NCBI GenBank assembly: GCA_046758065.1
Contig: JBHHZM010000001.1
Span: 7,822-71,821 of the forward strand
Source of the DNA: Alphaproteobacteria bacterium
Lineage (GTDB): Bacteria > Pseudomonadota > Alphaproteobacteria > JAAXGF01
Length of the DNA stretch: 64,000 bases
Direction of reading: 5' to 3'
In this document: positions 1 to 64,000 of the stretch, piece after piece
Numbering within the stretch: position 1 is the stretch's first letter
Layout of the letters: each line of letters starts with the position of its first letter
Translations under genes and position numbers: made by a program
The notes under the pieces: generated by a model
Seen by the model: only the letters and a program-made list of their open reading frames with translations
Told to the model about the DNA's origin: nothing
Database searches by the model: none

Positions 1-2707
1 CGAGGGCCTGCTCGCCGACGACGCCGACGCACCGCCGGCGGTCTCCGATCTCGCACGCCGGATGCTGCTCGCCCGCCTGATCGCTGAGTGGCCCGGCAGC
101 AGCGCCTTCAGTCGCGTCGAACAGGCGGCGCGTCTCGCCGCCGAACTTGCGCGACTCATCGACCAGGTGCAGACCGAGCGGCTGTCGTTCGACACGCTTG
201 GCGACCTCGTGCCTGAGGACTATGCGACCCACTGGCAGGAGACGCTCGAGTTCCTCGCCATCGTCACCCGGCACTGGCCCGAGATCCTCGCCGAACGGGG
301 GCTGATCGATCCGGCGGCGCGGCGCAACCTGATGATCGAGGCGCTCGCCGCACGCTGGCGCGCCCGCCCGCCCGCCGGACCGGTGATCGCCGCCGGTTCG
401 ACCGGCAGCATACCGGCGACCGCCGAACTGCTGGCGGTGATCGCCCGCCTGCCGGCCGGCGAGGTCGTGCTGCCCGGGCTCGACCGCGAAGCCGACGACG
501 CGACCTGGGAGGCGATCGACGCGAGCCATCCGCAATACGGCCTCAAACGGCTTCTCGACCGCCTCGAAATCGACCGCGACCGGGTCGGCGACTGGTTCGT
601 GACGGGCCTTACCGCGACCCATCCCGGCCGCGCCCGGTTGCTCTCGATCGCCCTGCGCCCGGCCGGGACGACCGATTCCTGGCGCGACGAGCCGCCGCCG
701 CCCGCCGCGGCGTTCACCGGCCTCGAACGCATCGATTGCCCGGGACCGCAGGAAGAGGCCGGGGTGATTGCGCTCAGGCTGCGCGAGGCGCTCGAACACG
801 ACGGCCGGACCGCCGCGCTCGTCACGCGCGACCGCAAGCTCGCCCGCCGTGTCGCCGCCGAACTGCGGCGCTGGGGCATCGGGGTCGACGATTCGGCCGG
901 TCAGCCGCTGGCCGACACGGCGCCCGGAAGTTTCCTCAGGCTCGGCGCTGCGATGGTCGCCGAAAAAGCGGCGCCGCTTGCGCTGCTAGCCGCGCTCAAG
1001 CATCCGCTCGCCGCAGGCGGCGTCAGGGCCGGCGTGTTCCGCGCCCGGGTGCGCGAACTCGAGCGCCGGGTGTTGCGCGGACCGCGGCCCGACCAAGGCT
1101 TCGGAGGAATCGCCCGGGTTCTCGACGAAACCAAGGCGCCCGCCGCGCTGCGGCGCTGGTTCTCCGGTCTCGCCGCCGCCGCAGACGCGTTCGCCACGCT
1201 GATCGCGGCGCCCGATGCGCGCCTGGCCGCGCTCGTCCGCGCCCATCTCGGCTTCGCCGAATGGCTTGCGGCCACCGATCGCGAACCCGGCGCCTCCCGG
1301 CTCTGGTCGGGCGAGGCCGGCGAGGCTGCCGCCGCCTTCTTCGCCGATCTCGTCGAGGACGCGCAAACGCTGCCGCCGTTCGCCGGGCGCGCGTATCCGG
1401 CGCTGCTCGACAGCCTGCTGGAAGGACGCGTGGCGCGGCCCCGTCACGGCCGGCATCCCCGGCTTCACATCTGGGGCCCCCTCGAGGCGCGCCTGCAGCG
1501 CGCCGACCTGATGATCCTCGGCGGTCTCAACGAGGGCAGCTGGCCGCCGGAGGCCCCGGCCGATCCCTGGCTCAGCCGGCCGATGCGCGCCCGCTTCGGT
1601 CTGCCGCCGCCCGAGCGCCGCATCGGCCTCGCCGCCCATGACTTCGTGCAATGCGCCTCGGCCGGACAGGTCGTCCTCACCCGCGCCGAAAAAGTCGATG
1701 GCACGCCCACGGTGCCGTCGCGCTGGCTCGCGCGACTTGATAACCTGCTCGCCGGCTGGCGGCGCGCCGGCCGGATCGTTCCGCGGACGCCGTGGCGCGA
1801 ATGGCAGCTCGCGCTCGATCGGCCGGACGCCGTGGTTCCCTGCGCGCCGCCGGCGCCCAAGCCGCCGCTCGCGGCGCGCCCGCGCCGGCTTTCCGTTACC
1901 GCGATCGAGACCTGGCAGCGCGATCCCTATGCGATCTACGCCCGCCGCATTCTCGGGTTGAAGCCGCTCGATCCGATCGACGCCGATCCCGGCGCCGCCG
2001 AGCGCGGCAGCATCATCCACGACGCGCTCGACAGCTTCGTCCGCGCCCACCCCGGCCGCCTGCCCGACGACGCCCTCGACCGGCTTCTGGCGTGCGGCGA
2101 GACGGCATTCGGCGGCGCGCTCGACCGCCCCGGTGTGCGGGCGTTCTGGTGGCCGCGTTTCGTCCGCATCGCCCGCTGGTTCGTCGAGACCGAACGGCAA
2201 CGGCGCGATGGCCTCGCGGGTCTGTGGACCGAGGTCGAGGGCGAGCGCGCGTTCGAAGGGCCCGGCGGAACGTTTGTCCTGACGGCCAAGGCCGATCGCA
2301 TCGAACGGGACACTGGCGATTGCCTCGCCATCATCGACTACAAGACCGGAACCCTGCCGAGCAAGGGCGATATCGAGCAGGGCTATTCGCCGCAGCTTCC
2401 GCTCGAAGCGGCGATCGCCGCGGCGGGCGGTTTCGCCGGGGTGCCGGCGGGCGGGATCGCGACGCTCTCATATTGGCGGCTGACCGGCGGTGAGCCCGCC
2501 GGAAAGGAATGTCCCCTGACACTCGACGCCATGGCAAGCGCCGAGAACGCCGCCGCCAGACTCGAAGCTCTGATCGCCGCGTTCGACGATCCCGCGACGC
2601 CTTATCATGCGCTTCCCGATCCGGCGAAGGCGCCGCGGTTCAACGACTACGACCATCTCGCCCGCGTTCGGGAATGGGCCGACATCGGCGACGAGGGCGA
2701 GCCGTGA
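1..2707 (+). CDS. addB: Double-strand break repair protein AddB (5' end lies upstream of the window)
   Basis: The reading frame is open from base 2. The C-terminal region carries the PD-(D/E)xK nuclease signature (IIDYKTG). The gene overlaps addA by 4 nt. Confidence 0.85.
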   Translation, partial: EGLLADDADAPPAVSDLARRMLLARLIAEWPGSSAFSRVEQAARLAAELARLIDQVQTERLSFDTLGDLVPEDYATHWQETLEFLAIVTRHWPEILAERGLIDPAARRNLMIEALAARWRARPPAGPVIAAGSTGSIPATAELLAVIARLPAGEVVLPGLDREADDATWEAIDASHPQYGLKRLLDRLEIDRDRVGDWFVTGLTATHPGRARLLSIALRPAGTTDSWRDEPPPPAAAFTGLERIDCPGPQEEAGVIALRLREALEHDGRTAALVTRDRKLARRVAAELRRWGIGVDDSAGQPLADTAPGSFLRLGAAMVAEKAAPLALLAALKHPLAAGGVRAGVFRARVRELERRVLRGPRPDQGFGGIARVLDETKAPAALRRWFSGLAAAADAFATLIAAPDARLAALVRAHLGFAEWLAATDREPGASRLWSGEAGEAAAAFFADLVEDAQTLPPFAGRAYPALLDSLLEGRVARPRHGRHPRLHIWGPLEARLQRADLMILGGLNEGSWPPEAPADPWLSRPMRARFGLPPPERRIGLAAHDFVQCASAGQVVLTRAEKVDGTPTVPSRWLARLDNLLAGWRRAGRIVPRTPWREWQLALDRPDAVVPCAPPAPKPPLAARPRRLSVTAIETWQRDPYAIYARRILGLKPLDPIDADPGAAERGSIIHDALDSFVRAHPGRLPDDALDRLLACGETAFGGALDRPGVRAFWWPRFVRIARWFVETERQRRDGLAGLWTEVEGERAFEGPGGTFVLTAKADRIERDTGDCLAIIDYKTGTLPSKGDIEQGYSPQLPLEAAIAAAGGFAGVPAGGIATLSYWRLTGGEPAGKECPLTLDAMASAENAAARLEALIAAFDDPATPYHALPDPAKAPRFNDYDHLARVREWADIGDEGEP

Positions 2708-5700
2708 GCGCCGCGCAACGCACGCGCCTCCCCCGTCGGCGCATCGACGCGCCGCAGCGCAACGCCGCCGATCCGGGCGGTTCGGTCTGGGTCGCGGCCT
2801 CGGCGGGCACCGGCAAGACCAAGGTGCTCACCGACCGGGTGCTGCGTCTGCTGCTCGACGGCGCGCCGCCCGAGAAGCTTCTCTGTCTCACCTTCACCCG
2901 CGCGGCGGCGGCCGAAATGGCGAATCGCATCAACGCCGAGCTCGGCCGCTGGACGACCGACGACGACCCGGAGCTCGACGCCAATCTCGAAGCGTTGACC
3001 GGAACGCCGCCCGACGACGCCCTGCGCCGCCGTGCCCGCCGCCTGTTCGCCGCCGTGCTCGATGCCCCGGGCGGCCTCAAGATCATGACCATACACGCCT
3101 TTTGTCAGTCTCTCCTGGGGCGCTTTCCGGTCGAGGCGGGCATCGCGCCGCACTTCGACGTGCTCGATGAGCGCGCCGCCGCCGAGCTCATGTACGCCGC
3201 TCAGGAAAGTGTTCTCGGAAGCGCCCGGGCGGGCCGTGACGCCTTGCTCGGCGACGCGCTTGCCGAGGTCGCCGGCCACACCGACGAGGGCTCGTTCCGC
3301 GATCTGCTGGAAAGACTGCGCGGCCTGCGCGGCCGTCTGCGGGCGCTGATCGCCGCCAACCATGGCCTCGACGGGCTGATCGCGGCGACCTTCCGCCTGC
3401 TCGGCGTCGAGGCCGGCGAAACCGTCGACAACGTCCTCCTCGCGGCCTGCGCCGAGGGCGCCTTCAACCGCGAGGCGCTCGGCGCCGCGGTCCATGCGCT
3501 CAAGGGTGGTAGCACCACGGATCGCAAACGCGGCACGCAAATCGCCTGTTGGCTCGCGGCGTCCCGCCACGAACGGCCGGCGTTGTTCGAGGACTACAAG
3601 AAGGCGTTCCTCACCGCCGCCGGCGTCCCCCGCAAGGACTTGATGACCAAGGCGGTGCGCGAAGGCAACCCGGAAGCCTTCGAGGCGTTGCTGGTGGAAC
3701 AGATGGGCCTCGCGCGGGTGATCGAGCGTCGCAACGCCGTTATCGTGGCGCGCGCGACCGCCGCGCTGCTGCGGCTCGGCGGGGCGATGCTCGACGCCTA
3801 CGACCGGCGCAAGCGGGTGATCGCCCGTCTCGACTACGACGATCTGATACTGGGCGCGATGGGGCTGCTCGAACGGCGCGACGCGGCGCCCTGGGTGCTC
3901 TACAAGCTCGACGGCGGTCTCGACCACATCCTGGTCGATGAAGCGCAGGACACCAGCCCCGAACAGTGGCGGGTGATCGCCGCGATTGCCGACGAGTTCT
4001 TCGCCGGCCGCGGGACGCGCGAAACGGCGCGTACGCTGTTCGTCGTCGGCGACGAGAAACAGTCGATCTTCAGTTTCCAGGGCGCCGACCTCGACGAGCT
4101 CGACCGCGTACGCGCTCATTTTCGCGACAAGGCGGCGGCGGAACGACGCTGGCGGGAAGTGCCGCTCGACCGTTCGTTCCGCTCGGTTCCCGCCGTGCTG
4201 CGGGCGGTCGATGCGGTGTTCGCGCTCGCCGGCGCGCGCGACGGCGTCGCCTTCGCCGATCACGCGATCCGCCACAGCGCCGAACGCAAGGGCCATGCCG
4301 GCCGGGTCGAACTGTGGCCGGTGGTGGGCCCCGCCGAGGACGCCGACGACGCCTCGTGGGCGCCGCCGCTCGCGCGCAAGCCGAGCGAGCGGCCGAACGC
4401 GCGCCTCGCCGGGCATATCGCGGCGACCGTCGGGCGCTGGCTCGATGCCGGCGAAATTCTCGAATCGCGCGGCCGGTCGGTGCGCGCCGGCGATATTCTC
4501 GTGCTGGTGCGCACGCGCTCGGCTTTCGTCGGCGAGTTGCTGCGCGCGCTCAAGGCCCGCGGCGTGGCGGTCGCCGGCAGCGACCGCATGGTGCTGGGCG
4601 ATCAGCTCGCGGTCATGGACCTGACGGCGCTCGCCGAGTTCCTGCTGCTGCCCGACGACGATCTGACCCTCGCCTGCGTGCTCAAGGGGCCGCTGATCGG
4701 TCTCGACGAGGACGCGCTGTTCGATCTCGCCTACGGCCGCAAGGGCGGCCTGTGGCGCGAGCTCGTGCGCCGGCGCGACGAACGCGCCGACTTCGCCCGC
4801 GCCCACGACACGCTCGCCGGTCTGCTCGCCCGCGCCGATTTCACCCCGCCCTACGAACTGTTCGCCGATCTGCTCGGCGCCGGCAAGGGGCGGCGGCGGC
4901 TGGTGGCGCGTCTCGGCCCCGACGCCAACGACCCGATCGACGAGTTCCTCGCGCTCGCTCTCGACTACGAACGCGTCGCCCCGCCTTCGCTACAGGGATT
5001 TCTGCACTGGGTGGCGACGGGCGACGACCAGATAAAGCGCGACCTCGATCAGGGCCGCGACGAGGTGCGGGTTATGACCATTCACGGCGCCAAGGGCCTC
5101 GAAGCGCCGATCGTCTTCCTACCCGACACGACGACCGTACCGCGCTCGCAGGGACCGCAGATCCTGTGGCGCGACGCGGCGCCCGAGGCCCTGCTGTGGC
5201 CGGTGCGCACCGGGTACTACGAGACGTGCTGCCGCGCGGCGTCCGACGCCATGCGCGAGCGCGACATGCAGGAGTACCGCCGGTTGCTCTACGTCGCGAT
5301 GACGCGCGCCGCAGATCGCCTTTACGTCTGTGGCTGGCGCGGCAAGCACGAGATGCCCGGCGACTGCTGGTATCGGCTGATCGAGACGGGACTCGCGCCG
5401 GTGGCCGAACCCTTCGCATTCGACGGCGGCGATGGTTGGCGCGGGCAGGGCCTGCAATTGGTCGACCGCCAGACGCGCAAGCTGCCGACGCCGGCCGCGG
5501 CGCGCGCGGCGACGGCGGCGCCCGCGGCACTGCCCGGTTTCGCCCGCGAGGCGCCGGCGCCCGAACCGGCGCCGCCCTGGCCGCTCGCGCCCTCGCGTCC
5601 CGAATCGGCCGAGGCCGCGCCGCTGTCGCCGCTGGCCGCCGGCGACGATGGCGCGCGCTTCCGCCGCGGGCGGCTCATCCACCGGCTTCTCGAGCTGTTG

Positions 5701-6147
5701 CCCGATCTGGCGCCCGAAACACGGGCCGAGGCCTGTCGCCTCTTGCTCGCCCGGCACGGTCACGACCTCGACGACGACGCCCAAGCGGCGGTCGCGGCCG
5801 AAGTGCTTGCCGTTCTCGAAGATTCGCGCTTCGCGGCCCTGTTCGGCCCCGGCAGCCGCGCCGAGGCGCCGCTCGTCGGCGTCATCGGCGACCGGACGGT
5901 CACGGGTCAGGTCGACCGCCTCGTCGTGCTCGACGACGAAGTCATGGTGGTCGACTACAAGTCGAACCGGGAACCGCCCGCGAGCCCGGCCGGGGTCGAT
6001 CCCGCCTATCTCGATCAGATGGCTGCCTACCGCGCGGTTCTCTCCAGGATTTATCCCGACAAGACAATAACTTGCGCTCTTCTCTGGAGCGAGGGACCAA
6101 AGCTGATGGTGCTCGACCCCGCACTGCTCGCAGCGCGGACAACTTGA
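2704..6147 (+). CDS. addA: Double-strand break repair helicase AddA (UvrD/PcrA-like)
   Basis: It has a Walker A motif (AASAGTGKTKVLT), UvrD-family helicase motifs and a C-terminal RecB-type nuclease (VVDYKSN). The start is the GTG at 2704 overlapping the addB stop; an alternative ATG lies at 2677. Confidence 0.9.
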   Translation: MSAAQRTRLPRRRIDAPQRNAADPGGSVWVAASAGTGKTKVLTDRVLRLLLDGAPPEKLLCLTFTRAAAAEMANRINAELGRWTTDDDPELDANLEALTGTPPDDALRRRARRLFAAVLDAPGGLKIMTIHAFCQSLLGRFPVEAGIAPHFDVLDERAAAELMYAAQESVLGSARAGRDALLGDALAEVAGHTDEGSFRDLLERLRGLRGRLRALIAANHGLDGLIAATFRLLGVEAGETVDNVLLAACAEGAFNREALGAAVHALKGGSTTDRKRGTQIACWLAASRHERPALFEDYKKAFLTAAGVPRKDLMTKAVREGNPEAFEALLVEQMGLARVIERRNAVIVARATAALLRLGGAMLDAYDRRKRVIARLDYDDLILGAMGLLERRDAAPWVLYKLDGGLDHILVDEAQDTSPEQWRVIAAIADEFFAGRGTRETARTLFVVGDEKQSIFSFQGADLDELDRVRAHFRDKAAAERRWREVPLDRSFRSVPAVLRAVDAVFALAGARDGVAFADHAIRHSAERKGHAGRVELWPVVGPAEDADDASWAPPLARKPSERPNARLAGHIAATVGRWLDAGEILESRGRSVRAGDILVLVRTRSAFVGELLRALKARGVAVAGSDRMVLGDQLAVMDLTALAEFLLLPDDDLTLACVLKGPLIGLDEDALFDLAYGRKGGLWRELVRRRDERADFARAHDTLAGLLARADFTPPYELFADLLGAGKGRRRLVARLGPDANDPIDEFLALALDYERVAPPSLQGFLHWVATGDDQIKRDLDQGRDEVRVMTIHGAKGLEAPIVFLPDTTTVPRSQGPQILWRDAAPEALLWPVRTGYYETCCRAASDAMRERDMQEYRRLLYVAMTRAADRLYVCGWRGKHEMPGDCWYRLIETGLAPVAEPFAFDGGDGWRGQGLQLVDRQTRKLPTPAAARAATAAPAALPGFAREAPAPEPAPPWPLAPSRPESAEAAPLSPLAAGDDGARFRRGRLIHRLLELLPDLAPETRAEACRLLLARHGHDLDDDAQAAVAAEVLAVLEDSRFAALFGPGSRAEAPLVGVIGDRTVTGQVDRLVVLDDEVMVVDYKSNREPPASPAGVDPAYLDQMAAYRAVLSRIYPDKTITCALLWSEGPKLMVLDPALLAARTT

Positions 6148-6240
6148 CGCCCCCTTACCCCTCACCTAGATTCCGGGGGCGCAATCCACGCGGGGCGGCA
6201 TTCCCGGACCGTCCCGGCAAAGCAATCAGAGGACACCTGT

Positions 6241-6561
6241 ATGAGCATTTCGCACGTCAGCGACGACACCTTCGAACACGAGGTCCTTCAGGCGAGCGGG
6301 CCGGTGCTCGTCGATTTCTGGGCCGAGTGGTGCGGTCCCTGCAAGCAGATCGCCCCGGCGCTCGAGGCGATTGCCGCCGATATGACCGGCAAGGTCGCGG
6401 TCGCCAAGATGAACATCGACGAAAACCCGACGACGCCGACGAAATACGGCGTGCGCGGCATTCCGACCCTGATGGTTTTCAAGGACGGCCAGGTCGCCGC
6501 AACCAAGGTGGGCGCGTTGCCCCGGAACAAGCTGGTCGAGTGGGTCGAATCGGTCATCTGA
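6241..6561 (+). CDS. trxA: Thioredoxin
   Basis: The 106-aa product has the WAEWCGPCK active site. Confidence 0.95.
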
Positions 6562-6584
6562 CGCCAAACCCTTTACCCCGGGAA

Positions 6585-6610
6585 CCCCGCCGATTCGGCG
6601 GGGTTTTTAT
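6585..6610 (+). terminator. Rho-independent terminator after trxA
   Basis: A GC-rich hairpin (ccccgcc-attc-ggcgggg) is followed by TTTTTAT. Confidence 0.6.
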
Positions 6611-6659
6611 TGAAATCGAGCCAAGTTTCGATCATAATGAACCGATTCGGTAATACGTC

Positions 6660-6693
6660 TTGACAAGGTTACGCCAATTTGGCGTCATATTGC
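6660..6693 (+). promoter_or_regulatory. Putative promoter (TTGACA -35) with an embedded 15-bp perfect palindrome operator
   Basis: TTGACA sits at 6660-6665. The palindrome ACGCCAAtTTGGCGT at 6671-6685 lies between -35 and a TCATAT-like -10 element. The ATG at 6695 follows immediately, suggesting a near-leaderless mRNA. Confidence 0.35.
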
Positions 6694-6694
6694 C

Positions 6695-8293
6695 ATGAAA
6701 CTCAGGGAATATCTCAAGGACGCAGAGCTCTCGCTTACCGAATTCGCCGAAACGGTGGGAGTGAGCGAGCAGTCGATGAGCCGCTACGTCGCCGGCAAGC
6801 GCCTGCCGCGGCCCGAGATCATGCGGCGCATCACCCGGGCGAGCGGCGGACGGGTCGAGGCCAACGACTTCTTCGCCGACGAGACCGCCGGGGACGGGGC
6901 GCCGCCGTTGCCTGCCAACGGTCCGTCGCGCGGTGGTGCGAGGGCCGACGCCGCGGCGGCGTTTCGCGCCGCCCATCCCGACGTCGCCACGGTCGATATG
7001 CTGGTCTGCGACATGTGCGGAATCCTGCGCGGCAAGCGCCTCGCCGCGGACGCGCTCGGCAAGCTGTTCGGCGACGGGGTTCTCATGCCGGGCTCGACCT
7101 TCGCGCTCGACGTCACCGGCAACGATGTCGACGCCACCGGGATCGGTCTGGTCAGCGGCGATCCCGATTTCGTCTGCCGTCCGGTGGCGGAGACGCTCAA
7201 GCCCGTGCCCTGGGCGCGCGGGCCGGCGGGGCAGGTGCTCGCCAGCATGTACACCGATGACGGCAACCCCTATTTTCTCGATCCCCGCCACGTGCTCGCC
7301 GGGGTGTTGCGGCGCTTCGACGAACTGGGCCTGACTCCGGTGGTGGCGATCGAGCTCGAATTCTATCTGCTCGACCGCGAGCGCGACGACGAGGGCCGGC
7401 CGCAGCCGCCGCTCGGCCCCGACGGACGCCGCGCCAGCGCCACCCAGGTCTACGCCATGGACGACCTCGACGATGCCGCGGAGATCCTCGATGACATCGC
7501 CCGGGCCTGTGCGCTCCAGGGCATTCCGGCGAGCGTCGCGATCGCCGAATACGCGCCGAGCCAGTACGAGATCAACCTTCAGCACGAGGCCGACGCGGTC
7601 GCCGCCTGCGATCATGCAGTGCTGCTGAAACGCGCGGTCAAGGGGGTGGCGCGACGGCACGGACTCGACGCGACCTTCATGGCCAAGCCGTTTCCCGAGA
7701 TCGCGGCGAACGGACTCCACATCCACGTCAGCCTGCTCGACCGCGACGGCGCCAACATCTTCGACGACGGCCGCGACGACGGCGACCGCAATCTGTGGCA
7801 CGCGGTCGGCGGCCTCAAGGCGACGATGGGCGAAGCGATGCTCGTGTTCGCGCCGAACGCCAACTCGTTCCGGCGGCTGAGGCCGGGAAACTACGCGCCG
7901 CTCGCCACCGCCTGGGGCTTCAACAACCGCACCGTGGCGCTGCGCGTGCCGGCGGCGCGGGGCAGCAACCGGCGCATCGAACACCGCACGGCGGGCGCCG
8001 ACGCCAACCCCTATCTCGCCGCGGCGGCGGTGCTCGCGGGCATCCACCACGGCCTCGCGCGGGAGATCGATCCCGGCCCGCCGACGCGCGGCAACGCCTA
8101 CGAACAGCACCCGCCGACGCTGCCCTCGAACTGGCTCGACGCGATCCGCGTCCTCGAAGCGGCCGAGATTTTACCCGACTATCTGGGCGCCGATTACCTG
8201 CGCGTCTACGCGGCCTGCAAGCGCCACGAGTATGCCGGGTTCAGCGCCCGCATCACGCCCACCGAGTACGACTGGTACCTGAGGGCGTTGTAG
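6695..8293 (+). CDS. Glutamine synthetase family protein (PuuA/GlnT-like, gamma-glutamyl-amine ligase type) fused to an N-terminal XRE-family helix-turn-helix domain
   Basis: Residues 1-60 look like a Cro/C1 HTH (MKLREYLKDAELSLTEFAETVGVSEQSMSRYVAGKRLP). A low-complexity linker follows. The GS catalytic domain then runs without any stop codon (MLVCDMCGILRGKR...NGLHIHVSLLD...). Confidence 0.8.
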   Translation: MKLREYLKDAELSLTEFAETVGVSEQSMSRYVAGKRLPRPEIMRRITRASGGRVEANDFFADETAGDGAPPLPANGPSRGGARADAAAAFRAAHPDVATVDMLVCDMCGILRGKRLAADALGKLFGDGVLMPGSTFALDVTGNDVDATGIGLVSGDPDFVCRPVAETLKPVPWARGPAGQVLASMYTDDGNPYFLDPRHVLAGVLRRFDELGLTPVVAIELEFYLLDRERDDEGRPQPPLGPDGRRASATQVYAMDDLDDAAEILDDIARACALQGIPASVAIAEYAPSQYEINLQHEADAVAACDHAVLLKRAVKGVARRHGLDATFMAKPFPEIAANGLHIHVSLLDRDGANIFDDGRDDGDRNLWHAVGGLKATMGEAMLVFAPNANSFRRLRPGNYAPLATAWGFNNRTVALRVPAARGSNRRIEHRTAGADANPYLAAAAVLAGIHHGLAREIDPGPPTRGNAYEQHPPTLPSNWLDAIRVLEAAEILPDYLGADYLRVYAACKRHEYAGFSARITPTEYDWYLRAL

Positions 8294-8299
8294 CGCGCC

Positions 8300-9573
8300 T
8301 CAGCCGTTCTCCGCCAGAACCGTGCCGGCGAGATAGATCGAGCCGCAGATCAGGACGCGGGCCGGTTCGGCCGCGCCTTCCGCGAGCGCCCGAAGCGCGG
8401 CGACGACACTTTGGTGCGCGGTTGCCGCGAGCCCCACCGTGCGCGCCGCTGCGGCGACGTCCTCCGCCGCAAAGCTCGCGTTTGCGCCGGGGATGGCGAC
8501 GCATCCGACGACGTGCGCGAGCGGCGCGAGCGGACGCAGGAAGTCCGCCGGATCACGCGTGTTCAGCATGCCGACGACGAGATAGAGCGGGCGGTCGCGC
8601 CAGACCGCGAGGGTCTTGGCGAGCGCCGCGCCGGCGGCGGCGTTGTGGCCCGAATCGAGCCACAGTTCCCAATCGCCGGGCAGGCAAGCGGCGAGCGGTC
8701 CGCGCTCAAGCCGCTGCATTCGCGCCGGCCAGTCGACGCGGCGCAGGCCGGTCGCAATCCGCGCCGCATCGACGCGGAAGTCCGCAAGCGCGTCGAGACC
8801 GGCGATGGCGGTCGCCGCGTTGTCGATCTGATAGGGGCCGGGAAGCGCCGGCAGCGGCAATTCGAGATCGGCGTCGCGGGCGTGGTAGCGCATGCCCCCG
8901 GTGTGCGCCTCGGCGATGAAATCGACGCCGTGACGGGCGAGCGGGCAGGCCAGCGCCGCCGCGCGTCCGGCGAGGACGCGGGCGGCTTCCGGTTCCTGCG
9001 GTCCAAGCACCGCTGCGACGCCGGGTTTTAGAATGCCCGCCTTCTCACCGGCGATGGCGGCGAGCCCTTCACCGAGATACTGGGTATGGTCGATCGAGAC
9101 CGGCGTGATGACCGTGAGCGCCGGGCGGGCGATCACGTTGGTGGCGTCGAGCCGGCCGCCGAGGCCGCTTTCGAGCAGCAGCAGGTCGGCGGGGACGCGC
9201 GCGAAGGCGAGGAACGCGGCCGCCGTGGTGACCTCGAAGAAGGTAATGGGTTCGCCCGCATTGGCGGTCTCGACCTCCGCGAGCAGGTCGGCGAGATCGG
9301 ACTCGGCGACGAGTTCGCCGGCGAGCCGGATGCGCTCGTGAAAGCGCACCAGATGCGGCGAGGTGTAGACATGGACGGCGTAACCCGCCGCCTCGAGCAT
9401 GGCGCGCAGGTAAGCGATGACCGAGCCCTTGCCGTTGGTGCCCGCGACGTGGACGACCGGCGGGAGGCGGCGCTCGGGATGGTCGAGCGCGGCGAGCAGC
9501 CGCTCTATGCGGCCGAGCGAGAGGTCGATGAGCTTGGGGTGGAGCGTCAGCAGGCGCTCGAGCAGAACGTCAC
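8300..9573 (-). CDS. folC: Bifunctional folylpolyglutamate synthase / dihydrofolate synthase
   Basis: A Mur-ligase P-loop (VAGTNGKGS) is encoded near 9430. The GTG start at 9571-9573 overlaps the accD stop (GTGA). Confidence 0.9.
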
Positions 9574-10517
9574 TCTTCAGGGGGCGCTTCCTCGACCTCG
9601 GCGTTCTCGTTCAGCGGCGCGGGAATCTCGAGCCCGGGCTGAGGCAACGCCACGACTTCGGCCACCGGCCCCGGGTTGCGCAGCAGGTCGAGCAGGCGGA
9701 TCAGGGTGTCGCGCAGTTGGTGGCGGTGAACCACCATGTCGACCATGCCGTGCTCGAACAGGTACTCGGCGCGCTGGAAGCCGTCGGGCAGCTTCTCGCG
9801 GATGGTCTCTTCGATCACCCGGGCGCCGGCGAAACCGATGACGGCGCCGGGCTCGGCCAGGGTGATGTCCCCGAGCATGGCGAACGAGGCGGTGACCCCG
9901 CCGGTCGTCGGATTGGTGAGCACGACGATGTAGGGCAGCCCGGCCTCCCTGACCTCGTCGATGGCGATGGTGGTGCGCGCCATCTGCATGAGCGAGAGCA
10001 CGCCCTCCTGCATGCGGGCGCCCCCCGAGGCCGGGAAGATGAGCAGCGGCGCCTCCTGCAGGGTGGCGAGCCGCGCCGCGGCGACGATCGCCTCGCCGAC
10101 CGCAACCCCCATCGAGCCGCCCATGAAATCGAAGGTGAAGGCGACGGCGACCACGCCCATGCCGCCAAGCTTGCCGTGCGCAGCGATGATCGCCTCGCTC
10201 TCGCCGGTGCGTCCCTGGGCCTCCTTGAGGCGATCGCCGTAGCGTTTGCTGTCGCGGAATTTGAGCGGATCGGACGGCACCTTGGGAAGCTCGACATGCT
10301 GGTATTCGCCGTCGTCGAACAGGGCCTTTAGCCGCGTCTTCGCGGCGAGGCGCATATGCCAGTCGCAGTGCTGACAAACATACTGGTTGGGCTCCAGATC
10401 GCGATGGAAGATCATCTGTTCGCAGGACGGACATTTCTCCCACAGGTTGTCGGGGATGTCCGGCTTGCGCACCAGCGCCCGGATCTTGGGGCGAACGAAG
10501 CTGGTCAGCCAGTTCAC
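9570..10517 (-). CDS. accD: Acetyl-CoA carboxylase carboxyltransferase subunit beta
   Basis: It has an N-terminal zinc ribbon (CPSCEQ...CQHCDWH) and a carboxyltransferase domain. Confidence 0.95.
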
Positions 10518-10541
10518 GGCCGTCGATCCCGCCCGTTCGCC

Positions 10542-11380
10542 CTAACGGCGCGCCGCCCGCACGCCGCCCGCGAGGTCGGCGACGAGCCCGAGCACGTCGT
10601 CGACCAGCCCGGGTTTGGCGGCGCCGTCGGCGTCGAGGTTGGCGGCGACCCGGTCGACCAGCGCCGAGCCGACCACCGCGGCGTCGGCGACGCGCGCCAC
10701 GGCCGCGGCCCGATCGGGGGTCTTGATGCCGAAGCCGACGGCGACCGGGAGCGCCGTGTGGCGGCGCAGGCGGGCGACCGCCTTGCCCACCAGTTCGGCC
10801 GAGGCGCCCTTCGCGCCGGTGATGCCGGTGATCGAGACGTAGTACATGAAGCCCGAGGTGTTGGCGACCACGGCGGGCAGGCGCGCGTCGTCGGTCGTCG
10901 GCGTGGCGAGCCGGATGAAGTTGACGCCGGCCTCGATCGCCGGCAGGCAGAGTTCCTCGTCCTCCTCGGGGGGCAGGTCGACGACGATCAGTCCGTCGAC
11001 GCCGGCGTCGATGGCGTCGGCGAGGAAGCGCCCGTTGCCGTAGATGTAAATCGGGTTGTAATAACCCATCAGAACGATCGGGGTGTCGGGGTCGTCGGCG
11101 CGGAAGGCGCGCACCATGCCGAGCGTCGCGGCCATCGTTTGCCCCGCCCTGAGCGCGCGCTGTCCCGAAGCCTGAATCGACGGGCCGTCGGCCATGGGAT
11201 CGGTAAACGGCATGCCGATCTCGATCAGATCGGCGCCCGCCGCCGGGAGTCCGCGCAGGATCTCGAGCGACCGGGCCGGATCGGGATCACCCGCCGAGAC
11301 GAAGGTGACGAAACCGCCGCGCCCTTCCTCGGCCAGCGCGGCGAAGCGGCGCGAGACGCGCGCCGTGCCCGAGGCGTCCT

Positions 11381-11384
<4 letters not shown>
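10542..11384 (-). CDS. trpA: Tryptophan synthase alpha chain
   Basis: TrpA motifs are present ([30 protein letters not shown]). The GTG start overlaps the trpB stop by 4 nt. Confidence 0.9.
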
Positions 11385-12592
<1,208 letters not shown>

Positions 12593-12631
12593 CCCGCTCC
12601 TCGCTCTTTCCCTCGCTCGCTTCGCCGTCGG

Positions 12632-13280
12632 TCACAGCGCCGCGACCGCCGCGAGAAACGCCGCGATCTTCTCCGGGCTCTTGTGGCCGCGCCGGTCCTC
12701 GACCCCCGAGGACACGTCGACCATCCGGGCGCCGCTGATCGCGACCGCCTCGGCGACGTTGCCGGCGTCGAGCCCGCCCGACAGCATCCACGGCGCCGGC
12801 CAGTCCCGTCCGGCGAGCAGCCGCCAGTCGAAGGCCAGGGCATTGCCCCCGGGCAGCGCGCCTTCGAACGTCGCCGGCGCGCGGGCGTCGAACAGGAGCC
12901 AGTCGGCGACTTCGGCGAAACGCTCGGCAGTCTCGACGTCTCCCTTGCCGGCGATGCGAATGGCCTTCATGACCGGGACGCCGAACCGCGCGCGCACCGC
13001 CGCGACCCGCTCGACGCTCTCGTCGCCGTGAAGCTGGAGAAGATCGAGCGTGACCTCGGCAAGCGTCGCGGCCAGCACGCCATCGTCGGGCTCGACGAAC
13101 AAGCCGACCTTGCATACCCCACCAGGCACTGCGTCGGCAAGCGCCGCCGCTTGCCTCGGCGTCACGTGGCGCGGCGAGGGCGGGTAGAAATTGAGGCCGA
13201 TGTGGCTCGCGCCGCCCGATACCGCGGCGACCATCGCGTCGGCGGCGTTGATGCCGCAGATCTTGGCGGTGACCGGCATG
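12632..13280 (-). CDS. trpF: Phosphoribosylanthranilate isomerase
   Basis: The sequence beginning [10 protein letters not shown] has a TrpF TIM-barrel signature. The ORF-track N-terminal extension is rejected. Confidence 0.85.
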
Positions 13281-13289
13281 CGCGAGTGC

Positions 13290-14021
13290 TCAGCCGCCGG
13301 CCCCGGCCACGTCTTCGAGGATGCGCCGCGCCGCCGCCGGCGGATCATCGGAACGGGTGATGGGCCGGCCGATGACGAGATAGTCGGCGCCCCGCCGCAT
13401 GGCGTCGGCCGGGGTGACGATGCGCTTCTGATCGTCGGCCGACGACCAGGCGGGGCGGATTCCCGGCACCACGAGCTTGAAGTCTTCGCCGCATTGCGCG
13501 CGCAGATCGGTAATCTCGTAGGCCGAGGCGACAACGCCGTCGAGACCGTTCTCCTGCGCGAGGCCGGCGAGGCGGCGGACCTGATCGGGAAGCGGTCCCC
13601 TCATGCCCACCGCCGCGACGTCGTCGTCGTCGAAGCTGGTCAATACGGTGATGCCGACGACCAGAGGCCGGCGGCCGCCGTTGCCCTCGCCGACCCGGAA
13701 CGAGGCGGCCATCGCCGCGCGCAGCATCGCCGGACCGCCGGCGACGTGCACGGTAATCATGAACGGGTTGAAAGCGGCCGAGGCGCGAATGGCGCCGGCC
13801 ACCGTGTTCGGGATGTCGTAGAACTTGAGATCGAGGAACAGCGGCAGCCCGCTTTCCGTCACGGCGGCCACCCCCGCCGGACCGTGCGCGGTGCAGAATT
13901 CGAGCCCCAGCTTGACGCCGCCGACGACGCCCGGAAGCGAACGCGCGATCGAAACGGCGCCGTCGAGGTCGACCGTATCGATGGCGCAAAGCAGACGCTT
14001 CGCGGCTTCGGTTTCTGTCAT
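13290..14021 (-). CDS. pyrF: Orotidine 5'-phosphate decarboxylase
   Basis: Key motifs are DLKFYDIPNTV and GADYLVIGRPI. The start was chosen at MTETEAAKRLL. Confidence 0.85.
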   Translation of the reverse strand: MTETEAAKRLLCAIDTVDLDGAVSIARSLPGVVGGVKLGLEFCTAHGPAGVAAVTESGLPLFLDLKFYDIPNTVAGAIRASAAFNPFMITVHVAGGPAMLRAAMAASFRVGEGNGGRRPLVVGITVLTSFDDDDVAAVGMRGPLPDQVRRLAGLAQENGLDGVVASAYEITDLRAQCGEDFKLVVPGIRPAWSSADDQKRIVTPADAMRRGADYLVIGRPITRSDDPPAAARRILEDVAGAGG

Positions 14022-14117
14022 GGCGCTCCTCCGGACGGCCTTGTTGCGGCGGCCGCTTGACCGTCCTTTATAGCAGATCGACAAACATCGAGATACGGGA
14101 AATGCCCGATGGTGCGT

Positions 14118-15065
14118 TCAGCCGACGCGAGCGGCGAGGAATTGGGCGACCGCCAGATCCTGGTTGCTGCCGCCGCCGTTCTTGAACACGGTGATCTCGT
14201 CGGCGGTGCGTCGGCCCGGGACCTCGCCGCGCGCGAGCTGGGTGAGATCGCCTTCGATGTCGGCCTCCGAGATCACGCCGGCGGCGAGCGGGGCGGCGAT
14301 GTCGCCGACTTCGCGCAGGGTGCCTTCGCGGGTATCGACGTAGATCCGGGCGCGGCGCATCGCCTCGTCGTCGGTCTCGCGCATCTCGGGGGTGTAGCCG
14401 CCGACCAGATCGAGATGCGCGCCGGGCTTGAGCCAGGCGCCGCGGATCAGCGGTTGGCGCGCCATGGTGGCGCAGGAGATGACGTCGGCCCCGCGCGCTG
14501 CGCCCTCGAGATCGGCGGTGGCGGCGATCGGCAGTTCGGGCCGGGTATGTTCGGCCGCCAGCGCCTCGGCGCGCGCGGTCGTGCGGTTCCAGACGGTCAC
14601 GCGGCGGACCGGACGGACGGCGGCATGCGCCCGGATGAGATGGGGGGCGAGCGCGCCCGCCCCCACCATCAGCATCGTTTCGGCTTGTTCGCGCGCGAGA
14701 TAGCAGGCGCCGAGCGCCGAATTGGCCGCGGTCTTGTAGAGCGTGAGCGCGGTACCGTCGATGCAGGCAAGCGGCTCGCCGGTCGTGCCGTCGATCAGCA
14801 CGACGACGCCCATCACGCTCGGCAGGCCCTTGGCGTTGTTGTCCGGAAACACCGTCACCAGCTTGACGCCGATGTGGCGATCACGCTGCCAGGCCGGCCT
14901 GAGCAGCAGGTTGTTGACGGTGCCTCCGGCGCTCGCGAGATCGACGCGGAACAGTTCGTTTATCTCGCAGCCCCGCCGGTACATCTCGCCGAGCGCCCCG
15001 ACCAGCGCCGGATAGTCGGCGGCGCCGTGGACCGCGGCGGCGTCGATCATGCGGAGGCCGCTCAT
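14118..15065 (-). CDS. Ornithine cyclodeaminase / mu-crystallin family protein
   Basis: The 315-aa product has a Rossmann motif (MLMVGAGALAPHL) and OCD-family architecture. Confidence 0.8.
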   Translation of the reverse strand: MSGLRMIDAAAVHGAADYPALVGALGEMYRRGCEINELFRVDLASAGGTVNNLLLRPAWQRDRHIGVKLVTVFPDNNAKGLPSVMGVVVLIDGTTGEPLACIDGTALTLYKTAANSALGACYLAREQAETMLMVGAGALAPHLIRAHAAVRPVRRVTVWNRTTARAEALAAEHTRPELPIAATADLEGAARGADVISCATMARQPLIRGAWLKPGAHLDLVGGYTPEMRETDDEAMRRARIYVDTREGTLREVGDIAAPLAAGVISEADIEGDLTQLARGEVPGRRTADEITVFKNGGGSNQDLAVAQFLAARVG

Positions 15066-15090
15066 CGGCCGTCCCGTATGCCGGCCCGGC

Positions 15091-15423
15091 TCAGCCCGCG
15101 TCGGCCGCTCGCGGCAATCGGGCGGCGGACTCGGCGTCCGACTCGCCCGGCTCGTTCAGGCGGGCGACCTCGCGTTCGAGCGTCCCGAGACGCCGCTTGC
15201 GCCGACGCGCGAGCCGTCGCCATTTTTGGGCGCTCAACCAGGCGCTCGCCGCGCCCAGCACGAAACCCGCAACGAGCGCGCCAAACGCGACCCCGAAGAG
15301 CGGGAGGTCGAATCTGAAAGGCAGGGGGTCGAGGCTGACGCCCACGGTCGCACGATTGGCTACCGCGAAGGCCACGACGCCGACCCCGACGACGACGGCG
15401 ACCAACCACCGCAGGAGATTCAC
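15091..15423 (-). CDS. LapA-family inner-membrane protein (DUF1049)
   Basis: This small protein has two TM segments and a basic coiled tail (RRLARRRKRRLGTLEREVARL). It lies immediately downstream of ihfB, as in many alphaproteobacteria. Confidence 0.6.
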   Translation of the reverse strand: MNLLRWLVAVVVGVGVVAFAVANRATVGVSLDPLPFRFDLPLFGVAFGALVAGFVLGAASAWLSAQKWRRLARRRKRRLGTLEREVARLNEPGESDAESAARLPRAADAG

Positions 15424-15446
15424 GGCTACGCCGCGCCCGCGCCAAC

Positions 15447-15728
15447 CTATTCCGCGTTGAGCCGTTCGCGCAACTCCTTGCCGGTCTTGAAATAGGGCAG
15501 ATGCTTGGCCGCCACCTGAACCGATTCGCCGGTGCGCGGATTGCGGCCGACCCGCGCCGCGCGCCGCTTGACCGAGAACGCGCCGAAGCCGCGCAACTCG
15601 ACGCGGTCGCCGCGCGCCAGCGCCGCCGAAATCTCATCGAACACGGTGGTGACGATGCGCTCGACGTCGTGATGATAAAGATGCGGATTGATCTCCGCCA
15701 ATCGCATGATCAGTTGCGATCTCGTCAT
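15447..15728 (-). CDS. ihfB: Integration host factor subunit beta
   Basis: The product reads [33 protein letters not shown]...RNPRTGESV. The start was chosen at MTRSQ. Confidence 0.9.
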
Positions 15729-15824
15729 CAGTGGGCCCCCTCCCTTTGCGTGGACCAGGCACCGCAGCAACCCCGCCGCCGGTTCGCTCGTCTGTTTATC
15801 CCCGATATCGTCGCGACGGCTGCG

Positions 15825-16736
15825 TCACTCGGGAGCAGGGTGCCAAACGGAGATCAGCCCGTCAAGGGTAAGCCGTTCTGAAAGCAACATTTTTCCTGCG
15901 AGCGACGAGATGCGCGGCAACCACTCCTCGGCGGGACGGTTGATCTCCACATCGCGCACGGGCAGGCTTTCCGGAATGTCCTTGGTCTCGGCGAGCCAGA
16001 CGCGCGCGTCCGATTCGTCGCCGATCGCATCAATCAGGTTGCGTTGCAGCGCCTGCCTGCCGGAATAGACGCGCCCGTCGGCGAGTTCGCGGACGCGCCG
16101 TTCGTCGAAGCCGCGGCGCTCGGCGACCATGTCGGTGAACAGCCCATACATGTCATCGATGATCGCCTGTGTGGCGGCGCGCGCCTCATCGGTCAGCGGT
16201 TCGAACGGCGAGGGCGTCGCCTTGAGCGGCGCACTTTTTATGGCCTCGGCCGTCACCCCGAGCTTGCCGAGCAGTCCGGTGATGTCCGTGGTCTGCACCA
16301 GCACCCCGATCGACCCGGTAATGGTGCCCTCGTGGGCGAAGATGCGATCGGCGGCGATCGCCGTCATGTAACCGGCCGACGTCGCGACCGTGCCCATCAC
16401 CGCGACCACGGGCTTTTTGGCCGCGACCTTGAGCAGGGCGTTATAGAGCGATTCACCGCCGACGAACGTGCCGCCCGGGCTGTCGATGCGTACGATCAAG
16501 GCCTTGGCGTGCGGGTCGTCAACGAGATCCGCGAGCGCCTCGATCGTTGCGTCGTCCTCGACGATGAGCCCTCCGACCTCGAGCCGGGCGACGTGGTCGC
16601 GCTCGGTAAGGCGGTCGAAGCGCGAGAACACCGCGAGCACCACCGCGACCAGCGCGACGATAGCGACGACGCGCCACAAGGCGAGCCGCCGCTTCAGACG
16701 GCGTCGGTCGATCAGCAGATCGGCTTCCTGCGTCAT
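15825..16736 (-). CDS. sppA: Signal peptide peptidase SppA (36K type, S49 family)
   Basis: An N-terminal TM segment precedes an S49 domain with the catalytic-serine region (VATSAGYMTAIAAD). Confidence 0.85.
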   Translation of the reverse strand: MTQEADLLIDRRRLKRRLALWRVVAIVALVAVVLAVFSRFDRLTERDHVARLEVGGLIVEDDATIEALADLVDDPHAKALIVRIDSPGGTFVGGESLYNALLKVAAKKPVVAVMGTVATSAGYMTAIAADRIFAHEGTITGSIGVLVQTTDITGLLGKLGVTAEAIKSAPLKATPSPFEPLTDEARAATQAIIDDMYGLFTDMVAERRGFDERRVRELADGRVYSGRQALQRNLIDAIGDESDARVWLAETKDIPESLPVRDVEINRPAEEWLPRISSLAGKMLLSERLTLDGLISVWHPAPE

Positions 16737-16772
16737 GTCGCCCCGGGGCCGCGGCCCGATCCGCGGTTTCCG

Positions 16773-18701
16773 TTATTTCGGCTCGTCGGCGCCGTCCTCC
16801 GCCGGAGCGCTCTTCCCGGCCTCCGGGTCGCCGGCGGGTTCCTCCGCCGCGGCCTCGTCGGGCGAATCCCCGGCGGCGGATGCGTCGCCGGTCGCCTCGG
16901 CGTCCGCATTCTCCTCGACGGCCGTCTCAGCGTCCGCATTCTCCTCGACGGCCGCTTCCTTGTCGCCGTCCTCGGACTTTGTCGCGCGCTGCTTGCTGGC
17001 CCGCGACATCGCCGCGCCGAGTATGTCGCCGAGGCTCGCGCCGCTGTCGGACGAGCCGTATTCGGCCATCGCCTGCTTTTCGTCCTCGATCTCGAGAGAC
17101 TTGATGGAGAGCGTAAGGCGCCGGGCGGCCCGGTCGATGTTGGTGACCTTGGCGTCGACCTTCTCGCCGACGGCGAAACGGTCGGGTCGCTGCTCGCTCC
17201 GCGCGCGCGACAAATCCGACTTGCGAATGAAGCCGACGGCGCCATCGACCGAGACCTCGATGCCGTTGTCGAGCACCGCGCTCACCGTGCCGGTCACCCG
17301 GGCGCCGCGCTTGAGTTTGCTCACGGCGTCGGTGAAGGGGTCGTCGCCGGCGAGCTGCTTGATGCCGAGGCTTACGCGTTCCTTCTCGGTATCGACGTCG
17401 AGCACCCGGGCCTTGACCATGTCGCCCTTCTTGTAGTCCTTGATCGCCTCGTCGCCGGGGCGGTCCCAGGAAATGTCCGACATGTGCACCATGCCGTCGA
17501 TGCCGCCCGACAGGCCGACGAACAGGCCGAACTCGGTGACGTTCTTGACCTCGCCCTCGATATCGTTGCCCGCCGGGTGGCTGTCGAGGAACTCCTGCCA
17601 CGGATTGTCGCGGCACTGCTTGAGTCCGAGGCTGATACGGCGCTTGTTGGGGTCGACGTCGAGCACCATCACCTCGACCTCCTGGCTGGTCGAGACGATC
17701 TTGCCGGGATGGACGTTTTTCTTGGTCCAGCTCATCTCGGAGACGTGCACCAGCCCCTCGACGCCCGGTTCGAGTTCGACGAAGGCGCCGTATTCGGTGA
17801 TGTTGGTGACGCGGCCGAGGAACTTGGTGCCCACCGGATACTTGGACTCGACACCCTCCCAGGGGTCTTCCTCGAGCTGCTTCATGCCGAGGCTGATGCG
17901 CTGGGTCTCGGGATTGAAGCGGATAACCTGAACCTTGACCGTCTGGCCGATCGACAGCGCCTCCGTGGGGTGGCCGATACGCCGCCAGGCGATGTCGGTG
18001 ACGTGCAACAGCCCGTCGACGCCGCCCAGATCGACGAAGGCGCCGTAGTCGGTGATGTTCTTGACCACGCCGTCGAGCACCTGGCCTTCCTTGAGGTTCG
18101 CGATGAGCTCGGTGCGGGCTTCGGCGCGCGCTTCCTCGAGCACGGCGCGGCGCGAGACGACGATGTTGCCGCGACGGCGGTCCATCTTGAGGATGGCGAA
18201 CTCGTGCTCGGCGCCCATCAGCGGCGCGATGTCGCGGACCGGACGGATGTCGACCTGGCTTCCGGGCAGGAACGCCACCGCGCCCGAAAGATCGACCGTG
18301 AAGCCGCCCTTTACCCGGCCGAAGATCGAACCCTTGACGCGTTCGCCCTTCTGAAACGCGGCCTCGAGCTGAATCCAGGCTTCTTCGCGGCGCGCCTTCT
18401 CGCGGCTCAGCACGGCTTCGCCCTGGCGGTTCTCGAGGCGGTCGAGGAAGACCTCGACCTCGTCGCCGACCCTGACTTCCGGAGGCTGTCCGCCTTCGGA
18501 GAATTCCTTGACCGCGACACGGCCTTCGGCCTTGAGTCCGACGTCGATCAGCGCCATGTCGTTCTCGATGGCGATGATGGTGCCCTTGATGACGCGACCT
18601 TCGACGGCGTCCTTTTCCTTGAGCGACTCGGCGAAGAGCGCCGCGAAGTTTTCCTCGGTCGATGGCGTGTCCTCGCCGGACACGGCGCGCTCGTTGGTCA
18701 T
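16773..18701 (-). CDS. rpsA: 30S ribosomal protein S1 with an extended acidic C-terminal tail
   Basis: Six S1 repeats are present. The start was chosen at MTNERAV. The final 60 residues or so are Glu/Asp/Ala-rich. Confidence 0.95.
   Translation of the reverse strand: MTNERAVSGEDTPSTEENFAALFAESLKEKDAVEGRVIKGTIIAIENDMALIDVGLKAEGRVAVKEFSEGGQPPEVRVGDEVEVFLDRLENRQGEAVLSREKARREEAWIQLEAAFQKGERVKGSIFGRVKGGFTVDLSGAVAFLPGSQVDIRPVRDIAPLMGAEHEFAILKMDRRRGNIVVSRRAVLEEARAEARTELIANLKEGQVLDGVVKNITDYGAFVDLGGVDGLLHVTDIAWRRIGHPTEALSIGQTVKVQVIRFNPETQRISLGMKQLEEDPWEGVESKYPVGTKFLGRVTNITEYGAFVELEPGVEGLVHVSEMSWTKKNVHPGKIVSTSQEVEVMVLDVDPNKRRISLGLKQCRDNPWQEFLDSHPAGNDIEGEVKNVTEFGLFVGLSGGIDGMVHMSDISWDRPGDEAIKDYKKGDMVKARVLDVDTEKERVSLGIKQLAGDDPFTDAVSKLKRGARVTGTVSAVLDNGIEVSVDGAVGFIRKSDLSRARSEQRPDRFAVGEKVDAKVTNIDRAARRLTLSIKSLEIEDEKQAMAEYGSSDSGASLGDILGAAMSRASKQRATKSEDGDKEAAVEENADAETAVEENADAEATGDASAAGDSPDEAAAEEPAGDPEAGKSAPAEDGADEPK
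16900..16959. repeat. 30-bp tandem duplication (two copies, 27 of 30 bases identical) inside the rpsA 3' end
   Basis: gcgtccgcattctcctcgacggccgtctca is directly repeated. It encodes AVEENADAE twice in the acidic tail. Confidence 0.6.
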
Positions 18702-18910
18702 ACGAACTCCCAGCTTTGAACGGTCTCCGGCGTCGGGCTGCAACCGGGCCACCCCGGTGCGCGCAACGACGCCTTGCTATTTCCTGCGCCCCGGGCTGAA
18801 AACGACGCGGCCGGAGGCGGTGATCCGAAGGCGGGAATCTATACAGTCGGGACCGTCATTCTGCAACCGCTTATGCCACAATTTCCGGTAATTTTTCTAG
18901 CCGGAACCGA

Positions 18911-19564
18911 CTATTCCGCCGGATCCGGATCGAGACCCAGGGCGGCGAGCGCCGCCCGGTAGACGGCCTCGGCGTCGAGATCGCTGGTATCGAGCACCAC
19001 GCCGTCGGTCGCCGCCGCCATCGGCGCGACCTCGCGTCCGGCGTCGCGGGCGTCGCGTAACGCCATCTCGCGCGCGACCTCGGCGCGCTCGCAGACCACG
19101 CCGCGGGCGCGGAGTTCGCGGTATCGGCGCTCGGCGCGAACCGCGGGACGGGCGGTGACGAACAGCTTGTGAGTCGCGTCCGGGAACACCACGGTGCCGA
19201 TGTCGCGACCGTCGATGACCGCGCCCGGCGGCGTGCGGCCGAAGCGGCGCTGGTATTCGAGCAGCGCCGCGCGCACCTCGGGAATCGCCGAGACGACCGA
19301 GGCCGCTTGGGACACCGCCTCGTCGCGCAGATCGTCGGCCGCGACATCGGCGTCGTCGAGCGCCCGCGCCGCGATCACCGCCTGCGCCGGATCGGCCGGA
19401 TCGCCGCCCTCGCGCAGCACGCGTGCGGCGACGGCGCGGTAGAGCCGGCCGCTTTCGAGATAGCGCAGGCCGAGGCGGGCGGCGAGCCGCCGCGCGAGCG
19501 TTCCCTTGCCCGCGGCCGCCGGGCCGTCGATGGCGATGATCGTCGGCTTCGCCGGTTCAGCCAA
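18911..19564 (-). CDS. cmk: Cytidylate kinase
   Basis: A P-loop ([14 protein letters not shown]) is present. The start is a TTG/ATA just upstream of AEPAKPTII. The ORF-track N-terminal extension is rejected. Confidence 0.85.
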
Positions 19565-20885
19565 TATCCGCCCCCAGCCCGGCGCAGAGCTCGACGAAGC
19601 CGGGAAAGCTGGTGGCGATGGTCGCGCCGTCGTCGATCGCGACCGGCCGGCGCGCGGCCATGCCCAAGACGAGGAAGGCCATGGCGATGCGGTGGTCGAG
19701 ACGACTTTCGACCCGTCCGTCCCCGGGCGGCGGGCCGGCGCAGCCGGCAACCCTGAGGTCGTCGCCGGCGATCGTGACGCCGACGCCGCAGGCGGAAAGA
19801 CCACGGGCGATTGCCGCGAGCCGGTCGCTCTCCTTGACGCGGAGTTCGGCAAGTCCGCGCATCACCGTCTCGCCCTCGGCGCAGGCCGCGGCGACGGCGA
19901 GGATCGGGTATTCGTCGATCATCGTCGGCGCCCGCGTCGCCGGCACCTCGACGCCCGACAGCGCACTCGCCCGCACGACCACGTCGGCGACCGGCTCGCC
20001 CGCTTCCTCGCGGGGGTTCGCGAACGCGAGATCGGCGCCCATCTCCCGGAGCGTGGTGAACAGGCCGGTGCGCAGCGGGTTGACGCCCACGCCCCGCAGC
20101 GTGAGCGTCGAGCCGGGCACCACGAGTCCGGCGACGGCGAGAAAGGCCGCCGCCGACGGATCGCCCGGGACGGCGACGGCGCGGCCCGAGAGTTCGGGCT
20201 GGCCGACGACGGTGATGGTGCGGGCGCCGTCGTCGTCCGGCGCGATGCGCAGTTCGGCGCCGAAGTGACGCAACAGCCTTTCGGTATGGTCGCGCGTCGG
20301 CGTCGTCTCGATTACCGAGGTCTCGCCCGGCGCATTGAGGCCGGCGAACAGGACCGCCGACTTGACCTGCGCCGACGGTTCCGGCACCGGGTAGACGATC
20401 GGCAAGGGATCCGCCGCGCCGACGAGCGCGAGCGGCAGGCGGCAGCCGCGACGCGCGACGATGCGCGCCCCCATGCGCTCGAGCGGCCGGGCGACACGCC
20501 CCATGGGCCGCGCGCACAGGCTGTCGTCGCCGGTGAACTGACAGGTGATGGGATGGCTCGCCACCACGCCCATCAACAACCGCGCGCCCGTGCCGGCGTT
20601 GCCCATGTCGAGCGTGGCCGCGGGTTCGGCGAGCCCGCCGACGCCGCAGCCCCGGACCCGCCAGACGCCGTCGTCGCCGCGCTCGATTTCGGCGCCCAGC
20701 GCGCGTAGCGCCTGCGCAGTGCGCATCACGTCGTCGCCCTCGAGAAGGCCGCCGATCGAAGTTTCGCCGACGGCGAGAGCGCCGAGCATCAACGCCCGGT
20801 GCGAGATCGACTTGTCGCCAGGGAGCAGGGTCTCGCCGACGAGCGGACCGGCGGGTCGGGCGGTAATCGGCTTCGGGATCGGCAC
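19557..20885 (-). CDS. aroA: 3-phosphoshikimate 1-carboxyvinyltransferase (EPSP synthase)
   Basis: The 442-aa product has the [18 protein letters not shown] motif. It overlaps cmk by 8 nt. Confidence 0.9.
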
Positions 20886-21072
20886 GGGTTCGTCGCAAAG
20901 CGAAGTTCAGGCCCGGCGCGCCGGGCTCGGTTGTCTCTATCACACCTCGGGACGCGGCGACAGAGCCGCCGCGCAGAGGGTTGAAATTTGTTTTTGACAG
21001 CACCGCGAGTTCGTGGCAAGTGGACTGCCCGCGCTTCGCCAAGACGGGATCGACAGGGGGTGTCGAACGGTG

Positions 21073-21444
21073 ATGAAACCGGAGTGGGGCAGCAAACGGC
21101 TGTGCCAGAATTGCGGCGCACGTTTCTACGACCTTAAACGTGATCCGATCGTCTGCCCTAGGTGCGATATGCCTTACGTGGCTCCGGCGCCCGCGAAACC
21201 ACGTCGCGCGGCGACGCCCGCGAAACCGAGCGGCGCGCCCAGGGCTGCGCTGCGACCGATCGAGGCAATCGTTACCGTCGAGGCGGCGCCGCCGGACGAC
21301 GAGGTTGCAGTCGTCGCCATCGAGACCGATGACGAACACGCCGGTCAGGACATCATCGAGGACGCCTCCGAACTCGGCGAGGACGAGGACGACATGGCCG
21401 AGGTGATCGAGTCGGGCCACGAGGAGCCCGAAGACGAGCGCTGA
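21073..21444 (+). CDS. TIGR02300-type (FYDLN_acid) zinc-ribbon protein with an acidic tail
   Basis: The zinc ribbon reads CQNCGARFYDLKRDPIVCPRCD and the C-terminus is strongly acidic. It is transcribed divergently from aroA, as is typical in alphaproteobacteria. Confidence 0.7.
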   Translation: MKPEWGSKRLCQNCGARFYDLKRDPIVCPRCDMPYVAPAPAKPRRAATPAKPSGAPRAALRPIEAIVTVEAAPPDDEVAVVAIETDDEHAGQDIIEDASELGEDEDDMAEVIESGHEEPEDER

Positions 21445-21538
21445 ACGTCGCGGGAAGCTTTTTCCCTTGCGCGATCCGGGCCGGCTTCCTACCTTTCCGG
21501 CCGGCGAGGTCGTCTGCGCACCGGACCATTCCCCTTGC

Positions 21539-21614
<76 letters not shown>

Positions 21615-21808
21615 CTACCCTCGCAAGTTCTTGAGTTCCCGATAACATTCTGATTTTTCGGAAGTTCCTTCCCCTTGAAAGGGACGGAACCGTGCCTGAG
21701 CTCCCGCCTCTCCGCCACCGCCCGCCGTTTCCGGAAAGGCGCGATCGCCGCTTGATCGCCGCGACGGCGCGCGCGATCATCGCCGAACCGTCGCAGAGGA
21801 TGGGATAT

Positions 21809-24172
21809 CCCATGCCAGCCAAGGCGCTTTCCGCCGCCGAGATCGGCCTTCCCCGTTTCGACCCCGGGGACGCGCAGTCCGGCGAGGTGTTCGCGTTGTC
21901 GAGTCATCGCCGCGCGCGCGAGGCGCTCGAGTTCGGGCTCTCGGTGCCCGACCCGGGCTTCAACGTGTTCGTTCTCGGCGAGCGCCGCAGCGGCCGCATG
22001 ACGGCGACGCTCGGCTTTCTTGGCGACTACGTCGCCGACAAGCCGCCGCCCGACGACTGGATTTATCTCAACAACTTCCGCCGACCGCATCGCCCCAAGC
22101 CCTATCGCCTTCGGGCGGGCGAAGGACGCCGCCTGCGCGCCCGTCTTGCGCGGCTCGTGACCGAGTTGCGCGAGGCGCTGTCGGCGACCTTCGAAGGCGA
22201 GGCGTTTCAGGAGCGCCTGCGCCGCAGCGGCGAGACGTTGCGCGAAAGTCTCGCCCGCGAGATCGAGGCGGTGCGCGCGGACGCGCGGACGCGCGGGCTC
22301 GACGTGATCGAATCGGCAAACGGACCGGCGATCGTCGCCGTCGACGACGACGGCAGTCCGCTGTCCGGCGATCAAATCGCGCCCGAACGGCGCGCCGAGA
22401 CCGAAGCCGCCGCGCGTGAGATCGAGCAGCGTCTGCGCGAGGTAAACCGCGAAGCGGCGCGCCGTCGCACCGCGGTCGTCGAGGAAGTCCAGGGATTCCA
22501 GCGCGACGCCGCCGGGCGCGCTATCGCCGCACCGTTCGCCGCGGTCGAGGCGGCGTTCGACGGCCACCGGGGGCTGACGCGCTGGTTCGCCGAAATGCGT
22601 CGCGACGTGGTCGAGAACCTCGAGCTTTTCCGCGAACCGGCGAAAGGCGAAACCCCGCCGACCGGCGGCCCGCCCGAGCGCCGCTACGCCGTTAACCTGT
22701 TCGTCGACCACAGCGACGATCTCCATCCCGGCGTCATCGTCGAAGCCAATCCGACCTACCAGAACCTGTTCGGCCGCATCGAGTATCGCCAGGTCGGCGG
22801 CGCGCTCGATACCGACTTCACCCTGATCCGTTCCGGCGCGCTGCACCGCGCCAACGGCGGCTGTCTGGTGCTGCGCGCCGAGGACCTGACCGCGACGCCG
22901 GCGATCTGGGGCTTCCTCAAGAGCGCGCTGCGCGACCGCGAGGTCCGCATCGAGGAGGTCGGCCGCGGCGGCCCGCCGATCGCCGGCGCGCCCCGGCCCA
23001 AACCCATCCGCCTCGACGTCAAGCTGATCCTGATCGGCGGACCGGAGCACTACTACACCTTCTTCTCGCTCGATCCCGATTTCGAAAGCCACGTCAAGGT
23101 CAAGGCCGACATCGACGCGGACATGGAAGCCGACACCGATAACCTCGCCCGTTACGCGGGCCTGATCCGCGGCTTGGTCCGTGACCGGCTCGGGGTGGCG
23201 TGCGACGACGAAGCGGTTGCGCATCTCCTCGGCATGACCGCGCGCTGGGCCGGCGACCGCGGCAAGCTGAGCTCGCGGTTCGAGCTTCTCGAAGACGTCC
23301 TGACCGAAGCCGCGCAAGGTGACGGCGGCGCCCGACCGGACCGCATCACCGAACAAGCGGTGAAGACCGCCATCGCCAACCGGCGGCGGCGCAACGCCCG
23401 CGTCGAGGACCGCATGCAGGAGGCGATCGCGCGCGGTCGGGTGATGATCGCGACCACCGGCGCCGCCGTCGGCCAGGTCAACGCGCTCACCATCCGCGAC
23501 CTCGGCGACCATGCTTTCGGGGCGCCGAGCCGGGTCACCGCGCGGGCGAGCCCGGGCCGGCGAGGGGTCATCAACATCGAACGCGACGCCGACCTCGGCG
23601 GTCCGATCCAGCAGAAGGGGGTGATGGTGCTGCAAGGCTTCCTCGCCGGCCATTTCGCGCGCCGCTTCCCGCTGTCGTTCAACTGTTCGGTGACGTTCGA
23701 GCAGACCTACGGCGGGGTCGAGGGCGACAGCGCCTCGCTGGCCGAGCTTCTCGCCATCCTCTCCGACCTTGCCGGGGCGCCGCTGCGCCAGGACCTCGCG
23801 ATCACCGGCTCGGTCAACCAGCGCGGCGAGGCGCAGGCGATCGGCGGCGCCCATCACAAGGTCGAAGGGTTCTTCCGCACCTGCGACGACCGCGGCCTGA
23901 CCGGCGATCAGGGGGTCGCCGTGCCGGCCGCCAACGAAAGCGACCTCGTGCTCCGCGACGACGTGGCAGCGGCGGTGGCGAAGGGCCGCTTCCACGTCTA
24001 CAGCGTGACCGGCGTCGACGATGCGGTAACGCTGTTCACCGGCATCGAGGCGGGGGTCGCCGACGACGACGGGCGCTATCCGCCGGAGACGGTCTATGGC
24101 CGCGTCGCGACGCGGCTCGAGGCGTTCGACCGCATCCTCGCCGCGCGCGAAGGCGGCATGCTGCAAAGCTGA
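21809..24172 (+). CDS. Lon-like protease family protein (AAA+ -like N-terminal region plus C-terminal S16 Lon proteolytic domain)
   Basis: The C-terminal domain carries the Ser-Lys dyad context (VEGDSASLAELLA ... ITGSVNQRGEAQAIGGAHHKVEGF). The only Walker-A-like element is atypical (GERRSGRMT). The start is ambiguous, with 21692 GTG as an alternative. Confidence 0.8.
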   Translation, partial: PMPAKALSAAEIGLPRFDPGDAQSGEVFALSSHRRAREALEFGLSVPDPGFNVFVLGERRSGRMTATLGFLGDYVADKPPPDDWIYLNNFRRPHRPKPYRLRAGEGRRLRARLARLVTELREALSATFEGEAFQERLRRSGETLRESLAREIEAVRADARTRGLDVIESANGPAIVAVDDDGSPLSGDQIAPERRAETEAAAREIEQRLREVNREAARRRTAVVEEVQGFQRDAAGRAIAAPFAAVEAAFDGHRGLTRWFAEMRRDVVENLELFREPAKGETPPTGGPPERRYAVNLFVDHSDDLHPGVIVEANPTYQNLFGRIEYRQVGGALDTDFTLIRSGALHRANGGCLVLRAEDLTATPAIWGFLKSALRDREVRIEEVGRGGPPIAGAPRPKPIRLDVKLILIGGPEHYYTFFSLDPDFESHVKVKADIDADMEADTDNLARYAGLIRGLVRDRLGVACDDEAVAHLLGMTARWAGDRGKLSSRFELLEDVLTEAAQGDGGARPDRITEQAVKTAIANRRRRNARVEDRMQEAIARGRVMIATTGAAVGQVNALTIRDLGDHAFGAPSRVTARASPGRRGVINIERDADLGGPIQQKGVMVLQGFLAGHFARRFPLSFNCSVTFEQTYGGVEGDSASLAELLAILSDLAGAPLRQDLAITGSVNQRGEAQAIGGAHHKVEGFFRTCDDRGLTGDQGVAVPAANESDLVLRDDVAAAVAKGRFHVYSVTGVDDAVTLFTGIEAGVADDDGRYPPETVYGRVATRLEAFDRILAAREGGMLQS

Positions 24173-24283
24173 CCGGGGAAAAGGTACCCCGCACGGCGGC
24201 GCGTCCGCCGATTCATCGTTGGTTTACTCTTTTTTGTTTGTCTGAGTTGTATTTACCGGTCACCAGCCGCAGGAAGGGCGCAG

Positions 24284-25138
24284 GTGCACTCAGGTCTCAT
24301 CATACTCGCCGAGGACGACGACAAGCTCCGCAAGCTTTACTCCGACTATCTCGGCCACCAGGGTTTTACGATCGTCGCCGCCAAGAACGGCGCCGAGGTT
24401 CTGCCGCTGTTGCACAACCTCACCCCGAGCATTCTCATCCTCGACATCATGATGCCGAAAATGGACGGTATCGAAGCCTGCCGGCAGGCCCGCAAGATCA
24501 TTGGCGCGGACGTGCCCGTTATTTTCCTCACGGCGAGTGACGCCCTCGACCGGCTCCACGAATGCATGGCGGCGGGGGGCGACGATTATCTGATAAAGTC
24601 ATCGAAACTGAACGTCCTTCTGCAGCGCGTGATCCATTGGACGCGGGCGACCTCCCGCAGTGAGACCAAGCGCCGGCGCGCCGAAGTCCTCAAGGAAATC
24701 AAAGCGGCCGTGGAGAACGCCAAACTCGACGCCGATCACGGCCACGACCTGACCGCCGACAGCGACGACATGGTTCGCCAGATGTCCGAATTCATTGCGG
24801 CGGCGAGATCGGCGGCACCGGAAAAATTCGGCGGCACCGTCGAGGAAAAACGGTTTCTTCTCGGTTATGCGACCGGCGTTGCCGACCATTGGTCGGAGAA
24901 CGCCGCGACCATACGGCCGCGTTTCATGGCTTACCTGCGGGCGGTGCTGGCCGAATCGAACCTGCTGACGCAGGAAGAAATTTCGCAGATGCTGGGCGCC
25001 TTCGCCGAACTCTCGGCGGAGAGGCTGTTCAAGACGGCCCGGATACGCGGCCAGTACGACTGCCTCGAAGCGGAAAATCAGGGTTCCGAATTCATCCCCA
25101 CGGGGCTCGCCAAGTTCGCGCAGTCGGCAGCCGCCTGA
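24284..25138 (+). CDS. Response regulator (REC domain) with an uncharacterised C-terminal output domain of about 160 aa
   Basis: The REC domain has the acidic pocket DD ... phospho-acceptor D (ILILDIMMPKMDG) ... K (DDYLIKS). The C-terminal half has no recognisable motif. Confidence 0.8.
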   Translation: MHSGLIILAEDDDKLRKLYSDYLGHQGFTIVAAKNGAEVLPLLHNLTPSILILDIMMPKMDGIEACRQARKIIGADVPVIFLTASDALDRLHECMAAGGDDYLIKSSKLNVLLQRVIHWTRATSRSETKRRRAEVLKEIKAAVENAKLDADHGHDLTADSDDMVRQMSEFIAAARSAAPEKFGGTVEEKRFLLGYATGVADHWSENAATIRPRFMAYLRAVLAESNLLTQEEISQMLGAFAELSAERLFKTARIRGQYDCLEAENQGSEFIPTGLAKFAQSAAA

Positions 25139-25151
25139 TCCTTGTCGGGGC

Positions 25152-26816
25152 TCAGGACACCCGGCGTTGCTGGATCGGGCCCACGCCCATCGTCGGCTCG
25201 CCGAAGAGATACCCCTGACCATAGCGCACCCCCGCTTCCTGCAGGAAGGCGGCGACGTCCTCGTTCTCGACCATTTCCCCCACCGTATCGATGTCGAGCT
25301 CGTGGCACAGGTTCGCCATCGACCTGAGGAACGCCTTGCCGTTGGGCTTGGTCAATGATTCACGTACATAGACGCCGTCGATCTTGACGTAATCGACGTC
25401 GAGGGCGCGCAGGTACTGGAAGGCCGCCGAACCGGCGCCGAAGTCGTCGAGGCATATTTGGTGCCCGCGCGCGCGGAGCCCGCGGAGAATATCGTTGATC
25501 GCATCGAGGTCCTTGATCTTCCATGATTCGGTGACCTCGAACAAAAGCTGATTGCGCATCGACCCACAGCCTTCGAGCAGCTTGTGCAATTTGTCGACGA
25601 ACGCCGGGCTGGTGAGCGAGCGCGCCGAGAGGTTGACGGCGACACTGATGTCGCCGCCGCTCTGGTGTGCGCTCCTGATCTTGTCGATGACCTTGCGGCA
25701 CATCGTGAGGTCGAATTCTGCGATCAGTCCGACTCCCTCGAGGAAGCTGATGAACTTGAACGTCGACGGCTCCAGCGTCGTATCCTGCACTCTTACGAGC
25801 GCCTCGTAATGATGCACCTCGCGCGTCGCCAGGTCGACGATCGGCTGAAACACCTGATCGTATGCTCCGGTCGTTATAATCTGCTTGCAGGCGTTCATTC
25901 TCTTACGCGTCTCGTCGAGCATCAGCTTGTAGCTCTCGGAGAGATCGGTGATCGTGAAGTCGCCGTGCGATTCAGAGAATTTGTTGATGGTGTAGATCAA
26001 TGCCTGGGCGCAATCGGCCTCGGAGGCGTCATCGGCTTCGAGCTCCATCGTCGTCGTCGCCACGTTCAGCCCTTCGTCCGCCGGGTCGAGATCGGCGGCG
26101 TGCTGCACGATCATCTGTTCGAGCGCGGCGACATCGAGCCCGGGCTCGTGGACAAGACCGTATTGTTCGTCGTCGAGCCGCCCCGCCGAGGAGCCATTGA
26201 CCGAACTGGCTTTCAGGTAGGTCGTGATGCTGCTGACGAGTTCGTCGGTACGCTCGGCGTCGAGCCGCTTCTTGAGGTCCTCCAGACCCTCGAAGCTGAG
26301 CAGCGTCATGTTGTACGCGTGGTCGTGATCCTTGCCGGCGGCGAGGGCCTCGGTGGCGATCCGTGAGAAAGCGTCCTTGTCGAGAAGGCCGGTTTCCCGA
26401 TCGTCGGCGCGTTGGTCTCCGATCTTCTCGCCCACCCCGATCCGCGGAGCGCTCAGGGCGAGGAACACACGCCCTTCGTAGCCCGGGAGTGCCAGGCCGA
26501 CCATGGTGACGCGCCGCGGAGTGCCGTTTCGTTGCAGAAAGCGGACGTCGATGGGGCCGAAGCGTCCCTCCGTGGTCGGAATCATCGTCGCCGCCCTGAC
26601 CAGTCCGTGGTCGGCACCGATCACCAGATCGAACAGCGAGACTCCCGTCAAACGCTCCGGCGCGCACCCCGTAAGCCACTGGATGGCGCCGTCGGCGTAT
26701 TTGATCGATTGCTCGGCGTCCACTTCGAGAAAGGCGTCCGCGGCGGCGAAGGCGAACGCGACGAAGCGGTTGCGCTCGTATCGCCAGTTAACGCCGTCCT
26801 TGGAAGGGGTGACCAT
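25152..26816 (-). CDS. c-di-GMP phosphodiesterase-type signalling protein (PAS-like domain, degenerate GGDEF-like region, then EAL)
   Basis: EAL motifs are present (YEALVR, FEVTES, DDFGAG, QGYLFG). The middle region is GGDEF-like but lacks the GG(D/E)EF motif. Confidence 0.8.
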   Translation of the reverse strand: MVTPSKDGVNWRYERNRFVAFAFAAADAFLEVDAEQSIKYADGAIQWLTGCAPERLTGVSLFDLVIGADHGLVRAATMIPTTEGRFGPIDVRFLQRNGTPRRVTMVGLALPGYEGRVFLALSAPRIGVGEKIGDQRADDRETGLLDKDAFSRIATEALAAGKDHDHAYNMTLLSFEGLEDLKKRLDAERTDELVSSITTYLKASSVNGSSAGRLDDEQYGLVHEPGLDVAALEQMIVQHAADLDPADEGLNVATTTMELEADDASEADCAQALIYTINKFSESHGDFTITDLSESYKLMLDETRKRMNACKQIITTGAYDQVFQPIVDLATREVHHYEALVRVQDTTLEPSTFKFISFLEGVGLIAEFDLTMCRKVIDKIRSAHQSGGDISVAVNLSARSLTSPAFVDKLHKLLEGCGSMRNQLLFEVTESWKIKDLDAINDILRGLRARGHQICLDDFGAGSAAFQYLRALDVDYVKIDGVYVRESLTKPNGKAFLRSMANLCHELDIDTVGEMVENEDVAAFLQEAGVRYGQGYLFGEPTMGVGPIQQRRVS

Positions 26817-27064
26817 CGTGCCGGGGTTCGCCTGCTGACGCGCGGTGGACTCGCAATGACCGCCTGTCCGGCAAAGGCCACTGGTTGCCAAATAGCTCTA
26901 TATACATCGATAATGAATCATCGCTTAAAGGATCACACTGGACTTCTGCTCCTATACATCAGGCGTAGGATGAATCATTCCTCCGAACGAAGAACGCCGT
27001 ATTGCGTGCGACGGTCGGCGGGTCCGCGCTCAAAATCGTAACCGCCCGGGCGACGGGAGGAGCC

Positions 27065-28183
27065 ATGCCCCGTATTCGAGATCTCGGCCTCTGCCGCGGT
27101 GCCCTGCCGGCCGGCGCGCACAACGCCATCACCGACGTCGCCGGCGTGGCGGTGGGACATTGCACCGTCATCGAAGGCGACGGTCGCTGGGAGGGCCGCG
27201 GCCCGTTTCGCACCGGCGTCACGGTGATCCTGCCCCATACCGGCAATCTCTACGAAGACAAGGTCGCGGCCGCGGTCCACGTGATCAACGGCTTCGGCAA
27301 ATACGCCGGGTTCGAGCAGGTGCGCGAAACCGGCAATATCGAGACTCCGATCGCGTTGACCAGCACGCTCAACACGCCGCGCGTCGCTGACGCGCTCATC
27401 ACGCTCGCGATCGAAGAAAACCCGTACATCGGGGTTGGTTTCGAGGTGTCGGGCCGCCAGGGCTACGCCAGCGTCAATCCGGTGGTCGGCGAATGCACCG
27501 ACGGATACTTAAGCGACGTGCACGCGCGGCGCATCGGCGAGACGGAGGTCCGCACGGCGGTATCCGAAGCGACCGCCGGCCCGGTCGCACAAGGCAGCGT
27601 CGGCGGCGGCACCGGTATGAGCTGTTTTGAATGGAAGGGCGGCATCGGCACCGCCAGCCGCGTCGCGCCTGCGAAGGCCGGCGGTTTCACCGTCGGCGTG
27701 CTGGTGCAGACCAATTTCGGCCGCGCTTCCGAACTCGTCGTTTCCGGCGTGCCGGTGGGTCGACACATCGTTCCGCCGAACGCCCGGGCGCAGGACGATG
27801 ACGGCTCGATCATGATCGTGATCGCGACCGATGCGCCGCTCGACGGGCGGCAATTGGAACGGCTGTCGAGGCGCGCCGCATTCGGGCTCGCCCGCACCGG
27901 CAGCACCTGCCACACCGGCAGCGGCGACGTCGTGATCGCCTTCAGCACCGCCTACCGCATCCCCGACCGTCCCGAATCGCCGCTCCTGTCGCGCCCGACC
28001 CTCGCCAACGAACACCGGGTGCTGACCGCGCTCGGTCAGGCGGTCATCGAGGCGGTGGAAGAGGCGATCCTCGACAGCATGTTCATGTCCGGGACGATGG
28101 TCGGGCGCGACGGCAACACGCGCCACGGCCTGCCGGTCGACAACGTGGTCGAGCTGGTAAAGAGCTACCGCTTCGGCGCCTGA
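27065..28183 (+). CDS. P1 (DmpA/OAT, S58) family aminopeptidase / D-esterase-like protein
   Basis: DmpA-family layout is present, with the self-processing region GGGTGMSCFEWKGGIGTAS. The start was chosen at MPRIRDLGL. Confidence 0.8.
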   Translation: MPRIRDLGLCRGALPAGAHNAITDVAGVAVGHCTVIEGDGRWEGRGPFRTGVTVILPHTGNLYEDKVAAAVHVINGFGKYAGFEQVRETGNIETPIALTSTLNTPRVADALITLAIEENPYIGVGFEVSGRQGYASVNPVVGECTDGYLSDVHARRIGETEVRTAVSEATAGPVAQGSVGGGTGMSCFEWKGGIGTASRVAPAKAGGFTVGVLVQTNFGRASELVVSGVPVGRHIVPPNARAQDDDGSIMIVIATDAPLDGRQLERLSRRAAFGLARTGSTCHTGSGDVVIAFSTAYRIPDRPESPLLSRPTLANEHRVLTALGQAVIEAVEEAILDSMFMSGTMVGRDGNTRHGLPVDNVVELVKSYRFGA

Positions 28184-28346
28184 CGACGCGCGCCCGACCC
28201 GGCGCCCGGCCCCGGCACCCCGACTGTCACCGTCTTGAGAACACGCGCCGCCGCCCGAAGGTTAAGCCGTCGTTAAGCCGGCCGGGCTACAACGGAAGCG
28301 GGCGCCCCGGCGTCCCGTATCGGCCCGCAACGGAAAAGACGCCGCC

Positions 28347-28925
28347 TTGAAGAAGATCGCGTTCGCTTTCCTTCTGACTTTCCTGCTGTCGGCGCCCGCC
28401 CGGGCGGGCCTCAACGCGGGCGTTACGGCTTACGAGCGCGGCGATTACACGACCGCCCTCAAGGAGCTTTCACCGCTCGCCGAGGAGGGCGACGCGGCCG
28501 CCCAATACTACCTCGGGGCACTCTACGAAAGCGGGTTCGACGCCGCGCCCGACTACGACAAGGCAATCGGCTGGTACCGCCGCGCGGCGGCGCAGCGGTT
28601 CGCCAGGGCGCAGTATCATCTCGGTCAGCTCTACGAGATCGGCGAAGGCGTCGAGCGCGATTACACGCAGGCCGCCGAATGGTACCGGCGCGCCGCGAAG
28701 GGAGGCTACGCCCCCGCGCAGAGCAATCTCGCGCGCCTTTACCTGAAGGGTCTGGGGGTGGCGCAAGACTACTATCAGTCGTACCTGTGGGCCATGATCG
28801 CGATGCAGCAGGGCTATACGCCGGCCAAGAAGCACAGCAAGAAGGCGGCGGTGCGCCTGTCGTCCGGCGCGATGACCGACGCCCAGCAGCGCGCGCGCAA
28901 GTGGCTGGAGGATCGGGCGCAGTAG
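28347..28925 (+). CDS. Secreted Sel1-repeat (TPR-like) protein
   Basis: A signal peptide (MKKIAFAFLLTFLLSAPARAG) is followed by four Sel1 repeats (AQYxLGxLYExGxGVxxDYxxAxxWYRRAA). Confidence 0.8.
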   Translation: MKKIAFAFLLTFLLSAPARAGLNAGVTAYERGDYTTALKELSPLAEEGDAAAQYYLGALYESGFDAAPDYDKAIGWYRRAAAQRFARAQYHLGQLYEIGEGVERDYTQAAEWYRRAAKGGYAPAQSNLARLYLKGLGVAQDYYQSYLWAMIAMQQGYTPAKKHSKKAAVRLSSGAMTDAQQRARKWLEDRAQ

Positions 28926-29036
28926 CACGACCGCGCTGATCCCTTGACCGTTTGACCCGGCGCTCCCTAGACTCTTCGAACCGACCGGCCAAACTCCGAA
29001 CGATCGCCGGCGGCGAGGGCCCAAGGGGAGGGTGCC

Positions 29037-30689
29037 ATGCACGGCCTGATGATGGACACGCCCCTGATGGTCTCGTCGATCATCAGGTATGCCGCCAACT
29101 GCCACGGCGCGACCGAGATCGTTTCGCGCACGGTCGAGGGGCCGATCCACCGCTATACCTATCGCGACTGCTACCGTCGGGTGCAACGGCTCGCCAACGC
29201 GCTCACGGCGCTGGGCGCGAAGCCCGACGACCGCATCGCCACGCTGGCGTGGAACGGCTACCGCCATTTCGAGCTCTACTACGCGATCTCCGGCGTCGGC
29301 GCGGTCTGCCACACCATCAACCCGCGGCTGTTCGCCGAACAGATCGTCTACATCGTCAACCACGCCGCGGACCGCTTCGTCTTCGTCGATCTCGATCTGG
29401 TGCCGCTGGTCGAACGGCTCGCCGGGTGCTTCGCCGGCGTCGAGGGTTTCGTCGTCATGACCGACGAGGCGCATATGCCCGAAACCACGCTGCTCGGCGC
29501 GCTCTGTTACGAGACGCTGATCGGCGGGCAGCCCGGGCGCTTCGACTGGCCCGAGTTCGACGAACGCCAGGCGGCGGCGCTGTGCTACACCTCGGGCACC
29601 ACGGGCGAGCCCAAGGGCGTGCTCTACAGCCACCGCTCGACGGTGCTTCACGCCTTCGGCTTCCTCGCCAGTGCTTCCGGGTTCAGCGCGCAGGATACGG
29701 TGCTGCCGGTGGTGCCCATGTTCCACGTCAACGCCTGGGGGGCGCCCTATTCGGCGGCGGTCTGCGGCGCCAAGCTCGTCTTCGCCGGAACGAGGCTCGA
29801 CGGCGCGAGCCTTCACGAATTGCTCGCCGGCGAACGGGTGACCGTATCGCTGGGCGTGCCCACGGTGTGGCTCGCGCTGGTCGAGTATCTGCGCGAGACC
29901 GGCAAGCGTCTCGACGATCTGCGCATGCTCGTCATCGGCGGGGCGGCGCCGCCGCTCTCGCTGATCACCGCGCTCGAAGAGGAGTACGGCGTCGACGTCT
30001 GGCATGGCTGGGGCATGACCGAGACCAGCCCGGTGGGGGCGGTCGGCATCCACCGTCACGCTCTCGCGGGTCTCGACCGCGACGACCGGCTCCGGCTCAA
30101 GCTCAAGCAGGGGCAGAGGTTCTTCGGCGTCGATATGAAGATCGTCGACGACGCGGGGCGCGAACTGCCGCAGGACGGCGTTGCGGAGGGCGAACTCCTG
30201 GTGCGCGGGCCCTGGATCGCCGGCGGCTACTACCGCAACGCGGCGGCGACCGCCGCGGCCTTCGACGACGACGGCTGGTTCCGCACCGGCGACGTCGCCA
30301 CGATCGATCCCGACGGCCATGTACGCATCACCGATCGCGCCAAGGACCTGATCAAGTCGGGGGGCGAGTGGATCAGCTCGATCGACCTCGAGAACGCGGC
30401 CATGGCGCATCCCGACGTCGCCCGCGTCGCGGCCATCGCGCTGCCGCATCCGAAGTGGGGCGAGCGACCGCTGCTCGTCGTCGTGCCGCGCGAGGGCGCC
30501 GCGCCGACGCGCGACGACATCATCGGTTTCCTCGCGGGCAAGGTCGCCAAATGGTGGCTGCCCGACGATGTGGTCTTTGCCGACGATCTGCCGCTCTCGG
30601 CGACCGGCAAGGTCTCGAAGATCGCGCTGCGCGAAACCTATCGCGACCACCCGTTGCCGACGGTCGCGAAGACGCGGCACGGCGCGTAA
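29037..30689 (+). CDS. AMP-dependent synthetase / fatty-acid--CoA ligase
   Basis: The AMP-binding signature ([12 protein letters not shown]) and ANL-family C-terminal motifs are present. Confidence 0.85.
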
Positions 30690-30725
30690 CCGTCGGACGG
30701 AAAGGCCAGCGGGGAGGAAATCCGG

Positions 30726-31490
30726 ATGGAAAGCCTGGACGGCAAGGTCGCCTGGGTAACCGGCGGCGGCAGCGGCATCGGCCGGGCGGCGGCGCTTGCG
30801 CTCGCCGGCGCCGGCGCGCGCATCGTGCTCTCGGGCCGGCGCGAGGCCCGGCTCGGCGACACCGCACGCGAGATCGCCGAGGCCGGCGGCGAGGCCGTGG
30901 TCGAACCGCTCGACGTCAGCGAGCGCGCGGCCGTTGCCACGGCGGCGAAGCGGATCGGGGACCGGTTCGGCCGGCTCGACATCCTGCTCAACAATGCCGG
31001 TCTCAACACCGTGCGCCGGCGGTTCGCCGATCTCGATCCCGAGACCTGGCGCCGTGTCGTCGACGTCAATCTCAACGGCGCCTTCTACTGCGCCGCCGCG
31101 GCGCTGCCGATGATGCGCGACCGGGGCGAGGGCCTGATCATCAACGTCAGCTCCTGGGCGGGACGTTACAACTCGGTCGTCAGCGGGCCGGCCTACGGCG
31201 CGGCGAAGCACGGCATGCTGGCGCTCAACGCCAGCCTCAATATGGAGGAATGCCGCCACGGCATCCGCGCTTGCGCCATCTGTCCCGGCGAAGTCAACAC
31301 CCCGATCCTCGACCAGCGGCCGGCGCCGCTCGGCGACGAGGAGAAGGCGCGCATGCTCCAGCCCGAGGACCTGGCCGAAATCGTGCTGTTCGTCGCTCGC
31401 ATGCCACGTCACGTCTGTCTCAACGAGATTCTCGTCAGCCCGACCTGGAACCGCAGTTTCATCGGGTTGACGATCCCCGGGCCGGCGTGA
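30726..31490 (+). CDS. SDR family oxidoreductase
   Basis: It has the TGGGSGIGRA Rossmann motif, an NNAG motif and a YGAAK catalytic motif. Confidence 0.85.
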   Translation: MESLDGKVAWVTGGGSGIGRAAALALAGAGARIVLSGRREARLGDTAREIAEAGGEAVVEPLDVSERAAVATAAKRIGDRFGRLDILLNNAGLNTVRRRFADLDPETWRRVVDVNLNGAFYCAAAALPMMRDRGEGLIINVSSWAGRYNSVVSGPAYGAAKHGMLALNASLNMEECRHGIRACAICPGEVNTPILDQRPAPLGDEEKARMLQPEDLAEIVLFVARMPRHVCLNEILVSPTWNRSFIGLTIPGPA

Positions 31491-31504
31491 ACGCCGCGGC
31501 GCCG

Positions 31505-32599
31505 ATGACCGTTCCGGTCGAGAAGGCGTGGATCGAGCGGCTGGTTGCCGACATCTTCGTTGCCGCGGGCTGTTCGGGCGTCGAAGCGGCGGCGATCGCC
31601 GGGCGACTCGTCGAGGCCAATCTCGCGGGGCACGACAGCCACGGCGTCATCCGCGTGCCGCGCTACGTCAAGATGCTGCGTGAGGGCGAGGTCTTTCCCG
31701 ACCGCACCATGACGGTGGTCAGCGAGAACGCTGCAATGGCCGTGGTCGACGGCAACCTCGGCTTCGGTCAGACGATCGGGCCGCAGGCGGTGCGGCTCGG
31801 CATCGACAAGGCGCGGGCAGGCGGCGTCGCGGTCGTTGCGCTCAGACGCGCGGGCCATCTCGGCCGCATTGGCGACTGGGCGGAGATGGCGGCCGAGGCC
31901 GGGTTTGTCTCGCTCCATTTCGTCAATGTTTCGGGAAGCCTTCTGGTGGCGCCGTTCGGCGGGGTCGAGCGCCGGCTGGGGACCAATCCGGTGGCGATCG
32001 GCGTACCGCTGGCGGGCGCGCCGCCGCTGGTCCTCGACTTCGCCACCTCGGTCGTCGCCGAGGGCAAGGCGCTGGTCGCGTTCCAAGGCGGCCCGGCGTT
32101 GCCCGAGGGCAGCCTGATCGACGACGACGGCAAGCCGACCGCCGACCCCGGCGCGTTCTACGGCGCGGCCGGCGCGGATACGCCGCCGAGCGCGCGCCGC
32201 GGCCGGGGCGCGTTGCGTGCCATGGGCGAGCACAAGGGTTCGGGCCTTTCGTTCATGTGCGAGATACTTGCCGGCGCGCTTGCCGGCTCGGGCTGCGCCG
32301 CTTCCGACAAGCACCATGTCTTCAACGGCATGCTGTCGGTCTACATGGACGTCGCCGCCTTCGACGCGCAGCACGCCTTCGCCGCCGAGGTGCGCCGCTT
32401 CGTCGATTTTTTCAAGAGCGCCCGGCCGGCGTGCGCGGGCGGCGAGGTCCTCGTCCCCGGCGAGATCGAGCGCCGGCGACGCGCCGAACGTCTGGCCCGC
32501 GGCATCCCGCTGAGCGAGACGACGCGACGGGTGCTGGCCGATGCCGCGCGCAGCGTTGGCCTGGACGAAGCGCGCATCGGCGCGGGACTTGGTCTCTGA
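31505..32599 (+). CDS. Ldh_2 family (malate / L-lactate / L-sulfolactate dehydrogenase type 2) oxidoreductase
   Basis: Family motifs are present (GHDSHGVIRVPRYV, GTNPVAIGVP, GEHKGSGLSFMCEILAG). Its true part is the C-terminal portion of the 1215-aa off-frame ORF. Confidence 0.8.
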   Translation: MTVPVEKAWIERLVADIFVAAGCSGVEAAAIAGRLVEANLAGHDSHGVIRVPRYVKMLREGEVFPDRTMTVVSENAAMAVVDGNLGFGQTIGPQAVRLGIDKARAGGVAVVALRRAGHLGRIGDWAEMAAEAGFVSLHFVNVSGSLLVAPFGGVERRLGTNPVAIGVPLAGAPPLVLDFATSVVAEGKALVAFQGGPALPEGSLIDDDGKPTADPGAFYGAAGADTPPSARRGRGALRAMGEHKGSGLSFMCEILAGALAGSGCAASDKHHVFNGMLSVYMDVAAFDAQHAFAAEVRRFVDFFKSARPACAGGEVLVPGEIERRRRAERLARGIPLSETTRRVLADAARSVGLDEARIGAGLGL

Positions 32600-32697
32600 A
32601 GCGGACAACCAACTCGATCGGGAAGCTCTGAGGGGCTCACGATTTGTTTACTGGACTGATCGGTCCGGAATAGCTATATCGGCTTCATCGCACATGG

Positions 32698-33300
32698 ATG
32701 AAAGAGCTTCCGGTAATGGCGCGGCCACGGGAATTCGACGAGAACGAGGCGCTCGCCCGGGCGATGCAGGTGTTCTGGAGCAAGGGCTACGAAGCGACCT
32801 CGCTCTGCGACCTGATCGAGGCCATGGGGCTGTCGAAGAGCAGCTTCTACGACACCTTCGGCAGCAAGCACGACCTCTTTCTCTCGGCCATAGACCACTA
32901 CAACGAGACCGTCGCCTCGCGTCGCGTCGCCGGCGTGATCGCCGACGCCGAAAACGTGAGGGCCGGAATCGCCAGGGTGTTCGCTGGTGTCGTCGACGAC
33001 ACGGCGGCGGGCGGCGAACGGCGCGGCTGCTTCATCAACAACTGCGCGGTCGAGCTCGCGCCCCGCGATAGCGCCGCCGCGGCTCGGGTGAGCGCCGGCT
33101 TCGCCCACATGGAAACCGCGTTCTTCGAGGCGGTGCGGCAGGGGCAGGCGAGCGGCGAGATCGGCGCCGGGCGCGACGCGCGGGCGCTGGCGCGCTATCT
33201 GACGAGCAGCCTCAACGGCGTCATCGTCATGGCCAAGGCCAACGCCGACCGGGCGGTGCTCGATGACGTGGTGCGCGTCGTGTTGGCGGCGCTCGATTGA
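32698..33300 (+). CDS. TetR/AcrR family transcriptional regulator
   Basis: An N-terminal TetR HTH is present (ATSLCDLIEAMGLSKSSFYDTFGSKHDLF). Confidence 0.85.
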   Translation: MKELPVMARPREFDENEALARAMQVFWSKGYEATSLCDLIEAMGLSKSSFYDTFGSKHDLFLSAIDHYNETVASRRVAGVIADAENVRAGIARVFAGVVDDTAAGGERRGCFINNCAVELAPRDSAAAARVSAGFAHMETAFFEAVRQGQASGEIGAGRDARALARYLTSSLNGVIVMAKANADRAVLDDVVRVVLAALD

Positions 33301-33370
33301 TGTTTTTTGAATTATCTGGACCGTTCGGTCTTGAATTGTGAATGAAATGGCAAACGAAAGGAGAGGGACC

Positions 33371-33517
33371 ATGCAAAGCGATTACAGCACGCCCGCAAGA
33401 CCGCTCCGCGAGCGGGCCGACCGGGAGACCGAGACGACCCTGTTCATGCTCAACTGCTACGACATCTGGAGCGCGTCGCAACCGGCGCGATTCGATTGCC
33501 GGACAGCGGGAGAATGA
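33371..33517 (+). CDS. Small hypothetical protein (48 aa) absent from the ORF track
   Basis: A strong Shine-Dalgarno sequence (AAAGGAGAGGG) lies 5 nt upstream of the ATG. GC3 is about 75%, higher than the overlapping 68-aa ORF at 33342. It sits between tetR and the AhpD-like gene. Confidence 0.35.
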   Translation: MQSDYSTPARPLRERADRETETTLFMLNCYDIWSASQPARFDCRTAGE

Positions 33518-33588
33518 GCCCCGCTTGTGCGAATACACCGGCGCATGAACCTGACCCAATCCAAAGATAGAGACAAGGAGCCAGACTG

Positions 33589-34149
33589 ATGACCAGCTTT
33601 TCGATCCACACGCCCGCAACCGCGCCTGAGGCGGCGCGGCCGATTTTCGACGACGTCAAGGGCAAGTTCGGCTTCGTGCCCAACCTCATGGGCGCGCTGG
33701 CCGAAGCGCCGACGGCGCTTGAGGCCTACGTTACGCTGTCCGACATATTCGCACGGTCGTCACTCACGCCGGCCGAGCGCGACGTCGTCACCATCGCGGT
33801 GAGCGCCAAAAACGGCTGCACCTACTGCGTCGCCGCGCACTCGATGAGCGCGGCCATGAAGAAGCTGCCCGAGGACGTGATCGCCGCGCTGCGCGACGGC
33901 CGGCCGATCGGCGATGCGCGGCTCGAGGCGTTGCGCCGCTTCGCCGAAGCGGTGGTCGAAAAGCGCGGCTGGGTGACCGACGACGACGTGCAGGCGTTCC
34001 TCGCCGCCGGCTTCGGCCGCGCCCAGGCGCTCGACGTCGTTCTCGGCGTCGCTTTCAAGACGCTCTCGAACTACGCCAACCATCTCGTCGGCACCCCGCT
34101 CGATGCGGCGTTCGCTCCGCGCGCGTGGCAGCCGCGCAAGGCCGGCTGA
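33589..34149 (+). CDS. Carboxymuconolactone decarboxylase / AhpD-like family protein
   Basis: The AhpD core CxxC motif is present (AKNGCTYCVAAHS). A good SD (AAGGAG) precedes the gene. Confidence 0.85.
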   Translation: MTSFSIHTPATAPEAARPIFDDVKGKFGFVPNLMGALAEAPTALEAYVTLSDIFARSSLTPAERDVVTIAVSAKNGCTYCVAAHSMSAAMKKLPEDVIAALRDGRPIGDARLEALRRFAEAVVEKRGWVTDDDVQAFLAAGFGRAQALDVVLGVAFKTLSNYANHLVGTPLDAAFAPRAWQPRKAG

Positions 34150-34200
34150 AGTTTCGACGCACGGCCCCATCATGGAGACGTCACTATGATCGACCTCTAA

Positions 34201-34343
34201 CAGGCTGCTGAAAAAGTGCTGTCGCTCGCCCTCCTGCTTCGACACGCTCAGCATGAGGGCGAGCGAATCCAAGGGATTGACCTCACCCTGAGCCCGTCGA
34301 AGGGTGAGGCCTCCCCCACTCTCAATACTTTTTCAGCAGCCTG
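34201..34343. repeat. 143-bp nested palindromic element between convergent genes (possible bidirectional terminator or MITE-like element)
   Basis: 17-bp terminal inverted repeats (caggctgctgaaaaagt / actttttcagcagcctg) enclose two further hairpins (gtcgctcgccctc/gagggcgagcga and cctcaccct/agggtgagg). Confidence 0.5.
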
Positions 34344-36872
34344 CTAATGCCCGCCGACGAGGGCGATCCCGGTCGCCTCGGAAGTGGCGAGCGTCAGCGC
34401 CCGCATGTCCTCGGGCTCGAGGTTGTGCAGCTTGGTCTTGCCGGTGCAGCGCGCCATCATCGACGCCTCGCCCGAGCTCGCCTTGATGATGCCGGCCACC
34501 GCATGGGCGCGCTCCTCCTCGGTGCGGTCGGCGCTGAAGCGGACGCCGTGGTCCGCGGTGATTTCACCGCCCGCGGCGAGCGCCGCCGCGACCCCCAGCA
34601 CCGCCGCGACGCAGCCCAGCCCGATCACCTTGGCCGCGTCGGTGCCCGAACGCACGCCGCCGAAATAAACCAGGTCGATTTCCTCCTCGCGACGGATGCG
34701 GCGGAGGATGCGTATCGTGTCGCGCAGGATGGCGAGATCGGGAGAGGCGGCGAGCTCGGCCCCGGACGCGCCCAGGCGGGCGCTGCCGTCGAGCAGCAGC
34801 ATGTCGAACCCGGCGCCGAGCGCGTAGGGGATCGCCTCTTCGAGTGCTTGCGGCGAAGAAACCGCCAGTCCCAGGATCTGATCGTCGTGAAACCGCCTGA
34901 CGTCGAGCGCGGCGAAGCGCTCGCCCGGCGCGTAGATCAGCGCGGCGGCATTGGCGCTCGGCGCGGTTTCGCCCGGCGCCACGAGCTGCAACCAGGGAAC
35001 GTCGTCGCCGATCGGGCGGACGCCGATGTAGCCGCAACCGCTTTCGGCCAGACCCAGCGCCACGCCCCGGCGCACGTCGTCGGGCGCGTCGTCGAAGCCG
35101 GCGACGAAGAAGGGCTGCGGCAGCGCCATGCCGCCGCCGATCTCGGTGCTCACCTTGCAGGCTTCGCGATAGGGATCGATGACCAGCCGAGACAGGTTCG
35201 CCGGCAGGAAAACGAGATCGTCGAGGGTCGCCGGGCGGTCCTCGGGGAAGGGATTGTCGCGGGGTCGGAGCCGCTTCGCCAGCATCGCCGCCTGTCCGGC
35301 GTGATCGCCCGGGTTGGTGCGCGCCATGGCGAAGATGTCTTCGCGGTGATGCACCGCGTAGTCGGCCGAGCCGGTCTCGGCGTCGCAGCGGTAACAGCGC
35401 GCCGTTTCGCGGCGCGCGGTTTCCCAGTCGTAGGTGGCCTCGATCTCGGGAAAAGCTGCCGGATCCTTGCCCAGGCCGAAGAACTCGGGGTGATGCATCC
35501 CGAGTTTTTCCCAGAGCGGGTCCTGCGCGACCGGAACCCGGCGCGTCCGATAGGGCGTGCGATAGGGCAGCGGATCGTCGCGACCGTCGAGATAAGCCTT
35601 GATGTAATAAGCCGCCCGCTGGCCGTGATGCATCGCCATGACGATGGTCGAGCCGCCGAACGCGCCGTCGCCGGCCGCGAACACGTTGGCGTCGGGCGTC
35701 GTCATGCCGTCGAAGTCGGCGCGCACGCGATCGGCGCCCATCAGGCCGGCGGCGTCGAGGTCTTGGCACGCCGCGTACTGCCCGACCGCCGCGATGACCA
35801 TGCCGCAGGAGATGACGTGCTCGCTGCCCGCGACGTCTACCGGGCGGCGGCGGCCGTCGGCGTCGGGCTCGCCGGCTTCGGTGCGGACGCAGTGGAGTGC
35901 GAGGCCGTTGCCCTGCTGCGAAACCGAAACCTGACGCGTGTTGTAGATGAACTCGATGCCTTCCGCGATCGCGCCTTCGAGTTCGATCTTGCGCGCCGGA
36001 ATTTCCTCGGGACCGCGGCGATAGAGCACCTTGACCTGCGCGCAGCCCGGCAGTCGCCGGGCGACCCGGCAGGCGTCCATCGCCACGTCGCCGCCGCCGA
36101 TGACGACGACCGTCTCCGGCATCTCGGGGCGTGCGCCCGCGTTGACCCGGCGCAGGAACTCGACCCCGTCGACGATGCGCGGGTCGTCCTCGCCGGGGAT
36201 GTTCATGCGCTTGCCCCACCAGGCGCCGATGGTGAGAAGCACGGCGTCGTGCCGCGTCTTGAGCTCTTCGAGCGTCACCCCGGCGCCGAGCGCCGTGTTG
36301 AAGTGGAAATGAAGGCCCGGGCAGCGTTTGGTCAACCGCTCGATGTCTTCGTCGATGATGCCGGGCGGCAGACGGAACGCCGGGATTCCCCAGCTCATCA
36401 TGCCGCCGGGGCGGTCGGTCATCTCGTAGACATGGACCTCGAAGCCGGCGACGCAGAGATCGTGCGCGGCGACCAGCCCGGCGGGACCGGCGCCGACGAC
36501 GCCCACCGTCTCGTTGCGCGTGATCGCCGCCGCCGGCGGCTCGTAGTCGCGACCGAGCTTGTCCATGACGAAGCGCTTGAGATTGCGTATCTGCAACGGA
36601 CCGTCGCTCGCGGTGCGCCGGCAGGCGGGTTCGCACGGCGCGTCGCACACCCGGCCGCAGATCGAGCTGAACGGATTGGTCGCGGTGATCGCCTCGAACG
36701 CCTCGTGGAACTTCCCTTCCCAGATATAGGCGATGTACGAAGGCGCGTCGGTGCCGACGGGACAGGCGACCTGGCACGGCGCCGGGACGAAGTGGGGATC
36801 GGCGGTGTCGTCGGCGAAGTCTTCGGGCGCGAACGTCTCGGGCGTATCGTCGGGCATTCGATCGTCCGGCAT
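34344..36872 (-). CDS. GltD-like NAD(P)H-dependent FAD oxidoreductase (glutamate synthase small-subunit family) fused to a C-terminal glutamate-synthase FMN-domain-like TIM-barrel region
   Basis: The N-terminal part has a 4Fe-4S cysteine pair plus dinucleotide-binding motifs (VGVVGAGPAGL, VVVIGGGDVAMD). The C-terminal 360 aa or so resemble the distal half of the GltS FMN domain (LLLDGSARLGASG ... VYFGGVRSGTDAAKVIGLGC). Confidence 0.8.
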   Translation of the reverse strand: MPDDRMPDDTPETFAPEDFADDTADPHFVPAPCQVACPVGTDAPSYIAYIWEGKFHEAFEAITATNPFSSICGRVCDAPCEPACRRTASDGPLQIRNLKRFVMDKLGRDYEPPAAAITRNETVGVVGAGPAGLVAAHDLCVAGFEVHVYEMTDRPGGMMSWGIPAFRLPPGIIDEDIERLTKRCPGLHFHFNTALGAGVTLEELKTRHDAVLLTIGAWWGKRMNIPGEDDPRIVDGVEFLRRVNAGARPEMPETVVVIGGGDVAMDACRVARRLPGCAQVKVLYRRGPEEIPARKIELEGAIAEGIEFIYNTRQVSVSQQGNGLALHCVRTEAGEPDADGRRRPVDVAGSEHVISCGMVIAAVGQYAACQDLDAAGLMGADRVRADFDGMTTPDANVFAAGDGAFGGSTIVMAMHHGQRAAYYIKAYLDGRDDPLPYRTPYRTRRVPVAQDPLWEKLGMHHPEFFGLGKDPAAFPEIEATYDWETARRETARCYRCDAETGSADYAVHHREDIFAMARTNPGDHAGQAAMLAKRLRPRDNPFPEDRPATLDDLVFLPANLSRLVIDPYREACKVSTEIGGGMALPQPFFVAGFDDAPDDVRRGVALGLAESGCGYIGVRPIGDDVPWLQLVAPGETAPSANAAALIYAPGERFAALDVRRFHDDQILGLAVSSPQALEEAIPYALGAGFDMLLLDGSARLGASGAELAASPDLAILRDTIRILRRIRREEEIDLVYFGGVRSGTDAAKVIGLGCVAAVLGVAAALAAGGEITADHGVRFSADRTEEERAHAVAGIIKASSGEASMMARCTGKTKLHNLEPEDMRALTLATSEATGIALVGGH

Positions 36873-36873
36873 G

Positions 36874-38823
36874 TCAGCCGGCTTTCCGCAGCGTCTGCTC
36901 GCGATACTCGGGCGCGTAGGGCAGCCGGGTGATCGCCGCGGCTTCGGGCGTCAGCGCGACGAGGTCGTCGCGGTTGAGCCGGGTCACGTCGTCGTAGCCC
37001 AGCGCCCGGGTCAGCGCGGCGATCTGCCAGCGTACGCCCTCGAGGAAACGGTGGATGTGGCGCGCCTCGATCTGCGGCTTGTAGCGCTTCTCGTGTTCGG
37101 GATCCTGGGTCGCGATGCCGGTGACGCACTGGCCGACGTGACACTGCATGCAGGCGATGCAGCCGCCGGCGATGATCGTCGAGGTGCCGAACGCCACCGC
37201 GTCGGCGCCGAGGCAGAGCGCCTTGACGGCGTCGACGCCGTCGCGCAGCCCGCCCATGAGGACGATTTCGATCTTGTCGCGGCAGCCGATCTCGTCGAGC
37301 GCGTCGAGCGCCTCGATGATCGCCGCGATGGTGGGAATGCCGACGTATTCCATGACCTCGGCGCCGCCGGCCCCGGTCGAGCCCTGCATGCCGTCGAGCT
37401 CGACGAAATCGAAGCCGTCCTTGACCGCGATCTTGATGTCGTCGCGAATCCGCCCCGCCCCGAGCTTGACGCTCACCGGCAGCCGGTAGCCCGTCGCCTC
37501 GCGGAACTCCTCGACCTTGATGACCAGATCGTCGGCGCCGAGGATGTCGGGGTGGCGCGACGGCGAGCGCAGGTCGATCCCGGCCGGAATGCCGCGGATG
37601 GCGGCGAGCTCCTCGGTCACCTTCTTGGCCATGAGCTGGCCGCCGAAGCCGGGCTTGGCGCCCTGGCTGATGTAGATTTCGAGCCCGTCGGCGCGATTCA
37701 TGTCGTGGATGTTCCAGCCCAGCCGGCCGCCGAGGCACTGGAAGACGAGCTGTTTGGCGGCGTCGCGCTGGGCGTCGCTCATGCCGCCTTCGCCGGTGTT
37801 CTCCGCGATCCCGGCGAGGCTCGACGCGATGCCGATGGCCTGTTTGGTCGAGCGGCTGAGCGCGCCGTAGCTCATCGGCGCGATCATCACCGGCATCGAG
37901 AGATCGAGCGGCTTGGCGCCGTTCTTGCCGCCGACCAGGGTGTGCATCCGGACCTGCGAGACCGGGTCGGCCGCCGCGCCGGCGTGCGAGACGTCCCTGC
38001 GGAAGGCGAGGTCCGAGAGATGCGGCAACTCGCGCGCGCCGCCGTAGCCGCGGACGCGATAGCGGCCGGTCTGCGACTTGATGTGGATGTCTTCCTGAAC
38101 CTTGGCGTTCCAGTAATCCGACGCGCCCGAGAAGGCGAAGAACGGCATGCTGCGGACCTGATGTTCGACGGTGCCGTATCGCAGCTTCTTGCCGGCGTTG
38201 ACGAGTTTTTGGAAGCGGCCCTTGAAGGCGATGCCATAGCGCTCGAGGAATTCCCTGATGCTCTCGATCTCCTCGGCGGCGATGTCGGTCAGCATGGCGT
38301 CGGAGCCGAGCTCGCGCAGGTTGCCGCCGACGAAAATCTCGCCGCCGGTCATGTCCTCGCCGACCCGCTCGCCGGAATCGCCGAGGATGATGATGCGCCC
38401 GCCGTACATCATGTAGCCGGCCATGAAATTGGCGTTGCCGGCGCAGCACAGCGTTCCCGCCTTCATCACCTGACCGGCGCGCGAGCCGATGTTGCCGTGC
38501 ACCACGACCTCGGCGCCGCGGATGGCGACGCCGGCGATCGCGCCGGCGTTGCCGCCGACCACCACCGAGCCGCGGTACATGTTGTCGGCGAGTCCCCAGC
38601 CGGCGTTGTTGTCGATGACGAAGCGCGGTCCGTCGGTCAGACCGGCGCAGAAATAGCCCGCCGAGCCGCGCACCCGCACGGTGATCGGATCGGCCAGTCC
38701 GACGCCGATATGGTGGCGCGCGTCCGGGTTGACGACCTCGACGTCCTCGCCCCGGGCGCCGCAGGCGCGGATGATCTCGTTGGCCTCGCGGACCGGAATT
38801 TTCGCCAGGTCTAGCGTGACCAT
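36874..38823 (-). CDS. Fused GlxC-GlxD homologue (glutamate synthase GXGXG domain plus FMN-binding glutamate-synthase domain)
   Basis: The N-terminal 230 aa carry GXGXG-domain repeats (GSAGYFCAG ... VVVGGNAG ... VVVHGNIG ... LCCAGNANF). They are followed in frame by the FMN/central domain (QGAKPGFGGQL ... ELDGMQGSTGAGG ... IVLMGGLRDGVD ... CIACMQCHVGQC). The start ATG at 38823 overlaps glxB by 13 nt. The Arg-rich 297-aa N-terminal extension in the track is rejected. Confidence 0.8.
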   Translation of the reverse strand: MVTLDLAKIPVREANEIIRACGARGEDVEVVNPDARHHIGVGLADPITVRVRGSAGYFCAGLTDGPRFVIDNNAGWGLADNMYRGSVVVGGNAGAIAGVAIRGAEVVVHGNIGSRAGQVMKAGTLCCAGNANFMAGYMMYGGRIIILGDSGERVGEDMTGGEIFVGGNLRELGSDAMLTDIAAEEIESIREFLERYGIAFKGRFQKLVNAGKKLRYGTVEHQVRSMPFFAFSGASDYWNAKVQEDIHIKSQTGRYRVRGYGGARELPHLSDLAFRRDVSHAGAAADPVSQVRMHTLVGGKNGAKPLDLSMPVMIAPMSYGALSRSTKQAIGIASSLAGIAENTGEGGMSDAQRDAAKQLVFQCLGGRLGWNIHDMNRADGLEIYISQGAKPGFGGQLMAKKVTEELAAIRGIPAGIDLRSPSRHPDILGADDLVIKVEEFREATGYRLPVSVKLGAGRIRDDIKIAVKDGFDFVELDGMQGSTGAGGAEVMEYVGIPTIAAIIEALDALDEIGCRDKIEIVLMGGLRDGVDAVKALCLGADAVAFGTSTIIAGGCIACMQCHVGQCVTGIATQDPEHEKRYKPQIEARHIHRFLEGVRWQIAALTRALGYDDVTRLNRDDLVALTPEAAAITRLPYAPEYREQTLRKAG

Positions 38824-39716
38824 GTGTCGTAGCTTCCCGGCGGCGGCTCGCGGGTGTCGAGCGCCTGGCCCGGGAACAGGCGGTTGAGCGAGACCTCTTC
38901 CGAGGCGATGGCGATGAGGTCGTCGTTCTCGTACATGATCATCGGCTTGGCGGCGAGACGGTCCTTGGCGTAGCCGATCTCGTCCTTGGTCGAAACCAGG
39001 AAGGAAAAGGTGCCGTCGAGGTCGTCGATCGACTGCCCGAGCGCCTGCCTGAGCGCCACGCCGTGGGCCAGCTTGTCGGCGAGGTAGACGGCGATGAGCT
39101 CGGAATCGTTGTCGGTGGTGAACTCGAAGCCGCGGCGCTCGAGGCGGCGGCGCATCTTCCAGTAGTTGGTGATCTGGCCGTTGTGGACGATGGCGACGTC
39201 GGCGAATCCGGTCGCCCAGAAGGGATGCGAGGCTTCGGGCTTGACCTCCGATTCGGTTGCCAGCCGGACGTGACCGAGCCCGTGGGTGCCGCGGTAGTCG
39301 CCGACATGATAACGCGCATCGACGTCGTGGGCGCTGCCGACGTCCTTGAGGATTTCGAGGCTTTCGCCGATCGACACCACCTTGGCGGCGTGCTCGACCG
39401 CGTAGGCGAAGCGCTGGAGATCGCCCGCGATGCGCACCACGGCGCGATAGACGTCGCCGACGTGTTCCTCCTCGACGATCTCGGCGTCGTGGTCGGCGAG
39501 CACCGCGCGGATGCGGCGCACCGTCGCGTCCGCTTCCCCGCCCCGGCCGACGAAAAAGCGCAGCATGAGCTCGCCGTCGCGTTCCTCGCCGTAAAGCGCG
39601 AAGCCGGTCGAATCGGGGCCGCGGTGCTGGCAGCCGTCGAGCATGTCGATGAGCGCCTTGCCGGTCGCGAGATTGCTTCCGGCGTTCTTGAACAGGATAC
39701 CGGCGATGCCGCACAT
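38811..39716 (-). CDS. glxB: Class II glutamine amidotransferase domain protein (GlxB / glutamate synthase domain-1 homologue)
   Basis: The N-terminal nucleophile Cys (MCGIAG) and a Ntn GATase_2 fold are present. It is the first gene of the glxB / glxCD / gltD-like operon on the minus strand. Confidence 0.85.
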   Translation of the reverse strand: MCGIAGILFKNAGSNLATGKALIDMLDGCQHRGPDSTGFALYGEERDGELMLRFFVGRGGEADATVRRIRAVLADHDAEIVEEEHVGDVYRAVVRIAGDLQRFAYAVEHAAKVVSIGESLEILKDVGSAHDVDARYHVGDYRGTHGLGHVRLATESEVKPEASHPFWATGFADVAIVHNGQITNYWKMRRRLERRGFEFTTDNDSELIAVYLADKLAHGVALRQALGQSIDDLDGTFSFLVSTKDEIGYAKDRLAAKPMIMYENDDLIAIASEEVSLNRLFPGQALDTREPPPGSYDTWSR

Positions 39717-39924
39717 GATGTCTTCCTTCCCGGCGCGCTTCGCGATGGCCGCAGATTAGCCCCGGCGCGGCAATCTTTCAATGTCTGAATAAATGTTTCA
39801 TGTCAGGAATATAACCGCCCCATCGCCCGCGCATGCACGCCGGCTCACAGCTGCGGCTAAGATCGATGAGCGATGATCCGGGTTGAGATCGGCGCGGGGG
39901 AACGTCCGGATGACGGTTGCCGGA

Positions 39925-41451
39925 TCAAAGTTTCCAGCGACGAGCGATTCTTTTCTTGCGGTCTTTAATAGCCTTTTCCACCTTTTTTTTATACGCGTCG
40001 ATGGTGCCAACCCGACGTTTCGCTTCGCGGGCCAACTGAGTGTCCAAGCGCAGGTCCACGGCCTCATCCCCGAGATCCCACTCCTTGTTATCGGGCTCGA
40101 TCCCGAGGTTCCATTCGATCGAAGCGGCGACCGAAAGGTAGGGCGCCTCCGTAAATTTCTCGAGGTGGCTGCTTTCAGCAGGGCCCTCCCCCTCAAGATT
40201 GGCCCATTCGCCAGAAAACGCAAAATGAGGCAATTTTATAGATAGATATTTTTTACATGAAGCGGGCGTTACGAATTCGTAATAATCACTCCATTTTTCT
40301 TCCGCTTTAAATAGCTTAGTAAACTCCTTTTCTTTAAAATTAAAAAAACCTAATGGATAATTGTCCAATTTCGTAATGCAGGAATCCCAATAAGTAATAG
40401 GATATGACATAGCACGAGCATTAACTCGCACCTCGAAGAAATTGCCATCCTTTAACTGCCCTCTAAAAATGAGCGCATGGCATATTTGAAAGGCAGCCCT
40501 GGGTGGCTCACTCTCCCCAACCGGAACGATGGTGAGCCAGATTTCGCGGACTCGCCGGGCTGTCACGTCTTTCGCCTCTATCACGCCGTCCGGAAGGTTG
40601 CGAGGATTACGATCGTAACGGTCGAACGGGGGATGTGTGCCTTTGAGAATCACGGTGGCATCTTCGACAATGAACCGCGCTGATGCCAAGACGTCGCCCA
40701 TCACCTGATAGATCAGGATGCCCGGCACCCAGCAAAGGTCGTCTAACCCAGAATAGGATTGATCATGGATATAATCAAATTCACCGTAACGACTATCTCC
40801 GGGATCAATTCCTATAATTGTTCCTTCTTTATCGAATAGAACACTGTTGTTCATTATGAACGAAAAATATTCATCCAGAGAATATTTTTTCGCAACCCAA
40901 TCGCACATGCCGCGCAACATGTCGCTGATGGTATGGCACCATTCCGCTTCGCTGCTTTGGATACTCTTATCCGCGGACAGATAATCCGTACCTTCAAAGA
41001 GTCGGAGAAGAAATGCATCTTCTTGCTTGTCAAGCGCCTTGGCCGCCTCTTGCGCAATTTTAATATAACCACGCGTACTCTGGGTAAGTTTTCTCCTTCT
41101 TTCTTTTTTCTTTTCTTCCGGAAGATCAGAGTCGAGCGCATATTGTGGCAGACGCTTGGTCGAGTCTTCCGGTTTGCCGTATCCGGCGGCATGTAAAATC
41201 TCCGATTTTCGGATGCCGCCTCGCTCGACTTGTTCAAGGATGGCCCAGAGATTCTCGGCGACAACCCCTCTCTCTCGGGGTTTGTTCATTCGGGGACGTT
41301 GTTCAAGGGCTGCCTTCAGGCTCTGACGGCGCTGGTCCTGATATGCGGCGTGTTGCTTTTCTTCTTCCTCGCGCCGTTTAGCCCTTTTTGGGCGTTCTTC
41401 CGGCGTGGACGAACCATGACGCGAGGAAAAGTCGATAACGTTGTCGGTCAT
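39925..41451 (-). CDS. Hypothetical protein (508 aa) of unknown function in the low-GC islet
   Basis: The N-terminal 60 aa are a charged K/R/E-rich stretch (PEERPKRAKRREEEEKQ). A globular region follows that I cannot assign to any family. The AT-rich codon usage is foreign to the host. The ATG at 41451 overlaps the upstream gene's stop (ATGA). Confidence 0.6.
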   Translation of the reverse strand: MTDNVIDFSSRHGSSTPEERPKRAKRREEEEKQHAAYQDQRRQSLKAALEQRPRMNKPRERGVVAENLWAILEQVERGGIRKSEILHAAGYGKPEDSTKRLPQYALDSDLPEEKKKERRRKLTQSTRGYIKIAQEAAKALDKQEDAFLLRLFEGTDYLSADKSIQSSEAEWCHTISDMLRGMCDWVAKKYSLDEYFSFIMNNSVLFDKEGTIIGIDPGDSRYGEFDYIHDQSYSGLDDLCWVPGILIYQVMGDVLASARFIVEDATVILKGTHPPFDRYDRNPRNLPDGVIEAKDVTARRVREIWLTIVPVGESEPPRAAFQICHALIFRGQLKDGNFFEVRVNARAMSYPITYWDSCITKLDNYPLGFFNFKEKEFTKLFKAEEKWSDYYEFVTPASCKKYLSIKLPHFAFSGEWANLEGEGPAESSHLEKFTEAPYLSVAASIEWNLGIEPDNKEWDLGDEAVDLRLDTQLAREAKRRVGTIDAYKKKVEKAIKDRKKRIARRWKL

Positions 41452-41819
41452 TGCCAGAGCCTCCGATGCCTTTGCCGCCAGCGATTCAACCGGCCGGGGC
41501 TGTGCCGCGGACGACGGCGTCGCGCCCGTTGGCCATGGACATGCAAGACCGTGACGATATGGCCGGTCTCTTCGCAGCGAATCACCACGAGGTTTGCGGC
41601 CCGCTCGACCAGACCGGGCGCATAGCCATCCGCCATAAGGGATGCGGTCTTCCGGCGGCTGATCTGCATCGAAATGCATCCGCGCCCCGCATTCAGCTCG
41701 ATGTCGCCGTGTTCGTCGATCAATTGTACCGCCTCGGACGGGATTCCGCGCTGTTGAAGCCGCCTGAGCGCGTGCCGCGTCATATGCGAGTGAGCGTTGA
41801 AGTATTCCATGTCCTGCAT
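41448..41819 (-). CDS. DUF4258-like small protein (toxin-like family), first gene of the islet operon
   Basis: MEYFNAHSHMTRHALRRLQQRGIPSEAVQLI ... GHIVTVLHV fits the DUF4258 pattern (F..HA..Rm.eRgI ... iITV) as I recall it. Confidence 0.55.
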   Translation of the reverse strand: MQDMEYFNAHSHMTRHALRRLQQRGIPSEAVQLIDEHGDIELNAGRGCISMQISRRKTASLMADGYAPGLVERAANLVVIRCEETGHIVTVLHVHGQRARRRRPRHSPGRLNRWRQRHRRLWQ

Positions 41820-42182
41820 CCCTCTCGTTGTCATGGCGGGATTGTCCTACACTCCAATCAACGGCGCATTCCAAAACTGGAAATTATAGAGGAATTTTAT
41901 TAGGAAGAAAATTTAGAATTCGACGGTATATCACGAGAAGATATTAGGTATATATCTGGCGCTTCGTATGGAACCGCTAAGCGCGACGGTTCGTAGACGG
42001 GCATCTCGCCGCTCGAACCGACCGGGATTACGGACATCTTGATTTTTGTGACCGTTGGCCGGTGCGGCGGGCATTCGGGCCAGCCGCCGTCATGCTGTCG
42101 AAGATCATGGGTTTGAGGTGTATATTTTCGTGGTTGCTCTCTCAAACGTTGCGGGGTCTCGGAAATGCGGCGACACGATACG

Positions 42183-42685
42183 ATGACGGTGGGGAACGCC
42201 GCCGAGGCTTTGGCCGTCCGTCTCCTGAAGGAGCACGGCTTCGACGTCGTGAACCTGAACGAGCGCCGGCGGAACTATCCCGTGTTCGACTTGCTCGCGC
42301 GCAAGCAGGGGCGCGACATCAGGATTTCGGTCAAATGCGCGCGGGCCAAGCGCGAACTGCGACTCGGTAAGCCGCAAACCCTTGAGAAAATGCCCGACGA
42401 GGGTGTCGTGATGGCGTCCTGCCCGTCGCCAAGGGCGAAGAGATCGACCTCGACGGCGGTCGTTATGAGCTATGGATCATCCCCGGCAACGTCGCGCGCG
42501 ACGAGGGCCTGAAAATGCATCGGCCTTATGCCGCGGCGCGCCCGGGCAGCGCCAATCATTCAGTGATGGTCAAGGACAAGGTGGACCGGAGCCCGCATAC
42601 GCGCTCGGGAGCGGTGTTCAGGAGTTGGCGCGACCGTTTCCAGGATGCGTGGCAGGTTTTGGAGCCCGGATACCAGCACGCATGA
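42183..42685 (+). pseudogene. Frameshifted PD-(D/E)xK nuclease-like (Mrr-cat/YraN-like) gene remnant
   Basis: Frame A reads MTVGNAAEALAVRLLKEHGFDVV ... VFDLLARKQGRDIRISVKCA up to about 42413. The sequence continues in the -1 frame (VLPVAKGEEIDLDGGRYELWIIPGN ...) to a TGA at 42683-42685. Confidence 0.4.
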
Positions 42686-42891
42686 TTCCAGCCGACTCGC
42701 GCGTTCCGTTCATGAGGATCGTTCGGCGGGTTTGAACGCCCCATCGCCCGGTGCTTGCGTATCCCTCATCGCCGCCGGTTGATCCAGGTCAAGTCGGGCG
42801 GGGGTGGTTGGCGTCACACTCCAGTTCGTGGGAGTCCGCGTCGTCATGCGGGGTTCCGCGCCGCGAGGCGCTCGAAAACGGGGACCGCGCC

Positions 42892-44523
42892 ATGCAGCTC
42901 GCCCAGGCCCTGCTCGCCGCGCTGAAGGACCACGGCGCGCGGCAGGTGTTCGGCATTCCCGGCGACTTCGCGCTGGCCTTCTTCAAGGTGATCGAGGAGA
43001 GCGGCGTGCTGCCGCTTTACACCCTGTCGCACGAGCCCGGCGTCGGCTTCGCGGCCGACGCGGCGGGACGCGCCGGCTGCACGCTGGGCGTCGCCGCGGT
43101 GACCTACGGCGCCGGGGCGCTCAACCTGGTCAACGCGGTGGCCGGGGCCTGCGCCGAGCGCTCGCCGGTGGTGGTGATCTCGGGCGCGCCGGGGACGGCC
43201 GAGCGCGCCGCTGGCCTCGCGCTCCACCACCAGGCCAAGACGCTGGATTCGCAGTTCCGCGTGTTCCGCGAGATCACCTGCGACCAGGCCCGTCTCGACG
43301 ATCCCGAGCGCGCGCCGGCGGCGATCGCCCGGGTCCTGCGCAGCGCGCACGAGCAGTCGATGCCGGTCTATCTCGAACTGCCGCGCGACAAGGTGACGGC
43401 GCGCTGCGCGGCGGTCGAAAAGGCGCCCCCGAGCCCGGTGGCACCCGAAGCGCTCGCCGAATGCGCCGGGGAAATCCTGGCGCGCCTCGAAGCGGCGCGC
43501 GCGCCGGTGCTGATGGCCGGGGTCGAGATTCGCCGCTACGGCATCGAAGACAAGGTGGCCGATCTCGCCCGCCGTCTCGGCCTGCCGGTGGTCACCAGCT
43601 TCATGGGCCGTGGCCTGCTCGCCGATTCGAACGCGCCGCCGCTCGGTACCTACCTCGGCGTGGCGGGCGACCCCGAAATCACCGAGCTGGTCGAAAACTC
43701 GGACGGTCTGTTGCTGTTGGGGGTGATCCTGTGCGACACCAACTTCGGGGTTTCTCACCATCAGATCGACCTGCGCGCCGCCATCCAGGCGCTCGGGCGC
43801 CGGGTGCGCGCCGGTTATCACGTCTACCCAGACATTCCGCTCGACGCGCTGGTCGACGCGCTGCTCGACCGTGCGCCGAAGGGGGCGGAGAGCGCGCCCT
43901 CGGCTGCGGCGGCGACCGGGTATCCGACCGGGCTGGTTCGCGACGACGCCCCGATCACGCCGACCGACATCGCGCGCGCGGTCAACGACATGATGCGCGT
44001 CCGGGGCGCGATGCCGATTTCCTGCGACGTCGGCGACTGCCTGTTCACGGCGATGGATATCGAACACACGCGCCTCGCCGCGCCGGGCTATTACGCCGGC
44101 ATGGGTTTCGGCGTGCCGGGCGGTCTCGGCATTCAGGCGGCGCTCGACGAGCGGCCGCTGATCCTGGTCGGCGACGGCGCTTTCCAGATGACCGGCTGGG
44201 AGCTCGGCAATTGCCGACGTTACGGCTGGGATCCGATCGTCCTGCTGTTCAACAACGCGAGTTGGGAAATGCTGCGCGTCTTCCAGCCCGAGTCGCGATT
44301 CAACGATCTCGACGACTGGCGCTTCGCCGCCATGGCCGGCGCCCTCGGCGGCGTCGGCGAACGGGTGACGACGCGAGCGGCACTCGGCGCCGCGCTCGAC
44401 CGCGCGGCGGCGACGCGGGGCCGCTTCCGTCTCATCGAGATCATGCTGGAGCGCGGCGTCTGGTCCAACACGCTCGCGCGCTTCGTCGCCGGTCTCAAGC
44501 GGGGCCGACCACGCGAGGCGTGA
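42892..44523 (+). CDS. Thiamine-pyrophosphate-dependent alpha-keto-acid decarboxylase (indolepyruvate / phenylpyruvate decarboxylase family)
   Basis: N-terminal PYR-domain, central domain and C-terminal PP domain are all present (GDGAFQMTGWELGNCRRYGWDPIVLLFNNASWEML). Confidence 0.85.
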   Translation: MQLAQALLAALKDHGARQVFGIPGDFALAFFKVIEESGVLPLYTLSHEPGVGFAADAAGRAGCTLGVAAVTYGAGALNLVNAVAGACAERSPVVVISGAPGTAERAAGLALHHQAKTLDSQFRVFREITCDQARLDDPERAPAAIARVLRSAHEQSMPVYLELPRDKVTARCAAVEKAPPSPVAPEALAECAGEILARLEAARAPVLMAGVEIRRYGIEDKVADLARRLGLPVVTSFMGRGLLADSNAPPLGTYLGVAGDPEITELVENSDGLLLLGVILCDTNFGVSHHQIDLRAAIQALGRRVRAGYHVYPDIPLDALVDALLDRAPKGAESAPSAAAATGYPTGLVRDDAPITPTDIARAVNDMMRVRGAMPISCDVGDCLFTAMDIEHTRLAAPGYYAGMGFGVPGGLGIQAALDERPLILVGDGAFQMTGWELGNCRRYGWDPIVLLFNNASWEMLRVFQPESRFNDLDDWRFAAMAGALGGVGERVTTRAALGAALDRAAATRGRFRLIEIMLERGVWSNTLARFVAGLKRGRPREA

Positions 44524-44551
44524 CGACGCCGCCTGTCCGGCGACGGATGGA

Positions 44552-45259
44552 TCAGCCGCGGATGCCGATCGTCGGGGCGATCCCGACGACGCGCCGCGAT
44601 TCGCTGACGCCCACGAGGTCCGACAGGTAGCGGAACGCGCTTTCGATCGCCCCGGCCACGGTGCCGTCCCTGGTCCGGTCGTCTCCCAGCAGCGTCTCGT
44701 CGATTACCAGCGTGCCGGCGTCTCTCATCACCAGGACGCCGCCGCCGAGGAAGGCGACGACGGCCCTGGCCGCGGCGTCGGTGGTGACGCGGTCGCCGAG
44801 ACGAATGGCCATTCCCGCGCGGACGTTTTTCGTCTTGCCGCCCGGCGCCAGGACGCGGACGCTGCCCGTAACCGCAGTCAGCGTGGCGACGGCGGCGGCG
44901 TCGGTCGGAGCGGCGATCGCCGCGCTCTCCGCCGCCGAGTTGGCGCTCGCGCCCCCCAGGCTCGGCGACAGCATGCCGCCGACGGCAAGCGCCGCGGCCG
45001 CCATGAGCATGCGGCTTTGATGCGCCAGCGAGTGCTGGAGATCGTGTGGGCGGACCAGCCCCCGGCGCAGCAGCACCTCGCCGATCTTCTCGCCGGTCCC
45101 GCGTTGCTCGGAAAGCGCCGCGGCAAGCTGTGCCGAGGTAATCAACCCGCGGTCGACGAGGATCTCGCCGATCCTCAAGTGGTCCTCTCGATAGTTCCGG
45201 GCGATGGGCCGCCACCGCCGTTCACCCTTTCCGCCGGCGCGGTCGGAAGCGGCGCCCAT
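44552..45259 (-). CDS. MshEN-domain (c-di-GMP-binding) protein with a TM helix and a C-terminal FecR-like domain
   Basis: Two tandem 24-aa MshEN motifs match RLGxxLxxxGxIxxxxLxxALxxQ (LRIGEILVDRGLITSAQLAAALSEQ and KIGEVLLRRGLVRPHDLQHSLAHQ). A TM segment follows (MLMAAAALAVGGMLSP), then a FecR-like beta region (GSVRVLAPGG ... AGMAIRLGDRV). The start is uncertain, with 45409 as an alternative. Confidence 0.6.
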   Translation of the reverse strand: MGAASDRAGGKGERRWRPIARNYREDHLRIGEILVDRGLITSAQLAAALSEQRGTGEKIGEVLLRRGLVRPHDLQHSLAHQSRMLMAAAALAVGGMLSPSLGGASANSAAESAAIAAPTDAAAVATLTAVTGSVRVLAPGGKTKNVRAGMAIRLGDRVTTDAAARAVVAFLGGGVLVMRDAGTLVIDETLLGDDRTRDGTVAGAIESAFRYLSDLVGVSESRRVVGIAPTIGIRG

Positions 45260-45429
45260 GCCTGCGCCGCGCGGAGCCAACCACCGTCCGAGCCCGCGGC
45301 GCCGGCGGTGCTCGCCCGTCAGCGCGAGCGCAACGGGTCCGCGCTGCGGCGACCGGCGGGCCGGTCGTGTCGCTTCGCTTCCATGACGTCGACGATCGCT
45401 GAGCCACATGTCGCCAGAATAGACTCGAG

Positions 45430-45587
45430 CGGTTAACCGATGACTAACGAATCCGGATACTTGGGTAACCTTAATAAAACCACCACATAATGTTTGGTTC
45501 TTATTTACAGCGCGGGCCGGGTGGCAATGATGATTCATGCGTCCCGACCGGAGCGAACGGTTAACGACGTTGTCCCGCGGTTAACCG
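45430..45587. promoter_or_regulatory. Cluster of GGTTAAC(C) palindromes in the divergent intergenic region
   Basis: CGGTTAACCG occurs at 45430-45439 and 45578-45587, CGGTTAACG at 45558-45566, and variants GGTAACC at about 45464 and GGTTAAT at about 45696. The first site reads TTAA-N7-CTAAC, one mismatch from a CtrA box. Confidence 0.3.
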
Positions 45588-45855
45588 TGCGCGGGCGGCG
45601 GCGCGACGGGCGCCACGGCGCCGCAGGCCGCAGCCGGCCGCAGGGATTAGGAAAAAATTCACGAAAAATCGCCCGAGGTGTGACGGCCGTCACTGGTTAA
45701 TCACGTTAGTCATATATGATAGCCGGCGCCGCATGCCGTACGACGTTCGTGACGGTCCGTCGCCGCTTCCGGGAGGGCGTCCCAAAATCTCGGATACATA
45801 ATGCATGTCTGCGGCTTGCGAAGACAAAAAATTCAAGAAAGACAATAGAATTTAG

Positions 45856-47244
45856 ATGATCAGAGTCTTCAAACATTATATACCTACACCGTTCTTGGTT
45901 CTCTGTGTAATAGAGAACCTTATACTCGTCGTTTCAATATATTCCGCCATATATATCCGATACTTCAATGTCTCCTACGCGCCCGGGGCGATAGCGGAAT
46001 ATCTTCCGGAGGCGTTGACTTTCGCCGGCGCGATTCTGCTCACGATGTTCGCGGTCGGCCTGTACCGGCGCGAACACAGCCAGGATCTGCGCGCCGTCTT
46101 CTTTCGCCTGATCGCCAGCTTCGGTCTTGCCTTGATCGCGCTGTCGCTCGTTTTCTACGTCTTTCCCGACCTCAAGATCTGGCGCAGCGCCTTCGCCGTC
46201 GCCGTGATCCTGGCGCTTGTCGGTATCCTCGCGGCGCGCTTCGTCTTTCTCAAGCTGTGTGACCGCGCGGCGTTCAAACGGCGGATTCTGGTCCTGGGGG
46301 CGGGCGCGCGCGCGGCACACATCGAACGCCTGGAAACCGATGGCGAGGCGCAGAGTTTTACCCCGATAGGATTTCTGGCCACGCCTGACGCCGAGACGTG
46401 CGTGAACCCGTCGCGCGTTCTTTCCGGTGTCAACTCGCTCGCCGCCTTCGCCCGCGATCATGGTGTCGAGGAGATCGTGGTCGCCGTCGAGGATCGGCGC
46501 GCAGGCTTGCCGGTCGAGGCGCTTCTCGAATGCAAGCTCGAAGGAATATCGGTCACCGATTATCCCGGTTTCTGCGAGCGCGAGACCGGTCAGGTGGACC
46601 TCGATTCCCTGCAGCCGAGTTGGCTCATCTTCTCGGACGGATTCGTCACCGGACCGGTGCGCAACGTGCTGAAGCGCGGCTTCGACATCGTCGCAAGCCT
46701 CGTGCTCCTGGTCTTTACCTTTCCCCTGATCGCAACGGCGGCACTGGCGGTTCGTCTGGAGAGCCACGGCCCGATTTTCTACCGCCAGGAGCGCATTGGG
46801 CTCGCCGGGCGCCCGTTCATGCTGCTCAAGTTCCGAAGCATGAAGGTCGATGCCGAAGACGACGGCGTGCCGCGTTGGGCGGCGGCGAAAGACAGCCGCG
46901 TCACCCGCGTCGGGGCTTTCATTCGCAAGACGCGCATCGACGAGCTGCCGCAAATCTTCAACGTGCTCAAAGGCGAAATGAGCTTCGTCGGACCGCGGCC
47001 CGAGCGCCATTATTTCGTCGATCAACTGAGCGCCCAAGTGCCGTATTATTCCGAACGCCACCGGGTCAAACCCGGCATCACGGGCTGGGCACAACTCAAT
47101 TACCCTTATGGCGCCTCGATCGACGACGCCAAGGCGAAGCTGCAATACGATCTGTATTATGTTAAGAATTATAGTGCATTCCTCGACCTGAGCATATTGA
47201 TGCAGACGATTCGCGTCGTCTTGTGGCCAGAGGGAGTTCGCTGA
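45856..47244 (+). CDS. Exopolysaccharide polyprenyl-phosphate glycosyl-1-phosphate transferase (EpsB-family, PEP-CTERM-system associated)
   Basis: An N-terminal TM bundle precedes the C-terminal bacterial sugar transferase domain ([13 protein letters not shown] ... [22 protein letters not shown]). The 5' region is AT-rich. It lies directly upstream of prsK. Confidence 0.85.
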
Positions 47245-47269
47245 CACGGCGAGCTGAAGAATTGCCGTA

Positions 47270-49375
47270 ATGGACGCCGGCTTCATCAGCCATTTGGCTG
47301 CCGCGGCCGCCTTTGCCGTTCTTACCCTTCTGCTGTTGGTCAGTTGGCGAGGACGGGGGGCGGGAACGCTGCTCATCGTCGCCAGCGTGACGACGATGGT
47401 CTGGGCTGCGCTGGCCGCCTATTTCGCCCTCGGCAACGTGGCGGAGACGGGCGGCCTGTTCTCGACGCCGGTGCGCGTGCTCGAGGTGCTGCGCAGTGCC
47501 GCCTGGATCGCGCTTCTGTGGGGCATTCTGACGATCAGCCTGCGGCGCGCCGGCGCGGCGCGCGTCCCGCGGGTCGGTCCCCTGATCACTGCGGGATTGT
47601 GTCTCGTTGTCCTCGCCCTCGATGTCTATCCCGATCTGGCGAGGATCCTGCGGTTGCCTTGCGAAGGTACCGCCTGCGCGGTGTTCGGCCGACTGGGCGT
47701 CGCCGTTATCGGCCTTGCCCTGGCGGAGAACCTTTACCGCAATACCGAATCCGAGCGTCGCTGGAGCATCAAGCACCTGTGTTTCGCCGTCGCCGGCATG
47801 TTCGTCTACGACATTTTTCTTTACGCCGACGCGATTCTCGTGCGGGCGCTCGATTACGAGCTCCTCGAGGTGCGCGGCATCACCAACGCGCTGATCGTTC
47901 CGCTGATCGCGGTATCGGCGGCGCGCAACCGCGAATGGCGGCTCGACATATTCGTCTCGCGGCGGGTCGTCTTTCACTCGGCGGCACTGATCGGCACCGG
48001 CGTCTACATGCTGCTGATGGCCGGTGTGGGCTATTACCTCAGAGAGTTCGGCGGCAGTTGGGGGGCGATGCTGCGCATGGCCTTCCTCTTCGGCGCCGCC
48101 ATCCTGCTGCCCATCATCCTGTCCTCCGGACGGCTTCGCTCGCGGCTCAAGGTTCTACTCACGAAGCACTTCTTCACGTACAAGTACGATTACCGCGAGG
48201 AGTGGCTGAATTTCATTCGTACGATTTCGTCGGCCACGCCGGGACGCAGCCTCCGCGACCAGACGATCCGCGCCATCGCCAACATCGTAGACAGCCCCGA
48301 CGGCGGTCTCTGGCTGCGCGGGGATGCCGATCGGTTCGATCTGACGACCACCTGGAACTTTGCCTGGCCGGCGGTGGAAGAACCGGCCGACGGCGCTTTC
48401 GCGCGGTTTCTCGAAGAGCGGCAATGGGTCGTGAATCTGAACGATTCCGCGCGGTCGGACAAGGCGCAGACGGGACCTCCGGTTCCCGAATGGTTGCGCG
48501 GGCTGAGTCGCGCCTGGCTCGTCCTTCCTCTGGTGCACGAGGAGCGGTTGTTCGGCTTTATCGTGCTCGGTCAGCCTCGCGCTCCCCGTCGGCTCAATTG
48601 GGAGGATTACGACCTGCTCAAGACCGTGGGCCGCCAGGCGGCGAGCTATCTGGCCCAAGAACAGGCGACGCGGGCACTCGCCGAGGCCCGCCAGTTCGAG
48701 GCGTTCAACCAGCGCTTCGCTTTCGTGCTGCACGATGTCAAGAATCTCGTGAGCCAGCTTTCGTTGATGGCGAAAAACGCGGCGAAGCACCGCGACAACC
48801 CGGCCTTTCAGGAAGACATGGTCCGGACAGTCGATGAATCGGTCGAGAAGATGAACCGTCTGTTGCAGCGACTCCACGCGGATTCGGCGAGCAGTCCCCG
48901 CTCTGTTGTCGAACTCGCCGGGCTGTTGCGCCGGATCGTCGACGAGCGCGCCGGCACGGCGCCCTCGGTCATCTTCGACGACGGCGGCGCGACCCTTGCC
49001 GTCGCCGTCGATGAAGATCGCCTCGCCGCGGTGGTCGAGCACCTGATCCAGAATGCCCTCGACGCCTCGCCCCCGGCCGCTCGGGTTCGGGTGCGCTTGT
49101 TTGCCAGCGGCGATGATGCGATCATCGAGGTCGAGGACAGTGGTGCCGGCATGGACGCCGAATTCATCCGCGAGGAACTCTTTCGGCCGTTCAAGACCAC
49201 CAAGGGGGCGGGGTATGGCATCGGCGCCTTCGAAAGCCGGGAGTTTGCGCGCCGCATGGGCGGTCGGCTCGATGTTTTCAGCGAGCCGGGCGAGGGGACG
49301 ACAATGCGATTGATCCTGCCTGTCGTAAAGGGTTCGCCCGAAACCACCGGCGATCGGCGAAAGGTGACGGCCTGA
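47270..49375 (+). CDS. prsK: PEP-CTERM system histidine kinase PrsK
   Basis: The 701-aa product has a multi-TM N-terminal region, a GAF-like domain, a HisKA H-box (FVLHDVKNLVSQL) and an HATPase_c domain. Its stop overlaps the prsR start (TGATG). Confidence 0.8.
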   Translation: MDAGFISHLAAAAAFAVLTLLLLVSWRGRGAGTLLIVASVTTMVWAALAAYFALGNVAETGGLFSTPVRVLEVLRSAAWIALLWGILTISLRRAGAARVPRVGPLITAGLCLVVLALDVYPDLARILRLPCEGTACAVFGRLGVAVIGLALAENLYRNTESERRWSIKHLCFAVAGMFVYDIFLYADAILVRALDYELLEVRGITNALIVPLIAVSAARNREWRLDIFVSRRVVFHSAALIGTGVYMLLMAGVGYYLREFGGSWGAMLRMAFLFGAAILLPIILSSGRLRSRLKVLLTKHFFTYKYDYREEWLNFIRTISSATPGRSLRDQTIRAIANIVDSPDGGLWLRGDADRFDLTTTWNFAWPAVEEPADGAFARFLEERQWVVNLNDSARSDKAQTGPPVPEWLRGLSRAWLVLPLVHEERLFGFIVLGQPRAPRRLNWEDYDLLKTVGRQAASYLAQEQATRALAEARQFEAFNQRFAFVLHDVKNLVSQLSLMAKNAAKHRDNPAFQEDMVRTVDESVEKMNRLLQRLHADSASSPRSVVELAGLLRRIVDERAGTAPSVIFDDGGATLAVAVDEDRLAAVVEHLIQNALDASPPAARVRVRLFASGDDAIIEVEDSGAGMDAEFIREELFRPFKTTKGAGYGIGAFESREFARRMGGRLDVFSEPGEGTTMRLILPVVKGSPETTGDRRKVTA

Positions 49376-50730
49376 TGGGTGCGCGGAATCGCAAACTGCT
49401 GATCGTTGAGGACGATTCGGGACTTCAGCGCCAATTGCGCTGGAGCTTCTCGGACTACGAGGTCTTCGTCGCCAAAGATCGGGACGGCGCTCTCGAATTG
49501 GTGAAAGATGAAAAACCGCCCGTGGTCACGCTCGACCTCGGCCTGCCGCCCGACGAGGACGGCACCTCGGAAGGCCTGGCGACGCTCGAGAATATTCTCG
49601 CACGGGCGCCGGACACCAAAGTCATCGTCGTCACCGGCAACGAGGATCGCGCCAACGCGGTAAAGGCCGTGGGTCTCGGCGCCTACGATTTCTACCAGAA
49701 GCCGATCGACGACGAGATGCTCGGCCTCATTATCCAGCGCGCCCATCAGCTTTACGAGCTTGAGGCGGACAACCAGCGGCTTACCGACGCTCGACGCGAA
49801 TCGACCTTGCGCGGGATCATCACGAGTTGTTCCGAGATGCTCAAGGTCTGCGGGACGATCGAAAAGATCGCGCCGGCCGACGTCAGCGTCCTGCTGGGCG
49901 GCGAGAGCGGCACCGGCAAAGAGCTTCTCGCGCGCGCGCTTCACGAACTGAGTGCGCGCCGGAAAGGTCCGCTCGTTACCATAAACTGTGCGGCGATTCC
50001 GGAGACCCTTCTCGAATCCGAACTCTTCGGGCACGAAAAGGGTGCTTTCACAGGCGCCGTCAAGCAGACCAAGGGCAAGATCGAGCTCGCCGACGGGGGC
50101 ACGCTGTTCCTCGACGAGATCGGCGACATTCCGGTCGCGCTACAGGTCAAGCTGTTGCGCTTCCTGCAGGAGCGGGTGATTGAACGGATTGGCGGGCGCA
50201 AGCAGATTCCCGTCGACGTGCGTATCGTCTGCGCCACCCACCAGGACCTTGACGCGCTTATCAAGGTGGGGCGGTTTCGCGATGACCTGTTCTACCGGAT
50301 CAGCGAAATCGTCATCAAGATCCCCCCGCTGCGCGACCGGGATAGCGATCCGATCGTCCTTGCTCGCAGTTTTCTGAACAAGTTCAACAAGGAGCTCGAT
50401 CGTTCCGTCCGCGGATTTACCGGCCCCGCGCTGGCGGCGATCACGAATTACCCCTGGCCCGGCAACGTGCGTGAGCTCGAGAACCGCATGAAGCGGGCCG
50501 TGATCATGGCCGAAGGCGTTCGCATTACCGCGGGCGACCTCGAACTCGAGGCGCCCGAAACCGAACCGATGCCGCTCGCCCTCAAGGACGTACGCGAGAT
50601 GGCCGAGCGCGACGCGGTGCAGCGAGCGCTCGCCGAAGTCGACGGCAACGTCTCGCACGCGGCAAAGCTCCTTGGTGTCAGCCGGCCGACGCTCTACGAT
50701 CTGATGCGGTATTACAATTTCAAATGGTGA
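49375..50730 (+). CDS. prsR: PEP-CTERM-box response regulator PrsR (sigma-54-dependent, NtrC family)
   Basis: It has a REC domain, a sigma-54 AAA+ domain (GESGTGKELLARALH, GAFTGA) and a C-terminal Fis-type HTH. Confidence 0.85.
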   Translation: MGARNRKLLIVEDDSGLQRQLRWSFSDYEVFVAKDRDGALELVKDEKPPVVTLDLGLPPDEDGTSEGLATLENILARAPDTKVIVVTGNEDRANAVKAVGLGAYDFYQKPIDDEMLGLIIQRAHQLYELEADNQRLTDARRESTLRGIITSCSEMLKVCGTIEKIAPADVSVLLGGESGTGKELLARALHELSARRKGPLVTINCAAIPETLLESELFGHEKGAFTGAVKQTKGKIELADGGTLFLDEIGDIPVALQVKLLRFLQERVIERIGGRKQIPVDVRIVCATHQDLDALIKVGRFRDDLFYRISEIVIKIPPLRDRDSDPIVLARSFLNKFNKELDRSVRGFTGPALAAITNYPWPGNVRELENRMKRAVIMAEGVRITAGDLELEAPETEPMPLALKDVREMAERDAVQRALAEVDGNVSHAAKLLGVSRPTLYDLMRYYNFKW

Positions 50731-50827
50731 ATCCGACAGCCGCAGGCGCTCGCCGAATCTGGCCTGCGCCCCGCACGGTCACGGGGAATCGGGTGGATCT
50801 TCGGCGTTACAGTGAAGGAGGCCCAGC

Positions 50828-53650
50828 GTGTTGAATTCCAGTCAACGGAGCCGCTTGCCGGTTCGTCAAACGATCGGTCGCCTTGTCGCCGCGTCGGTTC
50901 TTGCACTGACGCTCGCTGGTGTCCCCGCCCTTGCGGCCGCCGACCGCGAACAGTCCAACCGGCACTACGAGGACGCGCAAGCCTACGTCAAGCAGGGCGA
51001 CGTGAATGCCGCGGTGATCGAGCTCAAGAACGCACTGCAGAGCGACCCCGACAACGTTGCCGCGCGCTATCTGCTCGGTGAGATCTATGTGCGGACGGGA
51101 AACGGCGCGTCCGCCGAAAAGGAGCTCAAAAAGGCGCGCGAGCGCGGCCTCGACGAGGCGCGCGTGGCCGTTGCCTTGGCGCGGGCTTACCTGCTGCAGG
51201 GCAAGTTCAACGCCGTTCTCGAAGAGATTCCACGCGGCGAACGCGGCAACGATATCGAAGCGGCGATCGCCCTTGAACGCGGCCAGGCGTACTTCGGCCT
51301 CAACCGGGTCGACGAGGCCCTCGCCGCGTTCGAAGAGGCGCACCGTCTCAAGCCGGAGGATGCGGGGGTCAACATGGCGCTGGCGCGCGTCTTCGTTAGC
51401 AAGGGAGACATCGCGGCGGCCGAGGAACAGGCCGACACGGCGTTGTCGCTCGCACCCGAAATCGCCGATGTCTGGGTTCTCAAGGGCGAGCTTCGGCGTC
51501 TCCAACACGACCTCGAAGCCGCCGTCTCGCACTTCGACAAAGCGATCGAGATCCAGGCGAACAACGTCCCGGCGCGACTCGGCCGTGCGGCGGCGCTGAT
51601 CGACCTCAATCGTGACGACGCGGCGTTGGCCGACATCGACGTGGTGGCGAAGGCGGTTCCGAACCACCCGCTCGCATCCTACCTCGCGGCGCTCCTCGCG
51701 GCGAAGCGGAAGGACTATGGCACGGCCCAGGACCGCCTGCTGGAAGTTTTCCGCGTCCTGAACGATCACCTGCCGAGCATCTTTCTGTCCGGCGCCGTCA
51801 GTTACGCCCAGAACCAGCTCGAGCAGGCGGAGCACCAACTGAGACGTTACCTCAAGGCCGTCCCCCGCCACGCGGCGGCAAGAAAACTCCTCGGCGCCAC
51901 GCTGATCCGCAAGAACCAACCGGCCGGCGCGATCGAGGCGTTGCTGCCGGTGATCGAGGACGCGCCCGACGACGCCCAGGCGCTGGCCCTCCTGGGCAGC
52001 GCGTATATGCAGGACCGGCAGTACGCCAAGAGCACGGAGTATTTCGAGAAGGCGGCGGCGGCGTCACCGGAAGCCGCGTCGGTCCGCACGCAACTCGCGC
52101 TGAGCCGCATGGCGACCGGAGAATCCCAGCTTGCGCTTCAGGATCTCGAATCGGCCTTCGAACTCGACAGCGATCAAGGCCAGGCGGGAATTCTCCTCGC
52201 GCTCGCCCAACTGCGAAGCGGCAACTACGACGAAGCGATTAAGACTGCCGACGAGCTCGGCAAAAGACTCCCGGACAATCCGCTGCCCTTCAACCTCAAA
52301 GGCGCTGCTTTGATCGGCAAGGACATGTTCGCCGAAGCGCGGCAGAGCTACGAACAGGCGCTCAAACTGCAGCCGGATTACTTTCCTGCGACGATGAACC
52401 TGGCGCAACTCGATATGCGCGAGGGTCGGCCCGACGAGGCGAAGGCGCTCTACGAGTCGATCCTGGAAGTTGACGCCGGCCATGCGGGCGCGCTGATCGC
52501 CCTCGCGCGGATGGCGATGAGCGAGAAGCGTCCCGATGACGCCGTCGCGTTGCTCGACCGGGCGCGCGCGGCCAATCCGAAAAGCCTGCAGGCGCGGCTG
52601 TACCTGGTAAACCTCCACATCCAGCGGCGCGAGGCCGGAAAGGCGCTGACCGTGGCCCGTGAGCTCGAACAGATCGGCCCGCAGAGTCCGCAGGCCCTCG
52701 ACGCTCTCGCCAGGGCGCAGATCGCCAACGGCGAGGCGGAGAGCGCCGTCGCCACCTACCGCCGCATCATCGCGTTCAATAACGCTTCAGCCGGGGTCTA
52801 CCAGCGTTTAGCAGCGGCACAAGTGGTGGCGGGTGACATGGCGGGAGCCCGGGAATCGCTGGCGACGGCGCGCTCGGTTGACCCCAAGTTCCTGCCCGCA
52901 CGGATTGCTTCCGTCGAACTCGAGCTGCGCGACGATAAGCCGGATGCCGCGCTCGCGCTGGCGAAGGAACTGCGCGACGAGCAGCCCGACTCCCCCGTCG
53001 GCGACATGCTCGTGGGCGATGCGCTGATGCGCACGGAGCGGTTTGCCGAGGCCGCCGAGGCTTATGCCCGGGCGAGCGGGAAAAAGAACAGCGCCGCGCT
53101 CGCCGTACGCCGGTACAACGCACTCGTCAAAAGTGGCGATACGGACCGCGCGCTGGCGATTCTCAAGGACTGGGTCGACGCCAATCCCGACAATCACGCC
53201 TCGCGGCTGGTTCTTGCCGGCGCCTATCTGAAGGCGCGACGCTATCCCGAGGCAATCGAGAATCACGAACAGCTCCTCAAGATCGATCCGAAAAACCCGG
53301 TGATCCTTAACAACCTCGCATGGATCTATCTTGAGACCGGCGACCCGCGGGCTCTCGACTACGCCGAGAAGGCTCATGAAAACGCACCCCAGTCGGTTTC
53401 GATCACCGATACGCTGGGCTGGATTCTGACACGCCAGGGGCAGGGCGAACGAGGACTCGAACTGCTCAAGAAAGCGAGCGCTCAGGCGCCTGCGGAATCC
53501 GAAATCCGCTTCCATTTGGCGGTGGCGCTGAACAATCTCGGCCGGCGCGACGAGGCGCGCCGTGAGCTCGAAAGCGTGGTCAAGTCGGGAAAACACTTCG
53601 CCGCCATGGACGAAGCGCGCTCCCTCCTGCGCGAACTGTCGCAGCAATGA
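50828..53650 (+). CDS. prsT: PEP-CTERM system TPR-repeat lipoprotein PrsT
   Basis: The 940-aa product has a signal peptide and is almost entirely tandem TPR repeats. It lies immediately after prsK-prsR. Confidence 0.8.
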   Translation: MLNSSQRSRLPVRQTIGRLVAASVLALTLAGVPALAAADREQSNRHYEDAQAYVKQGDVNAAVIELKNALQSDPDNVAARYLLGEIYVRTGNGASAEKELKKARERGLDEARVAVALARAYLLQGKFNAVLEEIPRGERGNDIEAAIALERGQAYFGLNRVDEALAAFEEAHRLKPEDAGVNMALARVFVSKGDIAAAEEQADTALSLAPEIADVWVLKGELRRLQHDLEAAVSHFDKAIEIQANNVPARLGRAAALIDLNRDDAALADIDVVAKAVPNHPLASYLAALLAAKRKDYGTAQDRLLEVFRVLNDHLPSIFLSGAVSYAQNQLEQAEHQLRRYLKAVPRHAAARKLLGATLIRKNQPAGAIEALLPVIEDAPDDAQALALLGSAYMQDRQYAKSTEYFEKAAAASPEAASVRTQLALSRMATGESQLALQDLESAFELDSDQGQAGILLALAQLRSGNYDEAIKTADELGKRLPDNPLPFNLKGAALIGKDMFAEARQSYEQALKLQPDYFPATMNLAQLDMREGRPDEAKALYESILEVDAGHAGALIALARMAMSEKRPDDAVALLDRARAANPKSLQARLYLVNLHIQRREAGKALTVARELEQIGPQSPQALDALARAQIANGEAESAVATYRRIIAFNNASAGVYQRLAAAQVVAGDMAGARESLATARSVDPKFLPARIASVELELRDDKPDAALALAKELRDEQPDSPVGDMLVGDALMRTERFAEAAEAYARASGKKNSAALAVRRYNALVKSGDTDRALAILKDWVDANPDNHASRLVLAGAYLKARRYPEAIENHEQLLKIDPKNPVILNNLAWIYLETGDPRALDYAEKAHENAPQSVSITDTLGWILTRQGQGERGLELLKKASAQAPAESEIRFHLAVALNNLGRRDEARRELESVVKSGKHFAAMDEARSLLRELSQQ

Positions 53651-53683
53651 ACGCAGCGCCGGCGCGGACGGGCGGCTCCGCGT

Positions 53684-54667
53684 CTATTGGCCGGCGAGCT
53701 TGCGCTCCCAGGCGAGCGCGGTGGCGACGATGGTTTCGAGATCGTCGTGCTGTGGTGTCCAGCCCAGAACGCTGCGGATTCGCTTGCTGTTGGCGACCAG
53801 CCGGGGCGGATCGCCGGCGCGTCTCTCGCCTTCGTTCACCGTAATCGTGGCGTCGGCGGTCGCCATCACGCAGTCGAGAACCTCGCGCACGCTATAGCCC
53901 TTGCCGTACCCGCAGTTGAGCACCACGCTTTCACCGCCCGATTCGAGATAGGAGAGCGCGTCGAGGTGAGCGCGGGCAAGATCCTCGACGTGGATGTAGT
54001 CGCGAATTCCCGTGCCGTCCGGGGTGTCGTAGTCGGTGCCGAAAATGGTCACCGAGGGACGGACGCCGACGATCGCCTCGCAGGCCACCTTGATCAGATG
54101 GGTCGCGCCCGGGAAGCTCTGCCCGATGCGGCCGCCGAAGTCCGCCCCCGCGGCGTTGAAGTAGCGCAGCGTGACATGGCGGAAGCCCGAGGAAGCGGCA
54201 TGATCGCGGAGAATCCACTCGCTCATCAGCTTCGAGGCGCCGTAGGGGTTGATCGGGCTGGTTGGCGCGGTCTCGTCGGCGCCGCCGTCGGGCGGTTCGC
54301 CATAGACCGCGGCGGTGCTCGAGAAGACGAAGCGCTCGACCCCGAAGGCGGCGCAGCACCGCACGAGACGGAGCGTATTGGCGGTGTTGTTGCTGTAGTA
54401 GTCGAGCGGGTGAGCGACCGATTCCGGAACCACGATGCTGGCGGCGAAGTGAAGCACGGCGGCGAAGCGCCGCTCGTCGAAGAGTTGACGAAGGCGCTCC
54501 TCGTCGGCCAGATCACCGACCACGAGTGACGCGCCGAGCACCGCCTCGCGACGACCCGTCGAAAGATTGTCGTAGACGACGACGTCGTGGCCCGCCGCGA
54601 CGAGCTGTCGCACAACGTGAGAGCCGATGTAGCCGGCGCCGCCGGTGACCAGGACTGTTTCGGGCAC
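53684..54667 (-). CDS. galE: UDP-glucose 4-epimerase
   Basis: Motifs VLVTGGAGYIGSH and YxxxK are present. A GGAGG SD precedes the ATG at 54667. Confidence 0.9.
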   Translation of the reverse strand: MPETVLVTGGAGYIGSHVVRQLVAAGHDVVVYDNLSTGRREAVLGASLVVGDLADEERLRQLFDERRFAAVLHFAASIVVPESVAHPLDYYSNNTANTLRLVRCCAAFGVERFVFSSTAAVYGEPPDGGADETAPTSPINPYGASKLMSEWILRDHAASSGFRHVTLRYFNAAGADFGGRIGQSFPGATHLIKVACEAIVGVRPSVTIFGTDYDTPDGTGIRDYIHVEDLARAHLDALSYLESGGESVVLNCGYGKGYSVREVLDCVMATADATITVNEGERRAGDPPRLVANSKRIRSVLGWTPQHDDLETIVATALAWERKLAGQ

Positions 54668-54678
54668 GTCGCCTCCGC

Positions 54679-56517
54679 CTAGATCTCCGGCAATTCCTTG
54701 CTCGCACCTTCGGTTTCCTCGCGGAGATCCGAGAGTGCGCGACCGAGAGATTTTGCCGAGGTCTGCCGCCCGGCATTTCCGCCGGTACGGCGTTTCTTCG
54801 GCCGGGCGATGTCCGCAGTGCCCGTGAAGGCGCGGCCGGCCTCGCTCAGTTCGCTGGCGAGCACCACGAACTTTTCGACGGTTTCGCGGCTCGCCCGGGC
54901 GGCGGCGTTCATCTCGGTGGCGGCGCCCGCGATCACCTTGCCCGCCGCCCCATCGTCATCGAGGACGGTGAGCAGCCGGTCCTGGGTGTCGACCACTTGG
55001 TTGAGAATGGGCGTCACCGACAGTGCGAGGCTTTCGACCACGGTCTGCAGGCCGCTGAAGGCGGCCGACGTCTTGGCCAGGTCCTTGCCGCTGGTCGCGA
55101 GCGCCGCGTTGGTGATCTGTTCGACCCGGTCCAGGGTCTTCTTGACCAACGCATCGAACTGCTTCGAATGCTTGTCGACGTCGCGCCCCAGATTGGACGA
55201 GAACCGCTTGAGCTGGGCGGCGAGCTGCTTGTTTTCCTTGGCATGCTGGCTGTGCTCCACCTCGATCGCGGCGCGCAGTTCCTTGGAGAAAGTCTCGGCC
55301 TGCGCCGTGATCTGCCGGTTGAGCGTGTCGGCCAACCCGGCGAATGCCTTTTCCACGTCGGTGGCGATCGCGCTCGACGATTTGAGCAGCTCGTTGACCT
55401 CGCCGAGCTGGTCGCCAAAGCGCGTTTCGAGTTCGCTCACGAACCGCTCCAGGGCCGCGGCGAGAAGCTGCTGCACGCGCTCGCCTTCGTCCCGGGTCGC
55501 CTGGTTGACCGCCTCGGTCAGCAAGGTCATGGGCCGGGCGAGCGCCGCCCGGATCGATGCGCTCAGCGCCTCGGAGGCGGCGCGGCCCTGGTTCGCAACG
55601 GCCTTGACGAGTTTCTCGTTCTCCTTGCCCAGCGCGGTCTTGAGGTCGCTTCCGAGGGTCGCGACCGCGCGTTGCAGAACGCCGGCCTCGCTCTCGATCG
55701 TCCGGGTCACGGCGTTCAGGTCCGGGGCGTTGCCGCCGAGTCGGAAGAGACCGTCGATGCGACGGCAAATCTCGCCGGTTTGCTGGTAGCGCAGCGCGAC
55801 CACGGCGTGATGGACGAAGCCGATTGCTACCGCGAAGCACAGCGCGAGGAACAGCGCGATCAGGCCGCCTTGGGCGCCGACGGCGAGTGCGCCGTACGAA
55901 ACCTCGCCCCATCCCGCGGTCGTGGCGTTCGTCCGCAGATGTTCGAGACCGTCGAGGAGTCCGAAGGCGAGACCGAGCACGCCGAGTCCGCACAGGATGG
56001 CCGGCAGCCGCCGGAAGAACCAGACGAAGAGCCGCGCATCGACCAGAATCTCCCGGCGGAAATAGGTCGCCGCCGGGACGACCGCGCGATAGCGGTCCGC
56101 GTCGCGGTGGCCGTCGTTCGGTGCGCTGTCTTCGGCCTGAAGCGTGATGCTGTAATTGGCGGCGAGATCGACGAGTTCATCGGCTTCTCCGAACGCGGTG
56201 AGAAAGCTGCGCCGGTCGGTGTGCTCGCCGTCGCGTTGGCGTGTCTCGAGCCGCGCCAGGCCGGAGAGGGCGTGCCGCGCCTTCATCCAGTCGCCGAGAC
56301 CGATCGCCACGAAGGTGAGCACGAACACGCTGGCAGCGGCCAGCAGCAGGCCGAATACGAACGAGATATAGCCTTGTGTGCTCAGGGCTCCGGCGTCCCC
56401 GCCGTCGAGCAGCGTCGAAGTGAACCAGGCCACGACGCGCGGACCCCGGGCGTACCCCTGAACGCCGGTGAACGCCGATACGGCGAGTGCCAGAATGATC
56501 CAGAACCGCATCAGCAC
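54679..56517 (-). CDS. Membrane protein with four N-terminal TM helices (MotA/ExbB-like topology) and a C-terminal coiled-coil tail of about 350 aa
   Basis: Layout is TM1-TM2, a roughly 100-aa cytoplasmic loop, TM3 (LPAILCGLGVLGLAFGLL, weakly reminiscent of the MotA/ExbB PxxGLxGT motif) and TM4. Heptad-like helical repeats run to the C-terminus. It ends 12 nt upstream of galE and is cotranscribed with it. Confidence 0.6.
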   Translation of the reverse strand: MLMRFWIILALAVSAFTGVQGYARGPRVVAWFTSTLLDGGDAGALSTQGYISFVFGLLLAAASVFVLTFVAIGLGDWMKARHALSGLARLETRQRDGEHTDRRSFLTAFGEADELVDLAANYSITLQAEDSAPNDGHRDADRYRAVVPAATYFRREILVDARLFVWFFRRLPAILCGLGVLGLAFGLLDGLEHLRTNATTAGWGEVSYGALAVGAQGGLIALFLALCFAVAIGFVHHAVVALRYQQTGEICRRIDGLFRLGGNAPDLNAVTRTIESEAGVLQRAVATLGSDLKTALGKENEKLVKAVANQGRAASEALSASIRAALARPMTLLTEAVNQATRDEGERVQQLLAAALERFVSELETRFGDQLGEVNELLKSSSAIATDVEKAFAGLADTLNRQITAQAETFSKELRAAIEVEHSQHAKENKQLAAQLKRFSSNLGRDVDKHSKQFDALVKKTLDRVEQITNAALATSGKDLAKTSAAFSGLQTVVESLALSVTPILNQVVDTQDRLLTVLDDDGAAGKVIAGAATEMNAAARASRETVEKFVVLASELSEAGRAFTGTADIARPKKRRTGGNAGRQTSAKSLGRALSDLREETEGASKELPEI

Positions 56518-56709
56518 GTGATGTTCCTCACGATCGCCGGGAGACGCTCGCCGCCGGCGTATGACGATCGCCGGGCGTGGCGCACGGCATGACTACGGCC
56601 TGCCGTCGCCGCGGGCGTGGCCATGGCAGTCTACACCGCCATTGGGACGAAAATACCGTAAAGTTTGTATGAATCGGCAAGCCGGACGCGCCGCTGCCCG
56701 GCGCAGCGG

Positions 56710-57711
56710 TCATGACGCGCCGACCATCCCCCGGATCTCGCGCGCGGTGGCCGGCCGGCCGCCAAGCTCGTTGAAGAAGTAGTCGAGGTAGCGCTCGATG
56801 CGCGCCAGGAACACGGCGAGATCGTCGTCGCTGCGCACGTAAGGCGTGTTGCCGGGTTCGAGCGACGGGCTGTGGTAGGCGAGACAGAAGACCCGGTGGC
56901 CGGTGGCGAACAGGGCCTCGGTCAGCCGTCGGTGCTCGGCGTGGTCGATGCCTTCGGGGGTGAGCTTGCTCCATTCGAGCAGCGCCAGTCGAGCAAAGAC
57001 GCCGGGGAGCCGCAGGCGCGCGCCGGGCGCCCCGGTCAAGGCGGGATAGAGCGCAGGCCCGGCGCGCGACAGGCAGCCGAAGAACCCGGCGCTGAGCGGA
57101 ATTTCGAGCAGCCGACCGCCCGGGCCGAAGCGGTAAGGCTTGGCGCCGCAACGGCGGAAGTCGGGTCCGAAGTCGCGGCGCATGTCGGCCGCCGGCACCA
57201 CGCTGGTGTCGATCTCGTAACCGAGCTCGGCGAGGATGTCGCCGGTCGCCGGGCCGACGCCATAGCGCCCCGCCTTGTAGGTAACCGGCCTGACGCCGAA
57301 GTTTTCCTCGATCGCCGCGGTGAGCCGGCGCAGCTTCTCGCGTTCGAGCCCGCGCGGCAGGTTGCCGGGGTAGGAGTTGTGCGCCGAGACCTCCTCGTCG
57401 AACGGCGGGTTGACCCAAGGGTGGAGGTGGGCGCCGATCTCGCACAGACCGTCCTCGCAGAATTCGCGCAAGGGCCGGTATCCCGCCTCCTGCGTCGCGA
57501 TGGGGTAATCGACGACGTAGACGGGACGGACGCCGTAGCGCTCGTAGACGCGATGTGCCCGCGCCTGATGACGGGTCGCGCCGACCGCGGTATTGGCGCG
57601 CGACAGCGGCCGCGACCAGTCGAATTCCTCTTCGGTGTCGACCACCACGACGAGGCGCGGCGCCGACGACGCCGGGATGTCGACGACCGAGCGGGCATCC
57701 GGGTTGAGCAT
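56710..57711 (-). CDS. Polysaccharide deacetylase family protein (PEP-CTERM-locus / WalW-like subfamily)
   Basis: A CE4/NodB-like region is present (VVVVDTEEEFDW ... HLHPW). The start was chosen at MLNPDARS. Confidence 0.75.
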   Translation of the reverse strand: MLNPDARSVVDIPASSAPRLVVVVDTEEEFDWSRPLSRANTAVGATRHQARAHRVYERYGVRPVYVVDYPIATQEAGYRPLREFCEDGLCEIGAHLHPWVNPPFDEEVSAHNSYPGNLPRGLEREKLRRLTAAIEENFGVRPVTYKAGRYGVGPATGDILAELGYEIDTSVVPAADMRRDFGPDFRRCGAKPYRFGPGGRLLEIPLSAGFFGCLSRAGPALYPALTGAPGARLRLPGVFARLALLEWSKLTPEGIDHAEHRRLTEALFATGHRVFCLAYHSPSLEPGNTPYVRSDDDLAVFLARIERYLDYFFNELGGRPATAREIRGMVGAS

Positions 57712-57860
57712 GCGGTCTCCGGCCGGGTTGCGGATGTCGGCGGGCGCGGCCGACGACGGCAGCGACGCCTTGCGCCCGGGGCATTGTAAACAATGCCGGT
57801 CGGGTATTGACACCCGCTAACCGTTGATCTCCCGCCCCGTATGCGGAACCGCCGCCGGCT

Positions 57861-57888
57861 CTTGAATCCCGCGTCTCGGTTCCTACAT
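57861..57888 (+). promoter_or_regulatory. Putative sigma-32 (RpoH)-type heat-shock promoter upstream of hsp20
   Basis: CTTGAA, a 15-nt spacer and CCTACAT match the alphaproteobacterial RpoH consensus CTTG-N17-CYTATNT. Confidence 0.3.
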
Positions 57889-57994
57889 TTCCGTCGGTCG
57901 GGAGGCCGATGATGGCTCCCACCGCCGACCCGGCCGGTTGTTCGGCGGGTCTGGTCTGCAACCGATGATATCGCTTCTGAAGGAGGATATTGCG

Positions 57995-58465
57995 ATGCGC
58001 ACCTACGATCTCACCCCCCTGTTCCGTTCGACGGTCGGCTTCGACCGCTGGAACGATCTGTTCGATACGGTCTTCGGCGGCGAGGAAACCGCCGCGACCT
58101 ACCCGCCCTACAACATCGAGAAGCTCGGCGAAGACAACTACCGCGTCACCCTTGCGGTCGCCGGCTTCAGCGACGACGACCTGAACATCACGGTTCAGGA
58201 GAACTTGCTGGTGGTTTCGGGCAAACGTTCCGAGACCCGCGACAAGGATGCGAAGTACCTCTATCGCGGCATCGCCAATCGCGCCTTCGAGCGCAAATTC
58301 AGCTTGGCCGACCATGTCCGCGTCAAGAGCGCCACGCTGACCAACGGCATGCTCACGATCGAACTCGTCCGCGAGCTGCCCGAGGCGATGAAGCCGCGCC
58401 AGATCGCCATCGAAACCGCGCCCGTCGCCGGAAAGAAGGTGATCGAAGGCGCCAAGGCGGCCTGA
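57995..58465 (+). CDS. Hsp20/alpha-crystallin family small heat-shock protein
   Basis: An alpha-crystallin domain is present (YPPYNIEKLGEDNYRVTLAVAGFSDDDLNI). A GAAGGAGG SD lies 8 nt before the ATG. Confidence 0.9.
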   Translation: MRTYDLTPLFRSTVGFDRWNDLFDTVFGGEETAATYPPYNIEKLGEDNYRVTLAVAGFSDDDLNITVQENLLVVSGKRSETRDKDAKYLYRGIANRAFERKFSLADHVRVKSATLTNGMLTIELVRELPEAMKPRQIAIETAPVAGKKVIEGAKAA

Positions 58466-58630
58466 CCGCCACGTGTAGCCGCCCGGCCGCCGCGCGCGGC
58501 CCGGGGGTCGAACGGGGGCCCCGCGAGAGGGACGCCCTTTCGTTCGACCGCCCGATCCGGATCGGATTAAGCCTTCGTTAACCGTGATCCTGCTATCCCG
58601 GCTATGAACCTCCGAGAGGTGTCCACCGGG

Positions 58631-58996
58631 ATGACCGACGCATCAGTCGACGAACGCTTTGCGCGCATGTTCTACGCGCGCGTGCCGCCGGCGCTGGTCA
58701 ACAGCTTCAGCGAAGAACAGATCGCGGCCATCCGCGACGCCTTCGGCGCCGAGCGGTGGGATCGCCACCCGGTCGACGTTCGCGGCACCGTGCCGCTGCC
58801 GTTCCGCCGCTGGTACTTCGTTTTCGTCGCCGGTCCCGACAAGCGCTCGAAAAAGCGCAAACGCAAACAGGCTGCCCGCGAGCGGCGCCCGGCGCGGCGC
58901 ATTTTCGGTGCCGCGGTATCGACCTTTGCGCTGATCTGGCTCGTCCTGCTCGTCCTCTATCTTCTGCTTCCCGCCGAACTGATCGAAGCGCTGTAG
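58631..58996 (+). CDS. Hypothetical protein with a K/R-rich segment and a C-terminal TM helix
   Basis: The 121-aa product has a KKRKRKQAARERR stretch followed by a hydrophobic tail (FALIWLVLLVLYLLL). No family could be assigned. Confidence 0.4.
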   Translation: MTDASVDERFARMFYARVPPALVNSFSEEQIAAIRDAFGAERWDRHPVDVRGTVPLPFRRWYFVFVAGPDKRSKKRKRKQAARERRPARRIFGAAVSTFALIWLVLLVLYLLLPAELIEAL

Positions 58997-59014
58997 CGCG
59001 CGCCGGCGGCTTTC

Positions 59015-60427
59015 TCAGAGCGCGGGTTTCGAGCCGGCCCAGGGGCGCACGCGTTCGAGCGCCGCGCCGACCCGGAGCACGCCGAGATCGTCATACCGCC
59101 GGCCGACGATCTGCAATGCCGTGGGCAGGCCGTCGCGCGAGAAGCCCGAAGGCACCGTCAGCGCCGGGCACTGGCTGACGAAGTTGAATACGCTCGTCAT
59201 GTCGTAGCCGTGATAGCGGCCCTCGGCGTCCTCCTCATCGAACTGGTCGTCCGAGCCGCCGACCGGCCGGGCGGGCAGCGCCATGGTGGGGCAGAGCAGG
59301 GCGTCGAAGCGTTCGAGAATCGGGGCCAGCGCCTGCCACTGACGGGTGCGCACGAACTCTAGCCGCTTGAAATCGACCGCGTTCATGGCCAGAGCGGTGT
59401 CCATCAGCCTGACCACGCCGGGATCCATGCGGTCGCGCCAACCTTCGAGGTGCTGGCCGAAGAAGCTGGCGAGATAGACGCTCCAGTGCGCGACCCAGGC
59501 GTCGACGACCTCGCGGCTCCAGCCGAGTTCAACCTCCTCCACCCGGGCGCCGGCATCCGCAAGCGCCGCGGCGGCGGCGCGCGTATTGGCCGCGACGTCG
59601 TCGTCGAGCGCGTAGAATCCGAGGTCGAGCGAAAGGGCGAGCCTGAGGCCCGAGACATCGCCGGGCGGTGGAACGACCACGTCGAGCGGGGGGCTTAGCG
59701 TCTGGATGTCGCGTTCGTCGGGACCCTGGGTCACGGCGAGGAAAAGCGCGACGTCGGCGACCGTGCGCCCGAGTGGTCCGAAGTGCGACAGCGCGTCGAA
59801 CTGGCTGGGCAGGATCTCGAAAGGGATGCGCCCGAAGCTCGGCTTGAGGCCGACCACGCCGCAGAGCGCCGCCGGTATGCGCACCGAGCCGCCCATGTCC
59901 GAACCCTCGGCGAGCGGGACGCAACCGGTCGCCACCGCAGCACCCGAGCCGCCCGAGGAGCCACCGGGCGAGCGCTCCGGGTTCCAGGGATTGCGGGTAA
60001 CGCCCCAGAGCGGGCTTTCGGTGAACGACGAATGGGCGAACTCGGGCGTTGTTGTCTTGCCCACGACGATAGCGCCGGCGGCCTCGAGCTTTTCGACGAT
60101 CACCGCGTCGCGCTCGGGCACCCAATGCTGGTAGACGCGCGAGCCCATGGTCGTGGTCTTGCCTTTGGTCGGGGTCATGTCCTTGATGGCGACGGGAACG
60201 CCGTGGAGCGATCCCAGCGGCGCGCCCGCGGCGACCGCCTGTTCGGCGGCGCGGGCCTTGGCCAGGGCCTCGTCGGGGTAGGTGAAGCAGAAACAGTTGA
60301 GCTTCGGATTGACCTCGTCGATGCGGGCGAGACTGTTCTCGATCACCGCGACGGGCGAAAGGGCGCCTTCGGCGATGCGTCGCGCGAGTTCCGTGGCCGG
60401 GGTATAGGCGAGCGCGAGGTCGGTCAT
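59015..60427 (-). CDS. Amidase (amidase-signature family)
   Basis: The amidase signature GGSSGGSGAAVA and a Ser-cisSer-Lys triad context are present. Confidence 0.85.
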   Translation of the reverse strand: MTDLALAYTPATELARRIAEGALSPVAVIENSLARIDEVNPKLNCFCFTYPDEALAKARAAEQAVAAGAPLGSLHGVPVAIKDMTPTKGKTTTMGSRVYQHWVPERDAVIVEKLEAAGAIVVGKTTTPEFAHSSFTESPLWGVTRNPWNPERSPGGSSGGSGAAVATGCVPLAEGSDMGGSVRIPAALCGVVGLKPSFGRIPFEILPSQFDALSHFGPLGRTVADVALFLAVTQGPDERDIQTLSPPLDVVVPPPGDVSGLRLALSLDLGFYALDDDVAANTRAAAAALADAGARVEEVELGWSREVVDAWVAHWSVYLASFFGQHLEGWRDRMDPGVVRLMDTALAMNAVDFKRLEFVRTRQWQALAPILERFDALLCPTMALPARPVGGSDDQFDEEDAEGRYHGYDMTSVFNFVSQCPALTVPSGFSRDGLPTALQIVGRRYDDLGVLRVGAALERVRPWAGSKPAL

Positions 60428-60552
60428 GAACCCGAGGTTACGCCGTTGCCGGCAACCGTTCCAGCGCTACGGCGCCGTGCCGCCGCGACGCGCCTGCATC
60501 GTAGGGCGGCCCATGGCGCCGCGGCCGCCGGTTGTGATATGAGGCGAGACGG

Positions 60553-61773
60553 TTGGACGGTCGGAGGACGGGAGGGATGGTCAAGGGGGCGGCAAGCGAG
60601 CGACCGTTCGACGCGGATGCGACGGCATTGACCGCCGGTCAGCGCCGGCGCAGCCTCGCCGTGGCCATGGCGAGCGCCGCCGCCGCCGGCCTCACCATCG
60701 GCCTCACCGTGCCGCTCCTGGCGCTGATTCTCGAGCACGACGGCGTCGATACCACGCTCATCGGTCTCAACAGTGCCATGGCGGCGCTCGCCATCGTCGT
60801 CTCGGCGCCTTTCACGCCGCGACTGGTCCGGCGCTTCGGCACCCTGCCCTCGATGTATCTCGGTATCGCACTCGCGGTCGTCGCCATTCTGTTGCTCGCC
60901 GTCTTTCGCGAGCTTTCCGCCTGGTTCGTGCTGCGCTTCGTCGTCGGGCTCGGCATGGCGGTCCACTGGGTGGTCGGCGAAGCCTGGATCAACGCGGTCG
61001 CTGGCAACGAGAACCGCGGCCGGGTGATCGGGCTCTACGCCACCGTTCTTTCCGCCGGCTTCGCGACCGGCCCGCTGGTGGTCGCCGTGGTCGGCATCGA
61101 AGGCGTCACGCCGTTCCTCGCGAGCGCGGGACTTCTCGCACTGGGCGCGCTGCCACTGCTCTTCGCCCGCGGCGTCGCGCCGCCGATGGCGGTCCGGACG
61201 ACGACCACCCTGGCGCAGTTCTTCCGCCACGCCCCGACCACGCTGGCCGCGGCGCTGGCCGCCGGGTTTTCGGATTCGGCGCTGTTTGCTTTGCTGCCGC
61301 TCTACAGCCTGCACAGCGGATTCGATCAAGCGACGGCGGTGACGATGCTGTCGGTGTTCGTCGCCGGCAATCTGGCGCTGCAACTGCCCATCGGCTGGCT
61401 TGCCGACCGGATCGACCGCCGCCTGCTTCTCATGGTCTGCGCTGCCGTGGGTGTCGTCGGGCCGGTCCTGCTGCCGTTCGTGATCGACGTTCCACTGCTC
61501 GTCTGGCCGGTGCTGTTCATTTGGGGCGGCACCATCGAGGGCCTCTACACGGTCGGGCTCACGCTCCTCGGCGAACGCTTCGAGCTTGGCGATCTGGCCG
61601 GCGCCAACGCCGCCTTCGTCATGATCTATTCGGCTGGCGGCGTCGCGGGACCGTCGCTCGCCGGCGGCGCGATGGACGTCTGGGATCCTCACGGACTCTC
61701 GCTGGTGGTGGCGCTCGCCGGCGCCGCCTTCCTCGCGGTCGTCGTCGTTCGCCGCGCCCGGGCGAGAGAGTAA
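60553..61773 (+). CDS. MFS transporter
   Basis: It has 12 predicted TM helices and the MFS motif region (GxxxDRxGRR-like: ADRIDRRLLL). Confidence 0.8.
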   Translation: MDGRRTGGMVKGAASERPFDADATALTAGQRRRSLAVAMASAAAAGLTIGLTVPLLALILEHDGVDTTLIGLNSAMAALAIVVSAPFTPRLVRRFGTLPSMYLGIALAVVAILLLAVFRELSAWFVLRFVVGLGMAVHWVVGEAWINAVAGNENRGRVIGLYATVLSAGFATGPLVVAVVGIEGVTPFLASAGLLALGALPLLFARGVAPPMAVRTTTTLAQFFRHAPTTLAAALAAGFSDSALFALLPLYSLHSGFDQATAVTMLSVFVAGNLALQLPIGWLADRIDRRLLLMVCAAVGVVGPVLLPFVIDVPLLVWPVLFIWGGTIEGLYTVGLTLLGERFELGDLAGANAAFVMIYSAGGVAGPSLAGGAMDVWDPHGLSLVVALAGAAFLAVVVVRRARARE

Positions 61774-61819
61774 CGGCTGCGCCAACGCCTTCGAGCCGGC
61801 CGCCCGGTGGCCGCGGGCC

Positions 61820-62662
61820 TCATTCGTTCGCGGCAATCGCGATCTGCACGTCCCTCTGGCGCATCCTTTCCCGACGGGCGAGAAGAACACCGGCAAGTAC
61901 AACGCCGATGCTGACCAGCAGGACGATGATCGTCGCCAGGGCGTTGATCTCGGGGCTGAGACCGAGCCGCACCTTGGAAAACACCACCATGGGCAGGGTG
62001 CTCGATCCGGGTCCGGAGACGAAACTCGCGATCACGAGATCGTCGAGCGACATGGTGAACGACAACAGCCAGCCCGACGCCAGCGCCGGGGCAATGATCG
62101 GCAATGTGATGACAAAAAATACTTTGCTCGGTCGGGCGCCGAGATCGAGCGCCGCTTCCTCGATCGATAGGTCGACGCTGACCAGCCGCGACTGCACGAT
62201 CACTGCTACGTAAGCCATGGAAAAAGTGATGTGCGCGATGGTAATCGTGGTCACACCCCGTCCCTTGGGCCAACCGAGCAGTTGTTCGAGCGCGACGAAG
62301 AACAGCAGCAGCGACAGGCCGATGATCACGTCGGGCATGACCAGTGGTGCCGTCACCATGCCCGTCATGCCGGTGCGCCCCGGAAACCGGCCATAGCGGG
62401 ACAGCGCGAACCCGGCCATGGTGCCAAGGACGACGGCGACCGAGGCGTTCATGGTCGCGATCCGCACGCTGAGCCAGGCGGCATTGAGAATCTGTTCGTT
62501 GTGCAGCAGTTCGCCATACCACTTGGTGGAAAATCCGGCCCAAACCGTGACCAGCTTCGACTTGTTGAACGAGTAGACGACCAGCGAAAGGATCGGCGCA
62601 TAAAGGAACGCGAAGCCGAATGCCAAACAGGAAATCAGGAAGACCGAGCGATTGCGGCTCAT
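61820..62662 (-). CDS. Polyamine-type ABC transporter permease (PotC/PotI-like)
   Basis: Six TM helices and the EAA-loop region (EEAALDLGARPSKVFFVITLP) are present. The long 527-aa track ORF is this gene extended out of frame across the next gene. Confidence 0.85.
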   Translation of the reverse strand: MSRNRSVFLISCLAFGFAFLYAPILSLVVYSFNKSKLVTVWAGFSTKWYGELLHNEQILNAAWLSVRIATMNASVAVVLGTMAGFALSRYGRFPGRTGMTGMVTAPLVMPDVIIGLSLLLFFVALEQLLGWPKGRGVTTITIAHITFSMAYVAVIVQSRLVSVDLSIEEAALDLGARPSKVFFVITLPIIAPALASGWLLSFTMSLDDLVIASFVSGPGSSTLPMVVFSKVRLGLSPEINALATIIVLLVSIGVVLAGVLLARRERMRQRDVQIAIAANE

Positions 62663-63618
62663 TGCCCTCCCTCCAGTTCTTTCGTCTGGACGTTTTGATA
62701 AATCATCGTCGGTACGACGAGCAGCAGCAGAATGACGATCGCGACCGCCGACGCCACCGGCCAGTCCCGGTTGGCGAAGAATTCGTTCCACAGCACGCTG
62801 CCGATCATCAGGGTCTTGGGACCGCCGAGCAGCGCCGGGATCACGAACTCGCCCACCGCGGGGATGAAGACCAGCAGCGAGCCGGCGACGATCCCGGGCA
62901 CCGAAAGCGGCAGGGTGATCGTCAGGAACGCCTTGAACGGCCGGCATCCGAGATCGGCCGCCGCTTCCAGCAGGGCGATGTCCATGCGTTCGAGGTTGGC
63001 GTAAAGCGGCAAGACCATGAAAGGCAGGTATGAATAAACGATACCGAGGTAGACCGCGAAGTTGGTGTGCATCATGACGATAGGCTCGTCGATGATCCCG
63101 ACCGATTGCAGGAAGTTGTTGATGAGGCCGTTGTTCTGGAGGATTCCGATCCAGGCGTAGACCCGGATCAGGAACGATGTCCAGAACGGCAGACTGACCA
63201 GCATCAACAGGACGATGCGCCATGCCGGATTGGCCCGGGCCATGCCGTAAGCCATGGGATAACCGATCAGCAGGCACACCAAGGTGGAAATGAAAGCCAC
63301 CTTGATCGAGTTCAGATACGCTTTCCAGTACAGATCGTCCTCGAGAAGGAACAGATAGTTGCCCAGGTTGAGCTTGATCGTGAGGTAGCTGTGTTCCGCC
63401 CACTCGAACAGCGAGGTGTACGGTGGGCGGGCGATGACCATCTCGGCAAGCGAGATCTTGACGACGATGATGAACGGCACCACGAAAAACAGCGCCAGCC
63501 AGAAATACGGCACGGCGACGACGAAGGTTCGCCCCGAAATTCCGATTCGTTCGAGAGATGCCGACAGCCGGGCGCGATACCGGGCCAGGGCGGCGATGGG
63601 GGCGCGGTCGTCGTTCAC
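62659..63618 (-). CDS. Polyamine-type ABC transporter permease (PotB/PotH-like)
   Basis: An EAA loop (EAAADLGCRPFKAFLTITLP) is present. A 4-nt ATGA overlap links it to the downstream permease gene. Confidence 0.85.
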   Translation of the reverse strand: MNDDRAPIAALARYRARLSASLERIGISGRTFVVAVPYFWLALFFVVPFIIVVKISLAEMVIARPPYTSLFEWAEHSYLTIKLNLGNYLFLLEDDLYWKAYLNSIKVAFISTLVCLLIGYPMAYGMARANPAWRIVLLMLVSLPFWTSFLIRVYAWIGILQNNGLINNFLQSVGIIDEPIVMMHTNFAVYLGIVYSYLPFMVLPLYANLERMDIALLEAAADLGCRPFKAFLTITLPLSVPGIVAGSLLVFIPAVGEFVIPALLGGPKTLMIGSVLWNEFFANRDWPVASAVAIVILLLLVVPTMIYQNVQTKELEGGQ

Positions 63619-63655
63619 GGCGCCGGACGCCCGCCGGCGGATTCGGTCTTGCGGA

Positions 63656-64000
63656 TCACGACGTCAGCACCACGCCGCTTGACGACAGCCAGTGGAGATA
63701 GACCTCGTCGTCCCAGGTGATCCGGTCGTCGGCCCGCCGCGTGAGATTGGGCAAGACGACGCGGACCAGTTTCCCCGTCGCCAGCCTGACGTGGAAGACC
63801 GAGAGGTTGCCCATATAGGCGATCTCGTCGACCACGCCCTTGGTCCAGTTGCTCTCGGTATCCGGTTGTTCGCGCAGGATCGCGATTTTTTCCGGCCGAA
63901 CGGCGACCCACACCCGCGCGTCCGTGGCGCTTGCGATGCCGTGGTCGATGTAAAAGACGCATCCGGCCTCTTCCGAATGGATGCGGACGTAATCGGGCTC
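63656..64000 (-). CDS. ABC transporter ATP-binding protein, PotA/PotG-like, C-terminal (TOBE) part only (gene continues beyond the window end)
   Basis: The C-terminal regulatory beta-domain is present (VAVRPEKIAIL ... DEVYLHW). The frame stays open to base 64000. Confidence 0.7.
   Translation of the reverse strand, partial: EPDYVRIHSEEAGCVFYIDHGIASATDARVWVAVRPEKIAILREQPDTESNWTKGVVDEIAYMGNLSVFHVRLATGKLVRVVLPNLTRRADDRITWDDEVYLHWLSSSGVVLTS

What the first reader, a model, noticed from the sequence alone, without database searches (positions are those of the whole stretch)
6660..8293. XRE-type HTH domain fused in frame to a glutamine-synthetase-like enzyme, with a perfect palindrome in its own promoter
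The first 60 residues are a convincing Cro/C1 HTH. A Pro/Gly/Ala linker follows, then a complete GS catalytic domain (PuuA/GlnT-like) with no intervening stop. A 15-bp perfect palindrome (ACGCCAATTTGGCGT) sits between the TTGACA -35 element and the start codon. This suggests an autoregulating enzyme-repressor, an arrangement that is not common for GS-family proteins.
Basis: seen in the sequence. Interest (0 to 1): 0.55.

Follow-up and report, generated by a model that had tools for sequence, protein, structure and literature searches.

The report
Self-repressing polyamine-type enzyme with phage-like DNA-binding head
A real, evolutionarily conserved gene fuses a phage Cro-type DNA-binding domain to a PuuA-like (glutamine-synthetase-family) enzyme, and the protein most likely shuts off its own leaderless promoter through two conserved palindromic sites, which makes it a candidate 'enzyme that is also a repressor'.

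Summary
ORF 6695-8293 (+) encodes 532 aa: a Cro/C1 HTH (aa 1-60), a disordered Ala/Pro/Gly linker (aa 62-81) and a complete GS-family enzyme. The enzyme part is 43% identical to E. coli PuuA over 453 aa, and its metal, ATP and glutamate residues are intact. The fusion is not an artefact. About 50 homologue clusters (49-72% identity) carry it, mostly at the same trxA | gene | folC position, and the HTH codons are under purifying selection.

The 15-bp palindrome (6671-6685) is real but not rare on its own: about 0.1 is expected by chance in this intergenic region. Comparison gives it meaning. A dyad TTRCCR-N3-YGGYAA is about 100-fold enriched upstream of fused genes, at fixed centres -17 and -49. 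The same dyad sits at -17 upstream of stand-alone phage/prophage Cro-like relatives of the HTH.

Promoter geometry (-35 6660-6665, N17, -10 6683-6688, 6 nt, ATG) is conserved and implies a leaderless mRNA.

Best reading: a negatively autoregulated gamma-glutamyl-amine ligase built by capture of a Cro-type promoter-operator-repressor cassette. Whether substrates modulate DNA binding, and which amine is used, remain untested. I found no paper describing this fusion.

The parts
6583..6611 (+). Intrinsic terminator of the upstream trxA gene (AACCCCGCCGA-T-TCGGCGGGGTT followed by a T-run). It isolates the fusion gene as its own transcription unit.
   Evidence: Perfect 11-bp arms I4; sequence read; trxA is Pfam Thioredoxin, E 1e-34.
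6639..6653 (.). Operator A: dyad GAACCGATTCGGTAA, centre -49 relative to the ATG. It lies just upstream of the -35.
   Evidence: 10/12 match to TTRCCR-N3-YGGYAA. Sites at centre -49 also occur in L097, L098 and L099. Best PWM hit in the 64-kb window, 17.9 bits.
6660..6665 (+). -35 hexamer TTGACA.
   Evidence: TTGACA/TTGACG/TTGATA sits at the identical distance (35 nt from the ATG) in L001, L003, L043, L097, L098 and L099.
6671..6685 (.). It fills the promoter spacer and overlaps the -10.
   Evidence: The CC-N5-GG core is invariant in 8 aligned promoters. A dyad at centre -16 to -18 is present in L003, L016, L097-L100 and in stand-alone HTH genes L019, L020, L060, L062, L104 and L105.
6683..6688 (+). 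Inferred -10 hexamer CGTCAT (weak), 17 nt after the -35 and 6 nt before the ATG.
   Evidence: The same position reads TATAAT in L100, TTTGAT in L001 and TATGAA in L003. This is geometry only; no TSS data exist.
6695..8293 (+). Coding sequence of the 532-aa HTH-linker-GS-like fusion protein, probably translated from a leaderless mRNA.
6695..6874 (+). Cro/C1 (XRE) HTH domain, aa 1-60. The recognition-helix region is SEQSMSRYVAGKR.
   Evidence: Pfam HTH_3 and HTH_31 above cut-off. Best PHROG is phrog_35, transcriptional repressor. Five-helix model with pLDDT of about 85-96. 2287 mostly 60-100-aa relatives.
6875..6937 (+). Flexible Ala/Pro/Gly-rich linker, about aa 61-81.
   Evidence: pLDDT below 50 for aa 62-81. 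Length and sequence vary among homologues.
6938..8290 (+). Complete PuuA/PauA-type GS-family enzyme: N-terminal beta-grasp domain plus catalytic domain (Gln-synt_C, aa 195-528).
   Evidence: 43% identity to E. coli PuuA over aa 79-530 with 2 gaps. Catalytic residues conserved. Foldseek top hits are GS-like enzymes, E 1e-32.
6744..6758 (.). Candidate third, weak operator C inside the coding sequence (TCGCCGAAACGGTGG, centre +57), in helical phase with A and B (32 and 73 bp apart).
   Evidence: 9/12 match. Not significant in the window itself (synonymous-codon test P = 0.27). It is 10-12/12 with rare TTT/GTA codons in L098, L099, L003 and the marine clade, P 0.001-0.009.

Best explanation
The gene encodes one polypeptide. 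A phage Cro-type helix-turn-helix domain is tethered by a flexible linker of about 20 residues to a full PuuA/PauA-type gamma-glutamyl-amine ligase, an ATP-dependent member of the glutamine synthetase family.

Transcription starts at or next to the A of the ATG, giving a leaderless mRNA. The promoter is TTGACA-N17-CGTCAT.

HTH domains brought together in pairs by the oligomeric enzyme body bind two dyad operators of type TTRCCR-N3-YGGYAA. GS-family enzymes are hexamers or dodecamers. Operator B (centre -17) covers the spacer and the -10, and operator A (centre -49) abuts the -35. The two lie three helical turns apart. Occupancy blocks RNA polymerase, so the enzyme represses its own synthesis.

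The whole 5' module (promoter, operators, leaderless start and HTH) looks like a captured prophage cro-type cassette placed in frame in front of an older trxA-linked puuA-like gene.

Shown here: the fusion, its conservation, the intact catalytic residues, and the conserved operator motif and promoter geometry.

Inferred: DNA binding by this HTH, repression, the leaderless start, the oligomeric state, the amine substrate, and any modulation of DNA binding by substrates.
For: Fusion real and old. About 50 fused clusters at 49-72% identity. Conserved synteny addB-addA-trxA > gene > < folC-accD-trpAB in L001, L003, L004, L097, L100 and L115. HTH dN/dS is 0.08-0.42 in 9 of 10 pairs.

Enzyme. 43% identity to characterised E. 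coli PuuA. E220/E222/E285/E292/H342/H344/R394/R412/R417/E429/R431 align with GlnA E129/E131/E212/E220/H269/H271/R321/R339/R344/E357/R359. GlnA D50 and flap E327 are Pro and Tyr, exactly as in PuuA. Unfused relatives at 57% identity sit in puu/pau polyamine clusters.

Operator. Matches of at least 11/12 to the dyad occur at 4.81 per kb in the 120 nt upstream of 26 fused genes, against 0.045 per kb elsewhere in the same loci. 17 of 26 loci have a hit of at least 10/12. Centres are fixed at -17 and -49 in the window's clade. The CC-N5-GG core is invariant in 8 aligned promoters. Stand-alone 64-96-aa homologues of the HTH in prophage-like and viral contigs carry the same dyad at centre -17 or -18, plus further copies. 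The HTH is the only element these loci share. The recognition-helix motif [ST]-[EQ]-x-[AS]-[MI]-S-R-Y is shared by fused and stand-alone forms.

Leaderless start. The -35 to ATG distance is exactly 35 nt in window, L001, L003, L004, L043, L098 and L099. The -10 is TATAAT in L100. There is no Shine-Dalgarno sequence.

No Rfam family and no significant RNA structure in the leader region.
Against: No experimental data of any kind.

The window's site B matches the family consensus only 8/12, because its outer bases are AC..GT rather than TT..AA. The inferred -10 (CGTCAT) is weak.

A second promoter-like site (TTGAAA-N17-CATAAT, 6610-6638) would give a 50-nt leader instead.

Nine of 26 fused loci lack a clear upstream dyad. 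These include the marine clade and the cultured Zavarzinia-type locus, so autoregulation through this motif is not universal.

In prophage relatives a divergent CI-like repressor could be the protein that reads the same dyads.

No other puu-pathway gene lies in the 64-kb window, so the physiological substrate is unknown.
Confidence: 0.68

Rival explanations
1. Trigger-enzyme or one-component sensor. The main role of the HTH is to control a wider regulon, for example polyamine uptake and catabolism genes elsewhere in the genome. The GS-like body serves as the ligand sensor, and substrate, ATP or product binding, or a change of oligomeric state, releases or strengthens DNA binding. Autoregulation is then only one output.
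For: Same evidence for DNA binding as above. Unfused orthologues are controlled by separate XRE-cupin PuuR-type repressors in puu/pau clusters, so a regulatory need exists. Three dyads in helical phase (32, 73 and 105 bp apart) would suit a multivalent oligomer. Established precedents are PutA, BirA, NadR and GS-GlnR/TnrA (PMC9249791, PMC6978683).
Against: No additional strong sites in the 64-kb window: the next PWM hits are at most 12.4 bits and look random. Extra sites in relatives fall inside addA or folC coding sequence. Whole genomes could not be scanned. Nothing here bears on ligand responsiveness.
Confidence: 0.3
2. The dyads are read mainly by another protein with the same specificity, for example a resident prophage CI/Cro. 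The fused HTH would then be a relic that no longer binds DNA, or would serve another role such as nucleoid tethering.
For: The same dyad occurs in prophage-type cI/cro regions and in viral contigs, so other proteins with this specificity exist in nature.
Against: HTH residues, including the recognition helix, are conserved under purifying selection across the fused clade. The dyads keep fixed promoter positions next to the fused gene in lineages where no partner repressor is adjacent.
Confidence: 0.07
3. Annotation or assembly artefact. The real product starts downstream and the HTH is not part of the enzyme. Alternatively, the palindrome is a chance feature or an RNA hairpin.
For: A perfect palindrome of this size is expected about 0.1 times in this spacer. 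Some gene callers report 453-495-aa versions in related clusters.
Against: The continuous frame is conserved in about 50 clusters from independent assemblies. There is no ATG between aa 43 and aa 102. PuuA homology starts only at aa 79, after the linker. dN/dS is below 1 in the HTH. Specific bases (CC/GG), not just pairing potential, are conserved in the dyad. The RNA fold z-score is -1.1. No Rfam hit reaches threshold.
Confidence: 0.03

Closest known systems
E. coli PuuA (glutamate-putrescine ligase) with its separate repressor PuuR; Pseudomonas PauA1-7
   Same: The enzyme part is 43% identical to PuuA end to end. It has the same replacements at the ammonium-site positions (GlnA D50 to Pro, E327 to Tyr) and all metal, ATP and glutamate ligands. 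The closest unfused relatives sit in puu/pau clusters with PuuB-, PuuC- and PuuD-like genes and an XRE-cupin PuuR-like repressor. Both systems pair an XRE-type HTH with a PuuA-type enzyme.
   Different: Here the HTH is covalently fused to the enzyme. It has no cupin sensor domain and is not specifically related to PuuR (E 0.025-0.06). The gene is monocistronic and lies away from any other puu gene. The NCBIfam PuuA equivalog score is 235 against a cut-off of 650, so the substrate may differ.
Trigger enzymes with a built-in DNA-binding domain: PutA (RHH + proline dehydrogenase), BirA (wHTH + biotin ligase), NadR (HTH + NMN adenylyltransferase)
   Same: One polypeptide carries an N-terminal DNA-binding domain and a metabolic enzyme, with operators in the promoter of its own gene or pathway. 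The concept is reviewed in PMC6978683.
   Different: The enzyme family (GS-like) and the HTH type (Cro/XRE) differ. Coupling between catalysis and DNA binding is demonstrated for those proteins and is entirely untested here.
Bacillus/Listeria glutamine synthetase acting on the GlnR and TnrA repressors
   Same: A GS-family oligomer is physically coupled to an HTH repressor that controls the GS gene itself (PMC9249791).
   Different: There the coupling is non-covalent and depends on feedback-inhibited GS. The repressors are MerR-type, and the enzyme is a true ammonia-assimilating GS. Here the coupling is a gene fusion to a PuuA-type paralogue.
Phage Cro/CI immunity switches (lambda, 434, P22), including the leaderless cI transcript from PRM
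   Same: A small all-helical XRE HTH. Multiple 15-bp dyad operators overlap the -35 and -10. The operator next to the start codon is consistent with a leaderless transcript. Stand-alone relatives lie next to a divergent CI-like (HTH + S24-like) gene and in viral contigs.
   Different: In the window there is no partner repressor and no phage genes. The HTH is welded to a housekeeping-locus enzyme, so dimerisation and cooperativity would have to come from the enzyme body.

Membership tests
Glutamine synthetase superfamily, PuuA/PauA gamma-glutamyl-amine ligase branch | Gln-synt_C catalytic domain preceded by the beta-grasp N-domain | tested here: met
   Pfam PF00120 E 1.3e-101. Alignment to PuuA runs from aa 79 to 530. 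The AF2 model matches GS-like structures, TM about 0.72-0.87, E 1e-32.
Glutamine synthetase superfamily, PuuA/PauA gamma-glutamyl-amine ligase branch | Conserved metal, ATP and glutamate ligands (GlnA E129, E131, E212, E220, H269, H271, R321, R339, R344, E357, R359) | tested here: met
   All are present as E220, E222, E285, E292, H342, H344, R394, R412, R417, E429 and R431. They are invariant across 32 homologues.
Glutamine synthetase superfamily, PuuA/PauA gamma-glutamyl-amine ligase branch | Ammonium-site residues of true GS (D50, flap E327) replaced as in PuuA | tested here: met
   Pro132 and Tyr400 match PuuA's Pro and Tyr at the aligned positions.
PuuA equivalog (gamma-glutamylputrescine synthetase in the strict sense) | Score above the NCBIfam NF045547 cut-off, and genomic linkage to puuB/C/D | tested here: not met
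   235 bits against a 650-bit cut-off. tblastn finds no PuuB, PuuC, PuuD, PuuE, PuuP or PuuR homologue in the 64-kb window. I file it as PuuA-like with an undetermined substrate.
PuuA equivalog (gamma-glutamylputrescine synthetase in the strict sense) | ATP-dependent gamma-glutamylation of putrescine or another amine | not testable with these tools
   Needs an enzyme assay.
Cro/C1 (XRE) HTH DNA-binding domain | Sequence match to HTH_3/HTH_31 and a five-helix fold | tested here: met
   HTH_3 29.1 bits (cut-off 23) and HTH_31 30.2 bits (cut-off 27). Helices at 3-9, 14-21, 25-32, 40-49 and 56-59 with high pLDDT. 2287 relatives, mostly 60-100 aa.
Cro/C1 (XRE) HTH DNA-binding domain | Sequence-specific binding to a dyad operator | tested here: inconclusive
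   Only comparative evidence: a conserved dyad upstream of fused and stand-alone homologues.
Trigger enzyme (bifunctional enzyme-repressor) | Enzyme and DNA-binding domain in one polypeptide, with operators in its own promoter | tested here: met
   Domain architecture. Operators A and B lie at -49 and -17. Occupancy by this protein is inferred.
Trigger enzyme (bifunctional enzyme-repressor) | DNA binding switched by substrate or catalytic state | not testable with these tools
   Requires EMSA or ITC with ligands, or in vivo reporters.
Leaderless mRNA | Transcription start at the A of the start codon | tested here: inconclusive
   The geometry -35 / N17 / -10 / 6 nt / ATG is conserved in 7 relatives and there is no SD. 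A competing upstream promoter-like site exists. No TSS data.

The most novel reading that the evidence does not exclude
The GS-like hexamer or dodecamer is a multivalent, substrate-gated repressor. Its six to twelve tethered Cro-type heads engage three in-phase operators (-49, -17, +57) and wrap the promoter. Polyamine, glutamate or ATP turnover, or ligand-driven assembly and disassembly of the oligomer, sets DNA occupancy. This would make it the first GS-family enzyme that is itself a transcription factor, possibly governing a polyamine regulon. It would have been created by domestication of a phage cro promoter-operator-repressor cassette.
Probability: 0.25. Interest if true: 0.72.

Novelty: new variant of a known kind. 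Interest (0 to 1): 0.55.

Why it matters
Enzyme-repressor fusions such as PutA, BirA and NadR are textbook cases of metabolism talking directly to transcription. GS is the classic enzyme that controls repressors in trans (GlnR and TnrA).

A covalent Cro-HTH/PuuA-type fusion would add a new enzyme family to this class. It is conserved across several alphaproteobacterial lineages and has a recognisable operator. It also offers a clean system for asking how a large oligomeric enzyme presents DNA-binding heads.

The case also documents a concrete evolutionary route. An entire phage cro cassette (promoter, operators, leaderless start and repressor) appears to have been captured in frame by a housekeeping-locus gene.

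Practically, databases name these proteins either 'glutamine synthetase' or 'helix-turn-helix domain-containing protein'. Both names hide half of the protein.

Tried and rejected
- Palindrome significance within the window: not significant alone.
- Exact or near copies of the palindrome elsewhere in the window: none meaningful.
- PWM scan of the 64-kb window for a regulon: only the gene's own two sites stand out.
- Rfam and RNA folding of the leader (riboswitch or attenuator idea): nothing.
- Relationship of the HTH to PuuR: no specific similarity.
- Search for puuB/C/D/E/P/R in the window: none.
- Word-index homology search with the 63-aa HTH alone: no candidates, a tool limitation. I replaced it with the exhaustive HMMER search.
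- Split-gene version (small HTH gene next to an unfused GS): not found. The unfused syntenic orthologue in L117 starts 16 nt after trxA with no HTH at all.
- Intragenic +57 site: suggestive in relatives but not significant in this window, so I list it only as a candidate.
- Five literature searches for an HTH-GS/PuuA fusion found nothing relevant. This covers only the searchable open-access library.
Full report
**1. What is in the sequence**

The + strand carries an ORF from the ATG at 6695 to the TAG at 8291-8293 (532 aa). An in-frame TGA lies at 6638-6640, and no ATG, GTG or TTG lies between it and 6695, so 6695 is the first possible start.

Pfam finds a Cro/C1 HTH at aa 3-51: HTH_31 at 30.2 bits (cut-off 27) and HTH_3 at 29.1 bits (cut-off 23). 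It finds Gln-synt_C at aa 195-528 with E 1.3e-101.

An AlphaFold2 model built on 32 homologues (pLDDT 87.4, pTM 0.81) shows three parts:
- a five-helix N-terminal domain, aa 3-59;
- a segment of pLDDT below 50 at aa 62-81, the Ala/Pro/Gly linker;
- a GS fold whose best PDB matches are the 1-naphthylamine gamma-glutamylating GS-like enzyme NpaA1 and archaeal and Gram-positive GSI (E about 1e-32).

The gene is a separate unit. A perfect terminator hairpin with a T-run (6583-6611) closes the upstream trxA gene. Downstream, folC converges on the gene. The neighbourhood is addA-trxA > gene > < folC-accD-trpA-trpB-trpF.

**2. The fusion is real and old**

A search of 5.8 billion proteins returned about 50 clusters among the best 120 that cover the full length, HTH included. 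Their identities run from 49 to 72%. They include MAGs labelled Rhodospirillaceae, Sneathiellales and Minwuiaceae, and the cultured Zavarzinia compransoris (WP_166646575.1).

The position trxA > gene is kept in L001, L003, L004, L097, L098, L100 and L115, and a convergent folC follows in most of these.

HTH residues F17, V23, R30, Y31, G34, P38, A49, G52 and D58 are at least 90% conserved. The linker varies freely in length and sequence. dN/dS over HTH codons 1-59 is 0.08-0.42 in nine of ten pairs.

No relative shows a small HTH gene separated from the GS gene. The unfused syntenic orthologue in L117 starts 16 nt after trxA and has no HTH at all. A rough NJ tree of the GS parts puts the fused proteins apart from 57 gammaproteobacterial unfused relatives. 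Two small unfused groups are nested among the fused ones (no bootstrap). This pattern fits one gain with later losses but does not prove it.

**3. The enzyme part**

It is 43% identical to experimentally characterised E. coli PuuA over 453 residues with two gaps (E 8e-127).

In an alignment with E. coli GlnA and PuuA, every metal, ATP and glutamate ligand of GS is present: E220, E222, E285, E292, H342, H344, R394, R412, R417, E429 and R431. GlnA Asp50 and the flap Glu327, which handle ammonium, are Pro132 and Tyr400, as in PuuA. The enzyme is therefore probably active on an amine other than ammonia.

It does not reach the strict PuuA equivalog cut-off (235 against 650 bits). No other puu gene lies in the window.

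Unfused relatives at 57% identity lie in typical puu/pau polyamine clusters. These hold a PotFGHI-type ABC transporter, a class-III aminotransferase, a second GS-like gene, a Peptidase_C26 (PuuD-like), a DAO oxidase (PuuB-like) directly downstream, an aldehyde dehydrogenase and an XRE-cupin PuuR-like repressor. A polyamine or a related amine is the best guess for the substrate. This is an inference.

**4. The palindrome and the operator motif**

ACGCCAA-T-TTGGCGT (6671-6685) is a perfect palindrome. Such palindromes are common in this GC-rich DNA: 59 observed against 51 simulated, or about 0.11 expected in the intergenic region.

I anchored the upstream regions of 26 fused loci on their start codons. 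This revealed a recurrent dyad, TTRCCR-N3-YGGYAA:
- Matches of at least 11/12 occur at 4.81 per kb in the 120 nt upstream, against 0.045 per kb in the remaining 265 kb of the same loci.
- 17 of 26 loci have a hit of at least 10/12.
- In the window's own clade (window, L097, L098, L099) sites lie at centres -49 and -17.
- In an alignment of eight promoters, the CC-N5-GG core of the -17 site, two bases of the -35 and the ATG are the invariant columns.

The window's site A (6639-6653, GAACCGATTCGGTAA) is the top PWM hit of the whole 64-kb window at 17.9 bits. Both window sites were among the 28 used to build the PWM, so this ranking is slightly circular.

**5. Linking the motif to the HTH**

An exhaustive HMMER search with the 64-aa HTH found 2287 relatives. 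Nearly all are 60-100 aa.

Stand-alone relatives carry the same dyad centred at -17 or -18, usually with one or two further copies upstream. They come from a Rhizobium genome (L019), a Magnetovibrio MAG (L020), metagenomes (L059-L062) and two 36-44-kb viral contigs (L104, L105).

In L060 the neighbour is a divergent CI-like repressor (HTH + S24-like, phrog_4). The best PHROG for both the stand-alone proteins and the window's HTH is phrog_35. The recognition-helix motif ([ST]-[EQ]-x-[AS]-[MI]-S-R-Y) is shared.

The HTH is the only element common to these loci, so the dyad is most simply its operator. The window's HTH is not specifically related to PuuR.

**6. Promoter and leaderless start**

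The distance from the first base of the -35 (TTGACA, 6660) to the ATG is exactly 35 nt in window, L001, L003, L004, L043, L098 and L099. This corresponds to -35 / 17 nt / -10 / 6 nt / ATG.

The -10 is weak in the window (CGTCAT, 6683-6688) but reads TATAAT in L100. There is no Shine-Dalgarno sequence. With the A of the ATG as +1, the hexamers fall at -35..-30 and -12..-7. This is the geometry expected for a leaderless mRNA.

Operator B covers the spacer and the -10. Operator A abuts the -35 and lies 32 bp (three helical turns) from B. Both are repressing positions.

The consensus scan also flags TTGAAA-N17-CATAAT at 6610-6638. Its +1 would lie inside site A. It is not conserved in relatives, and I keep it as an unresolved alternative.

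Rfam and RNA folding give nothing for the leader.

**7. A possible third site**

A dyad-like sequence lies at centre +57, inside the codons for F-A-E-T-V of the HTH. It is 73 bp from B and 105 bp from A, so all three are in helical phase.

In the window it scores 9/12 and is explainable by coding constraints (P = 0.27). In L098, L099, L003 and the marine Rhodospirillaceae clade it reaches 10-12/12 by using rare TTT and GTA codons (P 0.001-0.009). The marine clade has no upstream consensus site, so this may be its operator. I list it as a candidate only.

**8. Mechanism, and what is shown versus inferred**

Shown: the architecture, its conservation, the intact catalytic residues, the conserved dyads and the conserved promoter geometry.

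Inferred:
- The HTH binds the dyads.
- Binding represses the gene.
- The mRNA is leaderless.
- The GS-like body, hexameric or dodecameric by analogy with the family (PMC9397018 and the structures), pairs the heads and supplies cooperativity.
- The 5' module is a captured cro cassette.

Untested: whether substrates gate DNA binding (the true 'trigger enzyme' behaviour of PutA, BirA and NadR; PMC6978683), whether other promoters are targets, and which amine is ligated.

**9. Exceptions**

Nine of 26 fused loci lack a clear upstream dyad. The additionally examined Zavarzinia-type locus also lacks one. There the gene sits in another context, next to a PuuR-like XRE-cupin gene. Autoregulation by this motif is therefore a property of part of the family, which includes the window's clade.

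**10. Novelty and verdict**

Five full-text searches found no description of an HTH-GS or HTH-PuuA fusion. Databases name these proteins 'glutamine synthetase' or 'helix-turn-helix domain-containing protein'.

Each part is ordinary, and enzyme-repressor fusions are a known kind. This combination, with a conserved operator and a phage-derived 5' cassette, is a new variant.

I score interest at 0.55. It is a well-supported, experimentally tractable candidate, but nothing here shows unusual biochemistry yet.

Noticed in passing
window 6583-6611: The trxA terminator hairpin (AACCCCGCCGA-T-TCGGCGGGGTT plus T-run) contains the core GCCGATTCGGC, which fits the loose operator-core pattern RCCRNTTYGGY. 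Four of the 16 window matches to that pattern cluster in 6589-6756. For the terminator this is probably coincidence.
   Followed up: partly
window 6610-6638: A second sigma-70-like promoter match, TTGAAA-N17-CATAAT (10/12). Its predicted start would fall inside operator A. It is not conserved in relatives.
   Followed up: partly
L004 5930-6000, L008, L010, L018 (marine Rhodospirillaceae clade): These fused genes lack the upstream dyad. They share a conserved box CGCGACAATGTGACGG about 70 nt upstream, and they carry lineage-specific inverted repeats between a TTGG -35-like element and the -10 (for example CCCCTtccgAGGGG). They also have a perfect 12/12 dyad at +57 inside the coding sequence. 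The function of the box and of the repeats is unexplained.
   Followed up: partly
L100 7664-11067: Three transposase genes (Y1_Tnp, DDE_Tnp_1, Transposase_mut) are inserted between the fused gene and folC in one relative. This breaks the otherwise conserved synteny.
   Followed up: no
L116 6001-8202: In the Zavarzinia compransoris-type locus the fused gene sits next to a convergent PuuR-like XRE-cupin gene and a TetR/P450 pair rather than trxA/folC. It has no consensus dyad upstream. This is a cultured relative that could be used for experiments.
   Followed up: partly
L117 5670-7362: An alphaproteobacterial MAG has an unfused 453-aa orthologue starting 16 nt after trxA at the same syntenic site. 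This suggests the HTH cassette was either inserted in frame between trxA and an older puuA-like gene, or later lost.
   Followed up: partly
window 8099-8101 (Tyr469): Tyr469 (GNAYE) aligns with Tyr397 of E. coli GlnA, which is the adenylylation site. PuuA has Leu at this position. The Tyr is common in the fused clade. Its significance is unknown.
   Followed up: no
L004 7932-7946: A perfect 12/12 dyad (TTGCCATTTCGGCAA) lies inside the 3' part of the convergent folC gene in the marine relative. It may be chance or a distal site.
   Followed up: no

Follow-up and report, generated by a model that had tools for sequence, protein, structure and literature searches.

A conserved three-gene operon for a predicted GOGAT-like flavo-iron-sulfur enzyme, with a possible role in N-methylglutamate synthesis

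A 64,000-nucleotide stretch of DNA from an alphaproteobacterium (GCA_046758065.1, JBHHZM010000001.1:7822-71821), which we call the window, was analysed for a predicted glutamate-synthase-family operon. ORF calling and direct sequence reading place three intact genes, here designated A, B and C, on the minus strand at 34344-39716, exactly where the original prediction had put them. The features of the locus, in the direction of transcription, are as follows.

39717-39924, minus strand: upstream intergenic region; a ribosome-binding site, GGAAGGAAG, lies 5 nt ahead of the gene A start codon (ATG)
38811-39716, minus strand: gene A, GlxB/MgsA-type class-II (Ntn) glutamine amidotransferase, 301 aa (Pfam GATase_6/7, E 1e-19)
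36874-38823, minus strand: gene B, GXGXG beta-helix domain (GlxC/MgsB-like) followed by an FMN "synthase" domain (GlxD/MgsC/GltB-like), 649 aa in one frame with no stop
38308-38736, minus strand: GXGXG domain of B, residues 30-172 (Pfam PF01493, E 1.3e-15)
36994-37920, minus strand: FMN/2-oxoglutarate synthase domain of B, residues 302-610 (Glu_synthase, PF01645, E 3e-93)
37126-37161, minus strand: predicted Fe-S cluster motif of B, C555-x2-C558-x2-C561-x4-C566 (alignment to GltS)
34344-36872, minus strand: gene C, GltD-like NAD(P)H flavoprotein with a degenerate TIM barrel of the MgsC type as C-terminal fusion partner, 842 aa (Pfam, NCBIfam and structure comparison)
36558-36782, minus strand: N-terminal Fe-S domain of C, Fer4_20, residues 31-105 (Pfam PF14691, E 7e-22)
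35583-36521, minus strand: FAD and NAD(P)H Rossmann modules of C, residues ~118-430 (Pfam Pyr_redox_2 at 123-417; motifs GAGPAG and GGGDVAMD...YRR)
35217-35582, minus strand: linker of C, residues 431-552, with the invariant motif RCYRCDAETG
34347-35216, minus strand: degenerate "pseudo-synthase" TIM barrel of C, residues 553-842, MgsC-like at both ends

Direct reading confirmed the predicted overlap of genes A and B, which spans 13 nt (ATGGTCACGCTAG). A single nucleotide separates the stop of gene B from the start of gene C, and gene C is translationally coupled to gene B. Third-position GC of the ORFs is 0.88-0.90 in a window of ~69% GC, and this value, together with strong cross-genome conservation, shows that the three ORFs do not occur by chance. 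Direct reading and the lengths of homologues exclude a hidden stop or frameshift in B, which the original prediction had named as a concern, and likewise in C, and the predicted domain assignments and both fusions hold, with Pfam and NCBIfam matches and no stop in frame. A 946-aa ORF listed for gene B is an over-extension; the ATG at 38823 fits the 649-652 aa of all of the best 120 homologues. The GC profile shows that the upstream intergenic region adjoins a low-GC island. A scan upstream of gene A found no sigma-70-like site, the promoter and terminator scan of the operon was uninformative, and the single Rfam hit was a tRNA at 21539-21611, with nothing near the operon.

The product of gene A begins MCGIAG, with the catalytic cysteine directly after Met1, and is 36% identical to Aminobacter MgsA over its full length. 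Residues C2, R32, R151, H178-N179-G180 and D204 do not vary among 61 homologues and are also present in MgsA. A class-II (Ntn) amidotransferase of the kind found in GOGAT is recognizable from the invariant C2, R151, N179-G180 and D204, and the Ntn-amidotransferase catalytic set of A is complete, every glutaminase residue included.

In gene B, the GXGXG domain resembles FwdC and the C-terminal domain of GltB and is 35% identical to MgsB. Alignment of the FMN domain to 7MFM and 1LLW equates E345, Q387, K390, Q396 and R410 with GltS E903, Q969, K972, Q978 and R992 (Synechocystis numbering), and all five are invariant across the best 120 homologues; the roles of these GltS residues we take to be those familiar from the GltS literature. 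C555, C561 and C566 fall at the positions of C1137, C1143 and C1148 of 1LLW, the three 3Fe-4S ligands of GltS (C-x5-C-x4-C), and C558 is an additional, likewise invariant cysteine. The five classical MgsC sequences compared all have D at the E903 position and M at the Q978 position, lack the Fe-S cysteines and carry a 16-aa insertion, whereas B has E, Q and four cysteines and no insertion. Because the Fe-S motif is missing from all five, B, unlike MgsC, appears equipped to receive external electrons; and because B has E and Q at these two active-site positions, ammonia/glutamine chemistry fits it at least as well as methylamine chemistry. The position of GltS E975 is occupied by F or L in B and by G in MgsC, and that of S1011 by G in both, so the pocket of B is not identical to that of GltB.

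These residues, along with the intact glutaminase of A and the GltD homology of C, are what one would expect of the main rival to the methylamine-linked function considered below, namely a plain alternative NAD(P)H-dependent glutamate synthase that converts glutamine, 2-oxoglutarate and NAD(P)H into two glutamates. On this account, A-B-C would be a split and rearranged GltBD isozyme, with a neighboring GlnT/GmaS-type ligase and Amt supplying glutamine or ammonium. We regard it as a serious but rather unlikely alternative. Overall sequence points the other way, B being 40% identical to Aminobacter MgsC vs ~33% to the FMN domains of GltB, and the barrel of C is likewise closer to MgsC.

Gene C encodes a chain of four parts. 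Its Fer4_20 domain has only six invariant cysteines (C33, C37, C72, C76, C80 and C84), which leaves the number of clusters uncertain. NCBIfam GltD-type models match residues 31-500, and the Rossmann modules, modelled by AF2 at pLDDT 80-96, have as their best solved relatives NfnA of NfnABC (9BOV, 9N5U), StnA (8OH5), NfnB (4YLF) and GltD (6S6S). The linker is highly conserved, is modelled with low confidence and partially matches the part of 9BOV that follows the GltD module. As for the C-terminal region, the predicted similarity to the GltS FMN domain is borne out by hhalign against the FMN domain of B (probability 97.8%, E 9e-13) and by blastp against Aminobacter MgsC (E 9e-17). The extra FMN-barrel region had been put at about 360 aa; it is present and degenerate, and the barrel proper covers ~290 aa (553-842) after a linker of ~120 aa. 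This barrel retains GGVRSGTDAAK, a phosphate-binding motif, and has the MgsC-specific motifs DDLxFLxAxxSR...YRExC and ARxCGK..LHNLEPEDL. It has neither TGEGG nor QGAKPG, no arginine equivalent to R992, and neither loop 4 nor the Fe-S loop. By its sequence, the extra barrel is a copy of an MgsC-type domain without the catalytic loops. Four further cysteines in the C-terminal half of C are invariant (C493, C496, C572 and C809). A stand-in for the GltB central domain PF04898 was also considered for this region and rejected, given the lack of a PF04898 signal and the homology to the FMN synthase barrel, closest to MgsC.

Four groups of characterized enzymes bear comparison with A-B-C. The first is GltBD (A. 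brasilense 6S6S/1EA0, B. subtilis 7MFM, Synechocystis Fd-GltS 1LLW), which shares the same four functional modules: the Ntn amidotransferase, an FMN synthase domain whose catalytic residues and 3Fe-4S ligands match those of B, a GXGXG beta-helix and a GltD-type subunit. That C is a GltD-type beta subunit with Fe-S, FAD and NADPH modules is indicated by its NCBIfam matches and by PDB matches to GltD, NfnB and NfnA. In GltBD, however, a single alpha chain is ordered GAT-central-FMN-GXGXG, whereas here the modules are spread over three proteins, GXGXG precedes FMN, and a search of A, B and C for PF04898 gave no match at E <= 0.01. Further differences are the short, GlxB-type amidotransferase of A, the fourth cysteine in the cluster motif of B, and C itself, which is nearer to NfnA/StnA than to GltD and carries the extra barrel. 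The second group is MgsABC (= GlxBCD), exemplified by Aminobacter aminovorans pAA01 and Methylobacterium extorquens DM4, with which A-B-C has in common the gene order, a GlxB-type amidotransferase, a GXGXG protein and an FMN-domain protein. Identity to Aminobacter MgsA, MgsB and MgsC is 36, 35 and 40% for A and for the GXGXG and FMN parts of B, respectively, so that A and B share the mgsABC gene order and are nearer to Mgs/Glx than to GltB. MgsB and MgsC are separate there and fused as B here; moreover, MgsABC has no dedicated reductase subunit, whereas here the invariant third gene encodes a GltD-like reductase with a seemingly dead MgsC-like barrel.

The third comparison is with NfnA and StnA of the NfnABC and StnABC transhydrogenases (9BOV, 9N5U, 8OH5), the best sequence and structure matches to C residues 31-500 (E 6e-88 to 1.5e-80), which share with C the reduced cysteine pattern of Fer4_20 and the region after the GltD core. 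They continue, however, into formate-dehydrogenase-like domains and partner with HydBC-like subunits, neither of which is present here. Finally, pig DPD (1H7W) has the same layout as C, an Fe-S domain at the N terminus, then FAD and NADPH modules and an FMN-type TIM barrel, and Foldseek aligns ~800-990 columns. The DPD barrel has a DHODH-type active site, Cys loop included, and a 2x[4Fe-4S] ferredoxin domain comes after it, whereas the barrel of C is of the GltS/MgsC type, lacks the catalytic loops and ends the protein. The resemblance is one of domain order, an analogy of layout and not membership.

The fusions, described as unusual in the original prediction, are so relative to characterized enzymes only. 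A-B-C with both fusions was found in essentially all 80 species-level genomes examined, from several phyla, and the fused architecture is also represented in hundreds of protein clusters. Every one of the 82 loci with enough sequence keeps it, the only deviations being one locus without A (L001) and one with A displaced (L015). Conservation of B is 65-88% across all contexts. The plasmid collection held only the classical unfused glxBCD/mgsABC, all matches being below 60% identity, and we found no description in the literature of a GltD-coupled or fused Mgs/Glx enzyme.

Gene C always follows B, at a gap of 0-100 nt in ~75 loci, and B-C and B-barrel read-through fusions occur (P0245, P0249). 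These arrangements count against the idea that A and B work as a redox-neutral N-methylglutamate synthase of the MgsABC kind, with C a separate oxidoreductase that merely shares the operon. In its favor are the classical enzyme, which needs no reductase subunit (PMC6237917), and the AF2 models, which are silent on complex formation. Nevertheless, the Fe-S cluster motif of B, whether gained or retained, has no counterpart in MgsC, and an MgsC-derived domain devoid of catalytic residues makes sense only inside the same complex. We consider a separate C highly improbable.

The gene neighborhoods bear most directly on the substrate. A GS-like gene adjoins the operon in 25 of the 82 loci, and in 15 of the 44 that have at least 3 kb on both sides. 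Twenty-two of the 25 GS-like neighbors are 59-67% identical to Aminobacter GmaS, and the best solved match is Rhodovulum GmaS (7CQL, E 8e-189). Of the 21 GmaS-like ORFs checked, 20 show the two substitutions previously defined as signatures of GmaS (PMC7948447), Ala in place of Asp50' (FAGFA) and Trp in place of the flap Glu. These GmaS-specific substitutions remove the ammonium-binding Asp (PMC7948447), which argues against a glutamine-fed GOGAT. The same holds for the mgd loci: mgdA (70-75% identity) occurs in 5 loci, some of which also have mgdB and mgdC, and in all five A-B-C is the sole mgsABC-like set, occupies the mgsABC position and comprises the only synthase-like genes of the mgdABCD cluster. 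The adjacent XRE-cupin regulator is 43-56% identical, and orthologous, to regulators of classical mgsABC-gmaS clusters. Neighbors common to MgsABC clusters and many related A-B-C loci are gmaS, mgdABCD, the XRE-cupin regulator, Amt and a class-I GATase. Neither glnB/glnK nor type I glnA was seen beside the operon, again at odds with a plain GOGAT.

An Amt gene lies nearby in 13 loci, which suits a plain GOGAT as well. So does the window itself, where no gmaS, mgd, amt or XRE-cupin gene lies beside the operon and the sole GS-like gene (6695-8293) shares 26% identity with GmaS; it is in related loci that gmaS and mgdABCD are linked to the operon. Such methylamine-type neighbors are likewise absent from 18 of the 44 well-flanked loci. 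A LarA-like gene is found in 5 of these 18, and in 7 of all 82 loci; a class-I GATase is found in 8 loci, and dimethylformamidase genes near L001. Downstream of the operon in a cultured carrier, Aestuariivirga litoralis (L047), are unrelated genes for DsbB, a hydrolase and TctABC.

We favor the reading, with a probability of about 0.45, that A, B and C form one multi-subunit flavo-iron-sulfur enzyme, GOGAT-like in mechanism, for which gamma-glutamylmethylamide (GMA) made by GmaS would be the most likely physiological amide donor. Observed directly are the domains, the conserved residues for catalysis and cofactors, the recurrence of the architecture and the gene neighborhoods; complex formation, an electron path, the substrate and NADPH specificity we infer along the following lines. 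A would hydrolyze the gamma-glutamyl amide at its N-terminal cysteine, and the released amine would pass to the FMN site of B and add to 2-oxoglutarate. The resulting imine would be reduced by FMNH2 on B. NAD(P)H is predicted to be the electron source, feeding the Fe-S cluster of B by way of the FAD and Fe-S clusters in the GltD-like half of C. The appended barrel would be a catalytically dead copy of an MgsC-type synthase domain, most likely a docking or scaffold module, possibly one that still binds a flavin or phosphate ligand. Such an enzyme would be an N-methylglutamate synthase that depends on NAD(P)H (GMA + 2-oxoglutarate + NAD(P)H -> N-methylglutamate + glutamate), and a GmaS/"methyl-GOGAT" cycle would parallel GS/GOGAT.

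The gmaS and mgd neighbors, the XRE-cupin regulator and the mgsABC position of A-B-C all speak for the methylamine reading. Against it stand the window and the 18 well-flanked loci, as well as the synthesis of N-methylglutamate by classical MgsABC without a GltD-like partner (PMC6237917). The original statement that the substrate is not evident holds from sequence, and the GltB-like redox features of B and the methylamine/GMA neighborhoods narrow the choice. One further alternative is the same GOGAT-like mechanism acting on another substrate pair, either a different gamma-glutamyl-alkylamide (from ethylamine or other small amines) or a different 2-oxo acid, to give another N-alkyl amino acid, perhaps varying by clade, for instance in the LarA-linked loci. 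GmaS enzymes accept several small amines (PMC7948447), and the heterogeneous contexts and the E975 and S1011 positions are compatible with such variation. On the other hand, the 2-oxoglutarate-binding K972 and R992 are invariant, the conservation of B across contexts argues for a single reaction, and GmaS is the commonest specific neighbor; we judge this alternative improbable.

In the ocean, methylamine is an important source of both nitrogen and carbon, and gmaS serves as a marker of its consumers (PMC7948447). For N-methylglutamate synthase, a GOGAT-like reaction of GMA and 2-oxoglutarate to N-methylglutamate and glutamate that needs a reductant has been proposed, the reductant and redox cofactor being unknown (PMC6237917). 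A-B-C offers a natural test case, an Mgs-like enzyme whose FMN subunit has a predicted Fe-S cluster and whose operon supplies an NAD(P)H reductase. More tentatively still, we suggest that it is an NAD(P)H-driven GMA:2-oxoglutarate methylaminotransferase paired with GmaS and held by a pseudo-enzyme copy of its own synthase domain, and that it occurs widely among Alpha- and Gammaproteobacteria of sea and soil as well as in Gaiellaceae, Planctomycetota and other groups. If so, GmaS and A-B-C would move methylamine nitrogen into new glutamate skeletons with no free ammonia released. Should it instead be a glutamine-dependent GOGAT, A-B-C would represent a second, compact type of glutamate synthase in many uncultured lineages. 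The genes always go under generic names ("FAD-dependent oxidoreductase", "alpha-hydroxy-acid oxidizing protein", "glutamate synthase-related protein"), owing to which current annotations of nitrogen metabolism miss them. The MgsC-like barrel, if dead as predicted, would illustrate clearly how a pseudo-enzyme domain can be recruited as a subunit module, and in the methylaminotransferase reading it may hold a second flavin or a composite Fe-S site formed by the four invariant cysteines in the C-terminal half of C.

Within the window (GC ~69%), three tightly packed open reading frames, denoted here A, B and C, occupy the minus strand from 39716 to 34344, with third-position GC of 0.88-0.90:

39716-38811, minus strand: gene A, 301 aa, N-terminus MCGIAG, matched by class-II amidotransferase models
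38823-36874, minus strand: gene B, 649 aa, GXGXG domain at residues 30-172, glutamate-synthase FMN domain at residues 302-610 (E 3e-93)
36872-34344, minus strand: gene C, 842 aa, whose residues 31-430 have the typical make-up of a GltD-like protein (Fer4_20 Fe-S domain, FAD and NAD(P)H modules)

The original prediction of these three reading frames, their domains and their overlap proved correct in every factual element. The GXGXG and FMN domains of B, which had been assigned to one 649-aa protein, share a single frame without interruption, and direct reading of the sequence bears out the 13-nt overlap of the first two genes, ATGGTCACGCTAG, and places 1 nt between the stop codon of B and the start of C. 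The N-terminal half of C is closest to NfnA/StnA, followed by NfnB and GltD; for its C-terminal half, the domain-model search yielded a sub-threshold FMN_dh match and nothing more.

The extra domain of C can be traced by profile and pairwise comparison. A profile of C residues 550-842 matches the FMN domain of B (probability 97.8%, E 9e-13), and the domain aligns still better to MgsC of the classical N-methylglutamate synthase (NMGS), MgsABC, from Aminobacter aminovorans (blastp E 9e-17 vs 1e-9 for B). MgsC-specific motifs are present at both ends of the barrel (DDLxFLxAxxSR...YRExC and ARxCGK..LHNLEPEDL..A...G.PLAG), and the FMN-phosphate motif GG(V/I/L)RSGTD is retained and invariant, while the loops for the catalytic Glu, Gln, Lys and Arg are deleted, as is the Fe-S loop. 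AlphaFold models of C contain a confident (beta/alpha) barrel at residues ~575-806 (pLDDT 83-96). Judging from these alignments, the extra domain is a catalytically dead MgsC-type synthase domain; the degenerate FMN barrel originally proposed is thus real, but its size has to be revised from about 360 aa to ~290 aa, preceded by a conserved ~120-aa linker. Outside the GltD core, the most conserved segments of C, namely RCYRCDAETG, FLPANLSRLVIDPYREAC and EASMMARCTGKT, together with four invariant Cys, C493, C496, C572 and C809, stand out, and these three segments are also the least confidently modelled parts of the protein, a pattern that would be expected of inter-subunit interfaces or a cofactor site. 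The domain order of the entire C chain is the same as in dihydropyrimidine dehydrogenase. Most plausibly, the dead barrel docks the reductase to the complex.

This architecture is widespread. Database relatives of C number in the thousands, and the top 120 clusters all measure 803-869 aa (identity 67-100%). For B, each of the 120 closest relatives is fused, and nearly all have 647-654 aa (identity 81-100%). Scanning one genome per species, we collected at least 80 loci from Alphaproteobacteria, Gammaproteobacteria (Arenicellales, Woeseia, Ectothiorhodospiraceae), Planctomycetota, Latescibacterota, Gaiellaceae and Akkermansiaceae, with Aestuariivirga litoralis KCTC 52945 (L047) among them as a cultured carrier. 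Complete genomes with A-B-C include CP179197.1, OZ244839.1 and OZ244154.1. The order A, fused B, fused C was found in every locus with enough sequence, with two exceptions, both concerning A: one locus in which A is displaced and one, on a complete MAG chromosome (L001), in which it is missing. In L001, N,N-dimethylformamidase genes (DMFA2_C, DMF_alpha) and a branched-chain-type ABC transporter are encoded a few kb from the operon (8039-12541, 15572-18514). The same fusions thus recur in other genomes and are the hallmark of a conserved, unnamed family, not a quirk of the genome in hand. A profile of the C-terminal half of C retrieved 793 clusters at 50% identity, including a B-C read-through fusion (P0245, 1486 aa), a protein in which B is joined to the dead barrel but the GltD part is missing (P0249, 1031 aa) and stand-alone dead barrels of ~360 aa (P0302, P0311, P0317 and P0336). 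Family members bear generic source names, 'FAD-dependent oxidoreductase', 'glutamate synthase-related protein' or 'alpha-hydroxy-acid oxidizing protein', with 'methylamine-glutamate N-methyltransferase subunit C' as an occasional alternative. No description of the A-B-C architecture was found in a full-text literature search. A-B-C adds a new, widely distributed variant to the glutamate synthase/N-methylglutamate synthase superfamily and does not amount to a new kind of system.

Active-site conservation points to the type of reaction involved. In A, the Ntn nucleophile and the glutamine-site Arg, Asn-Gly and Asp are retained, invariant in 61 homologues and common to MgsA. In B, which is 40% identical to MgsC and ~33% to GltB, the equivalents of E903, Q969, K972, Q978 and R992 (Synechocystis GltS numbering) are invariant in 120 homologues, as are the three 3Fe-4S cysteines and a fourth Cys (CxxCxxCxxxxC). 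Five classical MgsC proteins, drawn from annotated plasmid mgsABC-gmaS clusters, share the equivalents of Q969, K972 and R992 but, unlike B, have Asp and Met in place of E903 and Q978, lack the cluster cysteines and carry a 16-residue insertion in that loop. By this comparison B is Mgs-like overall and GltB-like in exactly the features relevant to receiving electrons from a reductase. We consider it highly probable (roughly 85%) that A-B-C works on the GOGAT principle: A would split an amine off a gamma-glutamyl amide, B would condense it with 2-oxoglutarate and reduce the imine at FMN, and electrons from NAD(P)H would reach the cluster of B by way of FAD and the Fe-S centres in C. By analogy with known GltD/NfnB enzymes, the GGGDVAMD...YRR motif suggests NADPH as the reductant.

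The substrate is less certain than the mechanistic class, and here the gene context favours gamma-glutamylmethylamide (GMA), the product of GmaS. A glutamine-synthetase-like gene lies beside the operon in 25 of 82 loci, usually right after C (15 of 44 among loci flanked by 3 kb or more on each side), and 22 of the 25 are 59-67% identical to Aminobacter GmaS, the closest solved structure being Rhodovulum GmaS (7CQL, E 8e-189). GmaS is distinguished from glutamine synthetase by Ala replacing the ammonium-binding Asp50' and Trp replacing the flap Glu (PMC7948447); both substitutions are present in 20 of the 21 GmaS-like reading frames checked. In five loci, mgdA (70-75% identity), in some cases with mgdB and mgdC, accompanies A-B-C, which is the sole Mgs-like set there and takes the place of mgsABC. 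The carriers that have gmaS and mgd as well (Terasakiella, Rhodoblastus, Aestuariivirga relatives) are MAGs. XRE-cupin regulators (15 loci) are 43-56% identical to those of classical mgsABC-gmaS clusters, in which Amt-type transporters (13 loci here) and class-I amidotransferases (8 loci) likewise occur. GMA as the substrate would make A-B-C an NAD(P)H-dependent N-methylglutamate synthase, an identification we hold tentatively, at somewhat below even odds; this same GOGAT-like reaction has been proposed for NMGS, whose reductant is still unknown (PMC6237917). Two gmaS-linked loci carry a second, stand-alone FMN-domain gene upstream of amt (L032, 21-1094; L077, 80-1342; 41-43% identity to B), reminiscent of SAR11 gltB2 and amt, which are listed close together in a locus-tag table (PMC3870248).

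A LarA-like gene (Lar_N and LarA_C, nickel-pincer racemase family) right downstream of C in seven loci (L002, L006, L010, L017, L018, L054 and L069) suggests a second functional context of the operon, and 18 of the 44 well-flanked loci contain no gmaS, mgd, amt or XRE-cupin neighbour. That A-B-C acts on other amines or oxo-acids seems improbable to us. A serious rival, if a rather unlikely one, is a plain glutamine-dependent GOGAT isozyme, which would fit the GltB-like Glu and Gln in the active site of B as well as the orphan context of the operon in the window. The operon stands there between unrelated neighbours, with genes of the CMD-family, TetR, SDR and acyl-CoA-ligase types to one side and a low-GC island, then a TPP enzyme, to the other.

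Lying directly upstream of A, the island (39925-42700; GC ~0.52 vs ~0.68 around it) could be foreign DNA whose insertion cut the operon off from its original neighbours. Its 649-aa reading frame (39925-41874, minus strand) had no match in a Pfam search, and a 115-aa one (42165-42512) has a weak SMEK_N match. Other nitrogen-related hydrolases are encoded elsewhere in the window, namely an S58 (DmpA-type) aminopeptidase at 27002-28183 (plus strand) and an amidase-signature enzyme at 59015-60427 (minus strand), neither adjoining the operon. A tRNA gene (21539-21611, plus strand) is the sole Rfam match in the window. In a 532-aa reading frame at 6695-8293 (plus strand), an XRE-type HTH occupies residues 3-51 and a glutamine-synthetase catalytic domain residues 195-528 (E 1e-101); this reading frame, just 26% identical to GmaS, represents either an HTH-glutamine synthetase fusion or an over-extended start.

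Follow-up and report, generated by a model that had tools for sequence, protein, structure and literature searches.

A foreign low-GC islet next to glxB in an alphaproteobacterial genome carries a portable two-gene operon of a DUF4258-like small protein and a large partner

The low-GC islet between a glxB-type gene and an indolepyruvate/phenylpyruvate decarboxylase gene, found in the 64,000-nucleotide stretch of DNA analysed here (the window), has as its core a portable, conserved operon of approximately 2.0 to 2.4 kb. We conclude this because the larger of the two genes has relatives, a homolog of the small gene precedes it at 12 of 12 loci, and the sequence boxes upstream are conserved. That the block is foreign, horizontally acquired DNA is well supported, because its composition is extreme, synteny stops at the glxB 5′ end and the same module occurs in 11 unrelated contexts. 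The preliminary description had proposed a foreign cargo insertion; the foreign origin stands, and the label of orphan cargo was wrong since the cargo is a conserved operon. Our preferred reading, which we hold to be probable rather than assured, is that the core of this acquired block is a toxin-first type II toxin-antitoxin or abortive-infection operon, and that the 14-bp repeat at its edges is perhaps a scar. The features are listed in Table 1.

Table 1. Coordinates of the islet, its genes and its flanks in the window
Feature	Position	Strand	Basis or remark
glxB-type class II glutamine amidotransferase gene, left flank	38811..39716	-	Pfam GATase_6/7
Left 14-bp repeat copy	39816..39829	+	Exact match; lies in the 208-bp spacer 39717-39924, from the glxB start (39716) to where the 508-aa gene stops (39925)
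Large partner gene, 508 aa	39925..41451	-	Conserved N-terminal ~200 aa, poorly conserved C-terminal ~300 aa
Small DUF4258-like gene, 128 aa (120 aa in source MAG annotation)	41448..41834	-	Putative BECR-fold RNase toxin
AT-rich divergent spacer, module to nuclease-like gene	41835..42164	.	GC and TNF profiles; Logan contigs L081, L082, L093
Conserved upstream cis-element	41863..41910	-	TTCC boxes and inverted TTTTGGAATGCG box; alignment of 9 loci
PD-(D/E)xK nuclease-like gene (YraN/SMEK_N-like N-terminus)	42165..42685	+	Three-frame translation
Right 14-bp repeat copy	42737..42750	+	Exact match; lies in the 206-bp spacer 42686-42891, from the pseudogene stop (42685) to the decarboxylase start (42892)
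Indolepyruvate/phenylpyruvate decarboxylase gene (thiamine pyrophosphate enzyme), right flank	42892..44523	+	TIGR03394; Pfam TPP_enzyme N/M/C

The GC profile falls from about 0.69 outside the block to 0.33-0.55 inside, in agreement with the preliminary description. In a sliding-window analysis the tetranucleotide (TNF) distance is maximal here for the whole 64-kb window, with a robust z of up to 9.5 at 40251-41250. GC3 is 0.51 in the 508-aa gene compared with 0.89-0.90 in glxB and the decarboxylase gene. The trough had been said to lie exactly between the two repeats. It is present, but it does not fill that interval: the anomaly spans only ~39.8-42.1 kb and by the GC and TNF profiles it stops near 42.05-42.15 kb, so that its right edge falls inside the divergent spacer that separates the nuclease-like gene from the module. 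For positions 42001-43000 the TNF z is approximately 0.3. In independent Logan assemblies the contigs L081, L082, and L093 break off between 42011 and 42113, and the arrangement of the window is the only one seen in the Logan contigs of SRR29324609 and SRR29324611.

On the left, a glxBCD/gltD-like operon begins with glxB, and GXGXG, Glu_synthase, and Pyr_redox genes follow downstream. On the right, the real start of the decarboxylase is the ATG at 42892, and its TIGR03394 match scores 884 bits (cut-off 554.5) over residues 2-534. Synteny with 80 glxB loci ends at the glxB 5′ end and only the glx operon genes are common to them. The decarboxylase, the module, and the nuclease are absent near glxB in these 80 loci, which are distant (at most 83% protein identity); the nearest glxB among the species-level genomes, with only 83% protein identity, has different neighbors. 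The exact glxB and decarboxylase proteins occur in no other record. A native, vertically inherited block that is merely odd in composition is effectively refuted. Its one favorable point is the near-host composition of the pseudogene, and against it stand the TNF and GC3 values given above, the scattering of the module over unrelated contexts and a plasmid, and its absence from the 80 related glxB loci.

As described before, the block holds three genes and lacks an integrase or transposase. None of the three ORFs matches a transposase family and no recombinase remnant was found in any frame of the block. There is no tRNA or tmRNA target at the islet (the sole tRNA of the window is at 21539-21614), and the block DNA shows no similarity to plasmid records.

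The 508-aa gene had been called an orphan, and this did not hold up: exhaustive HMMER searching gave 224 cluster representatives, and the family comprises at least 224 clusters at 50% identity. In word-indexed searches of 5.8 billion proteins, neither the 508-aa protein nor the small protein nor an alignment of 60 family sequences retrieved anything but the query. The gene thus serves as a caution on method, orphan-like by word-indexed search yet with hundreds of relatives by exhaustive HMMER. A metagenome scan with a narrower family alignment gave three loci only; no relatives of the large protein were found in phage records, and a scan of viral contigs gave nothing. The partner proteins are 439-673 aa long (median 528). 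The N-terminal ~200 aa carries the motif VAxNLWxIL...AAGxG..DSTKRLPxYAL, and the core of this region is predicted to fold like an XRE-type helix-turn-helix and is putatively DNA-binding; the HTH_3, HigA, and MqsA models gave no sequence match to the large protein. The C-terminal ~300 aa is beta-rich and fast-diverging and ends in a long helix. Foldseek searches of PDB and BFVD with the large protein gave no significant match and the C-terminal domain had no recognizable fold neighbor. A single-sequence AlphaFold model of the 508-aa protein (pLDDT 38) was useless.

The 128-aa small protein matches Pfam DUF4258 (PF14076) with E = 0.002 and 18.8 bits over 69 of 71 model positions, and does not reach the 25-bit cut-off. 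Three of nine relatives of the small protein match the same model, each below threshold. The small protein shows 36% sequence identity (E = 1e-8) to a PGAP-annotated 'DUF4258 domain-containing protein' on plasmid pR24_2 of Microvirga terrae. It is small and basic, with an N-terminal motif H-A-x-x-R-x-x-Q-R-G-I and an extra Arg-rich C-terminal tail. Ten positions are invariant across nine aligned homologs (H21, R25, Q28, R29, G30, D44, G50, G52, T95, and R105). The invariant His and Arg match the Ntox49 signature, given as 'H, [KR]' (PMC3482391). DUF4258 has been grouped with RelE/ParE or colicin-like BECR toxins (PMC11980606; bioRxiv 10.64898/2026.08.28.747851). By sequence, the small protein looks like a divergent sister subfamily of DUF4258/Ntox49. 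It is putatively an RNase toxin of the BECR fold, the kind of toxin, with an active site of His and Arg, that is predicted for that family. Its Phage_integrase match is at chance level (E = 0.051, 34 residues) and an integrase fragment was rejected. Sequence-profile searches of PDB with both proteins gave noise only, and an exact look-up of the 120-aa protein found no match in other records. PADLOC-DB 2.0 models matched neither protein; at curated thresholds, no library among Pfam, NCBIfam, PHROGs, and PADLOC recognizes the two-gene operon.

In the window the stop of the small gene overlaps the start of the large gene by 4 nt (ATGA). A small homolog directly precedes the large gene in all 12 loci (the window, L083 to L089, L091, and L094 to L096), and the junction is often a 4-nt overlap (1 nt in L091) and otherwise a gap of 11-58 nt. 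The 11 other genomic contexts are mutually unrelated. L084, L094, and more weakly L088 repeat the pattern of the islet: the module forms a stretch of ~2-2.5 kb that is lower in GC, its neighbors are ordinary genes of the chromosome, and no integrase lies close by. Defence genes adjoin it at some loci: Type I Zorya ZorB/C/D together with integrases (L089), a retron RT_VI with a ThsB-like TIR protein and an Abi protein on the Microvirga plasmid (L083), a directly adjoining Gp49/HTH toxin-antitoxin pair (L088), and the MNT-type candidate defence gene PDC-S09 (L084). A resolvase/ParB-methylase mobile element is the neighbor at L096. Other loci have ordinary, metabolic neighbors.

The upstream regions align across nine loci when anchored on the conserved His codon, and similar boxes are present in two more loci. 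In the window, the TTCC box occurs three times at 12-nt intervals (41903-41906, 41891-41894, and 41879-41882), with a TATAAT hexamer at 41883-41888, and the array is followed by the inverted TTTTGGAATGCG box at 41863-41878. L095 has four TTCCCGAA boxes 12 nt apart and a GGGAATG, and boxes of a similar kind occur in L094. Leave-one-out weight-matrix scans ranked the true sites among the top positions at each locus, and the TTCC box was the best or second-best match in the module's upstream region at six of seven loci. Conservation of these non-coding TTCC/GGAATG boxes contrasts with the proteins, whose identity is only 30-40%. This element is likely the promoter and operator of the two-gene operon. 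Rfam, tRNA, and promoter/terminator scans added nothing (no Rfam match in 39000-46500).

On the toxin-antitoxin reading, the functional core would be a self-contained two-gene operon on the minus strand at ~39.9-41.9 kb, in which a small DUF4258/Ntox49-related toxin comes first and is translationally coupled to a partner of ~500 aa. The large protein may bind the upstream TTCC array, by which the operon would be autoregulated, and may prevent the small toxin from acting. The variable C-terminal domain of the large protein could be the sensor or the determinant of lability, and a perturbation, for example by phage, would then release the RNase. The module would spread as a bare cassette with no recombinase of its own into variable spots and defence islands. 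The weakest step is the last one, in which the 14-bp bracket of the three-gene block would be the scar of a single insertion, either a target duplication or a crossover at 14-bp microhomology. Several points speak against the toxin-antitoxin reading: the small protein and its three matching relatives score below the DUF4258 threshold, a partner of ~500 aa far exceeds classical antitoxins, the toxin-like gene comes first whereas DUF4258 modules are tabulated antitoxin-first (PMC11980606), no PADLOC model matches either protein, and defence genes adjoin the module at some loci only. We put forward only tentatively, and regard as rather doubtful, the fuller proposal of an undescribed, fairly widespread toxin-antitoxin or abortive-infection defence with a C-terminal phage sensor, moved as a recombinase-less cassette of ~2 kb that leaves a 14-bp duplication.

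The operon could also be conserved for another role; for example, the large protein could be an effector, or a transcription factor that carries a ligand-binding domain, which the small protein regulates or serves as a cofactor. The sub-threshold DUF4258 likeness, the metabolic neighbors at many loci, and a very large partner that matches no antitoxin family and has a C-terminal domain with no fold neighbor are consistent with such a role. We nevertheless think it unlikely. Ntox49/DUF4258 proteins typically carry the His/Arg motif that is invariant here, and tight coupling, sporadic distribution, foreign composition, and repeated proximity to defence or toxin-antitoxin genes are hallmarks of conflict modules.

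The third gene of the block had been described as a nuclease-like pseudogene. One frameshift near 42386-42420 makes it probably a pseudogene, and the frameshift recurs in L093, a contig that Logan assembled independently from the same sample. The gene does not adjoin the repeat and ends at 42685. Its matches are sub-threshold and confined to the first ~60 residues (SMEK_N, E = 2e-4; PDDEXK_5, 0.016; YraN, 0.02-0.06; also Mrr_cat), and the fragment gave a weak match in PADLOC-DB 2.0 (E = 0.0029). The rebuilt nuclease matched no plasmid record. A nuclease homolog was not found next to the module at the other loci, and the gene does not belong to the conserved module. With a GC content of 0.64, a GC3 of 0.77-0.84, and a TNF z of ~0.3, the pseudogene is therefore near host values.

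These observations bear on a reading that competes closely with a single insertion and that we rate a little short of evenly balanced: the block would have two separate histories, that of a two-gene cassette which arrived recently and ends on the right at ~42.05-42.15 kb, and that of an older nuclease-like gene, either resident or by now largely ameliorated. The GC3 of the pseudogene, the lack of linkage of the nuclease to the module elsewhere, and the end of both the compositional anomaly and the Logan contigs near 42.0-42.1 kb all point this way. The right repeat copy lies ~600 bp past the compositional edge. The 14-bp repeat would on this reading be a GC-rich coincidence, or a promoter motif of the host shared by glxB and the decarboxylase gene.

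The repeat itself, CGCCCCATCGCCCG, is exact and on the plus strand in both of the places described before, and the 64-kb window has exactly two such copies. A copy with one mismatch is on the minus strand at 45198-45211. The window contains direct exact 14-mers 0.5-5 kb apart at 33 positions (~20 distinct repeats), compared with 11.8 expected under a second-order Markov model. When the 1-kb flanks are used as the null, a shared repeat of at least 14 bp is found in 6.6% of equivalent placements (p = 0.066). When the two bounding spacers are used, the share drops to 0.04% of placements at the same spacing and 0.2% at random spacing. The repeat is unusual under the bounding-spacer null only and not under that of the 1-kb flanks. 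It is suggestive and not conclusive, because such repeats are rare in bounding spacers yet common in the window and not improbable with 1-kb flanks.

The coincidence or promoter-motif reading draws further on the make-up of the 14-mer, which is internally repetitive (CGCCC-N3-CGCCC) with each copy 100-142 nt upstream of a start codon, and on the other module loci. Among the loci checked, only this genome has an exact 14-bp direct repeat as a bracket; a matching repeat was absent from seven other loci, and six other loci have no flanking repeats beyond chance (five by the 1-kb null, L094 by bounding spacers). Against this reading are the rarity in the bounding spacers, the absence of a third exact copy in 64 kb, and the fact that the 14-mer is non-palindromic and has opposite orientations relative to glxB and the decarboxylase gene. 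A search for terminal inverted repeats similar to the module-flanking repeat of L084, AAAACGGTGACAGTG, gave no counterpart in the window. A 'CGCCCC' repeat common to the window and L084 was attributed to chance (the L084 11-mer is at expectation and its orientation to the module is opposite). A target-site duplication at the islet edges is neither shown nor refuted, and the 14-bp repeats may be an insertion scar. Against a scar stand the lack of terminal inverted repeats and of a recombinase and the distance of the right copy from the compositional edge, and an uninterrupted glxB-decarboxylase junction turned up neither at the 80 distant glxB loci nor in the Logan contigs.

A decayed classical mobile element (an integrative island, a transposon, or an IS-flanked unit), with the 14-mers as att or target-duplication sites, would account for a direct repeat at both edges and for pseudogene decay inside the block, and elsewhere the module does lie within elements with integrases or a resolvase (L089 and L096). 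We consider this improbable. The islet has no recombinase remnant and no tRNA/tmRNA target, and between 39830-39930 and 42640-42736 there are no terminal inverted repeats (the flanks give at best a 21-nt pair matching at 71%). Neither plasmid DNA similarity nor a phage-encoded relative of the large protein was found, and in L084 and L094 the module is a bare cassette.

As a compositional feature the islet is ordinary. Its cargo is more useful: a conserved operon with a cis-regulatory signature and occasional defence neighbors, which makes the two-gene module a compact candidate defence module. Should it prove to be a system of toxin-antitoxin or abortive-infection type, it would give the DUF4258/Ntox49 toxins, still of uncharacterized activity, a new partner architecture in which a DNA-binding domain is fused to a large variable domain.

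Among known systems, the module can be set beside toxin-first type II modules of the RelE/ParE (BECR) superfamily whose antitoxins are XRE-HTH proteins, namely HigB-HigA, Gp49-HTH, and MqsR-MqsA. It resembles them in a small, BECR-type toxin-like gene followed by a coupled gene with a predicted XRE-like domain, in putative upstream operator repeats, and in a sporadic horizontal distribution. Unlike those systems, its partner is 439-673 aa rather than ~100 aa and has a large, fast-diverging C-terminal domain. Measured against type II toxin-antitoxin systems in general, it has the adjacent, co-directional, coupled pair but not the small antitoxin of ~70-150 aa. The small protein is like DUF4258/Ntox49 proteins (including CdiA-CT domains) in its N-terminal motif, overall length, and full-length model coverage; it differs in scoring below the gathering threshold, in its Arg-rich tail, and in the toxin-like gene being first, whereas canonical DUF4258 modules are antitoxin-first with HicB- or MqsA-type partners. 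Direct repeats at both edges recall IS, MITE, and casposon insertions, and duplications of 14-15 bp are known for casposons and some IS families. Unlike such insertions, the islet has no transposase, Cas1, or terminal inverted repeats, and the other module loci have no repeat. It also resembles small genomic islets and the integrase-less cargo of defence islands, being a low-GC block of 2-3 kb with housekeeping neighbors, a synteny break, conflict-type genes, and a pseudogene. What sets it apart from ordinary islets is that the same two-gene operon recurs as a lower-GC stretch in three other high-GC chromosomes, those of L084, L094, and, more weakly, L088.

The GC content of the window falls to 0.33–0.55 at about 39.8 to 42.1 kb, compared with about 0.69 for the backbone, and by tetranucleotide frequency (TNF) profile this is the most atypical stretch of the entire 64 kb (robust z up to 9.5, peak at 40251–41250). 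GC at third codon positions (GC3) is 0.51 in the 508-aa gene and 0.74 in the small gene upstream of it, versus 0.89 to 0.90 in the glxB and decarboxylase genes. The DNA of this block is foreign, which supports the foreign insertion claimed in a preliminary description, and the sliding-window GC and TNF scores proposed there as a check place the block at the compositional extreme of the window. The drop had been described as lying exactly between two copies of a 14-mer. An anomaly is seen in both TNF and GC; the exact fit is not, as the anomaly stops at about 42.05–42.15 kb. TNF z is 0.3 at 42001–43000, over the right part of the repeat-bounded interval. The observation is real, yet over-precise.

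Features of the block, its flanks and the region upstream of the two-gene module (window coordinates)
Feature	Position	Strand	Basis
glxB-type amidotransferase, first gene of a glxBCD/gltD-like operon	38811–39716	-	
508-aa gene	39925–41451	-	
128-aa gene; stop overlaps the 508-aa gene start (ATGA)	41448–41834	-	sequence read
Divergent spacer, AT-rich	41835–42164		GC profile
Inverted box	41863–41878		
TTCC box	41879–41882		
TATAAT hexamer	41883–41888		
TTCC box	41891–41894		
TTCC box	41903–41906		
PD-(D/E)xK-like gene, one frameshift near 42386–42420	42165–42685	+	translation and profile matches
Indolepyruvate/phenylpyruvate decarboxylase	42892–44523	+	TIGR03394, 884 bits

The locus tags in the source MAG ("Alphaproteobacteria bacterium") are ACE5H8_00200 and ACE5H8_00205. 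No integrase or transposase is found among the genes of the block, as had been noted before. The nuclease-like pseudogene is outside the module and its composition is close to that of the host (GC 0.64, GC3 0.77–0.84); its frameshift recurs in an independent Logan assembly. Among 80 glxB loci of other species, synteny is conserved only up to the glxB 5' end, and none has the module, the nuclease gene or the decarboxylase adjoining glxB. On the Logan contigs the gene call is a 150-aa plus-strand ORF (41451–41903) that runs antisense to the DUF4258-like gene. This call is probably spurious because homologs, the ATGA coupling and GC3 (0.62 vs. 0.74) favor the minus-strand frame.

With the small protein as query, tblastn found a gene on the Microvirga terrae plasmid pR24_2 (36% identity), annotated by PGAP as "DUF4258 domain-containing protein". 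It overlaps by 4 nt the gene of a 545-aa hypothetical protein, whose N-terminal 175 aa share 38% identity with the 508-aa protein (E = 1e-26). The further family loci that could be retrieved were all inspected, and a small homolog lies directly upstream of the large gene in 12 of 12 loci (the window, the Microvirga plasmid L083, L084–L089, L091 and L094–L096). In the other loci the two genes overlap by 4 nt or 1 nt or are separated by 11 to 58 nt; the small gene of L095 and L096 was missed by the gene finder and recovered by tblastn. Ten residues are invariant in the small proteins (H21, R25, Q28, R29, G30, D44, G50, G52, T95 and R105), and an Arg-rich tail is found in most of these proteins. 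The window protein matches 69 of the 71 positions of the Pfam DUF4258 model with 18.8 bits, below the 25-bit threshold, and only three of nine relatives match the model. The small protein is related to DUF4258. DUF4258 overlaps Ntox49, a predicted RNase toxin of the BECR fold with a conserved "H, [KR]" (PMC3482391); it has been attributed to the RelE/ParE superfamily (PMC11980606) or, alternatively, to the colicin-like BECR branch (bioRxiv 10.64898/2026.08.28.747851).

The large partner had been called an orphan. Word-indexed protein searches, including one with a 60-sequence family alignment, returned the query alone. With exhaustive HMMER, 224 of 1.84 billion cluster representatives match at E ≤ 1e-3 (122 at E ≤ 1e-10), and the label must be withdrawn. 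For proteins whose N-termini are charged and of low complexity, orphan status from indexed searches cannot be relied on. The relatives are mostly 450 to 650 aa long and match chiefly residues 1–210. In the 60-member alignment, residues 55–160 have a mean pairwise identity of 36% and contain the core VAxNLWxIL...AAGxG..DSTKRLPxYAL; the C-terminal part is barely alignable (18% identity, a few conserved positions). No family member has a Pfam match, and the window protein has none in NCBIfam, PHROGs or PADLOC. The 20 family clusters checked are tiny and either unnamed or called "hypothetical protein". The family to which the large protein belongs is unannotated; its N-terminus is conserved and its C-terminus variable. 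A single-sequence AlphaFold model was unusable, and AlphaFold2 on the 60-sequence alignment gave pLDDT 77.7 and pTM 0.76. In the predicted model, long helices are found at the N-terminus and the C-terminus; between them are a helical domain (residues about 58–200; pLDDT mostly 84–98, lower near residues 161–170), a beta-rich middle that has long hairpins, and an alpha/beta region modeled with less confidence.

The coupled genes also share an upstream element. Nine loci were aligned upstream of the conserved His codon and show TTCC(N)AA boxes as two to four direct copies with a spacing of about 12 nt, and after them an inverted TTYGGGAATGC box; the array sits 45 to 75 nt upstream of the start codon. 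The true sites rank 1 to 51 among about 3,000 to 128,000 positions per locus in leave-one-out weight-matrix scans, and in six of seven loci the top or second TTCC-box match is in the module's upstream region. The clearest case of the putative operator array is L095:6480–6590, where four TTCCCGAA boxes with 12-nt spacing are followed by GGGAATG; the boxes of L094 are similar. This non-coding conservation, at loci whose proteins are only 30 to 40% identical, is an argument that the boxes function as promoter and operator, and would fit autoregulation by a putative DNA-binding partner. Both the operon of the block, whose genes are translationally coupled, and its upstream element are conserved.

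Defense or toxin-antitoxin genes adjoin the module in some loci. In L089/L090, the module has type I Zorya ZorB/C/D genes upstream and, downstream, two integrases plus a gene resembling an excisionase. The Microvirga plasmid has a retron RT_VI, a ThsB-like TIR protein and an Abi protein; L088 has a Gp49/HTH toxin-antitoxin pair, then rpsD; and L084 has an MNT-type PDC-S09 candidate defense gene. The module of L096 adjoins resolvase and ParB-methylase genes. The neighbors are ordinary chromosomal genes in L087, L091, L094 and L095. Family member P0019 (L095) occurs in 38 blocks of the collection, and all 16 contigs read have a dUTPase-ABC transporter neighborhood. The L084 module is also a low-GC segment without a recombinase (0.37–0.64 over about 2.3 kb, vs. 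0.72–0.78 background). In L094, GC is 0.60–0.67 over the large gene and about 0.50 in the upstream spacer (background 0.70–0.77), and the small gene is host-like (0.73–0.77); L088 shows a weaker pattern of this kind. Downstream of the L084 module (L084:7538–7638) a 44-nt repeat occurs twice in tandem, with a further partial copy. Each repeat holds AAAACGGTGACAGTG, which is inverted relative to a 21-nt upstream sequence (L084:5382–5402, 86% complementary). These may be operator sites or else terminal inverted repeats; they have no counterpart in the window.

The exact 14-mer, CGCCCCATCGCCCG, has two plus-strand copies in the window (39816–39829 and 42737–42750). A third copy with one mismatch (CGGCCCATCGCCCG) is on the minus strand at 45198–45211, within a gene (44552–45538) for a product with an MshE-like c-di-GMP-binding domain. 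The 14-mer is internally repetitive (CGCCC-CAT-CGCCC). Exact direct 14-mers spaced 0.5 to 5 kb apart are frequent in the window (33 positions and some 20 distinct repeats, with 11.8 expected under a second-order Markov model). With 1-kb flanks, 6.6% of module-like placements share an exact repeat of at least 14 nt. Any three-gene insertion must end within both bounding spacers (39717–39924 and 42686–42891). With segments of this size, only 0.04% of placements at the same spacing and 0.2% at random spacing have such a repeat. Since the verdict differs by null, the repeat is only suggestive of more than chance. No other feature supports it: no similarity extends past the 14 nt on reading the two sites, no terminal inverted repeats were found at the block edges, and the block region has no nearby tRNA and no Rfam match. 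None of the other module loci checked (five by the 1-kb null, L094 by bounding spacers) has a flanking direct repeat beyond chance. A 20-nt inverted repeat (39748–39767/39838–39857, 75% complementary) encloses the left copy of the 14-mer and a putative, AT-rich promoter region of glxB. Two readings are about equally probable. All three genes may have arrived jointly from a mosaic donor, with the 14-mers marking that event; or the true right edge of the cassette is at about 42.05–42.15 kb and the 14-mers are coincidental. The latter agrees with the end of the compositional anomaly and with a break in two independent assemblies within 42011–42113 (Logan contigs of the same organism from two samples stop at 42011 and one begins at 42113). 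The target-site duplication proposed earlier is a possibility.

Other stretches of the window are also atypical. At 45300–54000 GC falls to 0.40 (45800–45999) in an AT-rich gap, which is followed by a lower-GC cluster (0.60–0.67) that opens with a Bac_transf sugar transferase (45856–47244) and a GAF histidine kinase (47258–49372), possibly a second acquired region, a polysaccharide locus. TNF z is 3.7 at 25000–26500 (an EAL-domain gene adjoining a response regulator) and 4.9 at 62000–64000 (an ABC permease and unannotated ORFs), with GC of about 0.58–0.61.

The block is ordinary as an islet; of moderate interest is its cargo, a candidate new module that can be tested directly. We infer a toxin-first type II toxin-antitoxin or abortive-infection module, in which the small protein would be an RNase toxin, the large protein would neutralize it and bind DNA, and the variable C-terminal domain may serve as a sensor or instability determinant. 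The cargo is a candidate for an undescribed variant of a toxin-antitoxin or defense module with a DUF4258-like putative toxin. It departs from classical type II systems in the size of the partner protein, and its gene order, with the toxin-like gene first, differs from that of the tabulated DUF4258 modules (PMC11980606).

Follow-up and report, generated by a model that had tools for sequence, protein, structure and literature searches.

A recurring two-gene unit behind phased operator repeats, most likely a new kind of toxin-antitoxin or defence module

Within a 64,000-nucleotide stretch of alphaproteobacterial DNA (hereafter the window), two adjacent genes form a conserved two-gene unit that recurs at other loci. 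Because the pair recurs as a unit behind phased operator repeats, a new kind of toxin-antitoxin (TA) or defence module is the most likely explanation. The reading that we favour, with somewhat better than even confidence, is that of a horizontally mobile, self-contained, toxin-first module resembling type II TA systems, in which a large antitoxin would autorepress the operon. The features involved are the following:

39925-41451, minus strand: large gene, with its ATG at 41451; 508 aa
40048-40842, minus strand: C-terminal domain of the large protein (residues ~204-468), β-rich, indel-rich and fast-diverging; putative toxin-binding and/or sensor domain
41035-41280, minus strand: predicted XRE/Cro-C1-like helix-turn-helix (HTH) domain (residues ~58-139), the most conserved part of the large-protein family
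41149-41163, minus strand: near-invariant STK[RH]L segment (S97-T98-K99-R100-L101), putative DNA-recognition element
41448-41451, minus strand: ATGA stop/start overlap of the two genes; context CTCTGGCAATGACCGAC
41448-41810 (120 aa) or 41448-41834 (128 aa), minus strand: small gene, putative toxin with a DUF4258/Ntox49-like core and an Arg-rich tail
41868-41951, minus strand: operator array, five direct copies and an inverted copy upstream of the operon; on the gene strand the direct copies are ATACC 41951-47, ATACC 41929-25, CTTCC 41907-03, ATTCC 41895-91 and TTTCC 41883-79
41883-41888, minus strand: TATAAT, candidate -10 box read directly from the sequence, amid the repeats, directly before the palindrome

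The ATGA arises because the small-gene TGA (41448-41450) runs into the large-gene ATG, and it implies translational coupling, as the first-pass annotation of the window had proposed for a small ORF and the 508-aa ORF, both of which are indeed read on the minus strand. A 4-nt overlap or a near-abutment of both genes was also found in L008, L009, L010, L014, L015 and L016. The large-protein translation begins MTDNVIDFSSRHGSSTPEERPKRAKRREEEEKQ, as that annotation had quoted, and the strings HALRRLQQRGI and IVTVLHV that it had read are both present in the small-gene translation. The start of the small gene is ambiguous, with candidate ATGs at 41834, 41819, 41810 and 41783: the one at 41819, taken previously as the start, directly abuts a GAGAGGG, and the one at 41810, chosen by NCBI (120 aa), has this Shine-Dalgarno-like GAGAGGG 9 nt upstream. 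Two other ORFs overlap the small gene, one of 649 aa on the same strand (to 41874) and one of 150 aa in antisense (41451-41903). Both were rejected as high-GC shadow ORFs, because the small-gene frame is the only one conserved as protein at other loci; the antisense ORF is called in L001/L002 and L018 by another gene caller, and is conserved only as a shadow. A fusion of the two ORFs by frameshift was dismissed, and so was the 649-aa extended ORF, since homologues preserve the Arg-rich tail as protein and no fused homologue was found among 150 relatives.

Word-index protein searches, whether started from the large protein, from the small one or from a profile of 45 sequences, led to no cluster but that of the query itself. 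The large-protein family emerged only in an exhaustive HMMER scan of 1.84 billion cluster representatives, with ~224 distant relatives at E<=1e-3. In 18 of the 20 loci whose upstream DNA is readable, the large gene is directly preceded by a small-protein homologue encoded on the same strand, contrary to the possibility, raised beforehand, that the two genes never co-occur elsewhere. Such a homologue precedes the large gene in all 14 independent loci, the window included, with HMM E-values from 1e-20 to 1e-49, and likewise in 4/4 additional loci from metagenomes whose upstream DNA is intact. The two loci where no small gene was detected lie on short contigs, one of them chimeric-looking with a coverage of 1.6 (L028) and the other divergent and truncated (L024). 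As in type II TA systems, two adjacent, co-oriented and overlapping genes are inherited together, and these are the only families that recur across loci, without any recurrent third gene.

Bacterial genomes and plasmids with the module are rare and scattered, and so far are mainly alphaproteobacterial MAGs. A search with the subfamily alignment recovered one GTDB genome locus, both proteins matched one and the same Microvirga terrae operon in PLSDB and no other, and phage and viral collections gave zero matches. In M. terrae R24, a cultured strain, the module (WP_173949787.1 / WP_259061120.1) lies on plasmid pR24_2 beside genes for a reverse transcriptase and a TIR-domain protein and an Abi gene. 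At some loci the neighbours are HigBA-like, VapBC-like or PIN/DUF433 pairs, Zorya-like genes or an Abi protein, and also a reverse transcriptase together with a TIR protein; defence/TA-rich neighbourhoods were found at only about half of the loci.

In the window, both genes lie in a low-GC islet of 2.9 kb with an exact 14-nt direct repeat on either side. The GC content is 0.37-0.64 over 39.8-42.75 kb, whereas the flanks have 0.66-0.72 (0.52 in the module itself, against 0.68-0.69), which agrees with the horizontally acquired islet proposed earlier. A third, unrelated gene lies between the 14-nt repeats as well. Module GC was lower than that of the flanks in 8 of 9 loci. Most loci are chromosomal, the module being inserted between housekeeping genes unrelated to it, and two are plasmid-borne. 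Eight other loci showed no convincing flanking direct repeats, and an empty insertion site (left flank, 14-mer and right flank) was sought in JGI metagenomes and not found.

The small protein was compared with DUF4258, a family placed among the BECR toxins of type II TA modules whose canonical form has no experimentally defined target (Gerdes 2025, PMC11980606). The window protein matches Pfam DUF4258 (PF14076) over profile positions 1-69 of 71, with E=0.0021 and 18.8 bits, so that the DUF4258 pattern recognised in the first-pass annotation has HMM support, but with a score under the Pfam gathering threshold of 25 bits. Seven of 18 family members match at E<0.01, the best of them with 20.6 bits and none with 25, and in several the match is limited to the N-terminal helix; the Microvirga homologue is labelled by PGAP as a DUF4258 domain-containing protein. 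The DUF4258/Ntox49-like core spans ~80 residues (~18-100 of the 128-aa form), and the Arg-rich tail, 25-35 residues long in the family, is kept as protein in the homologues. Residues H21, R25, G30 and T95 are invariant, and H21 and R25 (H8 and R12 of the core alignment) are so in 18/18 sequences at ~35% identity; these two correspond to H and [KR], the signature residues of Ntox49 (Zhang et al. 2012, PMC3482391). To judge by the sequence, the strand pairs may also be separated by an additional helical insert. The small protein is strongly basic, with a pI of 11.6 in the window and a family median of 11.4, versus a median of 5.4 in the acidic large protein. HMMER profile searches against PDB sequences gave nothing significant, and PADLOC produced a single marginal match among nine small proteins (AbiEi, E=0.0034). 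From its toxin-like features we infer a divergent toxin of the DUF4258/Ntox49 type, probably with a BECR fold, which would be toxic through an RNase activity.

The large protein had been left unassigned in the first-pass annotation, and no housekeeping or other curated family was matched here either. Because Pfam, NCBIfam, PADLOC and PHROGs all lack the module, the earlier proposal of an undescribed system is upheld. At E<=0.01 none of 45 large-protein family members matched any Pfam family, HTH_3 and its relatives included; with PADLOC-DB v2 the same 45 proteins gave one marginal match (DpdC, E=0.0077), and the two window proteins none. An MSA-based AlphaFold (AF2) model reached a pLDDT of 82.9 and a pTM of 0.81, whereas from the single sequence the pLDDT was only 38. 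In this model the conserved N-terminal part adopts a five-helix, lambda-repressor-like HTH fold. It contains the STK[RH]L segment, in which S is conserved in 90%, T in 91%, K in 95% and L in 93% of 110 sequences, with R/H at 62/25%. By contrast, the C-terminal domain is the least conserved and most indel-rich portion of the protein; it has no TM segments, and among its conserved positions only T440 (a Ser in the window) and E446 are polar, the rest being Pro, Gly or Leu. Foldseek comparison of the model, a check recommended in the first-pass annotation, gave nothing significant for this domain in PDB or BFVD (viral structures), and neither did HMMER against PDB sequences. The large protein is a putative antitoxin and autorepressor, expected to bind DNA and to neutralise the small protein, a neutralisation that the pairing of a basic with an acidic protein would support indirectly.

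Upstream of the operon, the direct copies of the array in the window are spaced by 22, 22, 12 and 12 and are followed by an inverted GGAAT (41872-68), in such a way that the final two copies form the palindrome TTCC-N6-GGAA (41882-41869). Across the loci, the operon is preceded by 3-7 short repeats phased at 11-12 or 22 bp, the last of which form a palindrome at the promoter. Over 18 loci, 75 motif copies were counted versus 28 ± 5 in shuffles, and 37 of 57 adjacent spacings were in phase versus 1.2 ± 1.1 (maximum 6) in 2000 shuffles. Only the 5-nt core recurs, with unrelated spacers; Tandem Repeats Finder detected no array in the region and Rfam no match, and no repeat array was found downstream of the large gene. 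The repeat core covaries with the STK[RH]L segment in 18/18 loci, TTCC being found with STKRL (12/12) and CCC/CCGC with STKHL (6/6). This covariation may stem from just two or three clades, and may therefore represent few independent events. A consensus scan called no full promoter because the -35 is weak, and TATAAT may be the -10 box. As in type II systems, the putative antitoxin carries a predicted DNA-binding domain, with its candidate operator at the operon promoter.

In the toxin-first reading that we favour, the small basic protein would be an RNase toxin with the invariant His21 and Arg25 as catalytic residues, and its Arg-rich tail would help RNA or ribosome binding. The 508-aa acidic protein would act as antitoxin and operon autorepressor: its XRE-like HTH would read the short half-sites via STK[R/H]L, the protein, probably oligomerising cooperatively, would occupy the promoter-proximal palindrome together with 3-6 upstream half-sites spaced by one or two turns of the helix, and the fast-evolving C-terminal domain would hold the toxin. 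This domain may be a trigger sensor too, in such a way that proteolysis or binding of a phage product would lead to toxin release. Several observations fit less well with this reading: the small-family Pfam scores are under threshold and come partly from one-helix matches, an antitoxin of ~500 aa is atypical, multi-copy phased operators are unusual at TA loci, the order is T/A where A/T is usual for DUF4258 (PMC11980606), PADLOC has no match for the module, only about half of the neighbourhoods are defence/TA-rich, and L028 and L024 have no detectable small gene.

Other explanations were considered. It is possible, if doubtful, that the pair belongs to a new abortive-infection/defence family, in which the XRE-HTH protein polymerises on the array at its own promoter and sequesters the RNase through its rapidly diversifying C-terminal domain of novel fold, this domain also senses phage proteins directly, and infection frees the RNase and derepresses the operon simultaneously; any defence role of the pair is putative. 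A DNA-organising or maintenance module, with the large protein coating the phased array and the small one serving as accessory DNA/RNA binder for plasmid or island stability or silencing, seems rather unlikely. Repeat arrays are bound by proteins such as ParR on parC, omega on heptads and Rep on iterons, and 3-7 same-orientation half-sites at 11-12/22 bp with an inverted copy do resemble centromere or iteron architectures, as the two plasmid-borne loci would also suit; against this, neither a partition NTPase nor a Rep-family domain or origin-like feature accompanies the two recurrent families, most loci are chromosomal amid housekeeping genes, and an array directly on the operon's own promoter fits autoregulation. 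We also judge it unlikely that the roles are reversed or that no poison/antidote pair exists, the large protein being the effector and the small one a regulator, chaperone or nucleic-acid-binding cofactor. The antitoxin gene comes first in most type II operons, and A/T is usual for DUF4258 (PMC11980606); the sub-threshold DUF4258 similarity, partly confined to one helix, and a C-terminal domain without recognised fold match point the same way. However, this domain lacks a conserved polar constellation (just T440 and E446) and TM segments and is the most variable part of its protein, the HTH and the operator covariation belong to the large protein, as fits an antitoxin/repressor, and an extremely basic small protein with invariant His/Arg fits an RNase toxin.

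It is improbable that the large protein is a recombinase or transposase of a new type, with the repeats as its end-binding sites. Multi-copy end-binding sites occur in Tn7 and Mu, the 14-nt repeat brackets the islet in the window, and the module occupies unrelated sites in different genomes, but the array lies on one side only, the large protein shows no conserved DDE, Ser or Tyr catalytic signature, the eight other loci lack flanking direct repeats, and those of the window enclose the unrelated third gene too. Hardly credible, finally, is a type III-like system with an antitoxic RNA encoded by the upstream repeats. Direct repeats do precede a toxin-like gene, but only their 5-nt core is repeated, Tandem Repeats Finder and Rfam are negative, and they overlap the candidate -10/-35 instead of forming a transcribed leader ahead of a terminator; RNA repeats of ~36 nt in tandem between promoter and toxin gene, as in ToxIN, were sought and are absent.

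If the favoured toxin-antitoxin reading is true, BECR/DUF4258 toxins would have a new partner class, namely a large HTH antitoxin one domain of which has an apparently new fold, and the single Arg/His switch that tracks TTCC versus CCC/CCGC half-sites would offer a compact, testable case of DNA-recognition specificity. Assays are immediately feasible because the module sits in a cultured strain (pR24_2 of M. terrae R24). Short of a demonstrated defence role, the family is of modest general importance, because it is rare and so far mainly found in alphaproteobacterial MAGs.

We compared the module with known systems, using for DUF4258/Ntox49 the published descriptions (PMC11980606; PMC3482391; bioRxiv 10.64898/2026.08.28.747851). 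The small protein shares with these families the N-terminal H-A-x-x-R-x-x-x-R-G-I helix motif, the conserved His and Arg/Lys, the ~80-residue core and the terminal '(I/V)(I/V)T(V)' strand, whereas all 18 members tested are under the Pfam gathering threshold and carry the 25-35-residue Arg-rich tail. A/T is listed as the usual gene order for DUF4258, and DUF4258-MqsA (XRE-HTH) fusions occur in toxin-antitoxin order (Gerdes 2025, PMC11980606). These fusions resemble the module in that order and in the XRE-type HTH partner, which here has ~500 aa in contrast to the ~100-130 aa of a HicB/MqsA-type antitoxin.

The HigB-HigA, Gp49-HTH and MqsR-MqsA systems are similar in having the toxin gene first, followed by an XRE-HTH antitoxin expected to autorepress, in the combination of a basic toxin and an acidic antitoxin, and in their sporadic, horizontally acquired distribution, often beside other TA pairs. 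The antitoxin described here is, however, 4-5 times larger, with a fast-evolving C-terminal domain of novel fold and without a sequence-level HTH_3-type Pfam match, and a phased half-site array with a palindrome takes the place of one or two palindromes.

In omega-epsilon-zeta and ParR/parC, short same-orientation repeats also lie on one DNA face and overlap the promoter, and by analogy the array would imply cooperative multi-protomer binding and tight autoregulation. Those binders are small ribbon-helix-helix dimers, whereas the putative binder here is an XRE-HTH in a 500-aa protein, and the pair comes with neither a separate regulator gene nor a partition ATPase. A bulky antitoxin of two domains is also known from AbiEi/AbiEii (type IV TA / abortive infection), where the N-terminal domain binds DNA and autorepresses through repeats and the C-terminal one deals with the toxin. 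AbiEi differs in that its HTH is winged and that the toxin, a nucleotidyltransferase, is encoded by the second gene; no sequence relationship was found beyond the lone weak PADLOC match in one of nine small proteins.

The two genes lie on the minus strand, and the stop of the small gene and the start of the large one share an ATGA, as the first-pass annotation had proposed; the charged N-terminal stretch that it quoted for the large protein is also found at the start of this protein.

41451-39925, minus strand: large ORF, from ATG to stop, 508 aa
41450-41448, minus strand: TGA stop of the small ORF, overlapping the start of the large gene

The start of the small gene is ambiguous, with candidate ATGs at 41834, 41819, 41810 and 41783; a GAGAGGG sequence is located 9 nt upstream of the ATG at 41810, where the NCBI record starts (120 aa). 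In the NCBI MAG ("Alphaproteobacteria bacterium") the pair corresponds to ACE5H8_00200 and ACE5H8_00205, each listed there as a hypothetical protein. Two shadow ORFs overlap the small gene, one antisense (150 aa, 41451-41903, plus strand) and another that extends the large ORF on the same strand (649 aa, 39925-41874, minus strand), and in the related loci L001/L002 and L018 a different gene caller annotated the antisense ORF in place of the small gene. The shadow ORFs were rejected as real genes, as protein-level conservation was detected only in the frame of the small gene.

The conservation of the pair was studied in contigs retrieved for 11 members of the large family, with extra loci from the GTDB genomes (a Rhodospirillales MAG) and from PLSDB (the Microvirga terrae plasmid pR24_2). 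A small-gene homologue was detected by HMM directly upstream and on the same strand in 14 of 14 independent loci, the window included, with E-values from 1e-20 to 1e-49; some of these loci were absent from the training of the HMM, which recovered the small gene even in one locus where the gene caller had chosen the antisense strand. The 4-nt overlap is frequent across loci. A metagenome search with a degenerate DNA pattern encoding G-x-G-x3-[DE]STK[RH]L-x2-[YF]A matched 13 stretches, 7 of them true members, and the small gene was found in all four with intact upstream DNA. One of the seven is cut off by the contig end, and on two short contigs no small gene was detectable upstream: L028 (coverage 1.6, chimeric-looking, with an adapter-like end) and L024 (divergent, without the NLW motif, and truncated); both may be artefacts, or they may break the strict pairing. 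When all ORFs of the loci were clustered all-against-all, no families other than the small and the large one recurred, and no fusion of both proteins was found among 150 relatives. In PLSDB the sole match of each protein was the same Microvirga operon, and no matches to the pair were obtained in phage and viral collections.

The small protein of the window matches Pfam DUF4258 along profile positions 1-69 of 71 (E = 0.0021, 18.8 bits), so the DUF4258-like character first ascribed to it stands as a similarity, but one under Pfam's own cut-off of 25 bits; PADLOC and NCBIfam gave no matches. In a family of 18 members (the window and 17 homologues gathered from other loci), DUF4258 was detected at E < 0.01 in seven, none reached the Pfam threshold, and in several the match was confined to the N-terminal helix; the Microvirga terrae homologue is labelled "DUF4258 domain-containing protein" by PGAP. 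In the core alignment H21, R25, G30 and T95 are invariant, and Q28, R29, D44 and S59 are conserved at 90% or more. The signature of Ntox49, for which a BECR fold was predicted, was given as "H, [KR]" (Zhang et al. 2012, PMC3482391), and Ntox49 is DUF4258 according to a 2026 preprint (bioRxiv 10.64898/2026.08.28.747851); Gerdes 2025 (PMC11980606) placed DUF4258 among the BECR toxins of type II TA modules and reported DUF4258-MqsA fusions. We infer a BECR fold for the small protein. An Arg/Lys-rich tail of 25-35 residues is common to all homologues, so the tail in the window is true coding sequence and not an out-of-frame read, and the family is very basic (median pI 11.4).

By its sequence, the large protein falls outside every described family. 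Neither this protein nor 44 relatives scanned one by one matched any family of Pfam, NCBIfam, PADLOC or PHROGs, in agreement with the first-pass annotation, which could assign no motif beyond the charged N-terminus. Word-indexed searches returned only the protein itself; when 1.84 billion cluster representatives were scanned exhaustively with phmmer, 224 proteins were recovered at E <= 1e-3 (122 at E <= 1e-10), mostly 450-600 aa long, with the similarity focused on residues ~20-210. Nearly all of ten clusters checked were singletons, so the family is rare. A confident AlphaFold2 model (pLDDT 82.9, pTM 0.81) was obtained from a 110-sequence alignment, with the following parts:

residues 19-51: long charged helix
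residues 58-202: helical domain
residues 244-263, 290-309 and 318-332: beta-rich region with unusually long strands
between the beta-rich region and the C-terminal helix: mixed region
residues 469-507: long C-terminal helix

The predicted XRE fold is visible only by structure, not by sequence, and the C-terminal domain had no structural match. Conservation peaks at residues 61-160, where the segment S97-T98-K99-(R/H)100-L101 hardly varies. Indels are frequent in the C-terminal half, and the only conserved positions there are Pro, Gly or Leu, together with T440 (a Ser in the protein of the window) and E446, a pattern that speaks against an enzyme. With a median pI of 5.4, the family is acidic.

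Upstream of the small gene, and outside the scope of the first-pass annotation, nearly every locus carries 3-7 same-orientation copies of a short motif (5-nt cores) spaced by 11-12 or 22 bp, and the array closes with an inverted copy, forming a palindrome that adjoins the gene. In the window, read on the gene strand (minus), the array is:

41868-41951: whole operator array, with counterpart regions upstream in the other loci (L003-L033)
41951-41947, minus strand: ATACC
41929-41925, minus strand: ATACC
41907-41903, minus strand: CTTCC
41895-41891, minus strand: ATTCC
41883-41879, minus strand: TTTCC
41872-41868, minus strand: inverted GGAAT

The palindrome, TTCC-N6-GGAA, directly follows a TATAAT at 41888-41883. 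Over 18 loci the motif was counted 75 times, against 28 +/- 5 in 2000 shuffles, and 37 of 57 adjacent spacings were in phase (11/12/22/23/33/34/44/45), against 1.2 +/- 1.1 (maximum 6), figures that are somewhat flattering because the motifs were defined after looking at the sequences. The spacing histogram is sharply peaked (18 at 11-12, 16 at 22-23). The core varies with lineage: 12 loci have TTCC and the other 6 have CCC or CCGC. The inverted copy varies together with the core, and the large protein has STK-R-L in 12/12 of the former and STK-H-L in 6/6 of the latter. This covariation of the core with Arg or His at position 100 (18/18) is suggestive and short of proof, as the 18 loci may come from as few as two or three clades; it suggests that the HTH would read the operator sites through its STK[RH]L segment.

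The surroundings of the module vary. Its GC content is lower than that of the flanks in 8 of 9 loci; in L003, L008, L010 and L011 it lies between housekeeping genes, and in L003, L009 and L019 it adjoins Gp49/HTH_37 (HigBA-like), PIN/MazE and DUF433/PIN pairs. In L006, EH_Signature and SNF2-helicase genes (Zorya ZorC/ZorD-like, 1-5116) are directly upstream and two tyrosine-recombinase genes (11023-13578) downstream, and in the plasmid L013 it is found with Rep3, a resolvase and methyltransferases. The single copy found in a cultured strain, on Microvirga terrae pR24_2 (L015, NZ_CP102847.1, 75.3-87.7 kb), is preceded by an HTH regulator, a reverse transcriptase family protein and a TIR-domain protein and followed by an "Abi family protein", so that the surroundings resemble a defence island. 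Such sporadic, island-associated spread matches that of TA and defence modules.

In the window, the islet proposed earlier was confirmed by a drop in GC to 0.37-0.64 over ~39.8-42.75 kb, against 0.66-0.72 on both sides, where the ORFs read by eye are presumably glutamate-synthase-like genes and a thiamine-pyrophosphate enzyme.

39816-39829 and 42737-42750: exact 14-nt direct repeat CGCCCCATCGCCCG, bracketing the 2.9-kb low-GC islet
42165-42685, plus strand: PD-(D/E)XK-like gene, with weak SMEK_N, PDDEXK_5, Mrr_cat and YraN matches

Both repeat copies are in the intergenic borders of the low-GC stretch and enclose the pair and the divergently oriented PD-(D/E)XK-like gene; when the two ~205-nt border intervals were shuffled 3000 times, they never shared a 14-mer (maximum 13). 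The PD-(D/E)XK-like gene requires a frameshift near 42405-42415 to reach ...EPGYQHA*; it is a pseudogene or else the product of an assembly error. ORF clustering did not find it kept beside the module in other loci, which places it outside the conserved module. No integrase was found inside the islet, and no empty insertion site in JGI metagenomes. The contigs of two independent Logan assemblies (L001, SRR29324609; L002, SRR29324611) both stop at window position 42011, ~60 nt past the repeat array, possibly because strains vary or coverage breaks off at the islet. A second GC dip (0.47-0.58), intergenic and unrelated to the pair, is located at 45600-46050, ahead of ORF 45856-47244, by eye presumably an exopolysaccharide sugar-transferase gene.

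The most economical model for the pair is a toxin-first type II TA-like module. The small protein would be a basic DUF4258/Ntox49-like RNase toxin and the large one an acidic XRE-HTH antitoxin, which would autorepress the operon through cooperative binding to the palindrome and the phased half-sites. The part of the antitoxin that would hold the toxin is its variable C-terminal domain, which may also sense the trigger. Less well supported are four rivals: the large protein could be the effector, the pair could be a DNA-organising or maintenance module or the machinery of a mobile element, or the antitoxin could be a type III RNA. Checks for tandem repeats and for RNA arrays showed that the repeats are neither.

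The pair is absent from the defence and TA libraries queried, in line with its proposal as an undescribed system. As a type II TA-like module it belongs to a kind already known, and what distinguishes it from type II TA is an antitoxin candidate of ~500 aa, a C-terminal domain without structural match and a multi-copy, phased operator.
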